From Candidatus Bathyarchaeota archaeon (lineage in GTDB: Archaea; Thermoproteota; Bathyarchaeia; Bathyarchaeales; Bathycorpusculaceae): a DNA stretch of 64,000 nucleotides. The notes under the pieces are model-generated. The model did no database searches and was not told the DNA's origin. It saw only the letters and a program-made list of their open reading frames with translations. Shown in pieces: positions 1 through 64,000 of this stretch. The position numbers and the translations under genes were made by a program. Numbering within the stretch: the stretch's first letter is position 1; each line of letters begins with the position of its first letter. The stretch lies in contig CAVYES010000004.1 of assembly GCA_963767735.1 (NCBI GenBank), positions 96,001-160,000 of the forward strand, given 5' to 3'.

Positions 1-194
1 GAAAACTGCTAAACGCGGAAGATACCACAACCCCAACATTAGGGCAAAAGACATCGTTGAAGGAAATAACGGAACAACAAACGTTTGACAAAAAGTTGTG
101 GTGGGGCTGCTCAGCCCTCAGCAATTATGACACCTTTCTAATCCTTCTTCATCTGTCAGCCTCCATTAAAACAACGGACAAACCTATCAATTGA

Positions 195-356
195 GACTAT
201 ACTGCGCTTTCACAATACATGCGCTGCTCTGCATGATCACCATGCTTCTGACGATAGTGATAGCTTAAGGTCGAACAGACCCAAAAAGCGAGATCAATCG
301 TGATGGCGGCAAAATAGCAAAAACTAACACAAAATAGTAGAATTAGCAACAAGCTG
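195..356 (+). mobile_element. Degenerate 3' end of an IS (DDE transposase remnant plus terminal inverted repeat)
   Basis: Broken frames read FTIHALLCMITMLLTIVIA.. and LRSNRPK..ARSIVMAAK*, resembling IS4/IS5-like transposase C-termini. Followed by AATTAGCAACAAGCTG (341-356, similar to the other IR copies) and then GCGCGC. Confidence 0.55.
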
Positions 357-391
357 GCGCGCTAAGTTATTTGTCATGGCACGATTAAATT

Positions 392-652
392 CTACCCTTT
401 CTTGTCTAAGGTATAATGCCCGTAAATTATTCGTTTAATAACTCGTTCAGGCAGAATTATAGTCGTTTCTTCTATTTCTGAAGTCTTTGTTTCCCCCATG
501 CTTTTTGAAATAACTTCGTCTGGGTCAAATTTCACAAAGGAACCAACAATCTCAACATTTTTTGTTATGTACTTTACATCATCTAGTTCAGAGTTGGTTT
601 GAATCTGGTACCAATCGGCTTTCCATTTTTTTTCTTTAGACAAACGGTTCAC
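392..652 (-). CDS. Hypothetical protein (86 aa)
   Basis: Open ORF with protein-like composition; no recognised motif. Confidence 0.6.
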   Translation of the reverse strand: MNRLSKEKKWKADWYQIQTNSELDDVKYITKNVEIVGSFVKFDPDEVISKSMGETKTSEIEETTIILPERVIKRIIYGHYTLDKKG

Positions 653-784
653 CTAACTTTTTTATAACCCCAAAATTAACAATCTTTGCCATCGCTTATG
701 AAGTTAACCGAACTGGCTTTTAACATGTTTGGCAATTTCCGAGCATGTTGGTATCTTGTGGGTACACTACAAGCTAATACAAGT

Positions 785-970
785 CTATTCTAGATAATTG
801 TCAGCAACAGCTTCTAGTAGGTCAAACATCATATGTGATGCGTTATCTTTTGCTTGAAAACAAAAATGATAACCTTTGTAAATATCCTTAGCTCTTTTAA
901 CTTTATATTTTTCAAAAATTTTGTTCATTGCTTCAAAGTATGCTTTTCCTGAAATCCTTTTCGTCTTCAA
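785..970 (-). CDS. Hypothetical protein (61 aa)
   Basis: Short ORF; no motif. Confidence 0.45.
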   Translation of the reverse strand: MKTKRISGKAYFEAMNKIFEKYKVKRAKDIYKGYHFCFQAKDNASHMMFDLLEAVADNYLE

Positions 971-1308
971 CAGTAATGGCAGTACCTAGAAAAGCCTCAA
1001 AAACTTTATCAGGGCTTTCTATTAGTTCTCTTTTAAACAAAACAGAATCGAAATCTACGACAGAACTTCCCAAATACAGTTTACTTCTTGGCGACAATAT
1101 TTAACGAGAGTGGTTTTAAGCGTTTGCACTAGAGAATAAGCTGAAAAACTCAAATCAAGTCATGACAAATAACTTAACAGTATCCCGAGTTATACCATAA
1201 TTAAAACCTGACAGATTTAGTCAATTTTCTTCAATCTGGTTAAAAATTAAAAACAACGGTTCTTCTATATTACTCAAAAACCTTATAACGCTAAGACCGC
1301 TCTTTTGG

Positions 1309-2232
1309 TTGAAAAAGGCGTATTTAATGAAACTTGGTGCATTTACTTTCCAACCTGAAAAAGCGCAGGGATTTGATTTCCAAGTTTTACGCGTTAAAAC
1401 AGAAATGGGCACACGGATTTCGCCTGTGCAAGACATGTACAGTAATGTCGCTGTTTTCGCAGACAACGTTGCCGTACGCAATCACTCCGACTGGATATCT
1501 CAGTCTCCATTGGGACCGGCGAAAATGGGAAACAACAATTTCAATATATACTGGGACATTGTCTGCGCCACTCAGCCAGAACATAGAGCTGAACAATTAA
1601 ACTACATGACAGACGTCGATGATCACTCGCTTGGCGTGTGGTTAAATAGCCAATATTTTGCGGAGCAAGGACACTGCATTTGCCCACGCTGCAACGAGCT
1701 GTGGAAGAAAAGTGGTTTAAGTTGGCTTGAATGGCGCAGAAAAGAAGTTACCGAGTACATTGCTCAAGTTCGAGAGAAAGTCAAGAAAGAACTCGTTCTA
1801 TGTATTCAGCCCGACCCTGTAAGCTCTTTAGAGCGTTACGGAGTAGACTTTGACCAACTTGCAAAGTACACTGATACCTTCAACGTCGTGATGTTCAGCA
1901 AAAACTATGCCACCCCATGGTACTGGGAAATGCTTACCCGCGCCTTCAAAAAACTACTAAAAAAACCATTCTACATAAGCTTCTACGTTTACGGGCCAGG
2001 CGACAACCCAAACGACGTCCCATCCGCCCAAGAATTGCTCACCGTTAGTGTTCGCTGCGCAAGAGCAGGCGCCGATGGATTCCTATACCTAACTGATGGA
2101 GCCAGCCAAATCCGAGCCTTCCAGAAAACGGCTGTTGAAATGGTTGAGCTTAGAAAAAAGCTAAGAACTTATGGCGGCCAGCCAGTGCAAGAATTCCTGG
2201 ATCACGTTGAAAGCTGGAGTAAAATCGTGTAG
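1309..2232 (+). CDS. Uncharacterised glycoside-hydrolase-like TIM-barrel protein with CxCxxC motif (likely start ATG 1327)
   Basis: 307 aa ORF; HCICPRC, W..WRR..VT and YGVDF..LAKY.D patterns are typical of GHL-type barrels. Confidence 0.6.
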   Translation: MKKAYLMKLGAFTFQPEKAQGFDFQVLRVKTEMGTRISPVQDMYSNVAVFADNVAVRNHSDWISQSPLGPAKMGNNNFNIYWDIVCATQPEHRAEQLNYMTDVDDHSLGVWLNSQYFAEQGHCICPRCNELWKKSGLSWLEWRRKEVTEYIAQVREKVKKELVLCIQPDPVSSLERYGVDFDQLAKYTDTFNVVMFSKNYATPWYWEMLTRAFKKLLKKPFYISFYVYGPGDNPNDVPSAQELLTVSVRCARAGADGFLYLTDGASQIRAFQKTAVEMVELRKKLRTYGGQPVQEFLDHVESWSKIV

Positions 2233-2354
2233 TTTTAAACTTTGTTCTCTTTTTAAGAGTGCTTTTTTTGACTTGCCGTTTTTTTTGGATTCTTGTAGGC
2301 GTTACGTTTTTATCGCATCGTTCTTTTGACTATGATTGTCTGGAGCCACGCTAG

Positions 2355-2942
2355 TTGGATTTCATCACAGATTTAAGCAGAGCCGCCATAGCGCTATTCA
2401 TCATAGTGGATCCGTTCGGTAACATTCCAATTTTCGAGGGATTAACTACAGACATTCCACAGGATCAAAGACAAAAAGTCTATAACACCGCGACTCTCAT
2501 TGGCTTTGCTCTGCTTCTTATTTTCGCATTCACTGGACAAGAAATCTTTTCACTTTTCGGATTATCGATTTACAGTTTCGAAGTTGCCGGAGGCATCCTG
2601 CTATTAATTGTTGCAATTAGAATCTTGATTACAGGGGGCATGCATGAGAACGTTGAATCTCCGGAAAGCTTAGGTGCCGTTCCCATTGCAATCCCTCTTC
2701 TCGTGGGGCCTGGAGCAATCACCACTACTATTTTGGACCTTCAAAATTACGGTATTGTGATAGCGCTTTTGGCAGTTTTGATTGTGTTATCCTTGACATG
2801 GGTTATTCTTAGGTACATTAACGGAATTTACAAGTTTTTAGGCAAAACAGGCGCCCTAGTTATAGCAAGAGTTATGGCATTACTTATCGCCGCCATTGCA
2901 GTGCAATACATTTTAACAGGCGTCACTCATTTTGTAATTTAA
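2355..2942 (+). CDS. marC: MarC family integral membrane protein
   Basis: LFIIVDPFGNIP, AGGILL, VPIAIPLLVGPGAITT and RVMALLIAAIAVQ motifs. Confidence 0.92.
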   Translation: MDFITDLSRAAIALFIIVDPFGNIPIFEGLTTDIPQDQRQKVYNTATLIGFALLLIFAFTGQEIFSLFGLSIYSFEVAGGILLLIVAIRILITGGMHENVESPESLGAVPIAIPLLVGPGAITTTILDLQNYGIVIALLAVLIVLSLTWVILRYINGIYKFLGKTGALVIARVMALLIAAIAVQYILTGVTHFVI

Positions 2943-3126
2943 CCAAACTCATTCATTAAACATGCATTTCATTAAACAATTTTATAAAAAAAGTTTTTAT
3001 TTATTTTTTATTGAATAACATTTTGGAAGGAAAACGAACATTAGAGCCATCTCTTGATAGATACCAAAAGGCTTATTTTGTAATTCGAACGTATCTTTAA
3101 CGGTAAATTTTTTTAAAAACGGTGAA

Positions 3127-3900
3127 TTGATGAAAAATTTAAAATATTCTAAATTTTTAGCTTTGATTGTCTTGGTGTCAGTTCTCTTACTGGCAGCTGT
3201 AAATCTGAATATACCCAGCGTTAAAGCGCAGACAACGGAAAGTGTTTACGTTTATACGTCTTGCGGTGGAACAATTTCAGCAAACGGAGCAAGTCTAACC
3301 GGTGGATCTACCTACAATTATACTAGCGGTGCCTCTGTTACCTTCACAGCAACCCCCACTAGCGGCTGCAAACTCTTGTACTGGGAGTATGCGTCAAAGT
3401 CAGCAACCGGTACTTCCACTAATAACCCGTTCGTATTCACTATTCCCTCAATCGCAAGCGCAATACAGGCTATGTTCATTCCAACCGTGAACTCTTCAGT
3501 AGCCTCCAGCTCTAGCCAAACTGGCACAGCACCCTTTGATGTCCTAATCTCAATAGGCGGAACAACAACTCCAGCAGCAGCAATATATAGTAACTATACT
3601 ATCGGTTCTGTTATTAACTTCGCAGCCACCGCCGGAAACGGCTTTAAATTTATGTACTGGTTAGTTCCCGCTGCAACAGGAAATCAAGTCAGCATTTTAA
3701 CTTCCAATACATTTGCATTCAAAGTTACTGCAAACGCATGCGCAGTACAGGCTTATTTTGAACCAACCACTAGCAACATCACACTGCCGACAATAACCAC
3801 AGTAAATGAGTTTTCATCAGCAACTGCAATCATCACAGCCCTGGTACTGGTCATAGTTGCATTTGGAACTTATGCGTACAGCAGGAAAACCAAGAAGTAA
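3127..3900 (+). CDS. Secreted surface protein with two InlB-B-like repeats and a PEF-CTERM-like C-terminal anchor
   Basis: Signal peptide; two FTAT/FAAT...F/L.YW...AxF repeats; VNEF + TM helix + RKTKK tail. Confidence 0.75.
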   Translation: MMKNLKYSKFLALIVLVSVLLLAAVNLNIPSVKAQTTESVYVYTSCGGTISANGASLTGGSTYNYTSGASVTFTATPTSGCKLLYWEYASKSATGTSTNNPFVFTIPSIASAIQAMFIPTVNSSVASSSSQTGTAPFDVLISIGGTTTPAAAIYSNYTIGSVINFAATAGNGFKFMYWLVPAATGNQVSILTSNTFAFKVTANACAVQAYFEPTTSNITLPTITTVNEFSSATAIITALVLVIVAFGTYAYSRKTKK

Positions 3901-4043
3901 AATCTCAAAACCACTTTTTTATATTTTCTTAATCTTTTGAGTACGGCAAAACCGCAGCCATCTTCTCTAGCCCTTTTTGCTCAGCTAACATCACATTTTT
4001 TAGAAACGAGCACCCTTAACCAAGTTGTTACTAGGTGTTTGAT

Positions 4044-4325
4044 ATGGAAAAATCTGTTCAGAAATATTTGTTGATGATTAAGTTAAGTCCCAACATGGCT
4101 GCAAAACTTTATGAGCCTTTGATAGAATTTCCCGAAGAACCTATGGAAGGCGTAAAACTTGAGGAAGCATTTCAAGTTTTTGGTCAATGGGATTTTGCAG
4201 TTTTATTTCAAGCAGACACCAACACGAACGCCCTACATTTCGTCGGGGATAAAATCCGCTTAATTGAGGGCATCATTGAAACTTCCACCATACCGCTGGC
4301 TCCGATAAAGGACTACCGCAAATAA
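4044..4325 (+). CDS. GYD / Lrp-AsnC ligand-binding-like small protein
   Basis: VFGQWDFAVLFQA and IRLIEGIIETST patterns. Confidence 0.65.
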   Translation: MEKSVQKYLLMIKLSPNMAAKLYEPLIEFPEEPMEGVKLEEAFQVFGQWDFAVLFQADTNTNALHFVGDKIRLIEGIIETSTIPLAPIKDYRK

Positions 4326-4558
4326 TAGTTTTTTTAACATCTTTTTCGCAGAGACTCGCGCTTATTTTGTAGAATTCGTAGTTTATCCCTTTGAGACCTG
4401 CACCTCAAACGACTTGTTGCGAAGTCGCGTTTTTTCTGGACGATTAATTAACGCTCTGTAAGTCGTATTTTTGTTGTGCAATTTTTTGATGTGGATTGGG
4501 GGTTAGCAAGCTTTAATAATGATATATTAAGTGTTGATATTCAATACTGTTAGGTGTG

Positions 4559-4711
4559 TTGCGACAGTTGCCTGAAACCAAAGTTCACCCATTAAACTCA
4601 ACTCAAATTAACAACAAAAGTTCTTCTTCAAATAAAGAAACAACACCAAAACCAAGACAACTTCAGCTCTACCATCGCAAAAAACCTCGGGAGCGTGTTA
4701 GATTTGGCTAG
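4559..4711 (+). CDS. Possible small protein (50 aa, below ORF-track cutoff)
   Basis: TTG start after AGGTG; MRQLPETKVHP...RERVRFG*; overlaps the start of the next gene. Confidence 0.35.
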   Translation: MRQLPETKVHPLNSTQINNKSSSSNKETTPKPRQLQLYHRKKPRERVRFG

Positions 4712-4964
4712 AGTCAAACCGAATGAACACATGTTCGGATTACGTCTGACCTTTCACTGCATAGGCATCAGCTGCTTAGCAGGAGCAGTGTTTCTACAAG
4801 TTTTGGTGTTCATGAACATCGCCTCTCAAGGCTTCTTCATGGGCGTAGAAAAAAATCCATTCATATTAAACTCAGAAATAGGACTCACCATCTTCTGCGT
4901 CGTTTACCTACTATACCTATCTATAACAAAAATAACCTCATTTCTAAATCCGCGAACCAACTAA
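4695..4964 (+). CDS. Small two-TM membrane protein
   Basis: Two hydrophobic helices. Confidence 0.7.
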   Translation: MLDLARVKPNEHMFGLRLTFHCIGISCLAGAVFLQVLVFMNIASQGFFMGVEKNPFILNSEIGLTIFCVVYLLYLSITKITSFLNPRTN

Positions 4965-5075
4965 AAGAACCCACAACCTTTTTCCTTCAGCAACTCCTAC
5001 CCAACGCCTAAGTCAACAAAAACAGCAAATACTGCCTTATCGTTTTCAGTCCATTAACTGGTGCATAAAGCGTGC

Positions 5076-5338
5076 TGGCTTGTCCCGAAATTAGGCGTTT
5101 TGACTAACTGTATATGTCTTTGTTGTTCTCGAAGCTACGCCATCAGCATTGTCATCGGACGGAACCAGCTTTTCGATTACGTGGGGCAGATCTTAAGGCT
5201 AATCCACTGAAATTTAGCGAGCAAGCATTCCTTTTTTTAGTTATTTGCGGCTCACCTCCTAAGCGCGGCGCGGAGGTAACTCATTTGAAATGAGGCCCAA
5301 CCAAAAAATAAAAATTAAATTAATTTAGGGACAAACCA
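5076..5338. mobile_element. MITE / internally deleted IS (about 263 bp)
   Basis: Terminal inverted repeats TGGCTTGTCCCGAAATTA (5076-5093) and TAATTTAGGGACAAACCA (5321-5338). The right about 90 bp resembles 36580-36662. Confidence 0.7.
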
Positions 5339-5362
5339 ACGCTCTAACTCAATGGGTTGTCT

Positions 5363-5680
5363 CTAAAGCCAGAGCGAGGGCTTTTGACGGGGTTCCGTCA
5401 CGTCGGTCACGTCGGCATCTATCATGTCCGCAGCTCGTTGTAAGACTTGCTTAGTTAGTTCCATGCATATGGTTGGCGTTTTTAAGTGAGCCACTGTCAT
5501 GTCAGCATTCGGTTGCTTTTTGTGTATGCTTACATGATTGTCAATGGCTTCAATCATTTCCTGCAAAGTTGGGGACATAGGGATTTTTTCACCGCATTCT
5601 GGACAACTTATGTATTTGATTTGGGGGTTTTCAGTGACGTTTTCTTTGGATTTTTCATTATTTTCTAAATTAGTTATCAT
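5363..5680 (-). CDS. Small putative Zn-binding protein, CxxCG...NH-x3-H family (paralog 1)
   Basis: CPECGEKIPMSPTLQEMIEAIDNHVSIH. Confidence 0.85.
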   Translation of the reverse strand: MITNLENNEKSKENVTENPQIKYISCPECGEKIPMSPTLQEMIEAIDNHVSIHKKQPNADMTVAHLKTPTICMELTKQVLQRAADMIDADVTDVTEPRQKPSLWL

Positions 5681-5953
5681 ACTCAGACGCCTTGTACGTA
5701 AGGTGACTAAATGAGAGGATAAACGCTTATAACATGCTCATATAGTGGAGCAGATTATCTTGACTGCTGTTTTTCCATTTCAGTTTCAGTGGTAGTGCAC
5801 TTATATGATGTATCTTGAGTCTGGAATCACAATAGTTTGCGTGTTTCATGCTAAAAAAAGACAACAGTTTTTAATCGTCATTTTATGGAAAAATGAGAAC
5901 TGCACAACAATTTTTGCTTTATGTTTGAACCATTAGAGAAATTTTAGGCGACT

Positions 5954-6253
5954 TCAAATTTGCTGAAGAATCTGATTCGCTAAAGCCAGACGAATATTAA
6001 TTGGTTTAGTATACTTCAGAAGAAGATTGGACTCTATTTCATCCTTATGAAGCTGGATATGATTCTCGATTGCCTCATTCATCTGTCTCAAAGTAGGTGT
6101 TATAAGAATTTCCTCACCACATTGAGGGCATCTAATCAATCCCTTTTTGACCTGACAACGATTTAGGCCAACCACCTTTGCCTTCAGTTTTCCTGATTTT
6201 TCACCATCTTCTTCAAAGATTCCTGTAGCCATAATCACCTTCTCCTTTTCCAC
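5954..6253 (-). CDS. Small putative Zn-binding protein (paralog 2)
   Basis: CPQCGEEILITPTLRQMNEAIENHIQLH. Confidence 0.85.
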   Translation of the reverse strand: MEKEKVIMATGIFEEDGEKSGKLKAKVVGLNRCQVKKGLIRCPQCGEEILITPTLRQMNEAIENHIQLHKDEIESNLLLKYTKPINIRLALANQILQQI

Positions 6254-6482
6254 TCAGCACACAAATTTTAACTCTGAATGTAATTCAAACTTAACGAAAC
6301 ACTTTATAAAAATTTATGACATGCCGGTATAGTCAAGAAAGCTTGTCTTTTTAAAGGAACAGTTGATGGGAATTTTATATTTTTTCGAAATAAAATATCC
6401 CGATTAAGTCTGGATTTGTAAATAACCATTTATAGTTCGGGTGCATGGTACGAGGAATACACTTTGAAAAGGTTGGATAGCA

Positions 6483-6722
6483 GTGGATGTTCATATTTCT
6501 GAGTCGAAATATAAATGCAAAGCTCGGTTACCCGTAATTAGATGTTCTTGCGGGGCTGAAATTTTGTTAGTTCCCAATGTTAAAAAGATGGGCGAAACAA
6601 TTGAAAATCATGCTGATTCGCACAAGCAAAAAGTAAAAGACCCTGAGGAAGCGGAAGCAGAAGCAGAAAGAGTACGTAATGATTTAATTGTAAAGATATT
6701 GGAAAAAGCATGTAATTCTTGA
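6483..6722 (+). CDS. Small putative Zn-binding protein (paralog 3)
   Basis: CSCGAEILLVPNVKKMGETIENHADSH. Confidence 0.85.
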   Translation: MDVHISESKYKCKARLPVIRCSCGAEILLVPNVKKMGETIENHADSHKQKVKDPEEAEAEAERVRNDLIVKILEKACNS

Positions 6723-6734
6723 TAGCTTATTAGC

Positions 6735-7307
6735 TTAAAAGTGGGAATTACCCAATGAACCTTCCATGATGTTTTGTTCAGCTATGTCTAACTGCAGAGA
6801 CAACCATTTTTTAAGAATTATTGAGAAATCAGGAGCGCCCTCATATATGATTAATTGGTTTCCCCTAAGGGCGTCAACTTGGAAAACCTTCGCAGTCTCT
6901 TTATATCTAAAAAATAGCATTTGCGCATGCATTGCTAAGACCTGAAAATCTGCCCACTGTTTACAACGCAAAATCACGGAAGGCTCACCTCGAACAACTG
7001 TTGGCGATACGGCAGGGGCTTCCTGAACCTGAGGCTCCTGTTCCTTCATCGAAGCTGGTAAGTCTTTTTTAGGTGAGTTCAGCAGGAAGCCAATTAGGCT
7101 TGTTACTTCTTTTTGCAGGTTATTTATTTTTTCATCAACCTCTTCCACCTTAACTTTTAATCCGTTCGTTGTGTTACCTATGATCTTGGCAACCGTCGCC
7201 AACTCTCCAGTCGACTGGTCCAAATTTTGTTCATGGATCTTTAGAACGTTAATTAAGAAATCAAAAGCCTTTACGGAATCATCTTTCGAATCTGGGTTCT
7301 CCACCAT
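6735..7307 (-). CDS. Hypothetical protein with N-terminal coiled coil
   Basis: 190 aa ORF; heptad-like N-terminal half. Confidence 0.75.
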   Translation of the reverse strand: MVENPDSKDDSVKAFDFLINVLKIHEQNLDQSTGELATVAKIIGNTTNGLKVKVEEVDEKINNLQKEVTSLIGFLLNSPKKDLPASMKEQEPQVQEAPAVSPTVVRGEPSVILRCKQWADFQVLAMHAQMLFFRYKETAKVFQVDALRGNQLIIYEGAPDFSIILKKWLSLQLDIAEQNIMEGSLGNSHF

Positions 7308-7752
7308 ATCTTCCGTTTCCCAGATAAATCTTGGATAATTTGCTTTTTAAGGCGTATTTCGATGCTGGATTATTCTGTTTCCTGAAACCCCCTTCTCAAC
7401 TTCACAACAGAATCGCCGACGACTATCTACGTGGCTGAACATTGCTCAAGATGTGAATAAAAAGTTCGGGATAACAAGTGGCTCCTGCATTTAATATGGA
7501 AAAATCTCAAATCATGAACGGTAAAAACTGTGCGCGTGTGTGTTCCTAAATTCGTAATTAGTTGAGTCATGTGCCTCTCTTGGAGTGAGCAATGAAGAGA
7601 CAGAGGCTTTAGCACCAGGTTGAACGATATTTTTATAATAAGTTGCGATTTCAGATGGCTTTTTGTGTTATGCGTTGTATTTTAATTTGTGGTATGGAGC
7701 CCGTGCAGATTATTCATATATAGCGGGCGCCTTTTGTTCTCTGGTGTTACAA

Positions 7753-8109
7753 ATGAACTCAGAACAAATAAATAGTCTCTTTAAAGTAATTGATGAGATG
7801 GATTGTGAAAAGTTCGCTGCATTCTTAGATGAAAATGGTGAATTTAAGTTTGGGAACGCCTCAACTGTAAAAGGAAGAGCTGAAATAAAAAAGGCCGTTT
7901 CTCAGTTCTTCAATAGCATTCATGGATTGCAACATAACATTAAACAAATTTGGAGCGTTGACAGTTGTGTTATTGTAAACGGAGAAGTCACCTACACAAG
8001 GAAAAACAAAACACAAATCACTATTCCTTTCATGAACCTTTTAGAAATGAATAACGGTTTAATTAAAAATTATCAGATATTCATTGACATTAGTCCATTA
8101 TTTGCCTAG
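7753..8109 (+). CDS. SnoaL/NTF2-like protein
   Basis: FAAFLDENGEFKFGNA..VKGRAEI and GLIKNYQIFID motifs; ATG 7753 follows GGTG. Confidence 0.85.
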   Translation: MNSEQINSLFKVIDEMDCEKFAAFLDENGEFKFGNASTVKGRAEIKKAVSQFFNSIHGLQHNIKQIWSVDSCVIVNGEVTYTRKNKTQITIPFMNLLEMNNGLIKNYQIFIDISPLFA

Positions 8110-8146
8110 CGCGCGATTGTGTGAAAATGACTTACATGTTTTTAGA

Positions 8147-9043
8147 TTAGACAACGGCTTGTTTTCCACCTCTGGTGAGGAAGCGCCAGACTAAAAGAGC
8201 TTCTACAAGCAAGATTAAAGCAGCAATGCCAATGAAAGCTATGTTCACAGGAAGCCGATAACCGGACAAGTTTTCTATTGACAGCACTGCGGATGAGACA
8301 AACAAACTCGCTGCAACTGCAAACGGAACTCCGAACACACGCCAAGATTTGCCTTTCAACCTGAGCCAACCGCCAGCGTAAGTCACCACAATCGCAGCAA
8401 AAAGGCTCAAAACAGGGTAGAAGGCACCCGAAGACAGGAAATCTTTGGCCTGAATTGTAAAACTCCGGTTAAGGAATGAATACAGGATTAGCAAAGATAA
8501 CGAGCCCACGAAGAACCAGTTGTCAACAATCTGTCCGTTCAAAGCAGGTCCGTAGGTTCTCCGCCAAGGAACGGGTTTTGACTCTCGCAAATCTGGATCT
8601 GAGAGCTCGGTCAATTCTGCGGTATCTTCGTTTAGAAAATACACTCTGTCGGGAACTTTCTGATCTAGCAATTCAAGTTGGCATTCTTCACCCTTTTGTG
8701 TCGCAGCAAGAGCGTAACGGCCCCTTTTTACAAGTCTGGAAAATGGGAAGAGCCACTCGACTCCTCTGTCCTTTTCGGTTGTTAGAGCATCCAAAAAACT
8801 GTGAAGGAAAGCGCCTAGAGCAAGCCATTGATTAATAAAGAAAAGCGCAGCAAAAAATAATAGGTTATGGAAAAGCGAACGATGCCATTCTTCTTCTGTG
8901 AAGGTTTTTCGCCCGCCCAACAAGTACTCTCTATCAAGATCAGGTATTAAGGCGCCCACGGAGGCAAGAATAGCAAAATAAGGATTACCCGTTAACACTC
9001 CAGTAATCATAGCGCTAAAGAACACATGCGTTTGAAGATTCAA
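8147..9043 (-). CDS. Membrane-bound metal-dependent hydrolase (YdjM/DUF457-like)
   Basis: N-terminal TH, GALIPDLD, HRSLFH, HSFLDALT and GVEWLFPF motifs. Confidence 0.85.
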   Translation of the reverse strand: MNLQTHVFFSAMITGVLTGNPYFAILASVGALIPDLDREYLLGGRKTFTEEEWHRSLFHNLLFFAALFFINQWLALGAFLHSFLDALTTEKDRGVEWLFPFSRLVKRGRYALAATQKGEECQLELLDQKVPDRVYFLNEDTAELTELSDPDLRESKPVPWRRTYGPALNGQIVDNWFFVGSLSLLILYSFLNRSFTIQAKDFLSSGAFYPVLSLFAAIVVTYAGGWLRLKGKSWRVFGVPFAVAASLFVSSAVLSIENLSGYRLPVNIAFIGIAALILLVEALLVWRFLTRGGKQAVV

Positions 9044-9369
9044 ACTCGGTCAACTAATAATAGCCTAAATTGAAATAAGAGGTTTACTCATGCGCCAATT
9101 CAAGTTTCTAACGATACTTCAAGAGTCGAGTTAAAAGATAAAATACGGCACATGAAATTTTGCTAGGGCAAAAGTGCACTAAAGCAGATTTACCTGTTGC
9201 TAACAAAAAAGCGGCTGATTAGGTTGGGTTTCGAGTCGCCTCTTCACGTTTACGTTAAAAAAGCCCAATTAGAATGAATATATTCTGCTTGACCAAGTTG
9301 TTACCCTGGTCCTTTTGTAATTTGTGGAAGTCTGTTTCCTGTTTACAGCACGTTGCCACCGACACATGA

Positions 9370-9669
9370 TTATTTGACATTGATGGTTTTTGTTTTACTT
9401 GTCACTATTAGCACCTGCTCAGCCAGATACTGCTCCAATAACTCAGGTGACAAAATATTTTCTGAGCTTTTACTTTCGGCCTCGTGTTCGGCTACGTGGT
9501 TTTTTATTGCTTGGTCCATGGCTTTCAAATCTGGAGTCACTAAAATTTCGGTGCCGCAACGACATTTAATGGCCGGCATGCTTTTTTCATGAGCAAAGGA
9601 TTGGCCGTTGTGCTCTTGCTCAGAGTTAAGATTAGCTTCTTGAACGCTTTTTTTGTCCATAACATTCAT
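9370..9669 (-). CDS. Small putative Zn-binding protein (paralog 4)
   Basis: CRCGTEILVTPDLKAMDQAIKNHVAEH. Confidence 0.85.
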   Translation of the reverse strand: MNVMDKKSVQEANLNSEQEHNGQSFAHEKSMPAIKCRCGTEILVTPDLKAMDQAIKNHVAEHEAESKSSENILSPELLEQYLAEQVLIVTSKTKTINVK

Positions 9670-10023
9670 CCTAAAATGTCAACTTTTAATTTTGATAGAA
9701 TAAGCTAGGTTTTAGCTACCGCAGCAACTTATAAGAGTTTGTTGTAGGCTTGACACAGTCACAAACACGCCGTATTTGCTAATAATTCTCTCAATTTAAA
9801 AGGCTTTAAATTCATTTTTGTGTCTAAATGCACAGTTTTGTTCAGAAAAAGTGTAATTATTTGAATTAGGTAACAGCAAAATGCGCAAGGCTTATAAATA
9901 CTTTGACACTACTTTGAAGCAGGCAAGCTTGAGGTTTGAACTTCCCTATGGCGGGTGTTGCCCAGAAAGCCACCAGATACCCCAATAATGCCCGAATTAA
10001 AAATTGATGAATAGAGAGAAGGC

Positions 10024-10323
10024 ATGCGGATGAGACGATCAAAACTTGAAACGTATGTTGCTATCCTTAACGTGTTGGCGCATAGAGGTCCTTTGAAGCT
10101 AACTCACATCACATACAAAGCTAACGTCAACTGCAGCGTACTCAAAGATTTTATGGATTTTCTGGTTAAAAATGACCTAGTAGAAAAACGGTTAGTGAAA
10201 AGGAGCCATGCGGTTTTTGCAATCACGCAACGCGGCGTCAACGTGTTGAAGTACTTCCGAGAACTTACACAAGTATTGCCAATCGTGGAGGAAGCCCGAA
10301 GTCAAACAAGTAGAGCATCATAA
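10024..10323 (+). CDS. Winged-HTH transcriptional regulator (ArsR-like, HTH_45 type)
   Basis: RRSKLE..IL..L, THITYKANVN and ITQRG motifs; TTATAAATA box at about 9892. Confidence 0.9.
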   Translation: MRMRRSKLETYVAILNVLAHRGPLKLTHITYKANVNCSVLKDFMDFLVKNDLVEKRLVKRSHAVFAITQRGVNVLKYFRELTQVLPIVEEARSQTSRAS

Positions 10324-10459
10324 AATTACTGAATCGCTCGAATTGAAATCTATCTATTACTATAATGTGCATTAAAATGTTCTCCCTCTGGAATCGATAG
10401 TCAAGTGCACTCATTAACTTTTAATAAAAGATAAGTTGATGCACGCTTAACGCCTACGA

Positions 10460-10744
10460 TTACCTAAAGAATTTTTTTGGGCGTTTTTGGGGTTTGAGAA
10501 CAATCGGGGTTATGGTACTTTTGACGCCTTGAATCTTCATGATTTTCTTTTGCAAGACGTTTCGGAACTCCTCTATGCTCGAAGCTGAAACTATTGGGAC
10601 TATGTCAAATTCGCCTTTGACGTCATAGATTTCATCGATGTTTTCGAGTTTTGAGAGGGCGTCTATAACTTTGGCCTTCTAGGTTGGATCAACAAAGATG
10701 TTAACTGAGGCCTCAAATAGGTCATGGTTATTGTGGGTATCCAT
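10460..10744 (-). pseudogene. Lrp/AsnC ligand-binding-domain gene with an in-frame TAG
   Basis: MDTHNNHDLFEASVNIFVDPT*KAKVIDALSKLENIDEIYDVKGEFDIV...IQGVKSTIT; TAG at 10679-10681. Confidence 0.8.
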
Positions 10745-10950
10745 TTTGCTTCATCGCAAAGCCCTTAGCTCCCAGGCGGCTTTTGAGCTTTTTTGAGAAT
10801 TTAAACGCGCTAATTTGCAAAGCATACTAAACGAGCGTTGAGATTAAATCTAAGACTAATTTATGTTAGTTATGACAGTTACTTGATTTCAATATGTTTT
10901 TTCTTGCCTATCTTGGTCACGTTTTGAAGAGCTTTCGGTTGTTTGTCAAG

Positions 10951-11151
10951 CTAATTTATGTTTGAAGAATTAATCTTGCTTGCCACCGTTAAAACCTGCT
11001 CGGTTAAGAACTCCGCTAATACCTCAATTGTGTCCAAACCATCCCTCGCTTGCTTATGTTCTGTTACATGATTTTGTATAGCGATGCTCATCGCCTTCAA
11101 GTCAGGCAACACTAAGGTTTCAGAGCCACATAAACATCTGACAATAGGCAT
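10951..11151 (-). CDS. Small putative Zn-binding protein (paralog 5)
   Basis: CLCGSETLVLPDLKAMSIAIQNHVTEH. Confidence 0.85.
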   Translation of the reverse strand: MPIVRCLCGSETLVLPDLKAMSIAIQNHVTEHKQARDGLDTIEVLAEFLTEQVLTVASKINSSNIN

Positions 11152-11271
11152 ACTTTTTTTGCTGCGGCGAACAAACTTTCATCACATGCTCTTTTTCGCG
11201 CGGCGCGCTAATAAATGTCGGGCAATAACAATTATACCAGACGAATCCCATGTTCTCTATGAGATTATTTT

Positions 11272-11673
11272 ATGTTGAAATATGCAGCTTCAAAAGAACA
11301 GAATATTTCAGAATTAAAAATCATGAAGATCATGAGCTCAGTCCCGCACGATAAGGGATTCCATTTTTTCACTGATCTGGACCGCAACACAGGCGAGACT
11401 GCTACTAGTTTAGTAACATTCGCTCAAAAACTCGAAAGAATAAATGCCGATTCCCTCAAGTTCCATCTTCAAAGAAAAGATTTTCAAAACTGGATAAAAA
11501 CCGCTGTGGGAGATGATGTATTGGCTGAAAGAATTAACCACATAAATATGCAGCTTCCTGTTGAAGATTTGAGGAATGAACTAGTTCAAACCGTGCAGAA
11601 CCGCATCTCTTATCTAAAACTTCTATATGGCGAATCAACCCCTTCACAAGGTGAATCGATCCGCTCAAAATAA
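11272..11673 (+). CDS. DUF5752-like protein
   Basis: GFHFFT....TGETATSL..F...L, SLKFHLQRKDFQNWI and GDDVLA motifs. Confidence 0.8.
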   Translation: MLKYAASKEQNISELKIMKIMSSVPHDKGFHFFTDLDRNTGETATSLVTFAQKLERINADSLKFHLQRKDFQNWIKTAVGDDVLAERINHINMQLPVEDLRNELVQTVQNRISYLKLLYGESTPSQGESIRSK

Positions 11674-11914
11674 AATATACCACACTTAAGGATAAAATAC
11701 GGTTAATTATAAATCAAAGAGTCTCAGCGGCGCACCTGCCTTTTTTCGTACGCTTAGTTTTGATACGTTACATTTTATGAAATATACTTTATATGTTTTC
11801 TTTCCTATTGCTTGGCTTAAGGAAGAGGCACCGGAGAAGTGGGAAGGGGTCTCAACAAATTTTGCGTAGAAAGGAAAACGTGCAGATTAAAACAGGTGGA
11901 GAGTTAAATTTAGA

Positions 11915-12103
11915 ATGACCCAAAAAACTACAGAAGAAATTCGAACACTTCTAAAAAACGCCAAGCTTGATTTTGAGTCAGTAGAAAATAGAGCATTGAA
12001 CAATTATCTTCCAAAAATATTTCGCAGTTGTCCCTTTACAGATGATGTGTGCACAACAAAACAATGCTTAGAATGTGAAGTCTTCAATAGTATCCATAAA
12101 TGA
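11915..12103 (+). CDS. Small Cys-rich protein
   Basis: CPFTDDVCTTKQCLEC; GGTGGAG upstream. Confidence 0.7.
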   Translation: MTQKTTEEIRTLLKNAKLDFESVENRALNNYLPKIFRSCPFTDDVCTTKQCLECEVFNSIHK

Positions 12104-12215
12104 GCAAACTTTCCATATTTGAACGCCCTTTATTTGAGCGAAGAATAAATTTTTATAAAATTACAAGTTTTCTTTGATAAGTGTCTATCAAGCACAATTT
12201 AACTCAATTTTAGAA

Positions 12216-12356
12216 TCATTTAAACTCGCATAAATGTTGTTGGGAAAGACGGCAGATAGACTGCAGCTTTAAAGCGAAATGCCAATGAGAAAAGGCCGAA
12301 ACGTTGTCACACTTCAGCAAAATTTCGCGGCCACATAAACATCTTACGGTAGGCAT
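12216..12356 (-). pseudogene. Truncated Zn-protein paralog 6
   Basis: MPTVRCLCGREILL then diverges; lacks the NH-x3-H half. Confidence 0.65.
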
Positions 12357-12442
12357 CCTAGTTTTATTAGGGTCAAAGTTATCATTGCGGTCTGCGTCAA
12401 GTTTAAAGTTGATTCCTTTGCGATTTGTTTTTTCATGTCAAC

Positions 12443-12787
12443 TCAACCAGGTTTTTGATTTTGCCACAATTTTCTGGGGCTATAATTGTTTTTTTGGTTA
12501 AACATTTTCAAACGCTTCTCGACTTCCACTTTAATCTCAAAGTCTCTTTCTTTGATTAAAGCCTTAGATAAGAGGCGCTTAGCTAGTGGAACGCTTTCTT
12601 CTCCGAAAATCTTTCCAAATGTGGATCGCCCCTTAATTAAACCTTGAATTTGAGGTAACACGCAAATAAAATTCAATGGGTAATCCTTGGAAGTATCAGA
12701 ATCAACTACTACAAAATGGACCTCCGTTTTCTGATTTTCAATTGTTCTACCAATTTCTTTTTTTAAGAAGTATAGATTGGGTTTCAT
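12443..12787 (-). CDS. Hypothetical protein (114 aa)
   Basis: Open ORF with an AGGTG RBS-like site. Confidence 0.75.
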   Translation of the reverse strand: MKPNLYFLKKEIGRTIENQKTEVHFVVVDSDTSKDYPLNFICVLPQIQGLIKGRSTFGKIFGEESVPLAKRLLSKALIKERDFEIKVEVEKRLKMFNQKNNYSPRKLWQNQKPG

Positions 12788-12982
12788 TCGGTTCGCACCT
12801 TTTAAAAACTGTTTGAAAAACTAATTAGTTTTAGTGATTTATTTTCTTGTTGACATTATTAATGTCAAAGGAAAAAAATGACTAATCAATCATTTAGGTA
12901 GAAATGTCAACTTGGACAGAACAAAAACCGAATTAAGACGTAAAAAAGCCCATTTGGCACATATTTTAATTAATAGATACGC

Positions 12983-13000
12983 TGCCTTGTCCCGATATTA
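12983..13000 (+). repeat. Solo IS/MITE terminal-repeat copy
   Basis: TGCCTTGTCCCGATATTA after ACGC; similar to 5076-5093. Confidence 0.5.
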
Positions 13001-13324
13001 TGTTTGATAGTAAATTCTTTTCTATTTTTTCCTTCCATTTCCTTTCTAAGGCTTAGGACTCTTGGCGCGCGCGAAACGCAAAATTAAGCTCATTTTTTCA
13101 GTTTTTCGCGTAAACGTTCGCACCGTTTTTTTTCGCACTCTGGATAACCTTCCTTTGTATGAATTAACTCCAAAATCTATGCGGTCTTCAAATCCATCGA
13201 CTCACCCAAATATTCGCTTTCAAGCAGTTCTTTGAAGCTTAAATGAATAAAACCTATGTCTTCAAACTGTTCCTTCAACTTTGCCAAAATCTCTTCAGCA
13301 CTGATGCTGGTCTTGGCTAACTCT

Positions 13325-13426
13325 TTAACGAACAAAATCCCCATCTTCTACACTGAACAGTTCCCGCAACTGTTTCGGAACAATAACCTTACCCCCAGTA
13401 AAAACCCGAACCACAAACTCCTCCAC
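13325..13426 (-). pseudogene. Truncated AbrB/MazE/SpoVT-family gene
   Basis: VEEFVVRVFTGGKVIVPKQLRELFSVEDGDFVR*. Confidence 0.7.
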
Positions 13427-13536
13427 GACAACCACCAACGACAAAAAACAATAAAAAGTACGTAAAAGTTACCAAATTACTCCGCCCAAACCAAAAAAAC
13501 CCAAAGCAACTTGAACAAAAAATGCAAAAATAGCCT

Positions 13537-14092
13537 ATGGATGATAAGATTTTTAAGCTGTATAGCGGTTTTATACTAAAACTTTGGTACGAGCAGAAAC
13601 ATGCTGAAAAAGAAATTTGCTTTATTTTTGGTTGTTGTTTTTTGGTCTGTTCCATATTTTTTTCAGTATATCTTACTTCAAATTCAAACAATCAAATATA
13701 CTGGGGTGCTTGGGTAGGTGAAAATGACAGAATGCCCTTGTCAACAATACAAGCATTTGAGAATCAAGTAGGAAAAGGTATGTCTATATGGAATTGGATG
13801 CAATGGTGGACAGGACCAACAGACCAAGTTCAAGACCCGAATTTTAATTCTACTTGGATGGATGAATGCCGAAATGCAGGGATGATTCCTATGATAAGTT
13901 GGGGTCCCTTCTTCCATCTATATTGCAGGAGTGTATCAGGGGTATGACGATATTCTTAGCGGGAAATGGAACGCTTATTTAGATGCATGGGGAAATGCTT
14001 CAGCAGCATGGGGTCATCCATATTTTGTTCGATTCTATTGGGAATTTAACGCTCAATGGGTAAATGAATCTATGTCGTTGGAGTTTTGGTAG
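13537..14092 (+). pseudogene. GH26-like glycoside hydrolase fragment (frameshifted, truncated)
   Basis: YWGAWV, AFENQVGK and GMIPMISW, then in another frame ILSGKWNAYLDAW...GHPYFVRFYWEFN. Confidence 0.7.
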
Positions 14093-14392
14093 TTATTATT
14101 GTCGCTATATTAATTTATAAAAGGCCGCGGACGCGAAACCTAACTGCGAAAACCTTAAGCCCACTTTATTTTTTTAGCCCAAAAATTTTTTAGCCGCTTA
14201 AATGTTACTAAGTGAGTTTTTGAATACAACAACAATATTTGAAATTAACGGTAAATGTTATTATTAGAGGGTAACACAAGGTACAAACAAAAATTTTAGC
14301 CCTGACTTCTTAAAGATAAACTGAGAAGACGTTTTTATAGCCTTTGCACAATCACAGAAACAGCTTGTCAATAAGTCAATCGAATAAAGACT

Positions 14393-15028
14393 TTACACTT
14401 CCTCCATCACGCTTTGGATCCATGATTGCGCAATTAAAGCGTGTCCTGCTAAAGTAGGATGTACTCCGTCTATAGCCCAGAATGAAGGAACCCGCTTGGC
14501 GCACGCTTTTATAAAAATATCGTTTAAGGGAATTAGTTTGGTTTGAAATTCTCGGGATAGTTCTTTGACTACTTCTATTTTTTTGTTCAGCTCTTCAGTG
14601 ACTTCGAGAAAGTCCTCGTGGGAATGGACAAGAAATGGCTCCAGCAGGATTATTTTGCATTGTAACTGCTGGGTTTGTTCCAGAATGCTTTTGTAATCTG
14701 CTTGGAAACTTTCCGTTGGAGTTGAACTTTTCCAAAAAGGCAGACCCAGATCGTTGACGCCTATCAATATCGAGACTAAATTGGGTCTGAGGTCTAAACA
14801 GTCTTTTTTCCAACGCTTCCTTAGGTCCCTGATCTGGTTTCCGGCAATTCCCCGATTATAGAATTTTGCATGATATTCTGGATGTAATGCAGATAGCCAT
14901 GCCGCTGTCATCATTACATAGCCATCTCCAAGCGATTCGTTTTGATTGCGTTTTCTTCCTGAATCCGTTATACTGTCACCCTGAAACAAAACTGTCGAAT
15001 TATCCATTAAACTTAGTTTCTTTGACAA
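14393..15028 (-). CDS. SGNH/GDSL hydrolase
   Basis: FQGDSITD, NRGIAG, ILIGVND and DGVHP blocks. Confidence 0.95.
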   Translation of the reverse strand: MSKKLSLMDNSTVLFQGDSITDSGRKRNQNESLGDGYVMMTAAWLSALHPEYHAKFYNRGIAGNQIRDLRKRWKKDCLDLRPNLVSILIGVNDLGLPFWKSSTPTESFQADYKSILEQTQQLQCKIILLEPFLVHSHEDFLEVTEELNKKIEVVKELSREFQTKLIPLNDIFIKACAKRVPSFWAIDGVHPTLAGHALIAQSWIQSVMEEV

Positions 15029-15253
15029 ATAAAATGCCTCGTCTATTACTTGATGCCTTTTTCTCCCGAATTTTTCTAATTAACTCCTCGGGATACAAAT
15101 TGAGGCAGACTTTTATTGATTATTCTCTTTCGCAAATGCTACAGAGCGCTATCGTCTATTATCAAAAACTGCCACTCCCTGGAATGTACCTTTTACGCGA
15201 CTTTGAGAAAACTAAAATAAAAGAAGAAACTTTCACCTTGATTTTAAAGGCAA

Positions 15254-15328
15254 TCACGAAGCGGCGATTATGCCGCAAGGGCAGGTTCTAATGAGAACTT
15301 CATTGCTTAATCTTTCAAAGTTTTCCAT
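15254..15328 (-). pseudogene. Truncated paralog of the 15509 CPCG protein
   Basis: MENFERLSNEVLIRTCPCGIIAAS* versus LSDTIIIRKCPCGIVF. Confidence 0.55.
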
Positions 15329-15508
15329 ATCACTCTACCCCACAATTTTTACATTCAAGGAACTTATGAACAGCTGTTTTTTTTCCTCAGTTTTACTATC
15401 CTGCGTTATGCAGATTTAAGACCTATCATCAATGAAAAATAGTGGTTCTGTTTTGTTACCGAGTGCATCTTAAGGCTTTCTAATACTTTATAAACTTAAG
15501 CTAAAATA

Positions 15509-15712
15509 CTAAATTCTTTTCTCACTAAGTTTCAGTTTTTCAAGTTTCTTTTTATTAGCGTTTCTTCTATTAGCTATGAAAATGCCCCATTGTTTTTTAT
15601 TGTAGAGAGCTTGACATCGGTTACTATGAAAGAGCTTATTTTCATCATAAGTCTCAAAGACTATTCCGCAAGGACATTTTCTAATAATGATTGTGTCGGA
15701 TAACAGCGTCAA
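15509..15712 (-). CDS. Small CPCG...H...C putative Zn-binding protein
   Basis: CPCGIVFETYDENKLFHSNRCQ with a basic tail. Confidence 0.7.
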   Translation of the reverse strand: MTLLSDTIIIRKCPCGIVFETYDENKLFHSNRCQALYNKKQWGIFIANRRNANKKKLEKLKLSEKRI

Positions 15713-15761
15713 TTCCCTGACTAACTCTACTATAGGCTGTGCAGTTTAAGTTTTTGCATTT

Positions 15762-15990
15762 TTAGCCTTTTCTTCTTGCTCCACAGTTAGGACAGAAAAT
15801 AGATGTTTGAGGCATCAAACCATTCAGTAAGCACATGGAATCAAAACAACTTCTCGAACAACCTCTTTATTTGAAACTGGAGGCTTGGTAAGTAAATTTG
15901 ACCACCATTACTGCCTATAACATATCTGTACCCTTTTATTGTAACGTACCTTACGAGATTTCCATGTTGCAAAACAGATACCTTTAAACA
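15762..15990 (-). pseudogene. Zinc-ribbon protein remnant
   Basis: KEVVREVVLIPCAY / NGLMPQTSIFCPNCGARRKG* across a frameshift. Confidence 0.6.
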
Positions 15991-16057
15991 ACAATCTTTA
16001 TTTCTGTGATATAGTCTTACTTACTAATTCATACATGTGAAGAAGCGGAGGGTAAAC

Positions 16058-16189
16058 ATGTTATCTCGCGATTGTGACGGGTGCGAAAGACAACTTTCTG
16101 AGTGTAAACGTCGTTTTACAAAGGTTTCTTTAGGTGAGAAAGTCTTTTGTCCCGATGGCACAGCCCATCTAGTTGACTGCAAAAGCTAA
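16058..16189 (+). CDS. 43-aa Cys-rich microprotein (below ORF-track cutoff)
   Basis: GGAGGGT RBS; MLSRDCDGCERQLSECKRRFTKVSLGEKVFCPDGTAHLVDCKS*. Confidence 0.7.
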   Translation: MLSRDCDGCERQLSECKRRFTKVSLGEKVFCPDGTAHLVDCKS

Positions 16190-16377
16190 TATCGCCAAGC
16201 AATATTGTTTTCTTTGCAGGTAGGCATCATCAATAAAATGCCTTTTTCTTGCTTCGTAACGCCTTTCGAGGTTTTCTTCACAAACCTTTGCTCTTTGGCT
16301 TAGAATTCGCCTAAAAAATATAGCCAAACTGGTTTTCGATTTAGGATTACAGAGAAATAAAATTGAAGATTCTATTT

Positions 16378-17271
16378 TTATTTTCTTGGCAAAAGTTCAG
16401 CAAGCTCAGCACTTGCAACGCATAATGCGGTATCTGCGCCGCCGTAGTAGATCAGAAGTTGATCGTCCATTATTGTTTGCCCACAACTGAAAACTACGTT
16501 AGGAACTTTTCCGTAGCGTTCATAATCTTCTGTTGGCGTTAGGATCGGCTCTTCGGATCTGTAGAGAACTTGCTCAGGGTCATTCTTATCCAATAGTGCG
16601 ACTCCTAAAGAGTAAACTCTGTCCACACTTACGCCATGATAAATTAGAAGCCACCCTTCATTTAGCAGGATAGGCGGTCCTGCAGCACCTACCTTCCAAG
16701 AATCCCAACCTTTGTCGCGTGTACCCAAAATGTATTTTAAGCCATACCAACGACGCAGATCGGGAGACCGTGCAATGCACAAATCAGGTTCTAATCTGTG
16801 AAACATCACGTAGTCGCCGTGGAACTTCTGAGGAAACAACACTGCATCTTTATTGTGGATTCCTGGGAAAGCTAAAATTCTTTCTCCCCATTGCCATTTT
16901 CTACCCAAAAAATCGTCTTTGTTAATGGACGTTATTGCAATTTGGTAAACTTGATGCTGATAGTGGATTCCAAATGCTGTGTATGCCATAATCAGTGAAT
17001 TGTCAAATAGGCTTAGTCTTGGGTCTTCGCATCCTTGGCATTCTGCTTCATTCGCTGGACTGAAAACTGGTAGCGGTAAACGTTCATCAATATTGTAGCC
17101 ATCCGAAGATGATGCTAATCCTATGCGCGAAATATTATCAGTGCCCATAGCTCTATAAAGAATATGGACGCGGTTGTTAGATGCGAAAACTGCTGCATTG
17201 AAAACTAAGCTTGATTCCCAAACATGCTTTCCTACAGGCTCAAGAATAGGGTTGCGCGAGTAACGTTTCAT
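16378..17271 (-). CDS. GH130-like glycosidase/phosphorylase (DUF377)
   Basis: VFNAAV, LYRA, EDPR, NKDAVLFP, VPNVVFSCG and YYGGAD motifs. Confidence 0.92.
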   Translation of the reverse strand: MKRYSRNPILEPVGKHVWESSLVFNAAVFASNNRVHILYRAMGTDNISRIGLASSSDGYNIDERLPLPVFSPANEAECQGCEDPRLSLFDNSLIMAYTAFGIHYQHQVYQIAITSINKDDFLGRKWQWGERILAFPGIHNKDAVLFPQKFHGDYVMFHRLEPDLCIARSPDLRRWYGLKYILGTRDKGWDSWKVGAAGPPILLNEGWLLIYHGVSVDRVYSLGVALLDKNDPEQVLYRSEEPILTPTEDYERYGKVPNVVFSCGQTIMDDQLLIYYGGADTALCVASAELAELLPRK

Positions 17272-17307
17272 CTCTTTTTCTCCAGTGTCAATTTGTTTTG
17301 TAGTTAC

Positions 17308-17682
17308 TTACAGTCCACTTAGTTCATCCAAAATGTTCCTAACAGATATCAAGCCCACTAGTTTCCCGCTTGCGGTTATCACGGGCAAATGCCGAACCTT
17401 AGCGGATTTGATGATGTTTTTTGCTTCATCGAAAGTGGAATCTTCGTTAACTGTAAAAGGGTTTTTAGTCATGATTTTTTCTATCGGCGCATCTAAAGGC
17501 ACGTTTTGCGCCACGACTCTTATAGCATCCCTCTCGGTGAAAAGACCTATGCATTTCTGTTCATCGTCGACAACAACAATGCACCCAACGTGTCTTTTGA
17601 AAAGAAGCTCAATTGCCTCCTTTATGGGCACGTTTCCATATATAGTAACTACGTCTTTTAACATTAGGTCACGAGTCATCAT
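17308..17682 (-). CDS. CBS-pair protein
   Basis: GLFTERD, IMTKNP and VRHLPV..GKLVGLIS motifs. Confidence 0.93.
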   Translation of the reverse strand: MMTRDLMLKDVVTIYGNVPIKEAIELLFKRHVGCIVVVDDEQKCIGLFTERDAIRVVAQNVPLDAPIEKIMTKNPFTVNEDSTFDEAKNIIKSAKVRHLPVITASGKLVGLISVRNILDELSGL

Positions 17683-17790
17683 ATAGTTTGATCTCCAGTT
17701 TTAATCCGAGTTTCCGAATTAATAAATGATGTGAATTATGTTTAAGCTTTGAATTTTTAGCTGTCATATTTGAATCTTAATTTCTAAATT

Positions 17791-18862
17791 TTACTTTTTT
17801 GACTGATATTTTTTTATCTCTTCCAAGTTTAAGCGAGCTTGGAGGTAAGCTAAGGTGGCTTCAGCGCCTCTGTTTTGGTTTAAGCCTTGGGGTGTTATGC
17901 CGTCGCAGCAGCTTCCGTTTTCTGGATCATACAATATTAGACCTTTCAGGTTTCTACCAAAAAACCATTCAAAGGCATCGTAGGCTGCTTGGAGGTAAGC
18001 TTCTTCGCCGGTGTTTCTGAAAGCAACTATTGCTGCTTCTGTGGTGCAGGATGCTTCAACGGATTGTTGATCGTAGATTGCTCGGGCAGATCCTTTTCTA
18101 TACCAGCCACGATTTCCTATGGGTACGAATATATTGTTTATTGTTTGGGTACTTATTAGAAATTTCATAGATTTGGTTGCTATTTGGAGGTACCGATTTT
18201 TTCCAGTAGCTTCGTAGGCTAAGAAAAGCGAATGAGGCATTCTCGCATTGGAGTAGGTTAGATATGATTCAAACCATTCCCAATCCTTAGATGATTCCAA
18301 TTCAAATTGCTTGGTCAGCTGATCAGCAAGGGCAACAATGTTTAGGTTTACATTTTGATCGTTCTGGATAAGCTTTTTGGTAATTAAACAATCCCATAAT
18401 TGAGTACGCTTTTGCTCTCGGTGAGGTAAAACTTGAAGTCCATTTGAAAACTTTGTCAAAAATCTCTTTAGACATGAGTTTTGTTTCATCGGATAATTTT
18501 GAGTTCAAGCAGTATCCGCATGCCCAAAGTGTCCGGCCCATGCAATCCTCGGAGCCTGTTTCATCCAAAAGTTTGCGGTCATAGCCGAGGTAGTTGTGCA
18601 TTTTGCCGTCAGATTTCTGCATATAGAGTAACAAACATAGGTAGGTGTCAATTAGTTTCTTGACGCTTGTGTCATTGAACAGCATGAGGTAATTTGTACA
18701 TGCAATTAGAGCTCTTGCGTTGTCATCTGTTGTGTATCCTTCTTTTTTATTAGGTGTTGAGTATTTCGAGTGCTGGAGTATTCCTACGTCGTCTGTCAGT
18801 GTTCTGACAAAATCTAGTTTTATGGGTAGTATTGTCAACTTGGGGAACCTCTTTATTGTCAA
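17791..18862 (-). pseudogene. Glycosyltransferase-associated (six-hairpin-like) protein, split by one extra base near 18364
   Basis: LTDDVGILQH...GYTTDDNARAL...SED, then WFESYLTYSNARMP...YDQQSVE...NQNRGAE in the next frame. Confidence 0.8.
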
Positions 18863-20012
18863 TTATTGTTTTAATTAGGTTTACATATTTTTTTGCTACG
18901 TTTTTCCAAAGGAAGCGTCTACTGTATTTGTAAGCTTTCTTTTGAACCCCATTGCGGAAATTTTCGTCTAAGAGCCTGGTTAGACCTTCTGCAATTGATG
19001 CGGGATCTTCAAATCTGCATAGTATTCCTCTATCGTTAGCCAAGACCTCTTGAGCGTGGTAGTAAGGAGTAGAAACTACAGCTTTTCCGGCGCCAAGGGC
19101 ATAGATAAGGGTGCCACTGCTGATTTGGTTAGGGGAAACGTAAGGGGTTAAGTAAATATCGGTTGCTTGAAGAAAATTTTTTAGTTCACTTTTGGTAACA
19201 AATCTGTTTGTGAATCTGACGTGTTCTTCTAAATCGAGTTCACTAACAAGCTCTGTAAGTCTATTTCGGTATTTTTCGCCCTCATTTTTTCTGACTTCAG
19301 GGTGCGTTTCGCCTATAATTAGATAAATTATTTGAGGCTCTTTCTTAATAACTTCTGGCAGAGCCTGAATAGCGTATTCGATTCCTTTGCAGCTGCTTAT
19401 TAATCCGAAAGTAGAAGCGACCAAACGTCCTTTTAGGCCTAGTGATTCCTTGATTGATTTGTTGTTTTTGTACTCTATGTTTGGACAACCATGGGGGATA
19501 ACAACGCATTTCTTGCAAGATATTCCTTGGTTTTTTAGGATGTTGATTGCGGCATGAGCAATTACAACTATTGATTCGCTTCCTTCAACTATGTATTTTA
19601 GAATTTCGATTGCTTTTTGATCAAAATTCGGTTGCACGGTGTGAAGGGTAGTAATTACTGGTTTTTTGACATTTTCTAAGAAGATTTTAATGTTTGATCC
19701 GTAGTCGCCTCCGTAGAGGCCGAACTCATGTTGAATAACTAATGCCTGAATATTTGATGAGTTTACGTATTCGGCTGCCTTAACGTAATCTTCAATTTTG
19801 TCTCGACTAATTTTTCGTTTAACTCGCCCAGCGTAATTATAAATCGCGCCTTTTTCATTTATCGCAATTACGGAAGACTTAAGCTCAGTTAGCTCACCGG
19901 AAGCATCAATTAAGTCTTTTGTGAAGTTTGCAATACCGCATTCTCTGGGGGGATAAGTGCTCAAATACCCTACGTGAGTTGGGCGACTATCCAAAAATTG
20001 TTTCTTGATCAT
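18750..20012 (-). CDS. GT4 glycosyltransferase
   Basis: STYPPRECGIA, QHEFGLYGG, TFGLIS..KGIE, GETHP and SSGTLIYA motifs. Confidence 0.93.
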   Translation of the reverse strand: MIKKQFLDSRPTHVGYLSTYPPRECGIANFTKDLIDASGELTELKSSVIAINEKGAIYNYAGRVKRKISRDKIEDYVKAAEYVNSSNIQALVIQHEFGLYGGDYGSNIKIFLENVKKPVITTLHTVQPNFDQKAIEILKYIVEGSESIVVIAHAAINILKNQGISCKKCVVIPHGCPNIEYKNNKSIKESLGLKGRLVASTFGLISSCKGIEYAIQALPEVIKKEPQIIYLIIGETHPEVRKNEGEKYRNRLTELVSELDLEEHVRFTNRFVTKSELKNFLQATDIYLTPYVSPNQISSGTLIYALGAGKAVVSTPYYHAQEVLANDRGILCRFEDPASIAEGLTRLLDENFRNGVQKKAYKYSRRFLWKNVAKKYVNLIKTIIDNKEVPQVDNTTHKTRFCQNTDRRRRNTPALEILNT

Positions 20013-20446
20013 TTTTTAAATAACCTCTCATTCGAATTTTTATTTATCGCACAAATCCTCTATTTAGCAATTCATGAGAAACAAGTATTCCCAAGATCAC
20101 ATCGGCCTTCTTTTTCACCAAAGAAGTTAACTGGAAGAATTTCTGGTTGAGGCTTTGAAGTATTGTTTACCTCATTTTATAGTTACCTTCCGACCTTAAT
20201 GTCTATTTCGTCTTTTAATAGCCATTTTTTATGTAAAGAGATTCTAAATATTACTTCGGTCTAATGATCGAGGTTGTCGATTTTTCCAGTTTTTTACAGG
20301 AAAGAAGAAACGGACATGCGAAATGGTGAAAGATCGTCAGGTCTGTCTTATGACGTCACGTTTGTGACTGTGGTGACCCAATCACTGAACTTAATATTTT
20401 ATCTTAACTTATTATAATCGGTTAATCTTTACGAAAGTGTGCCTGT

Positions 20447-20680
20447 TTGAAGAGAAAACTGAGAATTCAATGCCCTTGCGGCTATGTATTTGATGTTTTA
20501 AGCACTGAGAAAGATGCATTAGTCCGAATAAGGTTTCATTTTGAACGTTTTCACAGGGATTTTCTTCCTTTCGGAATTACTGACACCGAAGCATTATCCT
20601 TGATAAAGAATGCACGAGTAGGCGGAAAACAAAAAGGTTCGTCAAGGCACTTCAAGCAAAATTCGCCTATAAGCCAATAA
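20447..20680 (+). CDS. Small CxC...H-x4-H protein (DUF1059-like)
   Basis: IQCPCG...FHFERFH. Confidence 0.7.
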   Translation: MKRKLRIQCPCGYVFDVLSTEKDALVRIRFHFERFHRDFLPFGITDTEALSLIKNARVGGKQKGSSRHFKQNSPISQ

Positions 20681-20794
20681 GTAATAAGTATCCTGCAAAG
20701 AAACAGGATTCAAAGAAAGTTGCTTGTTTTCTGGAAGAGGATTATGGATTTTGGAAAAAGCAAGCAAACCACTTCATCGATATTCTCAAAAACT

Positions 20795-21178
20795 TTAGCG
20801 TTCTTGTTGTATTATACGTAGCCTTTCTCGAACCGTAGATATGAGCTCTTCAGCTTTAACTGGTTTAACTAGAAAATCGTCTGCTTCATAATCGGCAGCT
20901 TTTTTTCCAGCCTCTTCAGTGGAGAAGCCGGTGACAATAATTTTAATTGCTTTAGAGTTTTTTGGTATTTTAAGGAGAAGCTCTGTTCCGTCCATGTCTG
21001 GGAGCTTGACGTCAACTATGTACGCATTGAACTTTGATTTTTTTATTTTCTTGAGGGCATCTTTGCCTGTCTTAGCAGTCTCAACTATGTATCCTTCTTT
21101 TTCTAAAACACTTTTAAAAACCCTCAAAATATCCGAATCGTCATCTACTACAAGAATTCGATTTATTTTCCAGTTCAT
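20795..21178 (-). CDS. Stand-alone response regulator receiver domain
   Basis: ILVVDDD, DVKLPDMDG, IVTG and FLVKP motifs. Confidence 0.95.
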   Translation of the reverse strand: MNWKINRILVVDDDSDILRVFKSVLEKEGYIVETAKTGKDALKKIKKSKFNAYIVDVKLPDMDGTELLLKIPKNSKAIKIIVTGFSTEEAGKKAADYEADDFLVKPVKAEELISTVRERLRIIQQER

Positions 21179-21570
21179 TTAACTTCTCCAATCAACGTTA
21201 ATAAATTCGAAAAAAGTTCCGATGAGTGTTGGCTTTCCCGAACTCTGAGAACAATTTCATAAATCATATTTGTCATAATATCAAGAATGTAACTTAAAAA
21301 TATATGTCAGAGGATAGAAACTCGATCTTTTTAACAGTTTTTTCATTCCTTTTGCGAGAATTGTAGTTAACTGACATAAAGTTAATACTTGTTACATCGA
21401 TAATTAAGGAAAAAACAGGAAGTTTGAGAAAACAGTAAATGTTTCAGACATGACAATTTATTTTTGATTTAAAAAAGATTTGCCAATTGATTGAATCAAG
21501 CAATGGAAAATAGCGTAAGGTTTATAAAAAAGCACTATTGCATAAAATGAGCGTCAATTTTCAGGTTTGA

Positions 21571-24500
21571 TCATATGCTACCTGGTTTTCGTTTTAAACG
21601 TCTGATGGCTATAACTGTGTAGACTAAAATGATTTCGGGGACGGTTATGCCGACAGCGAACACAGGTCCCAACGATAAAGTTAGCGCTGTTTTTGGTGCT
21701 TCGAAATTTATTGTTACTTGGTGTGTGCTGAAGCTTGTTGTATACCATACATAGAAGTTTTTGACGTTTTGTGTGTAGCCTTGGTTTGGAGCCTGCACAC
21801 CATCTATGTATACGACTGGGCTTGTCCCGTAGGATATTGCTGTTTTTGGAATAGTCATGTTGCTAAAACCTACTGTTCCGCTTGGCCCTGTTATTGTAAA
21901 GGACACTGTGGCTGTTTTGTGCGATTGGTTTGATGTGATTGTGGCGTTGGAGATCTGTGAGCTGGTTACGTTTCCGCTTATCGCAAGGTCAACCGTTGCG
22001 TCACTACCTGTCGTAGTTGGCACAGTTGTTGCAAACGGGCTTGGAGTGGGTGAGGGCTTCGGAGTAGGGGGAGTTGTGGGTTTAGGTGTGGGCGTTGGTG
22101 CAGGGGTCGGAGTGGTCGTTGCTGAGGGTGGTGGCGTCGGTGTGGGTGCAAACGTTGCCGAAATGGTATTTGAAGCCTGAACATTGTTGAATGTGTAGGA
22201 GCTAACAGCGCCAGCTGAACTTCCATTCACCGAGACATCAACAATGTTATAGCCAGTGTTCGATGTAATAGTGAAAGTTTGATTGTCACCATATTTAACG
22301 CTTACAGACCCATCTGGGCTGATAGAACCGCCGGCTCCAGCAGAAGCAGTAATATTGAACGTGTTAATCGTAAAGTTGGCAGTAATCGTGTGAGCAGCCT
22401 GGACATCAGTGAAGGTGTAAGATGAAATGGTGCCCACAGAAACGTTATCCGCAAAAACATCGGCAATTTGGTAGCCAGTACTCGCTGTTATAGTGAAGCC
22501 TTGACTGCCGCCATAGTTGACAGAAACACTTCCAGTCGGACTGATAGCTCCATTAGCTCCAGCAGAAGCGGAAATAGTGGGATTCACCTTAAATGAGTTG
22601 CTCGTTCCAGTATGAGTGCCATCAGTAGCCGTAATAGTAATGCCTAAACTTGCAGCAGTTATCGTAACCGAAGTCGCCCCAACACCGCCGACAAAAGCAC
22701 TCACAGTATCGGGACTAATAGATCCAGAAGAAACCGTCAAAGACGGCAGGCCACTATAACCTGTAACAGTGTTTCCCGAAGTGTCCTCAGCCCTAACCGT
22801 TATGCTGAAAGCAGAACCAGCAGTCTGAGTCGCAACAGTATTAAAGACAAAGTGATCCAGAGCAGCCGGATTAACCGTTAAACCCGTTGTGTAAGCCGCG
22901 GAAGCATAAGTGCCCGTAACAGTCCAGTAACCAGCAGTAGCAGATGCGTAAACGTTGCTGGTCCAAGAACCCCCCGCGCTTGAGCTTATGTTCCAATTTG
23001 TTGAAGAAGTCACATCCCAAGAGTTACCATATAGGTCAGAAGCCGTAGCCGAGAAGGTCTTAGATACCCCAGCCGTAACCGATGAATCAGCAGGAGAAAT
23101 CACAACATTAGCGACCGCAGCAGCATGATTCACCGTTATGCCCGTTTCTGAGCCAGCAGTCGAGCCGGTAGCTTTGTCCGTAGCCGTAATCGACTGAGAA
23201 CCAGCAGTCTCCAATGTAACACTAAAAGAGCCAACACCGCCCGTGAGAACCATACTCGCAAGCAAAACCGCTTGGCTGTCACTTGAAGTAATCTTAACCG
23301 TACCCGCATAACCCGAAGCTGTATTGTTATATGCATCCTCAGCTGTAACAGTGACGGAGAAAGCAATACCAGCTACTTGAGAAGTCCCACTTGAAACCAC
23401 CAAGTGCGTAGCAACACCGGGATCAATCGTAACCGAGTTACTTGTTCCAGTATGAGTGCCATCAGTAGCCGTAATAGCAACGCCTGAACCCGCGCCAGCC
23501 ATCGTAATGATACCAGTCCAAACGCCACTTGAGAAAGCGCTTGTGATAGTTGGACTAATAGTTCCAGTTGAAACACTCAAAGTTGGCGTACCAGTGTAGC
23601 TGGTAACAGTGTTTCCGTTTGAAGCTTTAGCCGTTATCGTTATACTGAAAGCAGAACCAGCAGTCTGTGGACTGCTAACAGCATTAAAGACGAAATGGTC
23701 AAGAGCGACCACATTAACTGTGAATGAATTGCTCGTTCCGGACTTTCCAGAACCAGAGGTACTAATAGTTATTCCTGAACCAGATGCAGAAAGCGTCACA
23801 TAACCCATCCAAACGCCAAGTGAGAATGTTCCAGTGCTTGTTGGACTTATAGTTCCTGAAGACACCGTTAAAGTGTTAGTTCCAGTATAGCTCGTAACTG
23901 TATTGCCACTCGAATCTTCAGCAGTAAAGGTTACGATGAAAGCAGTACCCACAGTCTGTGTGCCAATATTGCTAAAAACAAAATGATCAAGAGCACCCGA
24001 ATTAACATTGAACGAATTGCTTGTTCCAGACTTTGAAGAACCAGATGTACCAATAGTAATTCCCGAACCAGATGCGGATAGTGATACTGAACCAGTCCAA
24101 ACACCAGCCTTAAATGCAGAAGTGCTTGTTGGGCTTATCGTTCCAGAAGACACGGTTAAAGTGTTAGTTCCAGTATAACTCGTCACTGTGTCACCGTTGG
24201 AGTCTTTAGCCGTTATCGTTACGCTGAAAGCTTTACCTACAGTTTGTGGACTGCTAACAGCATTAAAGACGAAGTGGTCAAGAGGCGCTGCATTTACAGT
24301 GAGCGAGTTGCTTTTTCCAGATTTGCCTCCGCCACTGGTTGAGATTGAAATGCCTGTTCCCGCTTGAGAAAGTGTTACTTGACCTGTCCAGACTCCTGAT
24401 ACAAATGCGGTTGTGCTTGTTGGGCTTATCGTTCCAGAAGACACGGTTAAGGTGTTGGTTCCAGTGTAGCTGGTAACAGTGTTGTCGCTTGAATCTTTAG

Positions 24501-24663
24501 CTGTTATGGTAAGGCTAAAAGCGGAACCTGCAGTCTGTGGACTACTAATAGTGCTGAAGACAAATTGAGACAGACTGCTTGCCGCTTTGACTTGCATACC
24601 CGTGTATGCGAAAATTGATAACGAAACTAGAAAAGCGACTATTAAGATTAGAATTTTCTTCAT
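21571..24663 (-). CDS. Large Ser/Thr-rich surface protein: about 7 Ig-like repeats, 2 InlB-B-like repeats, PT linker, C-terminal anchor
   Basis: Signal peptide; repeated LDHFVF...QTAG...ITAKD units; TM helix + RRLKRK. Confidence 0.9.
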   Translation of the reverse strand: MKKILILIVAFLVSLSIFAYTGMQVKAASSLSQFVFSTISSPQTAGSAFSLTITAKDSSDNTVTSYTGTNTLTVSSGTISPTSTTAFVSGVWTGQVTLSQAGTGISISTSGGGKSGKSNSLTVNAAPLDHFVFNAVSSPQTVGKAFSVTITAKDSNGDTVTSYTGTNTLTVSSGTISPTSTSAFKAGVWTGSVSLSASGSGITIGTSGSSKSGTSNSFNVNSGALDHFVFSNIGTQTVGTAFIVTFTAEDSSGNTVTSYTGTNTLTVSSGTISPTSTGTFSLGVWMGYVTLSASGSGITISTSGSGKSGTSNSFTVNVVALDHFVFNAVSSPQTAGSAFSITITAKASNGNTVTSYTGTPTLSVSTGTISPTITSAFSSGVWTGIITMAGAGSGVAITATDGTHTGTSNSVTIDPGVATHLVVSSGTSQVAGIAFSVTVTAEDAYNNTASGYAGTVKITSSDSQAVLLASMVLTGGVGSFSVTLETAGSQSITATDKATGSTAGSETGITVNHAAAVANVVISPADSSVTAGVSKTFSATASDLYGNSWDVTSSTNWNISSSAGGSWTSNVYASATAGYWTVTGTYASAAYTTGLTVNPAALDHFVFNTVATQTAGSAFSITVRAEDTSGNTVTGYSGLPSLTVSSGSISPDTVSAFVGGVGATSVTITAASLGITITATDGTHTGTSNSFKVNPTISASAGANGAISPTGSVSVNYGGSQGFTITASTGYQIADVFADNVSVGTISSYTFTDVQAAHTITANFTINTFNITASAGAGGSISPDGSVSVKYGDNQTFTITSNTGYNIVDVSVNGSSAGAVSSYTFNNVQASNTISATFAPTPTPPPSATTTPTPAPTPTPKPTTPPTPKPSPTPSPFATTVPTTTGSDATVDLAISGNVTSSQISNATITSNQSHKTATVSFTITGPSGTVGFSNMTIPKTAISYGTSPVVYIDGVQAPNQGYTQNVKNFYVWYTTSFSTHQVTINFEAPKTALTLSLGPVFAVGITVPEIILVYTVIAIRRLKRKPGSI

Positions 24664-24936
24664 GTTTCTTTCATTCTAATGTTTTTTGTTAACTTTTTTA
24701 AGCGATATAAGCTAAAGCTAATCGAAAACTGTTGACTTAACCATGCAGAATCAAGACTGCGAGCAATTTGTTTGCCTAAGTCCAGAAATGCTTGAAATCA
24801 GAAGTCTAAGTTGAGTTTGTCAAAGATTAGCCGTTAAGTTCACAAAGGTAATAGTAACCAAACTAGTTCTTACATATTTGCCTTGATTTATTTTGTAGTT
24901 GCTGCTTTTCCATGACTTCTTCTGTTAAGTTTTGTC

Positions 24937-25122
24937 TTATTGTGCAGGTTCGTCGAAGTTAGCTTCTATAACGCAATTTATTTGTTTTAGGTCGGTCATC
25001 GGCAAAATTTTGGTTCCACATTCTCGTTCAATCGCCACTTAATATCCATTGGAGCAGGCCACGAAAACCTGTACATTGTTCACCGGATTAACTTTCACGC
25101 CTTTAGGATCTTGCTTTCTCAT
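24937..25122 (-). pseudogene. Degenerate Zn-protein paralog 7
   Basis: ...Y*VAIERECGTKILPMTDLKQINCVIEANFDEPAQ*; aligns to the family with the first Cys and both His lost. Confidence 0.6.
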
Positions 25123-25408
25123 TTCTCTTTTTTAAGCCCCATGCGCCTCATTGGTTATTCTAGTTCGAAATTTGAATTTATTTCTTTGTGGCTGTTCGGA
25201 TACACCAACAGCAAAGGATCTTCAAACATCTCGAAAAACTCTAATGCAGACGTCATTTTTTGTGATTTTTATTCTGGTTAGTCGTGACTATGCAGGCAAT
25301 GTTGCCAGTCTGGTTCTTCTTACGCGCGCGGTTTTTGATTTTAGTTTTTTTGGGGGAATCAGCAATAAGTATTTAGTGTAATTTTACACTTTTACACTTA
25401 GCTTCTAA

Positions 25409-25677
25409 ATGACTGTAAGCATAAAAATAGATAATTTAAAAAAACAAAAACTCGACCGTTTCCTAGCACAGTTACTGCTAAGAGAAGGCAAGAAAATGAC
25501 TTTGCAGGAAGCGGTAGGCTTGATGATTGATCATGCGCTGGAAAACGAGGATGAATTTATACAAAACTTGAAGAATCTGCCCCAGTTGAAGAAGACCCAC
25601 TTTGGAAAATGATGGAAAACGCGAAGCCTCTCGGCATTAAAGAACTTTCTATTGGCATCGATGAATATCTCTACTGA
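25409..25677 (+). pseudogene. Antitoxin gene with a frameshift at a C-run near 25580
   Basis: MTVSIKID..., continuing in another frame PVEEDPLWKMM...IDEYLY*, upstream of a PIN start. Confidence 0.7.
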
Positions 25678-25688
25678 AGCAAGACTTG

Positions 25689-25775
25689 ATGGCGTTTTTT
25701 GTCGATACAGGTGCGTTTCTCGCTCTATATTGCATCGACGATCGTTATCACCAAAGAAGCAAGGTTCATAATTAA
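25689..25775 (+). pseudogene. vapC: Truncated PIN/VapC toxin
   Basis: MAFFVDTGAFLALYCIDDRYHQRS..*. Confidence 0.75.
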
Positions 25776-25897
25776 AGACTACTTCATTTTGGTTAGCTTT
25801 GTTCCTTCTAACACTACAGCCGAGTTAACAGCGGCTTCAATGTTTGAACGGAGCTGACTATCAGTGAAGGTTGTAGCGCGCCGTGCTATCTCTATCG

Positions 25898-26683
25898 CTA
25901 ATAAGAGGCTTGGTTCCAATTGTGTTCAAAGTAGTTTTTGGCCAGTGCTATGAAACAGGAGTTGTTTGACCAAATGGAGGAGGCTCCAGAGAGTGTGGCT
26001 CTTGCGGACAAAGTAACGCTTACTTCTTTATTGTCAAATATTGATACCATCGCCGTTGGGGGCCCGTCAAAATATTTTACTTCGAAGTTTGAATCCTCCA
26101 TGAGGTTTTGAATGGTTTTCAAGGCTTTTTCATGAGGAACATGTCGGTCTGTTGCTATCCTGATTTTTACACCTTTTTTCAAATCTTTCCGATAGTTTTC
26201 TTCAAATTCAAGAATCGCGGCCGAAAACCTCATCTGCGAGGTTACGACGCAGACACTGATTTGAGCTCTCAGAAGTGATTCTTTTAGTCTTCGGATAATA
26301 GCTTCTTGTCCGGAAATTATAGTGATTTCCCCATCTGCTTCTTGAACACCGTTTGCACGGGTGCTTTCGAAGTCGCTAAGCAGTTCTTCTGTTTTCTTTT
26401 TCAGTTTGTTTTGTTCTGCTGCTTTGCGTTTAAGAATTTTGGGCAGCAAATATGCCATTGGGATTGCTCGGAAACTAGCGGGCTTTGTAATCTGTTTTTC
26501 GACTATGCCCTCTTTTTGCAAAGTTTGAATTATCCGGTAAAAGTCAGGTCGAGCTATTTTCGAGATTTCTGCAATCTTTCTCGCAGTTGCTGGTCCTTCT
26601 TGGACAAGAGCAAGGTATATTCTCGCCTGGTCTAATGTAAACCCTAGCTTCATTAGGGTTTGTATTTTTTCTTCGCTTTTCAA
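25898..26683 (-). CDS. TrmB-family transcriptional regulator
   Basis: LGFT..QARIYLAL...A.KIA..SKIARPD.Y...L.KEGIVE HTH; C-terminal SIFDNKEV and WSNN motifs. Confidence 0.9.
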   Translation of the reverse strand: MKSEEKIQTLMKLGFTLDQARIYLALVQEGPATARKIAEISKIARPDFYRIIQTLQKEGIVEKQITKPASFRAIPMAYLLPKILKRKAAEQNKLKKKTEELLSDFESTRANGVQEADGEITIISGQEAIIRRLKESLLRAQISVCVVTSQMRFSAAILEFEENYRKDLKKGVKIRIATDRHVPHEKALKTIQNLMEDSNFEVKYFDGPPTAMVSIFDNKEVSVTLSARATLSGASSIWSNNSCFIALAKNYFEHNWNQASY

Positions 26684-26769
26684 GAAAAGTTACCCGTAAA
26701 CCGCGATTTTTGTATTGAACCGGTAGTTTCTTGATTCTATCCAAGTCCTTATAAAATTTGCCCAATTGC

Positions 26770-26806
26770 AAGTAGTGTTCTATTTTTGTAAGTAGTGCTA
26801 CTATTT
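26770..26806. promoter_or_regulatory. Tandem operator-like repeats between the divergent TrmB and PQQ genes
   Basis: AAGTAGTGTT-CTATTT (26770) and AAGTAGTGCTACTATTT (26790); core AGTAG-N2-CTACT inverted repeat. Confidence 0.5.
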
Positions 26807-26871
26807 ACTACATCTTATTAAGATTAACATAGCAATCAATACCGTTTCAAAAAAAATGAAGGAAAAGAAAA

Positions 26872-29623
26872 ATGCAAAATCTTAAAGGAAAACTTTTCGC
26901 TATTTTGATTGCAACAATTTTAACACTTTCGATAGGAGCTTCAACTTCACTAATACCAAGCGCTCGTGCAACACCGATAAACATTCCAACGTTCGCCTAC
27001 GTTGCGGCAAACCCTAATCCTGCAGGTGTCGGCCAAACAGTTAACATTGGTTTTTGGCTTGATCAACCAACACCTAATGCAGCCGCGCAATATGGCCCAA
27101 GATGGGGGAACTTTACAATTAAAGTTACAGACCCAGTCGGAAACACTGTAAGCTTAGGACCGTACACCGCAGATGACACAGGAGGAACACACACGAACTA
27201 CGTGCCCGCTAAAGTCGGCAACTACACGATAGTTTTCAGCTTTCCAGGACAAGTACTTAGCAACGTCAACCCAATTCCGGGATCAGCGGTTAATCCGTTT
27301 GTCGGCGACTATTACGAACCATCAACTGCCACTACAACGCTGATGGTGCAACAAAGTTCAGTTCCAACGATTCCAGAAACCCCGCTTCCGACAAACTACT
27401 GGTCGCGCCCAATAATATCCGTAAACGACAATTGGTATAGTATTAGCGGCAATTGGCTTGGGCTTGGTGTATCGACATTTGCTAACACTGGAGAATACAA
27501 CGCCACTGGAAACTATAATCCTTATACTGACGCGCCAACCACCGCACACATGATATGGACAGAGCCAGCTAGCGCGCCCGGAGGCCAGATGGGCGGAGAA
27601 TTCGGCGGAACTGATACGAGCAATTTCTACGCACCTGCGCAGTATGAGCCCAAATATGCACCGATAATCATGAACGGAGTCATTTACTATGAGATGTATC
27701 CGGGAAGTTCGAGTGATCCTACTGGCTGGACTGCCGTAAACTTACAAACTGGACAAACGCTATGGACAAAAAATACCACTGTTGGAGCAGCATTGGGACC
27801 GATTTTAAGATGCGGGCAAATACTCGATTATGTATCACCTAACCAGTACGGAGGCTTTACATACTTATGGGCAACCGGAGATCCATTTGGAAGCCCAACA
27901 TTAACTGGACAAATGCTCACTGTCCCAGCAGCAAAACAAACCGTTGAGAATCCTGGATCATTTGCGTTAGGCACCACTGTACTCACTGGAACTACATATA
28001 GCATGTACGACGCCGTGACGGGACAATATATACTCAGCATAGTTAACTGCACTGCAATGACGCTTACTGAAGATTCCAGCGGCGACTTGATAGGCTATTT
28101 CGTTAACTCAAGTGCAACCAACGCATATGCACCTACGTTAAATATGTGGAATTCAACCGTAGCAGTTCTTTTGAGCCAAACAGCCCAATATTATGGCGCA
28201 ACAAGCGCGAATGCTTGGTTCTGGAGACCAGAAAGCAATGGCATCATTCCCTTTGCATTGGGAATACAATGGACAGCGCCATTACCAACTAGCCTTGCAG
28301 GTGTTCCTTTTCCCATAGCTATTGTTAGTTTACCTTCCGGACAGGTTCAAGAACCCACAACTCTCGCAATAAGTAGTGGTTGCATCGAAAACGGTGTTGT
28401 GCTTATGACTGATGCAAGCAGCTTAGATGGAAGCTTCCAAGTTGGGTACCAAATTGAAGCAGGCTACAGCTTAACCAACGGACAACAACTATGGATAGTT
28501 AATCGGACAGAAACACCCTACACAAGAGTGGTTATTATGCCAGCTACTGCTGGAGTATACGGCGAAGTAAACCTTGATACTGGTGTTATGACTGGGTATA
28601 GTATTACTACAGGTCAGCTAGGCATGGGGCCCAACTAACCTTCCAGAAACTGATGCCTATAGCAGCATTGGCGGCTACAATTATGTCTCGGCGAATGGCT
28701 ACTGTTACTTGTGGGGCTTCGGAGGAACAATATACGCCGTTAACATGGCTACAGGAGCAATCAAATGGACAGTCACAACCGCGCAACTAGTTGGTCCCGC
28801 TGGGTCTAACACTCCTTATGGCGTATGGCCAGTATGGACCTTCACGGTAGGAACTGTTGCTGACGGAATGCTATTTCTCCCTATAGGCCACCAATATAGT
28901 CCCCCAATGTTCCGCGGAGCACAGCAACTGGCAATAAACTGTACTACTGGCGCCCTAGTATGGAGCAATTTGGGTTTCGACATTACAAGTGGTCCCGCTA
29001 TTTCCGATGGCATAATGACCGTGTTTGATGACTATGACAACCAGATTTACGCATATGGAATGGGTCCTAGTCAAACTACTGTTACATCACCAAGCGACGG
29101 CGTTTCGACTGGCGTACCAGTGGAGATAACTGGTTCAGTGATGGATATTTCTGCAGGTTCTCAACAACAAGCAGTCAAAGCGAACTTCCCCAGTGGTCTT
29201 CCATGCGTATCTGATGCAAGCATGAGCCAATGGATGCAGTATGTTTATCAGCAGCAGCCGCAACCAACCAACACGACCGGTGTCCAAGTTACCCTAACGG
29301 CTATCGACCCCAACGGTAACACCATCACCCTTGGCACAGCTACAACTAACATTTTGGGCGACTTCGGCTTCTCATGGATGCCTCCAGCGGTCCCGGGAAA
29401 CTACCAGATCATAGCCACATTCGCAGGAACCAATTCCTACTATAGCTCAGCTGCTTCAACTTTCTGCACCGTAAGTAGTGGACCAACATCGTCGCCAACC
29501 GCTGCACCTGTAACGGGCCTAGCAACAGCATCAGACCTAACTTATGGAATAATGGCCGCAGTAATCGCAATAATAATTGCAATCGCCATAGTCGGCTTAC
29601 TCCTGCTTAGAAAAAAGCCATAA
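26872..29623 (+). pseudogene. PQQ-repeat beta-propeller surface protein 1, split by an extra G at about 28621 (possibly a sequencing error)
   Basis: Removing one G joins TTGQL-AWGPTNLPETDAY...LWGFGG; collinear with the 29890 paralog. Confidence 0.85.
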
Positions 29624-29652
29624 AACCAAAACAAAAAAACAACCAAAATCAT

Positions 29653-29672
29653 CTTTCCCCTTTTTCTTTTTA
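29653..29672 (+). terminator. Pyrimidine/oligo-T terminator
   Basis: CTTTCCCCTTTTTCTTTTT after the PQQ gene; the same motif follows the paralog. Confidence 0.55.
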
Positions 29673-29889
29673 ATCGATCTCGAAAGGCAAAGTATTTTCT
29701 GTTTTTTCTCATAGTTTCAGCCATTATCGTTCAACAAACTATATATTTCTCATCAGCACTTAAATTTGCCCTTTTTTGCAAGTTTTTGAGAAGTTTTATA
29801 AGTGGTCGTGATAAATGGGACTCTGTTGGGCGAGAGTGTTTAGTCTTCTTGCTCAATAAAAAATAAAATAAAATGGAAGGAAAATAAAA

Positions 29890-32847
29890 ATGCAAAATCT
29901 AAAAGGTAAAACTATGGCTATTTTGATTGCAGCGATTTTAACAATTTCAATAGGAGCTTCAATGACATTAATACCAAATGCTAGTGCACATACACCTCCG
30001 TGGAATATTCCAACGTACGCCTACATTAGTGCAGCACCTAGCACTTTAGGTGTCGGTCAGACGACACTCATTTATATGTGGCTGGATCCGGTTTATGGAG
30101 CGGCTGGTGGAACGAATATCGGAGCGGTTGGAACGACTGCCTTAAATGGTACACTTGCTGGTGCAGCATTGCTTTCAAATGACCATAGATTCCACAATTA
30201 CCAGCTTACCATTACAGCGCCTAACGGTGCGGTCACAACACAGTCTTGGGCTGTTGTCTCAGACCCTACATCAGATCAGTCTTATACCTTCACTCCTAAT
30301 GCGGTCGGCACATATAATTTCACCTTTAGTTACCCAGGACAAGTCTATGGGGCGGACGGCGACGGAAACCCATCTTCAGCATTAATTAACGATACTTATC
30401 TGCCAAGCAGCGCAACAACAACACTCACTGTGCAGTCAACACAAATTCCTGGGGCTATAACTAGCGAACCGCTACCTTCCGATTTCTGGACACGCCCAAT
30501 ATACGGCGAGAACACTAACTGGTACACGATTTCGAGTAACTGGCTAGGTACAGGTGCAGCATGGTATGCTAGTGCCACTACGGGTGTATACGACTTCCAT
30601 GCAGATGCCGTAGGACCCCTAACTGGTCATGTCATGTGGACACAGCCGCTTGAAATGGGAGGAATCGTTGGCGGGAACGAGTTTCCCGCTGATACGGGAG
30701 TCGGCTTCTTCGAGGGCACAGCATACTGTACAAGATTCGGCAATCCGATAATAATCGATGGATACCTATACTATCAAGAAGTAATAGGATTCACGAATGG
30801 CGCCGTTGGACCAACCATCTGCGTTAACCTGGTGACAGGGCAACAAGTTTGGAGCAGCACCACTGTACCTCCGTTATCATTCGGTTACATATACGACCTT
30901 TATGACCCCGACGAGCACGGAGTATTTCCGCCTATACTAGTTGCAGTTGTAGGAGGAGGAATCACCGGTACACCTTTGACTTGGGAGATGATTGATGCAT
31001 ACACAGGAACCCTACTGTTCAACGTAACCAATATTCCAGGCACGGCAGCTTCTATATCAGTCGGAGCTAACACATACGTGTCAACACCGGGTCCACAAGG
31101 CGAACAGTTGCGGTATGTCTTAGCTAACGCAGGCACCGCAGCTAAGCCAGATTGGTATTTGGCTGAGTGGAACATGTCCAAACTCTGGGTATACGATATT
31201 AATCCATACACTGGCATTGGAAGTCTACCTCCATCAATTATAAATGCAACCAACGGAGTCCTCGTTAATGAGGAGTCACCAACTTCACAAGATCCTATTC
31301 CAATTACAGGCACCATTGGTATCCTGCCAAATGGAACTGAGACCTTTATTCCCTATGGTTCCACACTGACAGTTAATGCAGGCGTCGGCATCCCGGAAGG
31401 TAAAGCTGCATCCAGCGTTAATCCGACAACCACTTATGACTGGAACGTTTCGGTACCATGGCTTAACACCATGCCTGTGCAGCCCTCGGCCCTCCCCGGT
31501 ACAGATACAATAGTACCAGCACCTCCTGGATTAGATCCCGTAAGGATTATTCAAGCTCAATATGGCAATATGTTACTTTGCGAAAACGGCACTCTACCTA
31601 CTGGTTTCGGGACAACCAGCATCGGCTATCCACAACTTCCATGGACAATGTTCGCAGTCAACCTTAATGCAACTAGAGGCGCAATCGGTTCGATACTGTG
31701 GATGCAGACCTATAACCCGCCAACAGGCAACGAAACTCTCGAACAAGGCCCAGTTGACTGGCAGACCGGTGTGGTCATGTTTAGTTTACAGGAAACTATG
31801 CAATGGGAAGGATACAGTCTGACTACAGGCAACCTATTATGGGGTCCAATTACACCTCAAACTGACTGGGACTACTATGGCAACTCAGGAACTTCAACTT
31901 TAGTCGGTGAATGTGCTTACGGCAACCTCTACTGCAGTTCATTTGGAGGCATATGTTACTGCTATAACGATTTAACTGGAAAACTGCTGTGGACCTACGG
32001 TAATGGCGGCTCAGGCAACAGTACTTCCGCCAGCTTTTACACCAACTACGGTGATTATCCAACCTTCATACAAGAGATCAGTAACGGAGTAGTATACCTA
32101 GCTTCTACTGAGCACACTATCACCGACCCGATTTACAAGGGCGCGCTATTTCGAGCTGTTAATGCCACTACAGGACAACAAATATGGACCCTTTCAAATT
32201 ACCTCAGCAGTAGCACTGTTGCTATCGCAGATGGCTATGCAACAATGTTCAACGGTTATGACGACCAAATCTACACTGTAGGCCAAGGACCTAGTGCAAC
32301 CACAGTACAAGCACCGCAGATGGCTATCACAGCAGGCAGCAAGGTAGCTATACAGGGTACAGTGATGGATATTTCCGCTGGCACAAAGCAAACTGAGCAG
32401 GCAGCTGACTTTCCAAATGGTGTTCCATGTGCATCTGACGCAAGCATGCAAGCCTGGATGGGCTACGTTTACCAGCAGCAGGCAGCACCAATCAACTTCA
32501 CCGGAGTTACAGTAACGTTAACCGCTATTGATCCGAACGGCAATTTCATCACCCTCGGCACAGCCACAACTAACTCAAAAGGCTTGTATTACTACGATTG
32601 GACGCCTTCAAGCATTCCAGGCAACTACCTCGTCACCGCTACATTTGCTGGCACCAACGGTTACTGGGGATCAAGCGCAGATACCGACATGGTCGTACAA
32701 AATGCACTAACAGCAACACCTACAGCTTCACCTGTTACAGGCTTGGCATCGACAGGAAGCTTAGAGTTAGGTATAGCAGCCGTAATAGTCGTTATAATCA
32801 TAATCGGCGCTATACTGGCAATATTGCTGATGAGAAAGCGTCCATAA
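29890..32847 (+). CDS. PQQ-repeat beta-propeller surface protein 2
   Basis: Signal peptide; TGQQVW, TGNLLWG, TGKLLWTY and TGQQIW repeats; C-terminal TM + RKRP. Confidence 0.92.
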   Translation: MQNLKGKTMAILIAAILTISIGASMTLIPNASAHTPPWNIPTYAYISAAPSTLGVGQTTLIYMWLDPVYGAAGGTNIGAVGTTALNGTLAGAALLSNDHRFHNYQLTITAPNGAVTTQSWAVVSDPTSDQSYTFTPNAVGTYNFTFSYPGQVYGADGDGNPSSALINDTYLPSSATTTLTVQSTQIPGAITSEPLPSDFWTRPIYGENTNWYTISSNWLGTGAAWYASATTGVYDFHADAVGPLTGHVMWTQPLEMGGIVGGNEFPADTGVGFFEGTAYCTRFGNPIIIDGYLYYQEVIGFTNGAVGPTICVNLVTGQQVWSSTTVPPLSFGYIYDLYDPDEHGVFPPILVAVVGGGITGTPLTWEMIDAYTGTLLFNVTNIPGTAASISVGANTYVSTPGPQGEQLRYVLANAGTAAKPDWYLAEWNMSKLWVYDINPYTGIGSLPPSIINATNGVLVNEESPTSQDPIPITGTIGILPNGTETFIPYGSTLTVNAGVGIPEGKAASSVNPTTTYDWNVSVPWLNTMPVQPSALPGTDTIVPAPPGLDPVRIIQAQYGNMLLCENGTLPTGFGTTSIGYPQLPWTMFAVNLNATRGAIGSILWMQTYNPPTGNETLEQGPVDWQTGVVMFSLQETMQWEGYSLTTGNLLWGPITPQTDWDYYGNSGTSTLVGECAYGNLYCSSFGGICYCYNDLTGKLLWTYGNGGSGNSTSASFYTNYGDYPTFIQEISNGVVYLASTEHTITDPIYKGALFRAVNATTGQQIWTLSNYLSSSTVAIADGYATMFNGYDDQIYTVGQGPSATTVQAPQMAITAGSKVAIQGTVMDISAGTKQTEQAADFPNGVPCASDASMQAWMGYVYQQQAAPINFTGVTVTLTAIDPNGNFITLGTATTNSKGLYYYDWTPSSIPGNYLVTATFAGTNGYWGSSADTDMVVQNALTATPTASPVTGLASTGSLELGIAAVIVVIIIIGAILAILLMRKRP

Positions 32848-32873
32848 AGTGAAAACAAATCACCACAACTAAA

Positions 32874-32895
32874 CTTTCCCCTTTTTTAGTTTTTA
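32874..32895 (+). terminator. Pyrimidine/oligo-T terminator
   Basis: CTTTCCCCTTTTTTAGTTTTT. Confidence 0.55.
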
Positions 32896-33496
32896 AAAAG
32901 CAATGGAGAAAAGAATAGGGGCTGAGAAGGCTCTGGTTAGATTCACGATTTACTCAATCGCTCAGCATCGTGATGGCGCATTTGCATTTGCGTTCTTTTC
33001 TCCTCTAAAAGTCCCAGAGCCTCAGCAAACCCCAGAATGCTGAAAGATTTCACCAATTCATTTTCGTCTTTTTGAAAAAATAGGGCATAGTTTTGTCAAG
33101 TGGGATTTGAATAGCTCTATTCGTTATTCTGAAAATTTTCTTTTTCTATCTTATTGTTGAGAAATAAGATCAATTCAACAAGTTTTTAGGTTATTCTATT
33201 TCCTATAATGTATTTTTAGGAAATAGAGCGAGAGACAACTCAAAAAATCCTCAAATTAGTCGTATATTAATTCTCTGTCAATTACGTTATAATAAGAAAA
33301 TTGTGAATCTCGTTATTCTTAGGAAAAGCGCGCCGCGCTGCATTGTCTCTGAGCAGCGTGCTTTTGCCTAAAACCACTTAACCCCCTTCGGAACTGAAAG
33401 TAGCCAATACAGCTGTAAAATCGGGCGTTCAATGCAGCAGATTTCAGCATCTTGAAATAATGCCACTTGTTTTATTTATGGCATAGCTGAGTATTT

Positions 33497-33763
33497 ATGG
33501 CATTAATGTTCAAGGTAAAGGTCGGTAAACAGGGAAGAATTGTGTTGCCGAAAGAATTGCGGGAGGCCTGCGAATTAAACGCGGGGGATGAAGCAATTAT
33601 AATCGCAAAAGGAATGGAATTGAGCATACACCTTCATAAAGTCTCTAACGACCCAGTCAGACACTTAACAGAAACGTCGAAGACGATAGCGATAGGGTTA
33701 TCTGCTGAAAAATTAAAACAAAGGGCCAACGAGGAACGAATCAAAGAATTCCGAATGACTTAA
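33497..33763 (+). CDS. vapB: AbrB/MazE-type antitoxin
   Basis: VKVGKQGRIVLPKELRE..EL..GD; directly upstream of a PIN gene. Confidence 0.88.
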   Translation: MALMFKVKVGKQGRIVLPKELREACELNAGDEAIIIAKGMELSIHLHKVSNDPVRHLTETSKTIAIGLSAEKLKQRANEERIKEFRMT

Positions 33764-33774
33764 GGCGGATTAAC

Positions 33775-34206
33775 TTGGAGCCAACTGCACAAGCTTACTA
33801 TTTAGATTCCTCTACACTCATCCATGCTGCAGATGGAAGCGCAGAATATCACCAAGACTGCCTAAACATCATAACCAAGGCAGCAAAAGGACAAATCAAC
33901 GCAGCGATAAGCTTAGAGACCTTGGAAGAAACCCTTTTCATCCTATCAAAGCTTACAACCTCAGTAACAGCCCTTAGCGTTGCACGGGACTTCTTAAAAA
34001 TGAGTAAGATTAAAAAATACGAAATGAATCTGACGATTTTCGAAAAAGCGTTAGAAATTATTGAAACAACGCCGCTGAAAAGACCACAAGATGCAATAAA
34101 TGTCGCAACAATGCTTGAACATCACATACAAACAATAATCAGCGAAGATAAAGATTTTGATAAAGTGAACTTAATACATAGAGTTCACACAAAAGACTTT
34201 GTATAA
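33775..34206 (+). CDS. vapC: PIN-domain VapC toxin
   Basis: YLDSS, TLEE, QDAINVATM and IISEDKDFD acidic motifs. Confidence 0.9.
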   Translation: MEPTAQAYYLDSSTLIHAADGSAEYHQDCLNIITKAAKGQINAAISLETLEETLFILSKLTTSVTALSVARDFLKMSKIKKYEMNLTIFEKALEIIETTPLKRPQDAINVATMLEHHIQTIISEDKDFDKVNLIHRVHTKDFV

Positions 34207-34412
34207 GCATACATAGCCGCCTTGTTTCTGGAGTTAAGTCAAACGACATTTACTACACATCCGTAGCACTACAGCCTGTATTAAAAAAATAAACTATTCT
34301 GTCGGTCACTATCCACTTTCCCGATGTCAATGTAACTTCTCGTCTAGCAGAAAGAACACTTGCCTCCCAAAAGCCTCAAAAATATCGATTTCAGCCTCAT
34401 ATTTTCATCCCA

Positions 34413-34508
34413 GAAACCCTCAAAAACGTAAGGAAAGCTATAGAAGGTTTTTTAGAAGTTAAAACTAAGCTTTTAGATCAGAAAGTCAAGGTGAAAAGGT
34501 TGAAGTAA
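34413..34508 (+). pseudogene. HicB-like antitoxin C-terminal remnant
   Basis: ETLKNVRKAIEGFLE. Confidence 0.55.
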
Positions 34509-34512
34509 TAAT

Positions 34513-34660
34513 CGAACCTTCCTACTTTGAAGAAAGACCCAAGCAAATCGAACTCATAAAAAAGCTACAACAAATAGAGCCAAGCGCTGAAAAAAGAAAA
34601 ACAAAAATAAACTCCGCCACTCTCGTTAGACAAGATAGAGAACGATAAAAATACTGCTCA
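34513..34660 (+). pseudogene. Remnant of an antitoxin plus PIN start, paralogous to 43233-43451
   Basis: EERPKQIELIKKLQQIEPSAEKRKTKINSATLVRQDRER* followed by ATA-AAA-ATA-CTG-CTC. Confidence 0.75.
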
Positions 34661-35341
34661 TTTTGCTTTGCTAGCGCTGTTTGTTTTGGGCCGCAAAGCT
34701 CTTAATCCTTGGAATGAGGAGATAGCAATGAACACAAATAAGATGATGTGGCCTGCGGCGAGAGCTATTAGTATATTGCTAGATAAAATGTATGTTGTTA
34801 AACTGCTTACAGACGACCAGTGAGAAGCAAAAAATACTGCTGACGTTGCCAAGGCCAAGAGGGGAAGAAGCATAAGTGTATTTCTTTTGTCAACAGAAAA
34901 GAGACGTTTCAAATCTCTGCTGTACACAATGATTCCAAGGGCTAATATTAAACCGGCTATTTCTAGGGTTACATCTGTAAGAGAGGGCATAGGAATGCCA
35001 AAACCGACCCATGACGAGTTGAAAGGCCAAAATATCATAACCTTGCCCATCAATAAGTCTCCGAAGGCAAAGTGTTGCACTACCGCTACAAAGTAGGGAA
35101 CTGATTTTAGCCGGAAAACAATGAAGAGAGGCACAAATATGATAATCCAGAAGAAAAAGGAGTGCGTAACAGTACGATGCACTACGCCGAGGTTGCCGAG
35201 TAAGAGGTCGGCGTCAGACAAAATTCCCAGTAACAAAATGAGGGGCACGATAAGCTTTCCGCCGCGTTTTACGCCGGGAATTAAAGCCCAGGCTAACATA
35301 GCCCAAACATAAGCCCAAGCCATATGCCCAAGAAAATACAG
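34658..35341 (-). CDS. Membrane-bound metal-dependent hydrolase (YdjM-like); probable CTG start at 35341
   Basis: (M)YFLGH, ILSDADL, HRTVTHS and FWPF motifs; GGAGGAG upstream of the CTG. Confidence 0.8.
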   Translation of the reverse strand: MYFLGHMAWAYVWAMLAWALIPGVKRGGKLIVPLILLLGILSDADLLLGNLGVVHRTVTHSFFFWIIIFVPLFIVFRLKSVPYFVAVVQHFAFGDLLMGKVMIFWPFNSSWVGFGIPMPSLTDVTLEIAGLILALGIIVYSRDLKRLFSVDKRNTLMLLPLLALATSAVFFASHWSSVSSLTTYILSSNILIALAAGHIILFVFIAISSFQGLRALRPKTNSASKAK

Positions 35342-35636
35342 TTAAAAGCTCCTCCCTAATTTTTGGTGTTACCATTTAAGTTGATGTTCTAAAGGTGAAA
35401 TAGGGAGTCACAATTAAGGGTTCTAAGCAGGTTACTTTTTTTAACATGTTATTTTATGGGAGCATCTGGGTTGTCAGGCTTTTCATTTTACAAAGCATTA
35501 GTTTCTGGAGGTGTTCAGAATAACTCTAATTGTTATGTTGACCCAAGCAAAAATTTCATAATTGAAAACAGAAAAAAACAAAAGCCGAAACTGCAAACGA
35601 CCAATCATCCTAAGCGCGCGCTGCGATAAGCTGGCT

Positions 35637-36515
35637 CTAAGTATTTAGAGGAGTCAGAATCAAAGTTCTGAGTATTCTAAATCCCTGCTGTATTTTTAGA
35701 ATCTCCTCTTGAGTGAGATTCAAGATTTTTACTGAGGACAAATCTTGAAAAACATTGAGGTATGAGTATTCTTCCATTTTAAACCCAGCTTTCTCGAAAA
35801 ACTGTTTTAAGTCATTTTCGTCGTCAAAAATGTTGCTCTCAAGGGCGGTCTCGGTGCTGCTAGAAATGCGGGTTAATCGTTTTTTCGCGTTCTCATCAAA
35901 TTGGGGAACTTTTTGCAAGAACTGCTTAGTGTGAACGTCCGTTGTAATCCAGAGTCCAGGGTATTTTTCAAGGAGTTCGTGGATGTTTCCGGCTAAGGCC
36001 TTTCTTTCGCCGCGAGTGAGATAAGGGAAGAGTCCTTCAGTGATGATTGCTAACGGTCTGTCATGTTTGAAAGCAACGGCTGCAGTTAATAAACTGTCCA
36101 TGCTGAAGCAGTTTGCAGGTTGAAAATAAAGATTTGGGCGCTCACTATTTAACTTGACGAGTATTGCTTCAGCGATTTCTTTTTCTTCTTCAAGAATCTG
36201 AGGTAAATCAGTAGCCACATAAACCACATCGGGGTTTCCGGTCATTGCTAAACCGCGAGGCGAAAGTCCAGCGGCTAATTCTAGAACCTGCGTAATTCCG
36301 TGTTCTGTGAGAATTCTATTAGTGACTTTATATCGTGCCTCCCACATTGGAGCGAGTCGAATCATTGATTTTGCGCTTTCATCAGCTAATTCGTGGAAGG
36401 TTTTCTCTGCCCCACTTTTCGCTGCAATCTCCTTGGTGAATGGGATATCTGTAAACGTCCTGAGGTAGGCCACTAGTTTTGCGGTTGGACTTATTTTCTC
36501 ATCAGATTCTTTCAT
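35637..36515 (-). CDS. Class I SAM-dependent methyltransferase (LCM-like)
   Basis: QVLELAAGLSPRG, TDLP and IITEGLFPYL motifs. Confidence 0.9.
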   Translation of the reverse strand: MKESDEKISPTAKLVAYLRTFTDIPFTKEIAAKSGAEKTFHELADESAKSMIRLAPMWEARYKVTNRILTEHGITQVLELAAGLSPRGLAMTGNPDVVYVATDLPQILEEEKEIAEAILVKLNSERPNLYFQPANCFSMDSLLTAAVAFKHDRPLAIITEGLFPYLTRGERKALAGNIHELLEKYPGLWITTDVHTKQFLQKVPQFDENAKKRLTRISSSTETALESNIFDDENDLKQFFEKAGFKMEEYSYLNVFQDLSSVKILNLTQEEILKIQQGFRILRTLILTPLNT

Positions 36516-36579
36516 GATAAAGCTGAAGTCTATGCTTCTGAAAAAGGTTTCTAGATTTCATGTTCATCTTGTTCGGGTA

Positions 36580-36662
36580 GGACTCACCTATAAGCTTGAA
36601 CGTACCCAAAAAATGAGCTCCCACCTCAAACATAAATACTAATTTATTTTAGGGACAAGCCA
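36580..36662 (-). mobile_element. Solo IS/MITE end homologous to 5250-5338
   Basis: AAATGAG..CCAC...ATAAA..TAA.TTA.TTTAGGGACAAGCCA then GCGCG. Confidence 0.65.
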
Positions 36663-36670
36663 GCGCGGGT

Positions 36671-36898
36671 TTAGTTTGTTAGTATTTGTTCTTCTTGTTT
36701 TGGAATCATAATTAATTCGATTTCGTTGTGGTTTGTTGGTGTTTTGTTAGTTGTTTTTTGTGGTTGCTTTGTTTGTGGCTGATTTGATTGTCCTATCCAG
36801 TAGAGGCTCCAGCCGGCTACGAAAACTATGGCAAGTATGGGTGCTAGTAGGAATATTGTGAGTTTGCTGCGTTTTTTTCTGTTGGTTGGTTTTATCAT
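36671..36898 (-). CDS. Small single-TM protein, P-x7/8-GWxLY family
   Basis: LLAPILAIVFVAGWSLYWIG. Confidence 0.8.
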   Translation of the reverse strand: MIKPTNRKKRSKLTIFLLAPILAIVFVAGWSLYWIGQSNQPQTKQPQKTTNKTPTNHNEIELIMIPKQEEQILTN

Positions 36899-36989
36899 GG
36901 GTTGCCGTTATGATCTTGTGGCTTAATTTTTAATATAAAAGCTTTATGAATTGTCAGTAACTAAAAGGCAATAGTCGAACACTCGTACA

Positions 36990-37260
36990 GATTAAATTTT
37001 AATCCCCCTCCTCCTCCTCAACGACGAGGGGTGACCTACCCTGCATGAAATGAGCATGAGAGGGCAGGGCATTACAAATCTGCCCCCTGATAATCAAGTA
37101 ATATTGCCCCCACAGAGGGGGGCAGTAAAAACCAAGTGCCCAGTAGGGTACCCAACAGGGTATTGATTCAGGGCGAACTATAGTATATAGTAATAGTATA
37201 AGGTAAGGATAAGGAATACAATAAGGAGATATTCGGAACGTCCCGAATATCTTTCTAAGG
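36990..37260. other. Hairpin- and repeat-dense non-coding island (origin/terminus-like)
   Basis: Near-palindrome GATTAAATTTTAATC; 10-bp hairpins at 37102-37127 and 37227-37252; TAGTA and TAAGG short repeats. Confidence 0.5.
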
Positions 37261-37320
37261 ACCTTTTTTCTTGGCAGGGTGGGAAAAGACTATTCTGACA
37301 AACCCAACGCGCGCGTGTTT

Positions 37321-37980
37321 CTATTCGACTGTTTTCCACGCTTTTGCAATGAAAACAATGCTCAGTATCGAAAGAATGGCTATTGCCAGTCCAATTTCCC
37401 AAACACTGTTACCATCTAATGGCACTGAAAATAATATTCCAGAAACTATTAGCAGACTTACTCCCACCATTGAAAGACCAAATATTTTTTTCTTTAGTAT
37501 CAATTTTCCAGCAGTTAAACCGCTCTTTAGCGACAATATTGCAGCTGTTAAGCCAAATGCAAATGCTAGAATGCCATAAACACCCACATACTCAAAATAA
37601 ACATAAACGCTTATTACCCCAAATATTCCAAGAAGTAAACTCATGCAAGAAGCGATTATCGTTAGAATACCAGCAATTATTGGCAGCGTTGGTACTACAA
37701 CCTTTTCTCTCAGAGCAATTATACCACCTGCAAGCAAAAGAATTAATGGCAGGATTCCATACAAAAAACCACCAAGTATTAATGCTGAGACTCCTGCAAT
37801 AATCATAAGAGCGCCACCAAGTTTCTTACCCACAGCCGCACCTGCAATTCCCACTATTCCAGCTATGAGGAATCCATATGGAATTACGGAAGTAGAAAGG
37901 GTATATAACAAAGCCACAAGTATCACGAAGATACCACCGACCACTCCCAGAATGAAACTTAGTTTCACCTTTCGTCTCAC
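37321..37980 (-). CDS. Multi-pass Gly-rich membrane protein
   Basis: About 7-8 hydrophobic helices. Confidence 0.8.
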   Translation of the reverse strand: MRRKVKLSFILGVVGGIFVILVALLYTLSTSVIPYGFLIAGIVGIAGAAVGKKLGGALMIIAGVSALILGGFLYGILPLILLLAGGIIALREKVVVPTLPIIAGILTIIASCMSLLLGIFGVISVYVYFEYVGVYGILAFAFGLTAAILSLKSGLTAGKLILKKKIFGLSMVGVSLLIVSGILFSVPLDGNSVWEIGLAIAILSILSIVFIAKAWKTVE

Positions 37981-38144
37981 TTTTCCACCTTCTCCCTAAA
38001 AAGATTCACAAATAAGTTCAAAATCAGAAGTGGGGTCTTCCACTTACCTGTATTCAAAAACCTTAACTCAGTACTCTATTTTAAGATGTGTGACTGTGGA
38101 AAAACAGTTACAAGCTTCAGCATCTTTTCTATTTCAGCTTTGTC

Positions 38145-38172
38145 CAGATTTAAGACTTATCATCAATGGAAA
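38145..38172 (+). repeat. Dispersed about 28-bp repeat (copy at 15411-15438), probable IS remnant
   Basis: CAGATTTAAGAC(C/T)TATCATCAATG(A/G)AAA; both copies translate as RFKTYHQ. Confidence 0.55.
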
Positions 38173-38426
38173 GCACTGTTTAACTGCTTAAATCACCTTC
38201 CTGAACAACTCTGCCCTTTTCCTGCCCTTATGACATACCCCTAATTTCTTCAGTTAGGTGCGTCCTAAACAAAGGAAGTGTGTGATAATTAGTATATTGA
38301 ACTGAGAGTAACTAATAATGAACTGATGGTATCACACTACCTTTCTTTCCCTGCATTCAGCGTAGTTTTCCTGTTCTGTTCAGGTATTCAGCATCAGTTA
38401 GTGGTGGCGCGCGCGTTTTCGGTTTG

Positions 38427-39296
38427 TCAAATAAGAGAAAAAGAACTGGCTGTTACCGTTATCCCATCTTGATAGCCAACTAACTTATTGCTTAGGTCTA
38501 TGCCAATAATTTTTTGTGGGCCTGTAGCCTTGAAGGAAACTGTGAATGTCTGACACCCTTTGTCGCTTGCTTGGAAAGTGTAATCAGTCGGTGTTACAGT
38601 GGCTTCGCTGTCTGTTGTCGTTATCGTAACTTTGCCAGTATAACCAGTTACTGTATTATCCTTGTCATCTTTTGCTGTGACAGTAACAGTGCCAGAAGTT
38701 CCAGCTGCTATCGTTGGGGGGAATCCAGAAACAACCAAACTTGCAACAGTTGAAATAGATGTGGTGACAGCAGGAGCAACGCGCGGGGTAACAGCAAATA
38801 ATGTGTCGGTTAAATCGTCAAGTTTTGCGTTGAATTTTCTAAATGCAAATCCTGCGAGAAATCCTATACCACAAAAAAGCAAAATACTTTTTGAATAGTC
38901 GATTTGCGTGGGTGTGCCTACAGCCCATAGTCCGCCTGCAATCAAGAGATAAGCCACCCCGCCTGCTATGAATCCAGTTATGGGTTGAAAAAAATACCAC
39001 AAAATGGCAGAAGAAGGATATTTGGCAGAAGAAGGAGGCCCCTCTTCGAATTCAAGCCAGTGGTTAATAAATCCATGTTCTATCGCATAGAGCACTCCCC
39101 CAATTCCTCCGGCAATTCCAACGTCCAAGACTGTTTTCAATACCAAACTGCTCAGGTGCATCAAATACACAAAAGCGGCAATTGCCAAAAGTGCAAATAG
39201 AGCGACTATAAGGTAAATACCGACAAAGTTCCTAGTCTGCATTCTTCTTCCCAAAAGATAATCAGGCTCTTCTTTATTCATTCTTTTGAACCTCAA
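38427..39296 (-). CDS. Four-TM membrane protein fused to a C-terminal Ig-like repeat
   Basis: GGIGG...QPITG...FLAGF TM module; LVVSG...VTVTAKD..NTVTGYTGKVTIT matches the surface-protein repeats. Confidence 0.85.
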   Translation of the reverse strand: MRFKRMNKEEPDYLLGRRMQTRNFVGIYLIVALFALLAIAAFVYLMHLSSLVLKTVLDVGIAGGIGGVLYAIEHGFINHWLEFEEGPPSSAKYPSSAILWYFFQPITGFIAGGVAYLLIAGGLWAVGTPTQIDYSKSILLFCGIGFLAGFAFRKFNAKLDDLTDTLFAVTPRVAPAVTTSISTVASLVVSGFPPTIAAGTSGTVTVTAKDDKDNTVTGYTGKVTITTTDSEATVTPTDYTFQASDKGCQTFTVSFKATGPQKIIGIDLSNKLVGYQDGITVTASSFSLI

Positions 39297-39599
39297 AGAT
39301 ACTGTGGTGGTCTTGATACTTAATTTTTTACTTTTTTACTTAAACTCAAACTATTGTAAAGCGACCACCCTCAGATTTTTTGTGACATAAGGTTTTAGTA
39401 AACTCCCTATCTCTATTCCATCCCTTTTTTCCTGTAGCAGCAAGCGTGAAAAAACGATGTTTCTTAATGCAGTACCTTCTTTTAATTTAGAAATTTTTTC
39501 TGTTCCTGCTTCCTCTCGAGCGAGCAATCCACCGGAAAAAAATGCTCCGCCTTTTTGTCTGTGTGTGTCCTCCTGCTTGCCCGCATGCTCGCTCACCTA

Positions 39600-39860
39600 T
39601 ATGCATGCATGCCTGCTTGCCGTTCGGGGGAGAGAGGGTAGGTAGGAGAATGTGTGATTGAGTGACAGAGAGAATTTGAGTGATGGAGAGATTGAGTGAC
39701 TGTAAGTGACTGAATGATGCAGTGAAAGTAAGTGATGCAGTAAGTGTGTGATGGTGAGTTCGAGAGAGAGAGCGGATTAAATTTTAATCCCCAAACCCAA
39801 ACCCAACCGCACTCTCACATATTCACATATGGTACCCCCCGTACCCGCCCGCGTGTGGTC
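39600..39860. repeat. Strand-asymmetric low-complexity repeat island
   Basis: GTGA/GTAAGTGA units, a GA run, GGATTAAATTTTAATCC, (CCCAAA)n and GGTACCCCCC. Confidence 0.6.
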
Positions 39861-40112
39861 AATAAGTCACTCTGTCACAAAAAGCACTGCCTATGTCAAT
39901 GCTAAGGTTTACTTTTTGATGGTGCGCGCTGAACCCATCTATACATAATAGCAAGTTTACTAGACTTCACAAGCTTAGTTAAGTTGACTTTGCAAAACTT
40001 AGTTAAAATTGACAATTAACGATATTGAATTTCTCAAAACTATATAATAAGTCGTGCGATAAGATGAATCAGCAAGAAACGGCAAGCGCTATTTGGAGGA
40101 AGAACGAAAAGA

Positions 40113-40334
40113 ATGCAAACTGAAGAATTAGGGTGTCTAGCAAAGAAAGTAAGAAACTCTTTGCCTAACGTGGAATCGCTTCCACTATCCACAATCTATA
40201 CCACAATCAAAGAGCAAGAGAAAACAAATATGAATTTACCAGACTTTAAGGCATTAATTTTTCATCTGACTGGCTGGGACATACCATTCCAAGTCATACG
40301 CAGACAACTTGAAATAAACCAGATAGTATGGTGA
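40113..40334 (+). CDS. Hypothetical protein (73 aa)
   Basis: GGAGGA upstream; TATA-like TATATATAA at about 40040. Confidence 0.65.
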   Translation: MQTEELGCLAKKVRNSLPNVESLPLSTIYTTIKEQEKTNMNLPDFKALIFHLTGWDIPFQVIRRQLEINQIVW

Positions 40335-40391
40335 GCGCGTGTCAGTTATGGGTTGACAGACAGTTAGACAGACTAACTGACCGCGCCGCGC
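40335..40391. mobile_element. Miniature inverted-repeat element / footprint
   Basis: GCGCG(T)GTCAGTTA ... TAACTGACCGCGC. Confidence 0.5.
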
Positions 40392-40496
40392 TTATATTTT
40401 GCGAGGGTTAATCTTTCCTATTTTGTTGTATTTTTGTGTGTTTACTCGATTCCGATACTTTCCAAGCATTAATATAGCAAGACAACGCTAGGGTAT

Positions 40497-40727
40497 TTGG
40501 GGAACGTACACTTGGATAGACTTCAAGCTGTGGCTCTCTTTAAGGAATTGGCAGCTAACGGTTTAGTTGAGCCTTCTTATGTGTCACTGTTTCAGATTGA
40601 GGCTAACGCCTTTCAAATTCAGATAAAAGGCGGTAACAAGACAGAGCTAATGGATTATGCAAAGAAATTCGGATTAACCATTGAAGAGGCTAAGGAAGGA
40701 AAATACTTAGTTATCTATAAACCCTGA
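40497..40727 (+). CDS. Hypothetical protein (76 aa)
   Basis: Open ORF followed by a T-rich terminator-like run. Confidence 0.7.
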   Translation: MGNVHLDRLQAVALFKELAANGLVEPSYVSLFQIEANAFQIQIKGGNKTELMDYAKKFGLTIEEAKEGKYLVIYKP

Positions 40728-40931
40728 CTTATTTTTTATTATTTTTTTATAAGGGGTCGCCTTTCTCATGTTTTTTACCCGCGCGCACAGTTATTCTGTG
40801 GAATACTAAATTTGAAGGTGACTATAGGGCGAAAAGTTCAAATTCAAGGTAAACCAGTTTTCTGTCTGGATAATTTTCATTATAATATTCTCTTTTGTAA
40901 TTAGAGATTTAATTCAACAGTTGGGATAGAA

Positions 40932-41114
40932 TTGCCTAAGTTAAAACAGTTCACAAGAAAGGAGCTGAAAAAATTCGATGGAAAAGAGGGAAGACCTGCT
41001 TACATCGCCTTCAAAGGACTGGTCTTTGACGTTTCAGATAGCAGACTCTGGACTGGTGGAATCCATCAAGGTCACCATTCAGCCGGAAACGAATTTGCTA
41101 AGCGCGCTTTTTAA
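40932..41114 (+). pseudogene. Cytochrome b5-like heme/steroid-binding protein, 3'-truncated
   Basis: FTRKELKKFDGKEGRPAYIAFKG.VFDVS.S.LW.GG.H.G.H.AG; ends at a GCGCGC junction before the expected second-half motif. Confidence 0.8.
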
Positions 41115-41172
41115 ATAACGTTTTAAATAATAGTTTAACTAACAAATTACCGTTAAACGAGTGCTGGTATAA

Positions 41173-41958
41173 GTGGGAAAAAGAGATTTGCAGTTTACTT
41201 CTTCGACGCAGGTTGTCATGGCTGGGTTGGTCGAGGAAGAAAAAAGAGTGTTGGTACCAGTGCAGAAATGGGATTTGCAGGTTCCCCCTTCGACGCAGGT
41301 TATCATAGCTGCTTTGAACGAGGAAGAAGGCATAGGCCCCACCATATCCGAGCTAAACAAAACATTAAAGAATTCTCGGATTTTGGTTGTTGACGGCAGA
41401 AGTACAGATCGAACCGTTGAGATTGCCAAGAATATGGGTGCTGACGTTGTTGTCCAAGATGGGTTAGGTAAGGGTGACGCGTTAGCGAAGGCGATTAAGC
41501 ACTCGGATTTAACTGTTGATTATGTGGTCATTACAGATGCAGACTATACGTATCCCGCTGAACACGTTCCTCGGATGATCCAGATACTTGAGAAGAATCC
41601 TGATGTGGGTATGGTTTGCGGTAACCGTTTCAGTGGTTACTTAGACCTGAAAGGGTTGAATTACTTTTTTTATCTTGGCAATAGATTCATAGCTTTTACT
41701 CAAAACTATCTAAACGGCGTCTGGTTAGCCGATCCGTTAACAGGGTTGCGTGTGATGCGCGCGGAAATTCTTAGACACTGGAGGGTGAAATCCAAAGGCT
41801 TTGATGTCGAGGTGGAGCTTAATCATCACGTGAAGCGAGAGGGTTTCGGCATCGCGGAAGTTCCCATTAAATACCGCGAAAGATTAGGCGAGAAGAAACT
41901 AGGCGTTAGACATGGCGCCGAAATTTTGAGGCGTATAATGTTAGAAGCAACATATTAA
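41173..41958 (+). CDS. GT2 glycosyltransferase (DPM1-like), copy A with an N-terminal tandem duplication
   Basis: AALNEE, VVDGRSTDRT, GKGDA, TDADYTY, D.LTGLR and F..EVE motifs. Confidence 0.93.
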   Translation: MGKRDLQFTSSTQVVMAGLVEEEKRVLVPVQKWDLQVPPSTQVIIAALNEEEGIGPTISELNKTLKNSRILVVDGRSTDRTVEIAKNMGADVVVQDGLGKGDALAKAIKHSDLTVDYVVITDADYTYPAEHVPRMIQILEKNPDVGMVCGNRFSGYLDLKGLNYFFYLGNRFIAFTQNYLNGVWLADPLTGLRVMRAEILRHWRVKSKGFDVEVELNHHVKREGFGIAEVPIKYRERLGEKKLGVRHGAEILRRIMLEATY

Positions 41959-42013
41959 ACGCGGCGCGATTTAAATGCCATTAATCGCATTACAGTTTGT
42001 GAGGCACAAGATA

Positions 42014-42277
42014 ATGGCAAAAGAGAAAAAGCGTCAAGTCTGCTTCCGAATCGAAGACTCAATCGTGAATGAAATGGAGAACATAAGAGATAAGACCGGG
42101 GTCCCCGTCAGCACTCAAATCGAACTCCGCCTAAAAGGTTTCACTATAACCAGCGTTAAAAAAGAAGGCACCCCGCAAGGAATTTTGCAGTGGTATGAAA
42201 GCTTTCACCAAGACGAAAACTACGCAAAAAACCTTGACGAAGCAGTCAATAGAATGCGGGAGCTGAAACTTCACTAA
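42014..42277 (+). CDS. Ribbon-helix-helix-like antitoxin
   Basis: QVCFRIEDSI..EME...KTGVPVS; TAATG overlap with the PIN gene. Confidence 0.7.
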   Translation: MAKEKKRQVCFRIEDSIVNEMENIRDKTGVPVSTQIELRLKGFTITSVKKEGTPQGILQWYESFHQDENYAKNLDEAVNRMRELKLH

Positions 42278-42662
42278 TGGTTTGTTTAGACACAACTTTT
42301 TTCGCAGATCTTTTTCGAAAAAACCCCGCTGCAGAAAAGAAACTCTACGAGCTCGCAAATGAGACTGAAATTGTTTCAACAACTGTTATGACAATTGCGG
42401 AGCCTACAAATCTCAGAATGTGAGTGATGAAATGAGAAATGTAGCAGCGGTTCTCAGCAGTTTTGTAATCTTGGAAATGAACGAAGAAGGCGCAAAAATG
42501 TTCGGAGAAATTCTGAGCACACTGGAAAAAAAGGGCCAAACAATCCCTGACAGAGACATCCTTATCGGAGCTATTTCTTTGTCAAAAGGGGAAGAAACAA
42601 TAATCACTAGAAATGGAAAAGACTTCGCCAGAATCCCGGGACTTAAAGTCATAACATACTGA
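42277..42662 (+). pseudogene. vapC: PIN/VapC toxin with an internal frameshifting deletion near 42400
   Basis: MVCLDTTFFAD...TIAE | AYKS...DILIGAI...IITRNGKDFARIPGL. Confidence 0.8.
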
Positions 42663-42723
42663 CCACAAAGACAACCACCCGCAACTTTAAAAAAGGATTA
42701 CATTGAATCGAGGTAAGCAGCGA

Positions 42724-42885
42724 ATGAAGCTTGAAGGTTACAGGCTTGTTTTTGTTGTCGTGGGCTTGATTGGCGTTTTGCTTATCGCATCTCCAGAAAT
42801 TGCTGGTGCTATTCCTCGTCTTCCCGCTGAGTCACAGTTTTCTGAGCTTTATCTCTTAGGTCCAAACCAGATGGCTGCGAATTAT
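42724..42885 (+). pseudogene. DUF1616-like protein, N-terminal fragment
   Basis: TM helix + QFSELYLLGPNQMAANY, then runs into the antisense PIN gene. Confidence 0.7.
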
Positions 42886-43236
42886 GGCGTTTGTTTTTTG
42901 TGCGGCTGCTATGAACAATGCGTCATATACCGTTATGTTTTGGGTTACAGCAATGTGCATTGCTTCATCTTTTAATTCTCTTGTCGGGGTGATTGTTAAT
43001 CCGTCATATAGTTTTGTGATATCTTCGAGCGCCAAACTCGCTTCTTCCGGATTGAGGTCTTTAAGTAAATTTGTGTGCTTCCAGATGACGTTTAGACATT
43101 CAACTAACGCTATATCCACTGTGCAAAGAGTGTATCCTTTCTTTAGAAAGTCAGTGACTTCATTTCTATCTTCTTTAGAATCAGGTTCGTTCAATAATAG
43201 TTTCGAGAGAATATTAGAGTCGAGGATAAGTTCTAT
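42856..43236 (-). pseudogene. vapC: PIN/VapC toxin, probable ATA start, C-terminus truncated
   Basis: IELILDSN...ALVECLNVIWK...ITVYDALFIAAA; lacks the final T.D motif. Confidence 0.8.
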
Positions 43237-43451
43237 CGCTCTCGATCATCTCTAATAAGAATAGTTGAGTCTGTTTTTGTTTTTCTATTTTCAGCTCTTG
43301 TCTCCATCTGCTGTATCGTTTTTACAAGTTCAATTTGCTTGACTCTTTCTTCAAGGAAATTTCTGATTTCCTGGCTCCATTTTTCTTCTGGGTTTTTTTC
43401 CATTTTCTCTTTAAGATCACGGGGTATGCGTACGGTATACGTTGAGGACAT
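43233..43451 (-). CDS. vapB: CopG/RHH antitoxin
   Basis: STYTVRIPRDLKEKME...WSQEIR...IRDDRER. Confidence 0.85.
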   Translation of the reverse strand: MSSTYTVRIPRDLKEKMEKNPEEKWSQEIRNFLEERVKQIELVKTIQQMETRAENRKTKTDSTILIRDDRER

Positions 43452-43634
43452 AACTAATCGCCTATACCATTACTACCCTATTATGTTCAGGAAAATAAAA
43501 AACATTCTTGTCTTACAAATCAGTGTACAGTGTGCGCATCTTTTGTTTTTGATATGTTACGGTTTAGGAAATATGGCTTATAGGCTTCTCGTCCATGCAT
43601 TATTTACTGCTTGTAGCGATAGGAGAAGGGTAGC

Positions 43635-43898
43635 GTGCGGAAACGTGGTTGGGGAACTATTTCTATAGATCTCTTGGAGGCGACTTTGACTCCTCAGAAA
43701 AAGATGCGAATAATGTATAGGACTAATTTGAATTATGTGCGTTTCAACAAATACTTTTGTGATTTCCTGAAGAAAGGTTTCATCGAGGAGACTGATGATC
43801 CTGACGGAAAGGTGTGCTACCGCATTTCTCAGCGAGGCAAGACTCTGTTGGCGGTACTTAAGAAAGCGAATGAACTTGCTTTAACCGATGAACTGTGA
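43635..43898 (+). CDS. Winged-HTH regulator (HTH_45 type)
   Basis: KMRIMYRTNLNY, L.KGFI and YRISQRG motifs. Confidence 0.88.
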   Translation: MRKRGWGTISIDLLEATLTPQKKMRIMYRTNLNYVRFNKYFCDFLKKGFIEETDDPDGKVCYRISQRGKTLLAVLKKANELALTDEL

Positions 43899-43986
43899 CA
43901 TACTCCCATCAATTGGTGCGGCGTAAAACGCATTCATCTACGAAGTCATTGCAGGCTTGAATAAATAAAACCGAACTTTGCCATTC

Positions 43987-44232
43987 TTAATAATCTTTGT
44001 GATAAGGTGCTGCGTTATGCTGTTTGGGTGTGGTTGCATACTTCTGTTCTGGTGTTGGCACGAAGAAGACTAGTTCTTTTTGAGCAGACAGTTTTGGTGT
44101 TGCTGTTGTTTTTCTTTTGGATCCTGCCCAGTAAAGGCTCCAGCCAATCGCCCAAAGAATGACGAATATTGGCATTAGCAGGAAGACTCGTGCTCTTCCT
44201 CTTCGATGTTGAGTCTGTGACGCATATTGCAT
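43987..44232 (-). CDS. Small single-TM protein, P-x7/8-GWxLY family
   Basis: LLMPIFVILWAIGWSLYWAG. Confidence 0.8.
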   Translation of the reverse strand: MQYASQTQHRRGRARVFLLMPIFVILWAIGWSLYWAGSKRKTTATPKLSAQKELVFFVPTPEQKYATTPKQHNAAPYHKDY

Positions 44233-44738
44233 TTCTATTCATACCTTACAAGGTACAACGGTTTTTCTGCCTCTTTCCGTCTTCTTTGCCAAGCTATGAC
44301 CCTTGCGTTATTGATATCCATAGCCATTTTCGAGCGTGCGCGCCCTATTCGTCGTCTTTCTTGAATAGTGAGATAGAGTTCATCGTCGTCAAGGAGTTTT
44401 TCATATTTCTTAGCTTGATAACTCGTTTTCTCACCTCCTGAGGAAGTAAACTGTGCTTTTTTTAGACGCTATTCTTTGTTGCATTTCGGAAAGATTTTTT
44501 GAAACTTCCTCCATGTGATACCCTCAAGCCAGCGAATCTTGCTTTTAGGGAGAGATATATAGGTTGGGCGGGCATAATTTTTAGCAAGATTCGCTGCTTG
44601 CCATAAGTATTGATTTTAATTACTTATTAGCTCTATGAATTTGAAATTCATGTTTTTGGCTAAAATGAAACTGGGGCAACTTCTGGTTGGATTTTACTGA
44701 TGTTGCTGATCTGAGTGGATTGAATTTTGACGGTTTTT

Positions 44739-44975
44739 TCATGCTGGGTGAACGTGTGTTTCCGGGGGTTCGGTTTCGTCTGGGAGAAGGTTTTGCCATT
44801 CAGGTTCGATTTTGATTCTGTGGGCTTTATCTTCGTAGGCGATGATGCCGTGTTTGGATAGGAACTGTAGGAATTCGGTCAGCTTGTCGGTTTGCACTTG
44901 GATTTGATCAGATATGTCGGTTAAGTCATGCCATTCTCCGTCTTTGAGGATGGCGAAGAATTTTTCAATCGTCAA
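44739..44975 (-). CDS. Small winged-HTH-like protein
   Basis: LKDGEWHDL.DIS......KL..FL.FL...GII pattern. Confidence 0.75.
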   Translation of the reverse strand: MTIEKFFAILKDGEWHDLTDISDQIQVQTDKLTEFLQFLSKHGIIAYEDKAHRIKIEPEWQNLLPDETEPPETHVHPA

Positions 44976-45107
44976 GATTTTTCCCTGCTCAATATCAGTG
45001 AAAGCGCATTTAAATCTGGCAGAACATATGATAGAGGCTTAACCTGATTTATTTTCTGTATTTTTCGATGCTGTTTTTATGGAAGAAACTGGTGAATGAA
45101 TAGTACT

Positions 45108-45170
45108 TTTGGGCTGTACTTGTGGAGTCTGCCCTTTGGACTATGCTCTTTGGGCTCTACTTACTGGTCC
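45108..45170. promoter_or_regulatory. Five about 14-bp tandem repeats upstream of a TATA box
   Basis: TGG cores at 45110, 45123, 45137, 45151 and 45165 (TTTGGGCTNTACTT-like); TTATAAA at about 45178. Confidence 0.5.
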
Positions 45171-45261
45171 ACATGTCTTATAAAACTTGAATGATATGTT
45201 CTAGATTAATGAAGGCAGGGTTTTTAGTACGTTCTGCTCCGGGGCACGGGGAGATGAGATA

Positions 45262-45657
45262 GTGGTAACGAAGTCGGATGAAGCTCCAAGGGTTAATGCA
45301 GAGGAAGTTAAGGAGGAGTGGAGGTTACTTTGGCGGCGACGTATCGACGATAAGGTTCGGGCAGAAGGCATGGCGGATCAGAGTTTTTCGTTGTTGGCTG
45401 TGGAGAGGGGCACCGTGATTGCGGCCACAAGAGATTTTAAAGCGTTAAATTTGAAGGAGATTTTGCGTTTCTACAATGTTCAGAATGTTGATCGGGTTAT
45501 TGGTCCGCATCCTTCGGATGGTGGATGGACAAAGTTTGCTAAAACAGTGTTGAACAAGCAGACCCGTACTCAGAAATTTAGAGCTGAATCGCGGCCTGAG
45601 CGCCGTAGGAAGAATGCACAGCTTAAGAAGGGCGGCAAAGGTTGGCTGCATCTGTGA
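45262..45657 (+). CDS. Hypothetical protein (131 aa)
   Basis: Open ORF with Trp/Arg-rich conserved-looking segments. Confidence 0.75.
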   Translation: MVTKSDEAPRVNAEEVKEEWRLLWRRRIDDKVRAEGMADQSFSLLAVERGTVIAATRDFKALNLKEILRFYNVQNVDRVIGPHPSDGGWTKFAKTVLNKQTRTQKFRAESRPERRRKNAQLKKGGKGWLHL

Positions 45658-45763
45658 GAAAATAAACCGCTATTTTCGGAAGAATTTCTTGTCTCTGTTG
45701 GTTTTGTTTTTAGTTTAGCATGATAGGTTGAGGTGTTGGGTTCTGTCTTTGAAAAATGGAAGA

Positions 45764-46123
45764 ATGATGAATAAGAATCGGCGTAGTTTGGACATTGTGC
45801 GAGAAGTGCTTTCTATCGTGTCGGTTAGGGTCCGGAAGACTAAAATCATGTATAGGGCTAATTTGAGTTTTGTTCAAGTGGAAAAGTATTTGACGGTTCT
45901 TCTGGGCAACGGTCTTTTGAAACACGATGGTGATTCTGGTTATTTAATTACCGAGAGGGGGAAGGAGTTTCTTCAGCTCTACGAGGATTATCTAGAGCGA
46001 TCTACGCATTTAAGGGAGGAAGTCGAGACGAACACGAGGGATAGGCTGCTGCTTGAGAACATGTGTTTCAGCAATAAAAGTGAGGCTAATCAAATGGGAA
46101 TTGGAAAAGACGATCACAAGTGA
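45764..46123 (+). CDS. Winged-HTH regulator (HTH_45 type)
   Basis: RRSLDIV..VL, KTKIMYRANLS and YLITERG motifs. Confidence 0.88.
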   Translation: MMNKNRRSLDIVREVLSIVSVRVRKTKIMYRANLSFVQVEKYLTVLLGNGLLKHDGDSGYLITERGKEFLQLYEDYLERSTHLREEVETNTRDRLLLENMCFSNKSEANQMGIGKDDHK

Positions 46124-46196
46124 AATTAAAGCTGAATGATCTTTTCCGTGTCTTTTTGCATTATAATCGACGTGTCAACGTTGCAGGTGTGGAATT

Positions 46197-46547
46197 GTGT
46201 CTAAACTCAGAAATTTAAGGAATAATATTCGCAGTTACACTTGGAAGCGGCTGGTTTGGAGCCTCGTTATCGTAGCTTTGTCCCTTGGAGTGATAAGTGC
46301 TGGAGCCAAATTTGCCGCGTTTTGGAATCACTGGGTGTATTTTCCGTGGTGGCCTAACATTGCTGATAGTACGCTCTTAATCGTTGTGGGCGTCTGCCTG
46401 CTTGCGTACATGCTGCGAGATTTGACGAAGGATGAGACTCGCGCTAATCCGCAGTTGGCGTGTCAGCGCCGAGACCCAATTGAGGAGGCGAAAAAAATAG
46501 CAGAAAAAAAGAAAGGAGAAATGACAAAACAAGAAACATTAGGATGA
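46197..46547 (+). CDS. Two-TM membrane protein
   Basis: Two hydrophobic helices; ATGA overlap with the next gene. Confidence 0.65.
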   Translation: MSKLRNLRNNIRSYTWKRLVWSLVIVALSLGVISAGAKFAAFWNHWVYFPWWPNIADSTLLIVVGVCLLAYMLRDLTKDETRANPQLACQRRDPIEEAKKIAEKKKGEMTKQETLG

Positions 46548-48544
46548 AAAATATGAAGAAACTACAAATCCTAATAATCGCATTTCTAATTTCGTTATCA
46601 ATCTGCGCATACACGGGTATGCAAGCCAGAGCTCAAACAGTCACTTTGTCTAAATTTGTCTTCAGCACTATTAGCAGTCCACAAACCGCAGGTTCTGCTT
46701 TCAGCATAACGATAACAGCTGAAGCTTCAAACGGCAAAACGGTTACGAGTTATACTGGAACTAACACTTTAACGGTGTCTTCAGGAACGATTAGCCCAAC
46801 AAGCACAACCGCATTCACATCAGGAGTTTGGACTGGTCCAGTGACGCTCTCTCAAGCGGGAACCGGCATTTCAATCTCAACCAGTGGCGGCGGTAAATCT
46901 GGAACAAGCAACACCTTCACTGTTAATCCGGCCGCTCTTGACCACTTCGTCTTTAACACTATCAGCAGTCCACAAACCGCAGGTACAGCTTTCAGCATAA
47001 CGATAACAGCTAAAGATTCTTCCGGCAACACAGTTACAAGCTATACTGGAACTAACACTTTGAGTGTTTCAACCGGAACTATTAGTCCAACAAGCACTGG
47101 TGTCTTCTCGAGTGGTGTTTGGACTGGGTCAGTGAAAGTGACTGGTGCTGGTTCAGGCGTTAGGCTTTCAACGTCTGGTTCTGGCAAGTCTGGAACGAGT
47201 GGCAGCTTCACGGTAAATCCTGGTGTTCTCGACCACTTCACTTTTAGTACTATTAGTGGTTCTCAGACTGCTGGTACACCGTTTAGCATAACGGTTAATG
47301 CTGAGGACACTTCTGGGAACACGGTTACGAGTTATAGTGGTTCGCCGACTTTGAGTGTTTCAACCGGAACTATTAGTCCAACAAGCACTGGTGTCTTCTC
47401 GAGTGGTGTTTGGACCGGTAATGTTACGATGACTGCTGCTGGTTCAGGCGTTACTATTACGGTTACTGATGGCGCTCATTCCGGCACGAGTAACTCGTTT
47501 ACGGTGAATCCTACTATTTCCGCTTCCGCTGGTGCTGGTGGTTCTATCAGTCCGACTGGAAGTGTTAGCGTCAACTATGGCGGCAGTCAAGGCTTCACTA
47601 TAGCGGCGAGTGCTGGCTACCAAATTGCCGATGTCGTTGCGGATAACGTTTCTCTGGGTGCCCTTTCATCTTACACCTTCACCGGTGTCCAAGCTTCTCA
47701 CACAATTGCGGCTGACTTTGCGATTAACACGTTCAATATTTCTGCTTCTGCTGGAGCCGGCGGTTCTATCAGCCCAAATGGGTTTGTAAGCGTTAACTAC
47801 GGTGGCAATCAAACTTTCACTATAACACCGAACACTGGCTATAACATAGTTGATGTTTCAGTGTATGGGGCTTCAGTTGGCGCTGTTAGCTCCTACACAT
47901 TCAAAAATGTTCAGGCTGCAAATACCATCTTGGCAACGTTTGCACCCACACCGACGCCATCACCATTACCAACCGCTACTCCGCCCCCTGCACCAACACC
48001 AACTCCAACGCATACACCTACAAGTACTCCTACTCCTACGTCATCACCTACTCCAACTCCGTTTGCAACAACTGTGCCAGCAACGACAGATACTGGCGCA
48101 ACAGTTGACCTTGCACTCTGCGGAAACATAACCAGCTCACAGATATTCCACGCCACAATCGCGTCATACCAACCCACCGCAACAACCACAGTGTCCTTCA
48201 CAATGATAGGGCCGAGCGGAACTGTTGGCTTTGGCAACATGACTATTCCAAAAACATCAATATCCTACGGGACAAGCCCAGTTGTAAACATAGATGGCCA
48301 ACAGGCTTCAAACCAGGGTTACACCCAAGATGCCAATAACTTCTACGTATGGTATACAACGAGTTTCGACACAAATCTCGCAGGGCAAGGTTCACAGGTG
48401 ACAGTACAATTCTTAGTACCTTCAAAGTTGCCAGCAACATCAATAGGCTCTGTACTCGTCGTCGGCATAGCCGTAATCGAAATCATTTCGGTCTTCACAG
48501 TAATAGCCGTTAGACGTTTAAGACGAAAACCTGACAACGCGTAA
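46544..48544 (+). CDS. Surface protein, 3 Ig-like repeats + 2 InlB-B-like repeats + PT linker + anchor; paralog of 21571-24663
   Basis: Near-identical signal peptide, repeats and C-terminal domain. Confidence 0.9.
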   Translation: MKNMKKLQILIIAFLISLSICAYTGMQARAQTVTLSKFVFSTISSPQTAGSAFSITITAEASNGKTVTSYTGTNTLTVSSGTISPTSTTAFTSGVWTGPVTLSQAGTGISISTSGGGKSGTSNTFTVNPAALDHFVFNTISSPQTAGTAFSITITAKDSSGNTVTSYTGTNTLSVSTGTISPTSTGVFSSGVWTGSVKVTGAGSGVRLSTSGSGKSGTSGSFTVNPGVLDHFTFSTISGSQTAGTPFSITVNAEDTSGNTVTSYSGSPTLSVSTGTISPTSTGVFSSGVWTGNVTMTAAGSGVTITVTDGAHSGTSNSFTVNPTISASAGAGGSISPTGSVSVNYGGSQGFTIAASAGYQIADVVADNVSLGALSSYTFTGVQASHTIAADFAINTFNISASAGAGGSISPNGFVSVNYGGNQTFTITPNTGYNIVDVSVYGASVGAVSSYTFKNVQAANTILATFAPTPTPSPLPTATPPPAPTPTPTHTPTSTPTPTSSPTPTPFATTVPATTDTGATVDLALCGNITSSQIFHATIASYQPTATTTVSFTMIGPSGTVGFGNMTIPKTSISYGTSPVVNIDGQQASNQGYTQDANNFYVWYTTSFDTNLAGQGSQVTVQFLVPSKLPATSIGSVLVVGIAVIEIISVFTVIAVRRLRRKPDNA

Positions 48545-48870
48545 CCAAACCCTGAAAGTTTATGTTTATACGGTTTGTTTTTGCCGGAAGGTGTGTGCTT
48601 AAAGCGTTTGGGTCTCAGATTTAACTCGCAGCTTTCCGATATTGTTCTTTAGAAGAAAATGTTAAGCGCGCAAATCTTTTTTCTTTTTATTTTGCAATGA
48701 TGATTTTAATTGATTTATGATGGCTTTTATTTTGGAGCCTTTGCTGTTCTTCTTATGGTTATCTTGCGTCATGTAGTTCCTCTATGAGGGTGAGAGGATC
48801 TTGCAATGGTTTAGTTGTTCAAGAGAGTGCTCTGAGAAATAGTTAGTTAAAAGATTTCTGTGGGCGTTGG

Positions 48871-49242
48871 TTAATGTTGGATTAATGGTGTTTGGTTCTG
48901 GATTTCATTGTGGGTTTGTGTGTTATCTCTTGTGATAGTTTTGCAAATTGTCTTAAGTGAGCATGCAGTGTAATTAAGTGTAGCTTTTCCGTTGCTTGTT
49001 AGTTTATAAATTTTTCTTGGTCTTTCGCTGTCCATGTTCCAGTCGCTTGTTATGTAGCTCTTTTTTTCCATTGTGTTAAGTATTGGATATACTGTGCTTG
49101 GTCCAAGATAGACGCCGAAGTTTTTGCGGATTGTTGTTATTATTTGGTAGCCGTGCATTGGGTGGTTTTCGAGTAGTTGCAGGATTATTAAGTCTAGTAG
49201 GCCTTTTGTGAGTTTGGCTTGAATGTTTTTTTCTATGGGCAT
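48871..49242 (-). CDS. PadR-family regulator
   Basis: KGLLDLIILQLL..PMHGYQI, STVYPIL and RPRKIYKLT motifs. Confidence 0.93.
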   Translation of the reverse strand: MPIEKNIQAKLTKGLLDLIILQLLENHPMHGYQIITTIRKNFGVYLGPSTVYPILNTMEKKSYITSDWNMDSERPRKIYKLTSNGKATLNYTACSLKTICKTITRDNTQTHNEIQNQTPLIQH

Positions 49243-49528
49243 TTTTTGTTTCTCCGTGTATGTTTGTTGTACAAGTGTACAATAGGTCCTTTTTCAGACA
49301 TATTGCCACGCAAGTATTCATATACACTACAGCCAATATAAAGCCTCTCGCATACCCTAAGCATATCAAAGCATAACAAAAAAGCCATTTCTCAACCAAA
49401 ACCAAGTCAACAACAAGCCTGCGACCATTAAAAAGCCCGTCATGAAAGCATTTAAATGGTTAAAAAACAGCAAAAACGAACTGTTCAACAATAAAACATA
49501 AAAATGCGGCTGCAGATTTGGCAGTTAA

Positions 49529-49894
49529 CTAAAGGGTTTCTGTGAAGCTTTTTAATGATTTCAAGTAATCCTGGAAGTTCAAATCGGCATTTTCTAGTTT
49601 AAATTTGAATAAAGGAATTTTCTGGTGCATATTTTTCATAACGTCAATTTCTATGAGTGATGCGCCGGTTTCAAATATTTGCTCAAGTGCGTTAACGAAA
49701 TCATCGATTCTGTTAGGTATGTCTTCTTTGGTTAGTTTATAGTTGGTCTCTAAACAGGAGTAGAGTGTGTGTTTTATTGGGGCTCCTAGTTTTGAGAAGG
49801 TTTGGTCTGTTGCTTCGATTAGGAGTTCTTGAAAGGTTGAACTGTTTAGGTTTATCTGGATTTGTGGATAGCTAACGGTTTGTGTTTGATTCAC
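49529..49894 (-). CDS. NitrOD5/DUF3227-like protein
   Basis: LIEA.D..FS.LG......LY..LE..Y.L....IP.RI..F..ALE.IF..GA..IE pattern. Confidence 0.7.
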   Translation of the reverse strand: MNQTQTVSYPQIQINLNSSTFQELLIEATDQTFSKLGAPIKHTLYSCLETNYKLTKEDIPNRIDDFVNALEQIFETGASLIEIDVMKNMHQKIPLFKFKLENADLNFQDYLKSLKSFTETL

Positions 49895-50418
49895 TTTATT
49901 CCCTCTCTTCTTTGTTGTTTTGTTAGGCTTGTGTACAATTGTATTAAGACTTAATATATTGCTTATTTTGAGATTTGACATATTACAAAAGTCGATATAT
50001 ACAAAAAAGACATAAACAGGTCTGTTAACCGTGCACGTTTAACTTAACCCACAAAACACCATCCTGCAAACAGTTCAGACCTCAACAGAATATTTGCACT
50101 CTGCAGCCTTAATATAACTCTCCTGCTCCCACAGATAGCTCGGCGCTAACACGATCTAAAGAAACTTGCCAATGCTTTCGGCTTCTTGAGCAGTGCTTGC
50201 ACGCAACTCGAAAATACTTAGTATCCAATTGAGGTTTTTTAGAAGACAATGGGCGGTTTGCAGATAGAAACTGTGAGATCTTTTTGGGTTTTGATATGTT
50301 ACAGTTTTGGAAACATAACAAGTTAAGGTTGAAAAGTGTTGACATATTCCAGTTTTTTGAATATCTCATTTAAATGAGAATTAAGATAGCAGATATTGCT
50401 TGAAAGCATGGTTTATAA

Positions 50419-51117
50419 GTGGAGAAAGAAGACGTGCGAGTTAACCCTCCGACGCAAGTTATCATAGCCGCTTTGAACGAGGAAGAAGGCATCGGCCTCA
50501 CCATATCCGAGCTAACCAAAACATTAAAGAATCCTCGGATTTTGGTTGTTGACGGCAAAAGCACAGATCGAACTGTTGAGATTGCCAAGGATATGGGTGC
50601 CGATGTTGTTTGCCAGGATGGATTAGGCAAGGGCGATGCGTTAGCGAAAGCGATTAAGAAAGCGGATTTAACTGTTGATTACGTGGTCATTACAGACGCA
50701 GATTATACGTACCCCGCTAAGCACGTGCCTGCGATGATCCAGATACTTGAGGAGAATCCTGCTGTGGGTATGGTTTGCGGTAACCGTTTTAGTGGTTACT
50801 CTGACATGAGGGGTTTGAATTACTTTTTTTATCTTGGTAATCGGGTTATAGCGTTTACTCAGAACTTTCTAAACGGCGTCTGGTTAGCTGATCCGTTGAC
50901 TGGGTTGCGTGTGGTACGTGCGGAAGTTCTTAGAGGTTGGCGGGTGAAATCTAAAGGCTTTGATGTTGAGGTCGAGCTTAATCATCATGTGGTGCGGGAA
51001 GGATTTAGTATCGTTGAGGTACCCATTAAATACCGAGAAAGATTAGGCGAAAAGAAACTAGGCGTTAGCCATGGCTTCGAAATTTTTAAGCGCATAATAT
51101 TAGAAACAACATATTGA
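50419..51117 (+). CDS. GT2 glycosyltransferase, copy B
   Basis: Highly similar to 41260-41958 at DNA and protein level. Confidence 0.93.
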   Translation: MEKEDVRVNPPTQVIIAALNEEEGIGLTISELTKTLKNPRILVVDGKSTDRTVEIAKDMGADVVCQDGLGKGDALAKAIKKADLTVDYVVITDADYTYPAKHVPAMIQILEENPAVGMVCGNRFSGYSDMRGLNYFFYLGNRVIAFTQNFLNGVWLADPLTGLRVVRAEVLRGWRVKSKGFDVEVELNHHVVREGFSIVEVPIKYRERLGEKKLGVSHGFEIFKRIILETTY

Positions 51118-51550
51118 GCCTTTTTTCAAATCTTTGAGGGCTGGGAGTTTACGTAACATAACTTTATGGTTATAGCTTTTGAATAACGATGCTATTGAAG
51201 TTGGATAAAGTTAACTCAATTTAATTTAATTTATTTATTTTATTTTTTTAAGGTTTGTTTGAACCGAAAAGTTTGAGTGGAAAAGCTACTTTAGGGTTGC
51301 TAAGATTTTTTTGTGTCTGTTTTTCCATTTGTTAAAGCGCATTGAGCTCTTTAACAAATTTTCAATGGTTGCTTGAAGCATTTTACTGGTCATTGTTATT
51401 TGCGCTTTATGCAATTTTTTTGTGTGCCTAGTTGAGGAATTGTTGGCGTACATCTTGCTTCACCAAAACAGTTATGGTCAGGCAAGTAGCTTTTGAACTC
51501 TTTTGAGAAGCCAAATGCACTAATTTGAGAAGTAGCGCGGGCAATAAGGA

Positions 51551-51632
51551 ACAGCATAATCTTACTCATCAATAAGTCTCAGAAGGCAAAGAGCTGCACC
51601 ACAGCAACAAAGTAAGGAACTGATTTAAGCCG
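51551..51632 (-). pseudogene. Short fragment paralogous to the 34658 hydrolase gene
   Basis: RLKSVPYFVAVVQLFAF*DLLMSKIM versus RLKSVPYFVAVVQHFAFGDLLMGKVM. Confidence 0.7.
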
Positions 51633-51831
51633 CACCATTTCAGGAATAATTCGTTGTTCTTTAGGATGCACTTTTCTCTTGAGAATGCTTCCTGTTCAAT
51701 CGGTTTTACCGTTTGTTCAAGGCTCTCTTTATTTTTTTAGGGCCTGACTGATTATTTGGTCCATCATATGTTTGGTCTCGAACGTTTGGGGGAACGTTTA
51801 TTTTCATACGTTCAATTTGTCAGTTTGGATA

Positions 51832-52563
51832 TTATTCCTTTGATGGCTTTTGAGAAAACCACGCTAACGTTCTCTTTAACCCTTCATCAAAACTCATGTT
51901 CGGCTTCCATCCCACCAGTCTCTCCAGTTTGCTTGTTTCTGGGCAGCGTCTTTTCGGGTCGTCTTTGGGCAGTGGATGAAATTCTATGGTTGACTTGCAT
52001 TTGGTTGCTTCTTTTACTTTCTTTGCCAACTCGAGGATGGTGACTTCTTGGGTGTTGCCTACGTTTACAACTTCCCCCTTAGCTTGCGTGTTAATCATCA
52101 GCAACATTAACCCAGTTACCGTGTCTGTTATGTAGCAGAATGACCTAGTCTGCTTTCCATCGCCATAGACAGTTATGGGCTGATTATTCAAAGCCTGCAA
52201 GATAAAACGTGACATCGCTCTCCCATAAAGCCCGTCTTCCCGCAGGCGTGGACCATGAGAATTGAAGATTCTTGGAACTCTAACATCTAACCCATATTGC
52301 TTGCCGTAAGCCATAAGCAAAGCTTCAGCAAAACGTTTTCCTTCATCGTAACATGATCTAGGCCCAATAGGGTTAACTTTTCCCCAGTAACTCTCAGGTG
52401 TAGGAATAATCTCCGTGTCACCATAAACCTCCGAAGTCGACGCAAACAGCAAAGTAGCATCATTTTTCCTAGCTAACTCTGCCATGCCAAAGCTGCCTAA
52501 AGCACTAGTCTGCAAGGTTTCAATTGGATGTGCTTGATACTCGTCAGGAGACGCGTGTCCAGC
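51832..52563 (-). pseudogene. UDP-glucuronate decarboxylase-like NAD-dependent epimerase, 5'-truncated
   Basis: AGHASP, ASTSEVYG, YDEGK, RIFNSHGPR and QTRSFCY present; Rossmann GxxGxxG N-terminus missing. Confidence 0.88.
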
Positions 52564-54014
52564 CCATTAAGGTAAACATACATGTTTGTTCCATCATAGA
52601 TGAAAGCGCCGAAGAGGCGGCCATTTAGCGGGGCGGATCCAGCTGGCGCCGTTAAAGTTACCCAAGCTCCACCGATATATAAGCCAAAAACAATGCTTCC
52701 ATTAGCTAGGAGTTCAACATAAAACTGGTTAGCTTTATACACCAAGTACTGAGCAGCTGCAGATGTCGGCGAGAACCAGCATGTACATGAAAACTTGGAT
52801 AAGCCGCCGAAATCAATTACATTAGCAGGCACATCAACATATGAACCGTTTCCATTAAACATTAAAACTTCTGTTTCTGGCCCTGGAATCCAAGTGCACC
52901 CAGAGCCTATTGTCCCATTATTTGCGTTTGGACTTTGATCTGTCGCCACTGTGCCTTGGCCTTCGCCAAGATGATAAAAGCCTAACAAACTTTGCAAGCT
53001 CACACTTGCACCCTGCATTTGATCACTGCTCACGGGCAAAGTACTAAGGGCTGCTGTTGAAGTTGCCATGGCATCGACTAGGTTGCTGAAGTCGTTAACT
53101 GAATGCACAATTTCAATAGTTGCCTTGGTCAAAGTTTTTGTTATGCAGCAAATTTCGTAGCTCCCCGAGAGCCCAAAAGCTGCACCGTTCGTAACGGTAA
53201 CCAAGTCGCCGCTGTTGAGCAGTGCTGCCTGAGCAATATCGCACACGAGGGGAGAGCCGCTATTGGTTTGCTGGAGGCTTTGCAGGTATTCCGTTGCAAG
53301 GCTATTTAGTGTCGCTTGGCTCATAGCGATTTTGTTGGTTAAGGTTTTAACGCTGTAACCAGCGCCTGTGTTACCTGCTGAACCCGAAATAGCATTTCCA
53401 GCTTGATCGACGCCGCGGATAATTACTCCATCATAGCCCGCTTTGCTTCTGTCAATATCCACTTCGCTCTCTGTGTCAATTGTTATGGCAGTGGGCGTTT
53501 GACTTCCCTTTAAGGCGATATTTACGGTGTTGCCTGTATTGAACAAATTTAAGCCTAAAATATTGGCAACATTAAGCGCCGCGGTGTAACAGTCCGTTGA
53601 ATTAAACTGTGTGCTAATGTCTGTTGTCGGGCAGGATCCAGCGGTCATGCCGCAAGCTGCGCAAATTGAAGCCAAGATTGACGATGCAGCCACATTATTA
53701 TATTTTCCAGTGATGGTCTGCTTTTTCATTAATTCAAAAACGCTATTGTAAACCGTGGCTGTGATGTTGAGGAATTTTGCTTTGTATGCTCGTAGTAATC
53801 CAGCAAAGACGCTTGTGCTTCCCCAGAGGATTTGAATTTGCTGATCGGTTTGGACAAAAGCCAAGTTCACTGGTGTGTTAGGAAGAATAAAGTCTAATTC
53901 TTGTTCGCCGGATGCTCCTAACTGACCGTTGATTTCGTCAACTATCTGATCTATTACGGCGTCAGTTTTGGTAGTCCAGGTGCCGCCAGACAAATATTGG
54001 ATCGTCCATGACAT
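52497..54014 (-). CDS. Tail hub/tip protein with a C-terminal LamG-like domain (truncated, out-of-frame tail)
   Basis: Follows Dit; GFYHLGEGQG.VA.D.S...NNGT, FS..CW and YDGTNMYVYLNG LamG motifs. Confidence 0.75.
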   Translation of the reverse strand: MSWTIQYLSGGTWTTKTDAVIDQIVDEINGQLGASGEQELDFILPNTPVNLAFVQTDQQIQILWGSTSVFAGLLRAYKAKFLNITATVYNSVFELMKKQTITGKYNNVAASSILASICAACGMTAGSCPTTDISTQFNSTDCYTAALNVANILGLNLFNTGNTVNIALKGSQTPTAITIDTESEVDIDRSKAGYDGVIIRGVDQAGNAISGSAGNTGAGYSVKTLTNKIAMSQATLNSLATEYLQSLQQTNSGSPLVCDIAQAALLNSGDLVTVTNGAAFGLSGSYEICCITKTLTKATIEIVHSVNDFSNLVDAMATSTAALSTLPVSSDQMQGASVSLQSLLGFYHLGEGQGTVATDQSPNANNGTIGSGCTWIPGPETEVLMFNGNGSYVDVPANVIDFGGLSKFSCTCWFSPTSAAAQYLVYKANQFYVELLANGSIVFGLYIGGAWVTLTAPAGSAPLNGRLFGAFIYDGTNMYVYLNGLDTRLLTSIKHIQLKPCRLVL

Positions 54015-54016
54015 GT

Positions 54017-54412
54017 CTATAGCACCACGTAGTTTGCTGCAAACTTGAAGACAAGAGTAAATTTGATCGCTGGCTGATTGGCGTAATCTTTTGTTTCTGT
54101 GAAGGTTGCTTTGTCAAATTTCCATGTGGCGTTTAGACTGGGCCGAGGAGTGCTTAACGTAACCAGTAAATGGAGCATTCCCAGTAAGGGAATAATGTAA
54201 GTAGTGTCGATAATGCTTTTGCTTGATCCTGCTATGTAGAAAAAGCCTTCCATAGTTAAAGTGCGCACATCATTGCAGACGGAAACAAGAGTAGTTCCCT
54301 GCTCAGGTATATTGATTGAAGAATCATCTACCGTTGGAGATTCATCTGTATTAGTCTGTGGAGCAAATGGCAACGTAACTGTTGTGGACCCTTGCGATAT
54401 TTGCCAACTCAT
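54017..54412 (-). CDS. Distal tail (Dit)-like protein
   Basis: Position after the tape measure gene; size; RTLTMEG motif. Confidence 0.6.
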   Translation of the reverse strand: MSWQISQGSTTVTLPFAPQTNTDESPTVDDSSINIPEQGTTLVSVCNDVRTLTMEGFFYIAGSSKSIIDTTYIIPLLGMLHLLVTLSTPRPSLNATWKFDKATFTETKDYANQPAIKFTLVFKFAANYVVL

Positions 54413-54579
54413 TAATTTTTCCTCGCTATTAACATGTAATTCCACGCATTCCCGTCTGGATGTGCGTCTGCGATATTTTGATCCAAGTCTTAAAAGTCAC
54501 AAAATACCTTAGCTGCAAACTATCCATCGTCCCATGAGTTTAAATTATTGTTTTTTCAAATGAAGTTAGGCAGTAGAAA

Positions 54580-54825
54580 ATGCAAAAGCCACCCATAATT
54601 ATAGAGATTCAGGAAGCAATCAAACTATGCGAAGAGGCAGGGCGTAAGCCGATACTTATACTCATTAACCCAGAAGTGTCAGATAGGCTGAGTGAAGAGG
54701 TGAAAAACTATCCACCAGGAACAATTTCCTTCAACGAAATTCTCGGATTAAAAGTGATTGAGAATCAAAAGATTAAAGATTTCTATATCGTTGACGAAAG
54801 AAGCTGGGCAGAACAGAAATGGTAA
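54580..54825 (+). CDS. Hypothetical protein on the opposite strand within the tail module
   Basis: 81 aa ORF with its own upstream TTTAAA box. Confidence 0.7.
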   Translation: MQKPPIIIEIQEAIKLCEEAGRKPILILINPEVSDRLSEEVKNYPPGTISFNEILGLKVIENQKIKDFYIVDERSWAEQKW

Positions 54826-54853
54826 AACTTGTTCCAAACTAAATAACAAATAT

Positions 54854-56239
54854 CTAAGTCACCTTGTTAATTATGCCTTTTTTGTACATTGCATCGCAGA
54901 TGCCTTTGTTTACGGCGTCTCGTGTCTGCTTAAGTGAAGCTGTTCCGGTGATGCTGCCAATTGTGATGTTGGGTGAGCCGATTGTCACGTTGCTGGTTCC
55001 GCCGCCCCCCTTGACTGAGACGTTTCCTGCTAAGCCTTGAAGGCTAGATCCAAGCGTGTTAGTTTTATGCGTTAACTGATCGCTCAGCGCTATGCTCTGC
55101 GTAACCTGTTTGTTGAATTCTTCAGCCGCAGGCGCTGCGTGGGCAAAGCACAAATGGCTAAGAGCTGAGCCTAAGCCGCCGATTAAATCAGACAATGGTT
55201 TTACCGCATTTGCAACGGCGCCAATGGCTGTCTCAAAGGCTTTAACAGGCACTAATGCAAAGTCCAAATCTGCAACTAAAACTTCTTTGAAAAAGTTAGC
55301 TACCGGCAACAAAATGTTGCTGTATGCCCAGCTAAGCCCGCTCCATAAGGCATCTCCAGCATTTTTCAAAGCGTTAAATGCGGAAAGAACTGAGCCTCCT
55401 ATTATGGTACCTATGTCGTTGATTACGTCGCGGAAGGGCTTGCAATACGTGTAAGCGGCTATTACACCTGCCACCAAAGCAGCAATGGCAAGAACGACTA
55501 AACCAATCGGGTTAGCATCCATAACAACGTCAAGAGCTGCCTGGGCGCCTTCCCACATTTGAGTCGCATGACTCGCCAAAGTCATAACATTAATTACTGC
55601 AGGAATGACCGTAAGAGCCGACATCATCAAGGTACTGTTATAGTTGCGGTTTGCCTCTGCCACTCGTTCTTGATCTACTTGCTGAGTTTCAATAGCTAAA
55701 TTGAGCTTGCTTGTTGCATCTTGTGCTTGAATGCTGGTTTCGCCGTATTTTGCAACGGCCACGTTATAGGCTTGTTGCGCTAAGGTTACAGAGTTGGCCG
55801 CTTTTTCTTCTGTTAAATTCGCTCTTGCGAGTGATGTTTGCGCGTTTTCTATGTTATTTACAGCCATATACAACATGGCACCGCTCATCGCAGCGCTATT
55901 CATCTGCATGGCGTTTTGGCTGAAGCTTTGGCTTGAAGCCTCCGTTGCGTCGCTTGCTTCCCCAGTGCTGACGGTTATTTGGTTCATGCTTACTTGGGCT
56001 GTGCTTCCAGCTTGATTTAATGAATCCTGCATTTGGCTAGTATCAGCCTGCACGGTTGTCGTCATAGTTGAAACAGAGCTGGAGGTTTGTTGCATGCTAT
56101 CTGAAACGTCGGTGCTCATTGCGTCGGAAGCTTCGCTGACATTGCTGCTCATATCGGTAAAGTTGCTGCTGACCTCTTGAAAAACGTCTGAGGCGTCATC
56201 AGTCGCAACAATGTCTATTTCTGCAGGAGCCCCACTCAT
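54854..56239 (-). CDS. Tape measure protein
   Basis: IDIVATDDAS N-terminus; Ala/Gln-rich helices; ANPIGLVVLAIAALVAG motif. Confidence 0.9.
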   Translation of the reverse strand: MSGAPAEIDIVATDDASDVFQEVSSNFTDMSSNVSEASDAMSTDVSDSMQQTSSSVSTMTTTVQADTSQMQDSLNQAGSTAQVSMNQITVSTGEASDATEASSQSFSQNAMQMNSAAMSGAMLYMAVNNIENAQTSLARANLTEEKAANSVTLAQQAYNVAVAKYGETSIQAQDATSKLNLAIETQQVDQERVAEANRNYNSTLMMSALTVIPAVINVMTLASHATQMWEGAQAALDVVMDANPIGLVVLAIAALVAGVIAAYTYCKPFRDVINDIGTIIGGSVLSAFNALKNAGDALWSGLSWAYSNILLPVANFFKEVLVADLDFALVPVKAFETAIGAVANAVKPLSDLIGGLGSALSHLCFAHAAPAAEEFNKQVTQSIALSDQLTHKTNTLGSSLQGLAGNVSVKGGGGTSNVTIGSPNITIGSITGTASLKQTRDAVNKGICDAMYKKGIINKVT

Positions 56240-56379
56240 TTTTTCAAACCTCGCTTAGACTTAGACCTATTTTTATCGCCAAAGCAATAGAGTATCCAGC
56301 CTACAAGAAACAGCAAACAACTTATTGGAAAAAGAATCGTGGCAATTATTTTCCGAATTATTTTATGGTGTTGTTTCAT
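56236..56379 (-). CDS. 47-aa single-TM protein, P-x7/8-GWxLY family (below ORF-track cutoff)
   Basis: MKQHHKIIRKIIATILFPISCLLFLVGWILYCFGDKNRSKSKRGLKK*; GGAGGG RBS; ATGA overlap with the tape measure gene. Confidence 0.75.
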   Translation of the reverse strand: MKQHHKIIRKIIATILFPISCLLFLVGWILYCFGDKNRSKSKRGLKK

Positions 56380-56381
56380 TT

Positions 56382-56920
56382 TTATCCCTCCGATAATTTG
56401 TGGTACCATACTGCTGATTGAATCAAAAACTCCAATTGAAAATTGGTTAAGCTTGCCGCGTACTCTAGGGTGTAGTGGTAGAGGTTGACGACGGCGGCGA
56501 TCCGCTGGGCTTCGCTGCTCCAGTAGATCCAGTCATTGACCGCCTCAGCTGGCGCGGTAAAAAACCCTCATTAAGCAACGCCTTCTCCAATGCACGCACT
56601 AGATCCCAGGGCGCATCGCGCAGGTCTTTCTCGGTTAAGTCTGGGTAGCAGGGCTTCATCATCTTTAGAAGTGCCTGCAGTTCAAATTCGCGTTGATCAT
56701 CCTTGTAGAATTTAGCCAAATCGCTCAGCTCGTTGTGGGTAAGTAACACGAATTTGACCCATCCGGCGCCGGGCACATTGGCCTCTTGCGGAACCTTACT
56801 GCTTTTGAGCAGGCCTACGCTAAAGTTTTTGAACCGCTCTTTCTGCTCTGCTTCATATTCGTTGAATGCCGCCTTAAGTTTCTCGAAACCTTCGCTATCA
56901 AATTTTTCTTCACTCATCAA
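56382..56920 (-). CDS. Tail assembly chaperone G (56465-56920) and -1 frameshift product GT (179 aa)
   Basis: Slippery G GGT TTT TTA at 56567-56558; the -1 frame is open for 59 codons to TAA at 56382. Confidence 0.8.
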
Positions 56921-57016
56921 ATCACCTCATTTATCGTCAACTTAAATTTCTTTGATAACAGATTTTATCAAAAACGTTAAAATGAAGCAAAAAGGAAGCA
57001 TGAAAGAAGTGATACG

Positions 57017-57871
57017 GTGGAAAAAGTGGGCTGGTCATCCCTGCACAAGATTCTTGGTGATACTACTAGGAGAAGTATTCTAGAGCTGGTTAAGGAAAAA
57101 GATGCGATTAGCTATACAGAAATAATGTCGACCTTGCGAATAACAAACACCGGCAGACTCAATTACCACATCAAGGCGTTGAATGGTCTTATATCTAAAG
57201 ACGACCAGGGAAAGTACCATCTCACAGAGAAAGGACAGCTTGCAATTAACTTGCTTCAGGCCTTCCCTAAAAAAGTTCAGGCGGTGAATGTACCATTTAT
57301 CACTAAGCATTCATTAAAGTTCGCCGCTGCTGCACTCTTGATAATTCTTGGGGTGTTTCTAATCGTCTTTGCTTTTGTTTTCGCCATTTCATCGTTCCAA
57401 GCCGAGGTTGCTACCGCGAGCTATCGTTTTCCCGACCGAACTCTACCCCCGAATACAACTATATTTCTAATGGGAGGAAATGTTCAAAATGCTTCACGAT
57501 ATACCATTCATTGGAATGCCTCAAATCCAATAAACATCTATGTCCTGAATTCAACTCAATATGATGCTTTACCACTTGAGCATAATACAAATGGGGTTTT
57601 GTCGAATTTCACTGGGATGCCCTCAGTGTACTTAGATAAATACACTTTGAAAAGCGATCGTGTTTCGCTGACACTTCCTCAAGGTCAATATTGGTTTTAC
57701 GCAGGATCGACGAGTAATACTACATTGGATTCGCTCTTGGTGACTCAAAAGATAAACCTGACTGGCGGGCCATCACTTTTAGAAAACTTAGAAAACTTGA
57801 CTCCAGTTGGTCTGGGAATTATTATGATTGTCCTTGGCATTTTAATTCGTACTCGTCGGGTTTGGCGATAA
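57017..57871 (+). CDS. Membrane-anchored ArsR-like wHTH regulator (moron)
   Basis: ILGDTTRRSIL, LNYHIKAL and YHLTEKG HTH; TM helix; extracytoplasmic beta domain; C-terminal TM. Confidence 0.85.
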   Translation: MEKVGWSSLHKILGDTTRRSILELVKEKDAISYTEIMSTLRITNTGRLNYHIKALNGLISKDDQGKYHLTEKGQLAINLLQAFPKKVQAVNVPFITKHSLKFAAAALLIILGVFLIVFAFVFAISSFQAEVATASYRFPDRTLPPNTTIFLMGGNVQNASRYTIHWNASNPINIYVLNSTQYDALPLEHNTNGVLSNFTGMPSVYLDKYTLKSDRVSLTLPQGQYWFYAGSTSNTTLDSLLVTQKINLTGGPSLLENLENLTPVGLGIIMIVLGILIRTRRVWR

Positions 57872-57901
57872 GAAAAACCTAAACGAAGAGAAAGAAAAGC
57901 A

Positions 57902-58324
57902 CTAGAATGTGCTTGTGGCCACACTTTGCGCTTCACCGCTAATATCGTTTGCAATGGTGCCTTTCTGCCCGTTTTTCACGCTGTAAGCCGTTAGGACTAC
58001 GTTGCTTAACGTGATTTTTGGAGTCCCAGACCCTGTAGTCGTACCTTGTGGACCCCAAATAACCGTAACCAACGTGCCGTTTAGAACATCTGTAAGTAAT
58101 GCTGCGTAGTTTGCTGGAACATAAAGTGCTGAAGCCTTGAAGGTGTAGGATTGGTTGCCGCTTGCCGTGAAAGCTGGCGATGGAGATCCGCCTGAAGCGC
58201 AAACGTATTCCTTAATCATTTCCGCTTTAACATCCAAAGTGAAGTCAGTGAGGAAACCGATTGCCGCTCCGCCCACCTGAACAACTGCATTCCGACTTAG
58301 AACTGGCGTAGTAGCTAAACTCAT
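57902..58324 (-). CDS. Tail tube protein
   Basis: 140 aa beta-rich protein upstream of the chaperone; GNQSYTFKAS motif. Confidence 0.75.
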   Translation of the reverse strand: MSLATTPVLSRNAVVQVGGAAIGFLTDFTLDVKAEMIKEYVCASGGSPSPAFTASGNQSYTFKASALYVPANYAALLTDVLNGTLVTVIWGPQGTTTGSGTPKITLSNVVLTAYSVKNGQKGTIANDISGEAQSVATSTF

Positions 58325-58363
58325 AATTTTTCACCTCGATTACAATGATTACTTTGAAGACCG

Positions 58364-58726
58364 TTAACCTTGAAGTAAATCTTGGATTTGCTGCTCAATC
58401 TCAGGAGCGAATTCGCTAAGATGCTGATTAACAGAGTTAGTAAGGAAAAGCCTCGCAGACATCTTTCTAGTGCCAAACTCCACATAATACGCATAAGGCG
58501 CTGTAGCCTTGATTTTGATTTGAAAATTGCTGGGTTGCTCGATTGCTATTGTACTTTTTAAATATCCCGTTCTGACTGGAACTAACGTGTTTGCAGTCGC
58601 CAAAATATCTTGAGCAACATTCATCATAGCCCGCCCCACAGCCTCCGGGTACTGCTCACCAAGGCAATCAAAGCAACTGCTCAGCACATCAAAATTTGAC
58701 AAGTTGACCCGAATAGAAAGACTCAA
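58364..58726 (-). CDS. HK97 gp10-like tail completion protein
   Basis: PVRTGYLKSTI, APYAYYVEFGTRKM and FL..S motifs. Confidence 0.9.
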   Translation of the reverse strand: MSLSIRVNLSNFDVLSSCFDCLGEQYPEAVGRAMMNVAQDILATANTLVPVRTGYLKSTIAIEQPSNFQIKIKATAPYAYYVEFGTRKMSARLFLTNSVNQHLSEFAPEIEQQIQDLLQG

Positions 58727-58761
58727 ATTTTTTCACCTTTGATGGAGGCCGCTGTTTTCTT

Positions 58762-58881
58762 CTAAGCTATTTTCGTTACTCTGTGTTCTACTAGAACCTG
58801 GGAACCGTTTTTGTAAGTCACAGTCCAAGATGTAAATCGAGTTTTAAATTTCTGGTTTGCCGCCCTTTTTTGTTCTGCCAT
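58762..58881 (-). CDS. Possible 39-aa viral protein
   Basis: AGGTGA RBS; MAEQKRAANQKFKTRFTSWTVTYKNGSQVLVEHRVTKIA*. Confidence 0.45.
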   Translation of the reverse strand: MAEQKRAANQKFKTRFTSWTVTYKNGSQVLVEHRVTKIA

Positions 58882-58894
58882 TTATTTCACCTGC

Positions 58895-59335
58895 CTATTG
58901 AGTTGAAATGCTGAAGTACACGGCGTCAACGTTGATCATGACGCGGGTTACTTCGGTTGCGTTACTGTGAATTGGTTCTCCGGTTACTGCATAGTTTGGG
59001 TCTTGCAAGTGGATAATGCGGGTAACTTCAGCCTGCAATGCTTCTAAAGTGGATTCTGCAGTCGCTAAATCAGCTGTGCTTTGGCTTGCGTTAATAACCA
59101 TTATGTCGACGACAAGTTTTTCAGTAACCAGGTAGCATTCACGGCTAAGCGCATCAACTTGTTTGTTGGGGCTCGCATTATAGACGGCTATTTGCAGCGG
59201 TCCTTTTCCCTGAGTAATCCCAATCACATCCATACGCGTTATAGGCCACAAAATATTTGCGGCAGCCACCGGACTTGATAGCCCCCAATTCTCCTGCAGC
59301 AACTCCGAAACTGCATTAGCCTGATTAACTGACAT
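58895..59335 (-). CDS. Putative tail terminator / neck protein
   Basis: Position and size. Confidence 0.55.
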   Translation of the reverse strand: MSVNQANAVSELLQENWGLSSPVAAANILWPITRMDVIGITQGKGPLQIAVYNASPNKQVDALSRECYLVTEKLVVDIMVINASQSTADLATAESTLEALQAEVTRIIHLQDPNYAVTGEPIHSNATEVTRVMINVDAVYFSISTQ

Positions 59336-59349
59336 AACGTTAAACTCCC

Positions 59350-59832
59350 CTATTGAAAGAAATAAGGCCCGCGACCTGGAACCCTAAACCCAAGAGTAGC
59401 TTTAGCTCCTGCAGCAACAGTTGATAGATTTACTATGTTATGGTTAAAACTGGTTTGGTAACTCTGCACTGCCTCTTGCAAAGCAAACTTTTCAATTGTG
59501 CCCTTCGTAACGAAAAGATCGCCTAACTTATAATCAGTTGCTCCAAGCATTATCCCGCCACTAGCAGCTACCAAAATATCAATACAAGCTAAATCTGTAG
59601 CCGCTAACTCAGCTGCAGGTTCACGAGGATCTAAACAACCAGGACCACTCAAAGAGGGCACAAGGCTAAAAATGTACTTATTAGCATGATCAATCTGACT
59701 CTGTAAGCAACTTTCAGAAATAGTTAAGCCAAAAATGGTACAATTGCCATTATCGTCAGGGCCAGTAATATTTAGATGGCTTACAACTTCACTTAGCGTA
59801 GTGAAAGCAGGAGTAAAAGGAACCCAACTCAT
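59350..59832 (-). CDS. Putative head-tail connector (adaptor)
   Basis: FTTLSEV..HL, I.HA..YI and YKLGDL.V patterns typical of gp6/gp15-like adaptors. Confidence 0.65.
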   Translation of the reverse strand: MSWVPFTPAFTTLSEVVSHLNITGPDDNGNCTIFGLTISESCLQSQIDHANKYIFSLVPSLSGPGCLDPREPAAELAATDLACIDILVAASGGIMLGATDYKLGDLFVTKGTIEKFALQEAVQSYQTSFNHNIVNLSTVAAGAKATLGFRVPGRGPYFFQ

Positions 59833-59903
59833 ATTTTCAAATCACCTTAAATAATTTGCACCGGAAAAAACTATTGTGCTTAGTTAAGATTTGTTTTTTC
59901 AAA

Positions 59904-61640
59904 TTACGGTTGATATGTAGCAATGTAAGTATAAGTTCCGACTGCTCCGTTTGCCGTGAATCCTGTAGTTGAAATCGAAGAGGGATAATATGCTGTTGTA
60001 GTGCTGAAGTCTGGAGTTAATGAAATAAGAGGTGTTCCCGCCATTGCCGTTCCGAAAGTCGCAGTTGCTGTTGACCCAGAGCTAATTGTTACCGTTCCGG
60101 ATTCCTGTGTGACAAAGCCGCCAATTCCGCTAAAACTTTCTGTTGCTTCATGCGATCCTGAATAGACGCCTGATAAACCAGGGTACATCATGCCGCCTGT
60201 TACGGTTAAATATGTACCGCCATTAGTTTGCAAAGCATAACTGGCTTGTTCTCCTGAAACCCAACCTAACGTATTCGCGTTTACCTGCAAGTTGCTTCCC
60301 CATTGAAGTTCAACTTCTGCATATGTTCCTGAACTTGCTTGGCTATTTTGATAAATGTCGTTGCAATCAATAATTTCTTGATTTCCGTTTGTTAAAATGC
60401 CATATAACCCATTCTGTTTTATTGGGTCATTATTGGCAACTGTAACAAAAGTAGCGGCAGTAGCGTTAATCCCGCAGCCGCCGTTTAAGGTAATTGCATG
60501 GTTAAGTGTAATTATCGCATTTGCCATGCCATTTCCCGAAGCATCTAATTGAATGCCATCTCCATTGTTACTCTCAAACCACGAAAGAGTAATAGTTGAG
60601 TAATATTGATTTCCGCTGCTATCTCCTGAAAAGCATAATCCGTTATTGTAAGCTCCATACGCGCACACATCTAAAAATGTTGTATCGCTAATTTGTCCAT
60701 AAACGTAGATGTCATTGGAGTATTCAGCTGTTTGATGTGCTTTGTTTCCATCAAGAGATATATCCTCGACTCCCGCAAAATGAACAAATGAACCAGTAAC
60801 ATAAGGTGTAACTTCAAACAGGTTGCAGTTTGCGCCGCTTGCTAATGTGATAGTTAGGTGAGAACTTAATCCAGATACGCCTAGACCTTTAGCGTATTCT
60901 CCGCTATAGACGTATAATGTTGATGGTGCTGTATAGTAAGGGTCAACGAAAACAAAGTTGCCGCCAATTTGATAACTCGCTGCTGTTGCAGAGTTAAAGG
61001 TAGTTGCAAGATTGTGGTTTGCGTACCATATTGTTCCGTCTGGCTTCATCGCCATATTAAAAACGTTTGGCAAAACAGTTATTGAATATGTCCCATTCGT
61101 CAGTATTGAGTATAAGCCGCTTTGATAATAGCCGAATTGTGAAGCAAAATCACCGCCTGTAATCTTAGCGCCGTTTCCGACACTTGCGAAATCTAAGCCT
61201 GTTACTAAAGGATCACAGTCAAGCCAACAACCAGCAGGAACAGCTAAAGCATCACCTGTCATAATCATTGGTCCAACGATAATGTGAGAAGGATTTATGG
61301 CAAATACTGAAGAAAAAACTGAAGCCTGATTTGTTGAAGATTTGATAATTGTTCCGTTTGGTGCTTTTGCGTCATATAAACTATTAGTAGCAAACGCTGG
61401 GTCCTTGTAAATTTGCCAAGAAGGCGTTATCTGCTGAGTACTTGAAACATTATTAACAACAAGCGAAACACCAACGAGCGCAACGACAATACTCGCAATT
61501 AAGGCAGCAACAACTGCAGTCTTTTGAGTTGAAGTCATGCCCGTAACAGCTGAAGTTGTTGATGCCGGCGAAGAACCTCCGCCTGGGGGCGGTTGATAAC
61601 CAAAAAAAGGAAGCTTCCTCAAACAACAGAGCCTCCACAA
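59904..61640 (-). CDS. Pectin-lyase-like beta-helix protein with an N-terminal TM helix
   Basis: ISLDGN, NNGDGIQL, NGGCGI and NGLYGI beta-helix repeats; C-terminal SGTVTI...TF..A...TP domain; exact start uncertain. Confidence 0.8.
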   Translation of the reverse strand: MWRLCCLRKLPFFGYQPPPGGGSSPASTTSAVTGMTSTQKTAVVAALIASIVVALVGVSLVVNNVSSTQQITPSWQIYKDPAFATNSLYDAKAPNGTIIKSSTNQASVFSSVFAINPSHIIVGPMIMTGDALAVPAGCWLDCDPLVTGLDFASVGNGAKITGGDFASQFGYYQSGLYSILTNGTYSITVLPNVFNMAMKPDGTIWYANHNLATTFNSATAASYQIGGNFVFVDPYYTAPSTLYVYSGEYAKGLGVSGLSSHLTITLASGANCNLFEVTPYVTGSFVHFAGVEDISLDGNKAHQTAEYSNDIYVYGQISDTTFLDVCAYGAYNNGLCFSGDSSGNQYYSTITLSWFESNNGDGIQLDASGNGMANAIITLNHAITLNGGCGINATAATFVTVANNDPIKQNGLYGILTNGNQEIIDCNDIYQNSQASSGTYAEVELQWGSNLQVNANTLGWVSGEQASYALQTNGGTYLTVTGGMMYPGLSGVYSGSHEATESFSGIGGFVTQESGTVTISSGSTATATFGTAMAGTPLISLTPDFSTTTAYYPSSISTTGFTANGAVGTYTYIATYQP

Positions 61641-61903
61641 TCAACGTGTAAAACTTGGCTGCCACTATTAGCAACAACCCAAATCAAATTTAACTGAGTA
61701 TTAAGCTTCTCTTCAGCAGCGCCGGCAATTAAAGGAAACTTTTGTGCGCTGCTATTTCCAACCTTAATTACATCAGTATTATTTGAGTCAGCAAGTAAGG
61801 TTACAGATGCTCGTTGTAATGTATCGGTACTTATAGCTGCAGGGATTGTAGTTACAGTTACGTCGAAAGATAGACTATCAGGTTGACCTTTAACTCCACT
61901 CAT
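61619..61903 (-). CDS. Small virion-associated beta protein
   Basis: AD.NNTD.I.VG and L.AG motifs; located in the head module. Confidence 0.7.
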   Translation of the reverse strand: MSGVKGQPDSLSFDVTVTTIPAAISTDTLQRASVTLLADSNNTDVIKVGNSSAQKFPLIAGAAEEKLNTQLNLIWVVANSGSQVLHVDCGGSVV

Positions 61904-62017
61904 CTTAAATTCCTCTTAATAGTTTTTTCATTTTATTTTTGTCCGGTTTACCTAATCTAAATTATAATTTCAGTTATTATGAAAACTTAAAAAAAGAAAA
62001 GGAAAATTTTATGCTGT

Positions 62018-62404
62018 TTATGCTGGTGGACCTGCTGCAGGAGGTTGAGCCGTTGGAGTAGCAGATTGAGGAGTAGTATCAGTGGCTGGAGCTTGTGCGG
62101 GCTCTAAATCAGCAAGAACTGCTAATGCAGTATTATACGCTAAGTCACCTGCAGCCCAGCCTGCTAAGAGCGCAGTCACTAAGAAAGCCATAGTTAAACC
62201 TGTAATTGCAGAAGGCAGAGTTATGCTTGTCATGGTCTGAGAAGCGATGTAAAGAACTGCACCTATAGCTATAATCAAAGCAATAAGGTGTGCTTTGTTA
62301 AAGAAATTATAGTTACCAAGTTGCTGTCCTTTACTATACAGCTTCACGAGAGCACCAACAACTATGCAAATATAAACAGCTAATTGAATTATCGATATAT
62401 CCAT
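62018..62404 (-). CDS. Multi-TM protein with a Pro/Ala/Thr-rich tail (holin-like candidate)
   Basis: Three or more hydrophobic helices; GGGGGTGA RBS. Confidence 0.7.
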   Translation of the reverse strand: MDISIIQLAVYICIVVGALVKLYSKGQQLGNYNFFNKAHLIALIIAIGAVLYIASQTMTSITLPSAITGLTMAFLVTALLAGWAAGDLAYNTALAVLADLEPAQAPATDTTPQSATPTAQPPAAGPPA

Positions 62405-62583
62405 ATATTCACCCCCTCTAAAAACCTGTTTTTGCCCGCTTCTCCAAGCTAGAAATCAGAATGCAAAAACTGAATTTCATAAACACTAAAGCGGGCCAAT
62501 GTTTTTAACCTGGCGACGCCGGCTTTACGGTCTCAAACTTAAAAGATTGAGGCAGACAAAAGTATCTAATTTTACTAGTTTGT

Positions 62584-63486
62584 TTAACTTGTTGCGAGAC
62601 CTGTGATTGCGGCTAGGCACTGGGCGTTAGTAACTACTGGGGCATATCTTGTTGTTAGAATTGGCTTCACGACTTCTTTGCTTTTGATCAGTTCTACATC
62701 GGTTGTCAAAGGTCTACGCACTAGGAAATATCCCATTGGTGCGTAAGCAGCTGAAAGGTTCTTGCCTGTAGATATGCAGTATATTGTGCCTGCGGGTACG
62801 ACGTTGCTCCAGCAAAGTTCCCATTCGCCAAGCATCTGAATCGGCTTCTGGGTGATCGGCGATATCTCATCACGGTACAAGCTGTAGTTAGGTAGGTTCT
62901 TGATGTCACGCTTCTGAATCGGATTGCAAAGTATTGTATCCATCAAAAAGTCGCCAGCATTGATCAAAGCCTCAGCAGCGTTGAAGTCTTCCATACCTGC
63001 AGTGTTTGCCGCTGTGAAAACGGTGCCCGTGACGGTTACGGTTTTTCCTGTGCCCGCAAAACTATTAGTGCCCAAAGACGTAATCGCATTGCCAATAACA
63101 GTTATGCAGTCAAGCTCAATCTGGAAGGCTAAACGTCTAGCAAGTCTTTTTAGTTGTTGATTAATCACTGGCAAATCAACGTCTTCCACGACTTCTTTAG
63201 GAATTTCAACAGCTTCGCCGCGTTTGTAGGGGCTAACGGTCGCGTATTTGTATGGTGTGAAATCAACTGGAACCGCAGAGCCTGGAGCAACTTCACTGAT
63301 CCCCACACTATGAGAACCGTTCTCTATTGGGTAAGTCTTCGTTCGCCCACGCTTCAAAACATCATCAGTAAACAAGCGTTTCGCAATTAAGTTTGGCATA
63401 GTCATTTCAATGATAACCTGGTTCAACTCGGGGTATTGAATGGCAGCTGAATCAACAAAAGTTAAAGCATCTTCATTAAAGCTCAT
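62584..63486 (-). CDS. Major capsid protein (HK97-like fold)
   Basis: 300 aa; EVAPGS.VP, K.G....IPKEVVED, LARRLA...E and ILCNP patterns. Confidence 0.88.
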   Translation of the reverse strand: MSFNEDALTFVDSAAIQYPELNQVIIEMTMPNLIAKRLFTDDVLKRGRTKTYPIENGSHSVGISEVAPGSAVPVDFTPYKYATVSPYKRGEAVEIPKEVVEDVDLPVINQQLKRLARRLAFQIELDCITVIGNAITSLGTNSFAGTGKTVTVTGTVFTAANTAGMEDFNAAEALINAGDFLMDTILCNPIQKRDIKNLPNYSLYRDEISPITQKPIQMLGEWELCWSNVVPAGTIYCISTGKNLSAAYAPMGYFLVRRPLTTDVELIKSKEVVKPILTTRYAPVVTNAQCLAAITGLATS

Positions 63487-63543
63487 AGTTCTTTTTTTCC
63501 TCCCTCTTCCTTTTTACTATTTATTTTGGGTTTTTGCTTCGGT

Positions 63544-63999
63544 TTATCCGAATATTATTTGCACCAGCGCATTGTTAGCTCCGCCAACGGCCACAACCCC
63601 TCTCCGACCCATCTGAGCATTAATGGCAGCTATTGTTAACGTCAATGGAAAGCTTGTGTCAAGAGCAGTTAAAGCTGCCAAGTTTGTAATGCCACCGTTT
63701 CCTGAAGTGATTACTTGGCCTGCCGTGAGAGCTCCGCCGGAAGTGTTTTTGCATCGTATCCTATGCCCGAAAACGTAGACGTTTAGCAGCTTATTGCCAA
63801 AACTATCCGTTGGAATAATTGATTGTACAAAGCCAACGAACGCGGGGTTTTCTCCTGTGCATAAGCTAACTGCTGGAGTGAAGCCGTTGTCACTGGAAAT
63901 GTAAACGGGATCGCCTACGGCAGGATTCGTATAGCCTGTGTCTGCGCGGAAAGTCTGCTCGAGATCTGGAATAACCTTAGGCCCGACACCATCAAATGC
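63544..63999 (-). CDS. Capsid decoration/cement protein (DUF2190-like), 5'-partial
   Basis: Open frame ...AVGDPVYIS...FVGFV...GALTAGQVITS...GVVAVGG...VQIIFG*, immediately upstream of MCP. Confidence 0.7.
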   Translation of the reverse strand, partial: AFDGVGPKVIPDLEQTFRADTGYTNPAVGDPVYISSDNGFTPAVSLCTGENPAFVGFVQSIIPTDSFGNKLLNVYVFGHRIRCKNTSGGALTAGQVITSGNGGITNLAALTALDTSFPLTLTIAAINAQMGRRGVVAVGGANNALVQIIFG

Positions 64000-64000
64000 T

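Follow-up and report, generated by a model that had tools for sequence, protein, structure and literature searches.

Alternating-CG runs between genes of a soil archaeon as probable tips and scars of GCGCGC-bounded insertion sequences

IS5 duplicates a 4-bp YTAR/CTAG target, and the excision footprint of Tc1/mariner elements consists of a target copy, a few end bases and a further target copy. For IS1272, of the IS1182 family, the accessible parts of two reports describe entry into palindromes or post-gene terminator hairpins with no target duplication; the target is replaced or partly deleted, one adjacent gene can be mobile via a poor second end, and hairpin targeting is reported to lack primary sequence specificity (PMC5678879, PMC4923244). 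A literature search on GCGCGC and IS inverted repeats, in which sources were available in part, made no IS with a GCGCGC tip apparent. The genome studied here is a Bathyarchaeia MAG, whose source is a soil archaeon. The window is the whole 64,000-nt stretch that was analyzed, and its focal 6,355-nt part (35614-41968) had been read as an array of one-gene units separated by alternating-CG junctions.

GCGCGC runs between genes are real and non-random. In the window GCGCGC was observed 21 times versus 8.40 ± 3.13 expected, and none of 100 dinucleotide-preserving shuffles reached this count; CGCGCG was observed 14 times versus 5.92 expected, a number reached in 2 of 100 shuffles. The focal stretch holds eight runs of at least 6 nt, where the genome-wide average (0.138 per kb) would give approximately 0.9. 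Genome-wide, GCGCGC (161 of 348) and CGCGCG (84 of 196) have the highest noncoding share among the 64 G/C-only hexamers, the noncoding fraction of the genome being 20% by a crude home-made gene caller. Runs of at least 8 nt are intergenic in 18 of 24 cases across the genome, and five of the 24 fall in the window. No alternating-CG run of 6 nt or more was found by the window scan in 13074-25322 and 48672-64000. Convergent gaps are denser in runs (0.43 per kb) than other gaps (0.23-0.25 per kb), and 36 of 175 flank measures hold runs 0-19 nt past stop codons versus 7 of 162 near starts. Five of these 36 near-stop runs are accounted for by the IS's own transposase gene, and several others are IS ends. 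Direct inspection of the sequences gave no consistent T-run or hairpin after the runs. Besides, CGCG-N-CGCG occurs 33 times in the genome versus about 10 at other spacings, with a G or C spacer in 19 of 21 intergenic versus 6 of 12 coding cases; the window holds 5 of the 25 that have such a spacer.

Three IS types with DDE transposases share the outermost GCGCGC at both ends and differ in their inverted repeats. Type A is 1112 bp long with a 290-aa transposase and is present in seven full copies, five of them above 99.6% identical; all copies finish in GCGCGC-TGSCTTGTCCC, and none of the seven is flanked by direct repeats beyond it. Type B (about 1.55 kb, 336-aa transposase) and type C (about 1.67 kb, 482-aa transposase) have unrelated repeat interiors and the GCGCGC tip in common. 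A further type, D (1431 bp, three copies), is without this tip. With 372.6 bits on the NCBIfam IS1182 model (cut-off 270), the type C transposase is a true IS1182-family member; types A and B, which fall below the NCBIfam IS1182 and IS5 cut-offs, are IS5/IS1182-like. The type A transposase is 41% identical to that of type B and has no BLASTP likeness to that of type C. In other genomes, GCGCGC stands before the repeat core in 65 of 85 type-A-like ends, where each of the six hexamer positions is 89-95% conserved and the following position 45%. Two of the five near-identical type A copies differ precisely at the outermost base (A...T, G...G), and two abutting element pairs, at C4:198892 and C8:6449, have one common run. 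Searches for empty sites were negative for all IS copies. Because GCGCGC is palindromic, the two ends of one element, or neighbouring elements, form 6-bp direct repeats.

The focal array comprises the following features.

35614-35621: run GCGCGCGC, 16 nt past the stop of the methyltransferase gene
35637-36515, minus strand: LCM-type (leucine carboxyl) methyltransferase-like gene, 292 aa (PF04072, E 1.8e-7)
36519-36667, minus strand: left-end remnant of IS type A (IS positions 2-155), by BLAST and nhmmer
36671-36898, minus strand: small membrane-type protein gene, 75 aa, with many congener copies
37296-37315: left arm, TGACAAACCCAA-CGCGCGCG, of an inverted pair (other arm 38410-38429); run CGCGCGCG at 37308
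37321-37980, minus strand: membrane protein gene, 219 aa, no Pfam family
38407-38429: right arm of that pair, GCGCGCGCG-TTTTCGGTTTGTCA, lying 12 nt past the stop of 38427-39296
38427-39296, minus strand: protein gene, 289 aa, no Pfam family
39924-39929: GCGCGC run upstream of the 73-aa gene
40113-40334, plus strand: 73-aa gene, homologues (78-88% identity) scattered in at least six congeners
40335-40392: mini-palindrome TGTCAGTTA...TAACTGAC between GCGCG and the doubled run CGCGCCGCGC (40382), by direct reading
40780-40786: CGCGCGC run, 53 nt past the stop of 40497-40727
40932-41114, plus strand: truncated cytochrome-b5-like gene of 60 aa, covering only positions 1-29 of the 74 in profile PF00173
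41102-41107: GCGCGC run at the exact junction of cytochrome-b5 homology and the promoter of GT2 paralogues
41173-41958, plus strand: GT2 (family-2 glycosyltransferase) gene (PF00535, E 1.7e-20)
41960-41968: doubled run CGCGGCGCG, 2 nt past the GT2 stop, where paralogue homology stops

An alternating-CG stretch is present at all 22 places where the first-pass annotation had listed one. Six of its ten focal sites carry a single run of 6-9 nt and two a doubled run, but the remaining two (36663 and 40335) have GCGCG only. Outside the array, all 12 places have a run of at least 5 nt within about 5 nt of the position given; that placed at 44334 is correctly at 44338, and those at 7532 and 10806 are merely 5 nt long. 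Four runs in coding sequence, at 27572, 32141, 38780 and 41757, had not been listed. The nearness to stop codons that had been pointed out was also borne out: the runs at 35614, 37308 and 38407 lie 16, 6 and 12 nt past a stop, that at 8109 overlaps one, and those at 36663, 40335 and 41960 are at 0-2 nt. Genes between 35637 and 39596 are on the minus strand, and genes between 40113 and 42277 on the plus strand. The family of the 35637-36515 product, PF04072, is not one of DNA methyltransferases.

A statistically supported IS end was found at one of the ten array sites, 36663. The remnant there has eight BLAST matches to IS copies (75-78% identity; nhmmer E 1.6e-9), and its tip, GGGACAAGCCA-GCGCGG at 36650-36668, has an IS-end flank with p 0.0015. 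This remnant adjoins the methyltransferase start codon. The flank test of the ten sites gave no direct IS remnant for most solo runs; for example, the flank at 35614 is not IS-end-like (empirical p 0.99). The inverted pair 37296-37315/38410-38429 is 20 nt long and 85% complementary, with its CG runs pointing inward, and the likeness of 37308 and 38407 to IS repeats that was seen by eye was not borne out empirically (p 0.53 and 0.37). The 40780 run is directly followed by a 35-nt match to C5:543876. The link of 35614, 39924, 40780 and the remaining array runs to IS is indirect. Elsewhere in the window, the following places have some likeness to IS.

357-362: GCGCGC after ATTAGCAACAAGCTG, resembling a type B IS end (p 0.04)
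5068-5347: two type A ends paired as in a MITE, at 5070-5098 and 5315-5342, by sequence matches
12977-13073, plus strand: type A right-end fragment (ACGC-TGCCTTGTCCCGATATTATG...), E 1e-5, terminating at the 9-nt run at 13065
33328-33350, plus strand: GCGCGC-CGCGC-TGCATTGTCTC, where the run is doubled; a MazE/PIN pair lies downstream

A repeat match (213-361) terminates at the 357 run, the MITE-like element has the doubled run GCGCGGCGCG at 5263-5272 in place of the CAAGC of the IS, and the 33328 flank is weakly IS-end-like (p 0.21).

The truncation of the cytochrome-b5-like gene had been said to coincide with the run at 41102, and the break against the intact orthologue indeed falls exactly at GCGCGC. 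Compared with one orthologue from another species (86% identity), in which GCTAA is followed directly by AGGAATGG, the window reads GCTAA, then GCGCGC, then TTTTTAAATAA; the intact orthologue has no CG run, and in G076 the corresponding reading frame stays open over 262 aa. Relative to this orthologue, the GCGCGC at the break is novel.

Genome-wide, the cluster of IS-end type includes 37 CG-run flanks, the largest cluster in three random controls having four. An IS-end-like flank (empirical p <= 0.01) was found at 31 of 169 intergenic runs versus 2 of 250 coding runs, and a repeat boundary lies within 6 nt of 42 of the 169 intergenic runs, the corresponding shares being 10.2% of other G/C hexamers and 6.0% of places drawn at random from intergenic DNA. 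One or the other applies to 49 of 169 intergenic runs (~30%) and neither to 120 (about 70%). We also compared the noncoding share of alternating-CG hexamers with that of other G/C hexamers in six related genomes (400 kb each, home-made gene caller), whose transposases were searched over whole genomes.

G067: 2 of 27 noncoding versus 0.10; search negative for transposases of types A, B and C
G001: 2 of 38 versus 0.06; one fragment and one type-C-like gene
G014: 8 of 43 versus 0.10; fragments only
G003: 18 of 47 versus 0.15
G068: 29 of 51 versus 0.17
G055: 33 of 53 versus 0.14
G000 (source genome): 245 of 544 versus 0.15

Across these congeners, which as kin are not independent, the intergenic excess of CG runs follows the presence of these IS; it is strong in G003, G068 and G055, which carry them, although G068 has only three strict type A ends.

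We consider it probable that the runs are tips or scars of this group of DDE IS, and that the array is an accessory-gene region repeatedly struck by them, not a gene-capture platform. Insertion would recur at tolerated places, that is, intergenic DNA and chiefly short post-stop spacers and convergent gaps, in an accessory-gene region. Elements may then be lost, or adjacent DNA deleted, via tip-to-tip joining, and the scar left would be a solo GCGCGC, an 8-9-nt run or a doubled GCGCG-GCGCGC. The hexamer would be borne by the element rather than copied from the target. The 35.6-42 kb stretch would be an ordinary variable region (toxin-antitoxin, membrane proteins, GT2, methyltransferase) cut and rejoined by IS. 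The mechanism suggested in the first-pass annotation is supported in the part that invoked repeated IS insertion and adjacent deletion, given the invariant GCGCGC edges of three IS types, the remnant in the array and the relation between IS and excess in congeners; the part that saw a gene accretion mechanism building an integron-like mosaic is not.

A rather unlikely explanation is that the runs were there before the IS, as preferred targets with an origin of their own (e.g., brought with imported DNA): the IS would enter (G)CGCG(C) and duplicate CGCG, solo runs being unoccupied or precisely vacated targets. The variable outermost base in two of five near-identical copies agrees with duplication of the 4-bp CGCG, beyond which host bases would follow, and, together with the single runs common to abutting pairs, makes such a duplication a better fit than an element-borne tip. 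The same hexamer also bounds three IS types whose transposases are diverged or unrelated, and a hexamer kept between differing repeats is the usual look of conserved target specificity, as in IS5 and IS630-type elements. Some IS1182 members reportedly target palindromes, as PMC5678879 and PMC4923244 state with reference to Siguier et al. However, the samples of the IS-poor G067 and G001 have no intergenic excess, so that a host-made supply of targets is not seen there; at the places of the window's GCGCGC and GCGCGGCGCG, the cytochrome-b5 orthologue and the IS consensus, respectively, have no CGCG; and the borders of homologous units are without runs. That last observation also weighs against a site-specific recombination system with GCGCGC as crossover site and an integron-like array of one-gene cassettes, the main reading of the first-pass annotation, which we regard as very doubtful. 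For several units, homology to other loci begins or ends at 36667, 39935, 40789, 41108 and 41960, largely because the runs directly follow stop codons, and across the genus the units turn up one at a time at scattered places, none of 40 relatives showing synteny. Yet homologous units elsewhere are not flanked by runs: the 39924 run is missing at the corresponding border in three of three loci, the four GT2 paralogues in the genome have none at their borders (0 of 4), and the homologues of the 75-aa gene, which has a paralogue at C5:297885-298194 of the source genome, have none at the stop-proximal border (0 of 2). The units also lie on both strands, the runs occur genome-wide, many of them at IS ends, and neither an integrase nor any other recombinase family was found among 20 ORFs scanned in 21.5-48.5 kb.

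The enrichment just past stops and in convergent gaps would fit a host signal that marks transcript 3' ends or terminators, binds a protein or forms Z-DNA. This is highly improbable, as two congeners that match in genus and G+C content show no excess, part of the near-stop cases are the IS transposase gene and IS ends, the runs are not consistently followed by a T-run or hairpin, and they are not kept at homologous gene ends of three units. Chance or an assembly artefact could draw on the shortness of a 6-mer and on the two focal sites of 5 nt only, but has next to no probability: chance is already refuted for the enrichment by the shuffles and the top rank among the 64 hexamers, and against an artefact, independent contigs from other public runs span 36663 (X2 record 9), 39924 (X1 record 5, 39678-39964) and 40335-40392 (X1 record 6) with 0 differences. 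Among the pieces listed, none bridges 35614, 37308, 38407, 40780 or 41102.

Among known systems, integrons likewise contain series of small unrelated genes with homologues scattered in other genomes. In contrast to them, the array has no integrase among the 20 ORFs scanned, genes on both strands and no attC-like element, and its boundary motif is missing from homologous units elsewhere and found genome-wide at IS ends. CGCG-(G/C)-CGCG resembles the footprints of cut-and-paste DDE elements, as two 4-bp site copies around one end base, but no excision event was observed here; we know of no description of such footprints for IS1182/IS5-like elements in archaea. The IS described here are like the IS5 family in having Pfam DDE_Tnp_1 and DUF772, a length of about 1.1 kb and a single ORF, and a putative 4-bp palindromic CGCG duplication is consistent with all seven type A copies. 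Unlike IS5, they match the NCBIfam IS5 models below cut-offs, and their candidate target is G+C-only with six conserved positions. With IS1272 and its gene-carrying derivative TnSha1 of staphylococci they share a DDE transposase (type C passing the NCBIfam IS1182 cut-off), terminal inverted repeats, no target duplication outside the element, and an association with palindromic sequences and positions just past genes. Types A (290 aa) and B (336 aa) are, however, much shorter and below the IS1182/IS5 cut-offs, and the host is archaeal. A further difference from IS1272 is that all copies of three IS types here are bounded by one fixed palindrome, the hexamer GCGCGC, and that solo and doubled hexamers persist in intergenic DNA.

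Alternating-CG runs (GCGCGC-like stretches) were present at all ten places that the first-pass annotation had named as unit boundaries of an array at 35614–41968, and at all 12 further places that it had named elsewhere in the window. Within the array, six of these are runs of 6–9 nt, two are GCGCG only (36663 and 40335) and two are doubled runs:

40382: doubled run, CGCGCCGCGC
41960: doubled run, CGCGGCGCG

Four runs lying within genes (27572, 32141, 38780 and 41757) had been overlooked. The number of runs in the window exceeds chance: GCGCGC was found 21 times (expected 8.40 ± 3.13; 21 reached in 0 of 100 shuffles) and CGCGCG 14 times (expected 5.92; 14 reached in 2 of 100 shuffles). The window corresponds to C4:96001–160000 of the whole genome (G000; 3.04 Mb, 43% G+C, 10 contigs). 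Relatives of this genome, found via one of its proteins, all had titles naming Bathyarchaeia or Bathyarchaeota MAGs of soil and peat origin. The genome contains 419 runs of at least 6 nt, or 0.138 per kb. Three 20-kb bins of contig C4 were conspicuous, at 120–140 kb (13 runs, including the array), 160–180 kb (9 runs) and 180–200 kb (16 runs). With genes called by a home-made caller (coding fraction 0.80), 161 of 348 GCGCGC and 84 of 196 CGCGCG hexamers were noncoding, which was the highest share among the 64 G/C-only hexamers and agrees with the intergenic preference first described; the remaining hexamers had noncoding shares of 0.075–0.36, except for CCCCCC (0.42). Of the 419 runs, 169 were intergenic; 47 were counted in convergent gaps (108.6 kb), 40 in divergent gaps (172.2 kb) and 81 in tandem gaps (323.5 kb). 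Proximity to stop codons, also noted initially, was observed genome-wide, as 36 of 175 distances to flanking 3' ends were shorter than 20 nt vs 7 of 162 for 5' ends; five of the 36 concerned the transposase gene of an insertion sequence (IS) itself, and several more were IS ends. Runs of 8–9 nt were intergenic in 18 of 24 cases, and five of the 24 were located in the window.

A recurrent end, GCGCGC-TGSCTTGTCCC, emerged from the sequence contexts of the runs and was found to bound an IS, designated type A. Further types were identified by searching for DDE_Tnp_1 proteins and scanning for inverted repeats in the genome:

Type A: 1112 bp; seven full copies and about 11 fragments; bounded by GCGCGC-TGSCTTGTCCC
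Type B: C4:251889–253437; ends GCGCGCCAGTACGTTGCTAAAT; 336-aa transposase, 41% identical to that of type A
Type C: C4:260427–262096; ends (A)GCGCGCATGCGTGTTGAGGCTG; 482-aa transposase
Type D: 1431 bp; three identical copies (C5:270293–271723, C5:~355851–357281 and C10:~31082–32512); DDE_Tnp_1 transposase

Five of the full type A copies (C4:173546, C4:198892, C5:15924, C5:461706 and C7:137577) were nearly identical (>99.6%), and the other two showed 97.5% and 86% identity. Inverted repeats were ~17–20 nt long in type A, 22 nt (91% complementary) in type B and 31 nt (87% complementary) in type C. The type A product (290 aa) matched Pfam DDE_Tnp_1 and DUF772 above their cut-offs. Against the NCBIfam IS1182 model NF033551 (cut-off 270 bits), type A scored 72.3 bits in a partial match and type B 149.2 bits, both under the cut-off; type C scored 372.6 bits over positions 3–487 of 488, and its transposase is by this match a full-length member of the IS1182 family, with no BLASTP likeness to the type A transposase. 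Scores with the best IS5 family model, NF033581, were 55.4 bits for type A, again in a partial match, and 114.1 bits for type B, below its cut-off of 140. Type D, which served as an internal control, had 37-nt repeats starting with GTTACCAGTAG and no CG tip. Because the outermost GCGCGC was present on types A–C and absent from type D, and the other end sequence differed, the hexamer is specific to one IS group and constant across its ends. Among 85 type-A-like ends from other genomes, 65 had GCGCGC before the core, each of the six positions being 89–95% conserved and the seventh 45%. Of 61 genomes from this genus, 21 had the strict type A end pattern. None of the seven full type A copies showed a duplication beyond GCGCGC. 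At 5068–5347 of the window, a pair of opposing type A ends without a transposase was found, as in a MITE or other non-autonomous derivative, and a second MITE-like element with both ends (~182 bp) lies at C6:516864–517045; the gene units of the array showed no such features. Besides, we observed an intergenic repeated module that starts with GGGGTAA(N)TTTTTTACCCC and has a similar second hairpin ~60 nt further on (C5:462816–462920, C6:330389–330494 and C6:327155–327256); it also occurs in several congeners at 85% identity, and one type A element directly adjoins it.

Part of the intergenic excess could be assigned to IS directly. An IS-end-type cluster comprised 37 run flanks, vs 4 members in the biggest cluster of three random controls. 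An empirical alignment test against four end consensus sequences classified 31 of 169 intergenic vs 2 of 250 coding runs as IS-end-like (p ≤ 0.01), and 42 of the 169 were located within 6 nt of an intragenomic repeat end, compared with 10.2% of other G/C hexamers and 6.0% of random intergenic places. In total, 49 intergenic runs had an IS-end-like flank and/or a repeat boundary, and the remaining 120 were solo.

Six congeneric genomes, each represented by a 400-kb sample, were analyzed in the same way as G000. The whole congener genomes were searched for type A/B-like and type-C-like transposases, except for G003, whose IS content was judged from DNA matches, both full-length and partial, from 12 ends of the strict type A pattern and from a single tblastn match within its sample.

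Transposases and noncoding alternating-CG hexamers in seven genomes of the genus. Columns: genome; transposases; alternating-CG hexamers noncoding; share of other G/C hexamers noncoding; intergenic runs per kb
G067; none found; 2/27; 0.10; 0.036
G001; one fragment and one type-C-like gene; 2/38; 0.06; 0.034
G014; fragments; 8/43; 0.10; 0.079
G003; present; 18/47; 0.15; 0.156
G068; six type A/B-like and one type-C-like; 29/51; 0.17; 0.267
G055; five matches; 33/53; 0.14; 0.243
G000; seven full type A copies, types B and C; 245/544; 0.15; 0.278

Across these seven related genomes, represented by partial samples and genes from the home-made caller, the intergenic excess was a variable trait that tracked these IS. 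G068 had only three strict type A ends despite its strong excess. The coding fraction given by the same caller was 0.79–0.81 in IS-bearing G068, G055, G003 and G000 and 0.85–0.86 in G067 and G001. Variation of the excess with IS within one genus makes a conserved terminator, or a conserved binding site, less likely, and a terminator or other host signal was rejected because the excess was missing from the G067 and G001 samples. A restriction-modification target was also considered; however, the methyltransferase of the array is of the leucine carboxyl methyltransferase type, not a DNA methyltransferase, and GCGCGC is not depleted in the genome (observed/expected 1.20, fourth-order Markov model).

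The array has the following features:

35637–36515: leucine carboxyl methyltransferase-like (LCM-type) gene
36519–36667: 150-nt type A left-end remnant, tip at the 36663 run, inner edge at the LCM-type start codon
41102: GCGCGC at the break of a truncated cytochrome-b5 gene
41173–41958: family-2 glycosyltransferase (GT2) gene, its homology to paralogues ending at the doubled run at 41960

For the truncated cytochrome-b5 gene, the closest orthologue belongs to congener G076 (89% protein identity, 262-aa open frame) and reads ...GAATTTGCTAA|AGGAATGG... at the break, where the window reads ...GAATTTGCTAA|GCGCGC|TTTTTAAATAA...; thus the run falls precisely on the truncation, as the first-pass annotation had proposed. 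Since TTTTTAAATAA is a promoter region common to four GT2 paralogues, the two comparisons indicate that GCGCGC at 41102 marks a rearrangement junction and is absent from other copies of both partners. Other IS-end pieces were found in the window at 357 (type-B-like), 7532 and 12977–13073. Among 40 relatives, none has a counterpart syntenic with the 6.8-kb stretch, whose units match dispersed loci. Toxin-antitoxin-type genes (a MazE/AbrB-like and PIN pair, an RHH gene and a second PIN gene) occupy the neighboring loci 33497–34206, 41975–42277 and 42856–43194, and the doubled run at 33328 does lie upstream of the first pair. With regard to assembly support, 36663, 39924 and 40335–40392 were bridged with 0 differences by short contigs from other public runs, and no bridging of 35614, 37308, 38407, 40780 or 41102 was seen among the matches listed for contigs of four such runs. 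In these four, the region was present as short low-depth contigs of 150–356 nt, with bins 40619–41019 uncovered and 0.30 of sampled words held by the best run, so the lack of alternative joints in them speaks neither for nor against the junctions.

By eye, 37308 and 38407 resembled the IS repeats, but this resemblance was not significant in the empirical test. The second unit was also considered as a MITE with IS-like ends; this was dropped, since its left "repeat" is where the coding sequence of a small conserved gene ends, and homologues differ there. Several other repeats were observed. A palindromic motif, GATTAAATTTTAATCC(CC), adjoins GTGTGTG or CCAAACCC tracts upstream of small genes (window 36985–37003 and 39774–39806; C5:~298190, C6:~330560 and ~332060), with ~30-nt matches of 92–97% identity in several congeners. 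The 5' part of the GT2 gene has an 87-nt tandem duplication (41155–41241 and 41242–41328, 78% identity), apparently absent from its paralogues. Two large genes of 1030 and 666 aa without a Pfam family, both with internal repeats, bracket the CG-rich region and have a 1.1-kb inverted stretch in common (21722–22829 and 47262–48373, 83.5% identity). Finally, 26849–33041 codes for a ~985-aa protein family with a weak PQQ/BamB-like repeat match and more than 10 paralogous loci genome-wide (73–84% DNA identity).

The array had been interpreted as an integron-like cassette mosaic. This interpretation was rejected: genes are located on both strands, and homologous units elsewhere have the boundary motif at the corresponding borders in 0 of 9 loci (73-aa gene unit, three loci; GT2, four; 75-aa gene, two), which is at odds with cassettes of single orientation that each carry a travelling attC-type site. 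Pfam scans of 20 ORFs at 21.5–48.5 kb of the window revealed neither a tyrosine recombinase (IntI) beside the array nor any other recombinase family. In contrast, the other source suggested at the outset, IS insertion, agrees with the type A remnant at 36519–36667 and with the excess that tracks IS across congeners. We consider it probable that the runs are tips and scars of IS, located in a variable accessory region, and not a new gene-capture system. Our confidence is moderate: most solo runs of the array are without a direct IS remnant, and the hexamer may be either an element tip or a duplicated target.

Because GCGCGC is palindromic, the two tips of one element are also direct repeats, and tip-to-tip joining by slippage or microhomology repair could remove the element, or the DNA between two elements. 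The product would be one hexamer, a partly collapsed run of 8–9 nt or a doubled form, so that vacated sites would carry GCGCGC, CGCGCGCG or GCGCG-GCGCGC. Insertions would survive mainly in intergenic DNA, above all after stop codons, which matches the position bias of the runs. CGCG-N-CGCG occurs 33 times genome-wide, with 21 noncoding cases (three of them from one repeat family), vs ~10 occurrences of any other spacing. G or C forms the spacer in 19 of 21 intergenic vs 6 of 12 coding cases, and five of these 25 lie in the window (5264, 11199, 33329, 40382 and 41960). The extended form GCGCG-GCGCGC equals one full tip plus one tip minus a base. In the MITE-like element at 5068–5347, a doubled run replaces the CAAGC of the IS, which has no CGCG there.

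Alternatively, CGCG may be duplicated from a strict GCGCGC target rather than carried by the element as a tip. It would explain why the outermost base differs in two near-identical type A copies and why a single run serves both abutting elements at C4:198892 and C8:6449, but not that congeners with none or almost none of these IS (G067 and G001) lack the intergenic excess, or that two junction comparisons show uninterrupted sequence without CGCG. Searches revealed no empty site: they gave no contiguous flanks for one IS copy in 60 congeners, only other repeats for the flanks of all seven type A copies in their own genome, and, for 53 IS loci of other genomes, no adjacent pair of flanks among the matches listed in G000. 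Beyond the reading of runs as tips and scars, a more far-reaching one, which we regard as rather unlikely, is that these archaeal IS1182/IS5-like elements carry or always regenerate GCGCGC as a portable joining site, and that scars and tips draw the next insertion. Joining of tips would then leave a 6–11-nt scar in a self-reinforcing, IS-driven cut-and-stitch process, which could shuffle or truncate individual genes and at times mobilise them in a TnSha1-like manner, for example the methyltransferase unit that retains 150 nt of the IS left end. If true, transposons would have produced an analogue of a cassette array with no need for a dedicated recombinase.

Bathyarchaeia are abundant uncultured archaea of soil and sediment whose mobile elements are scarcely described. 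As judged by titles and the start of abstracts, none of the papers listed in literature searches for GCGCGC-tipped IS or for Bathyarchaeia IS appeared to deal with such elements. For annotation, GCGCGC runs after genes in genomes of this kind should not be taken as terminators or gene-capture recombination sites; if our reading is true, a fixed palindromic hexamer edge and its scars would be a simple marker of past transposon activity and rearrangement junctions. According to PMC5678879 and PMC4923244, IS1272, of the IS1182 family, targets inverted repeats and terminator hairpins that follow genes, causes no target duplication, deletes part of its target and has mobilised an adjacent gene as TnSha1; on palindromic targets among IS1182 members, both refer to Siguier et al. 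An IS5/IS1182 element at a large deletion, with no duplication, is described in a preprint (10.1101/2024.06.02.596822). The elements of G000 resemble IS1272 in the kind of transposase, in showing no duplication outside the element and in being associated with gene ends. However, they differ in having one fixed hexamer at every boundary and in leaving solo and doubled hexamers in intergenic DNA. If our reading is true, they would be a counterpart to IS1272 in which sequence, rather than the structure reported for IS1272, underlies the targeting of palindromes.
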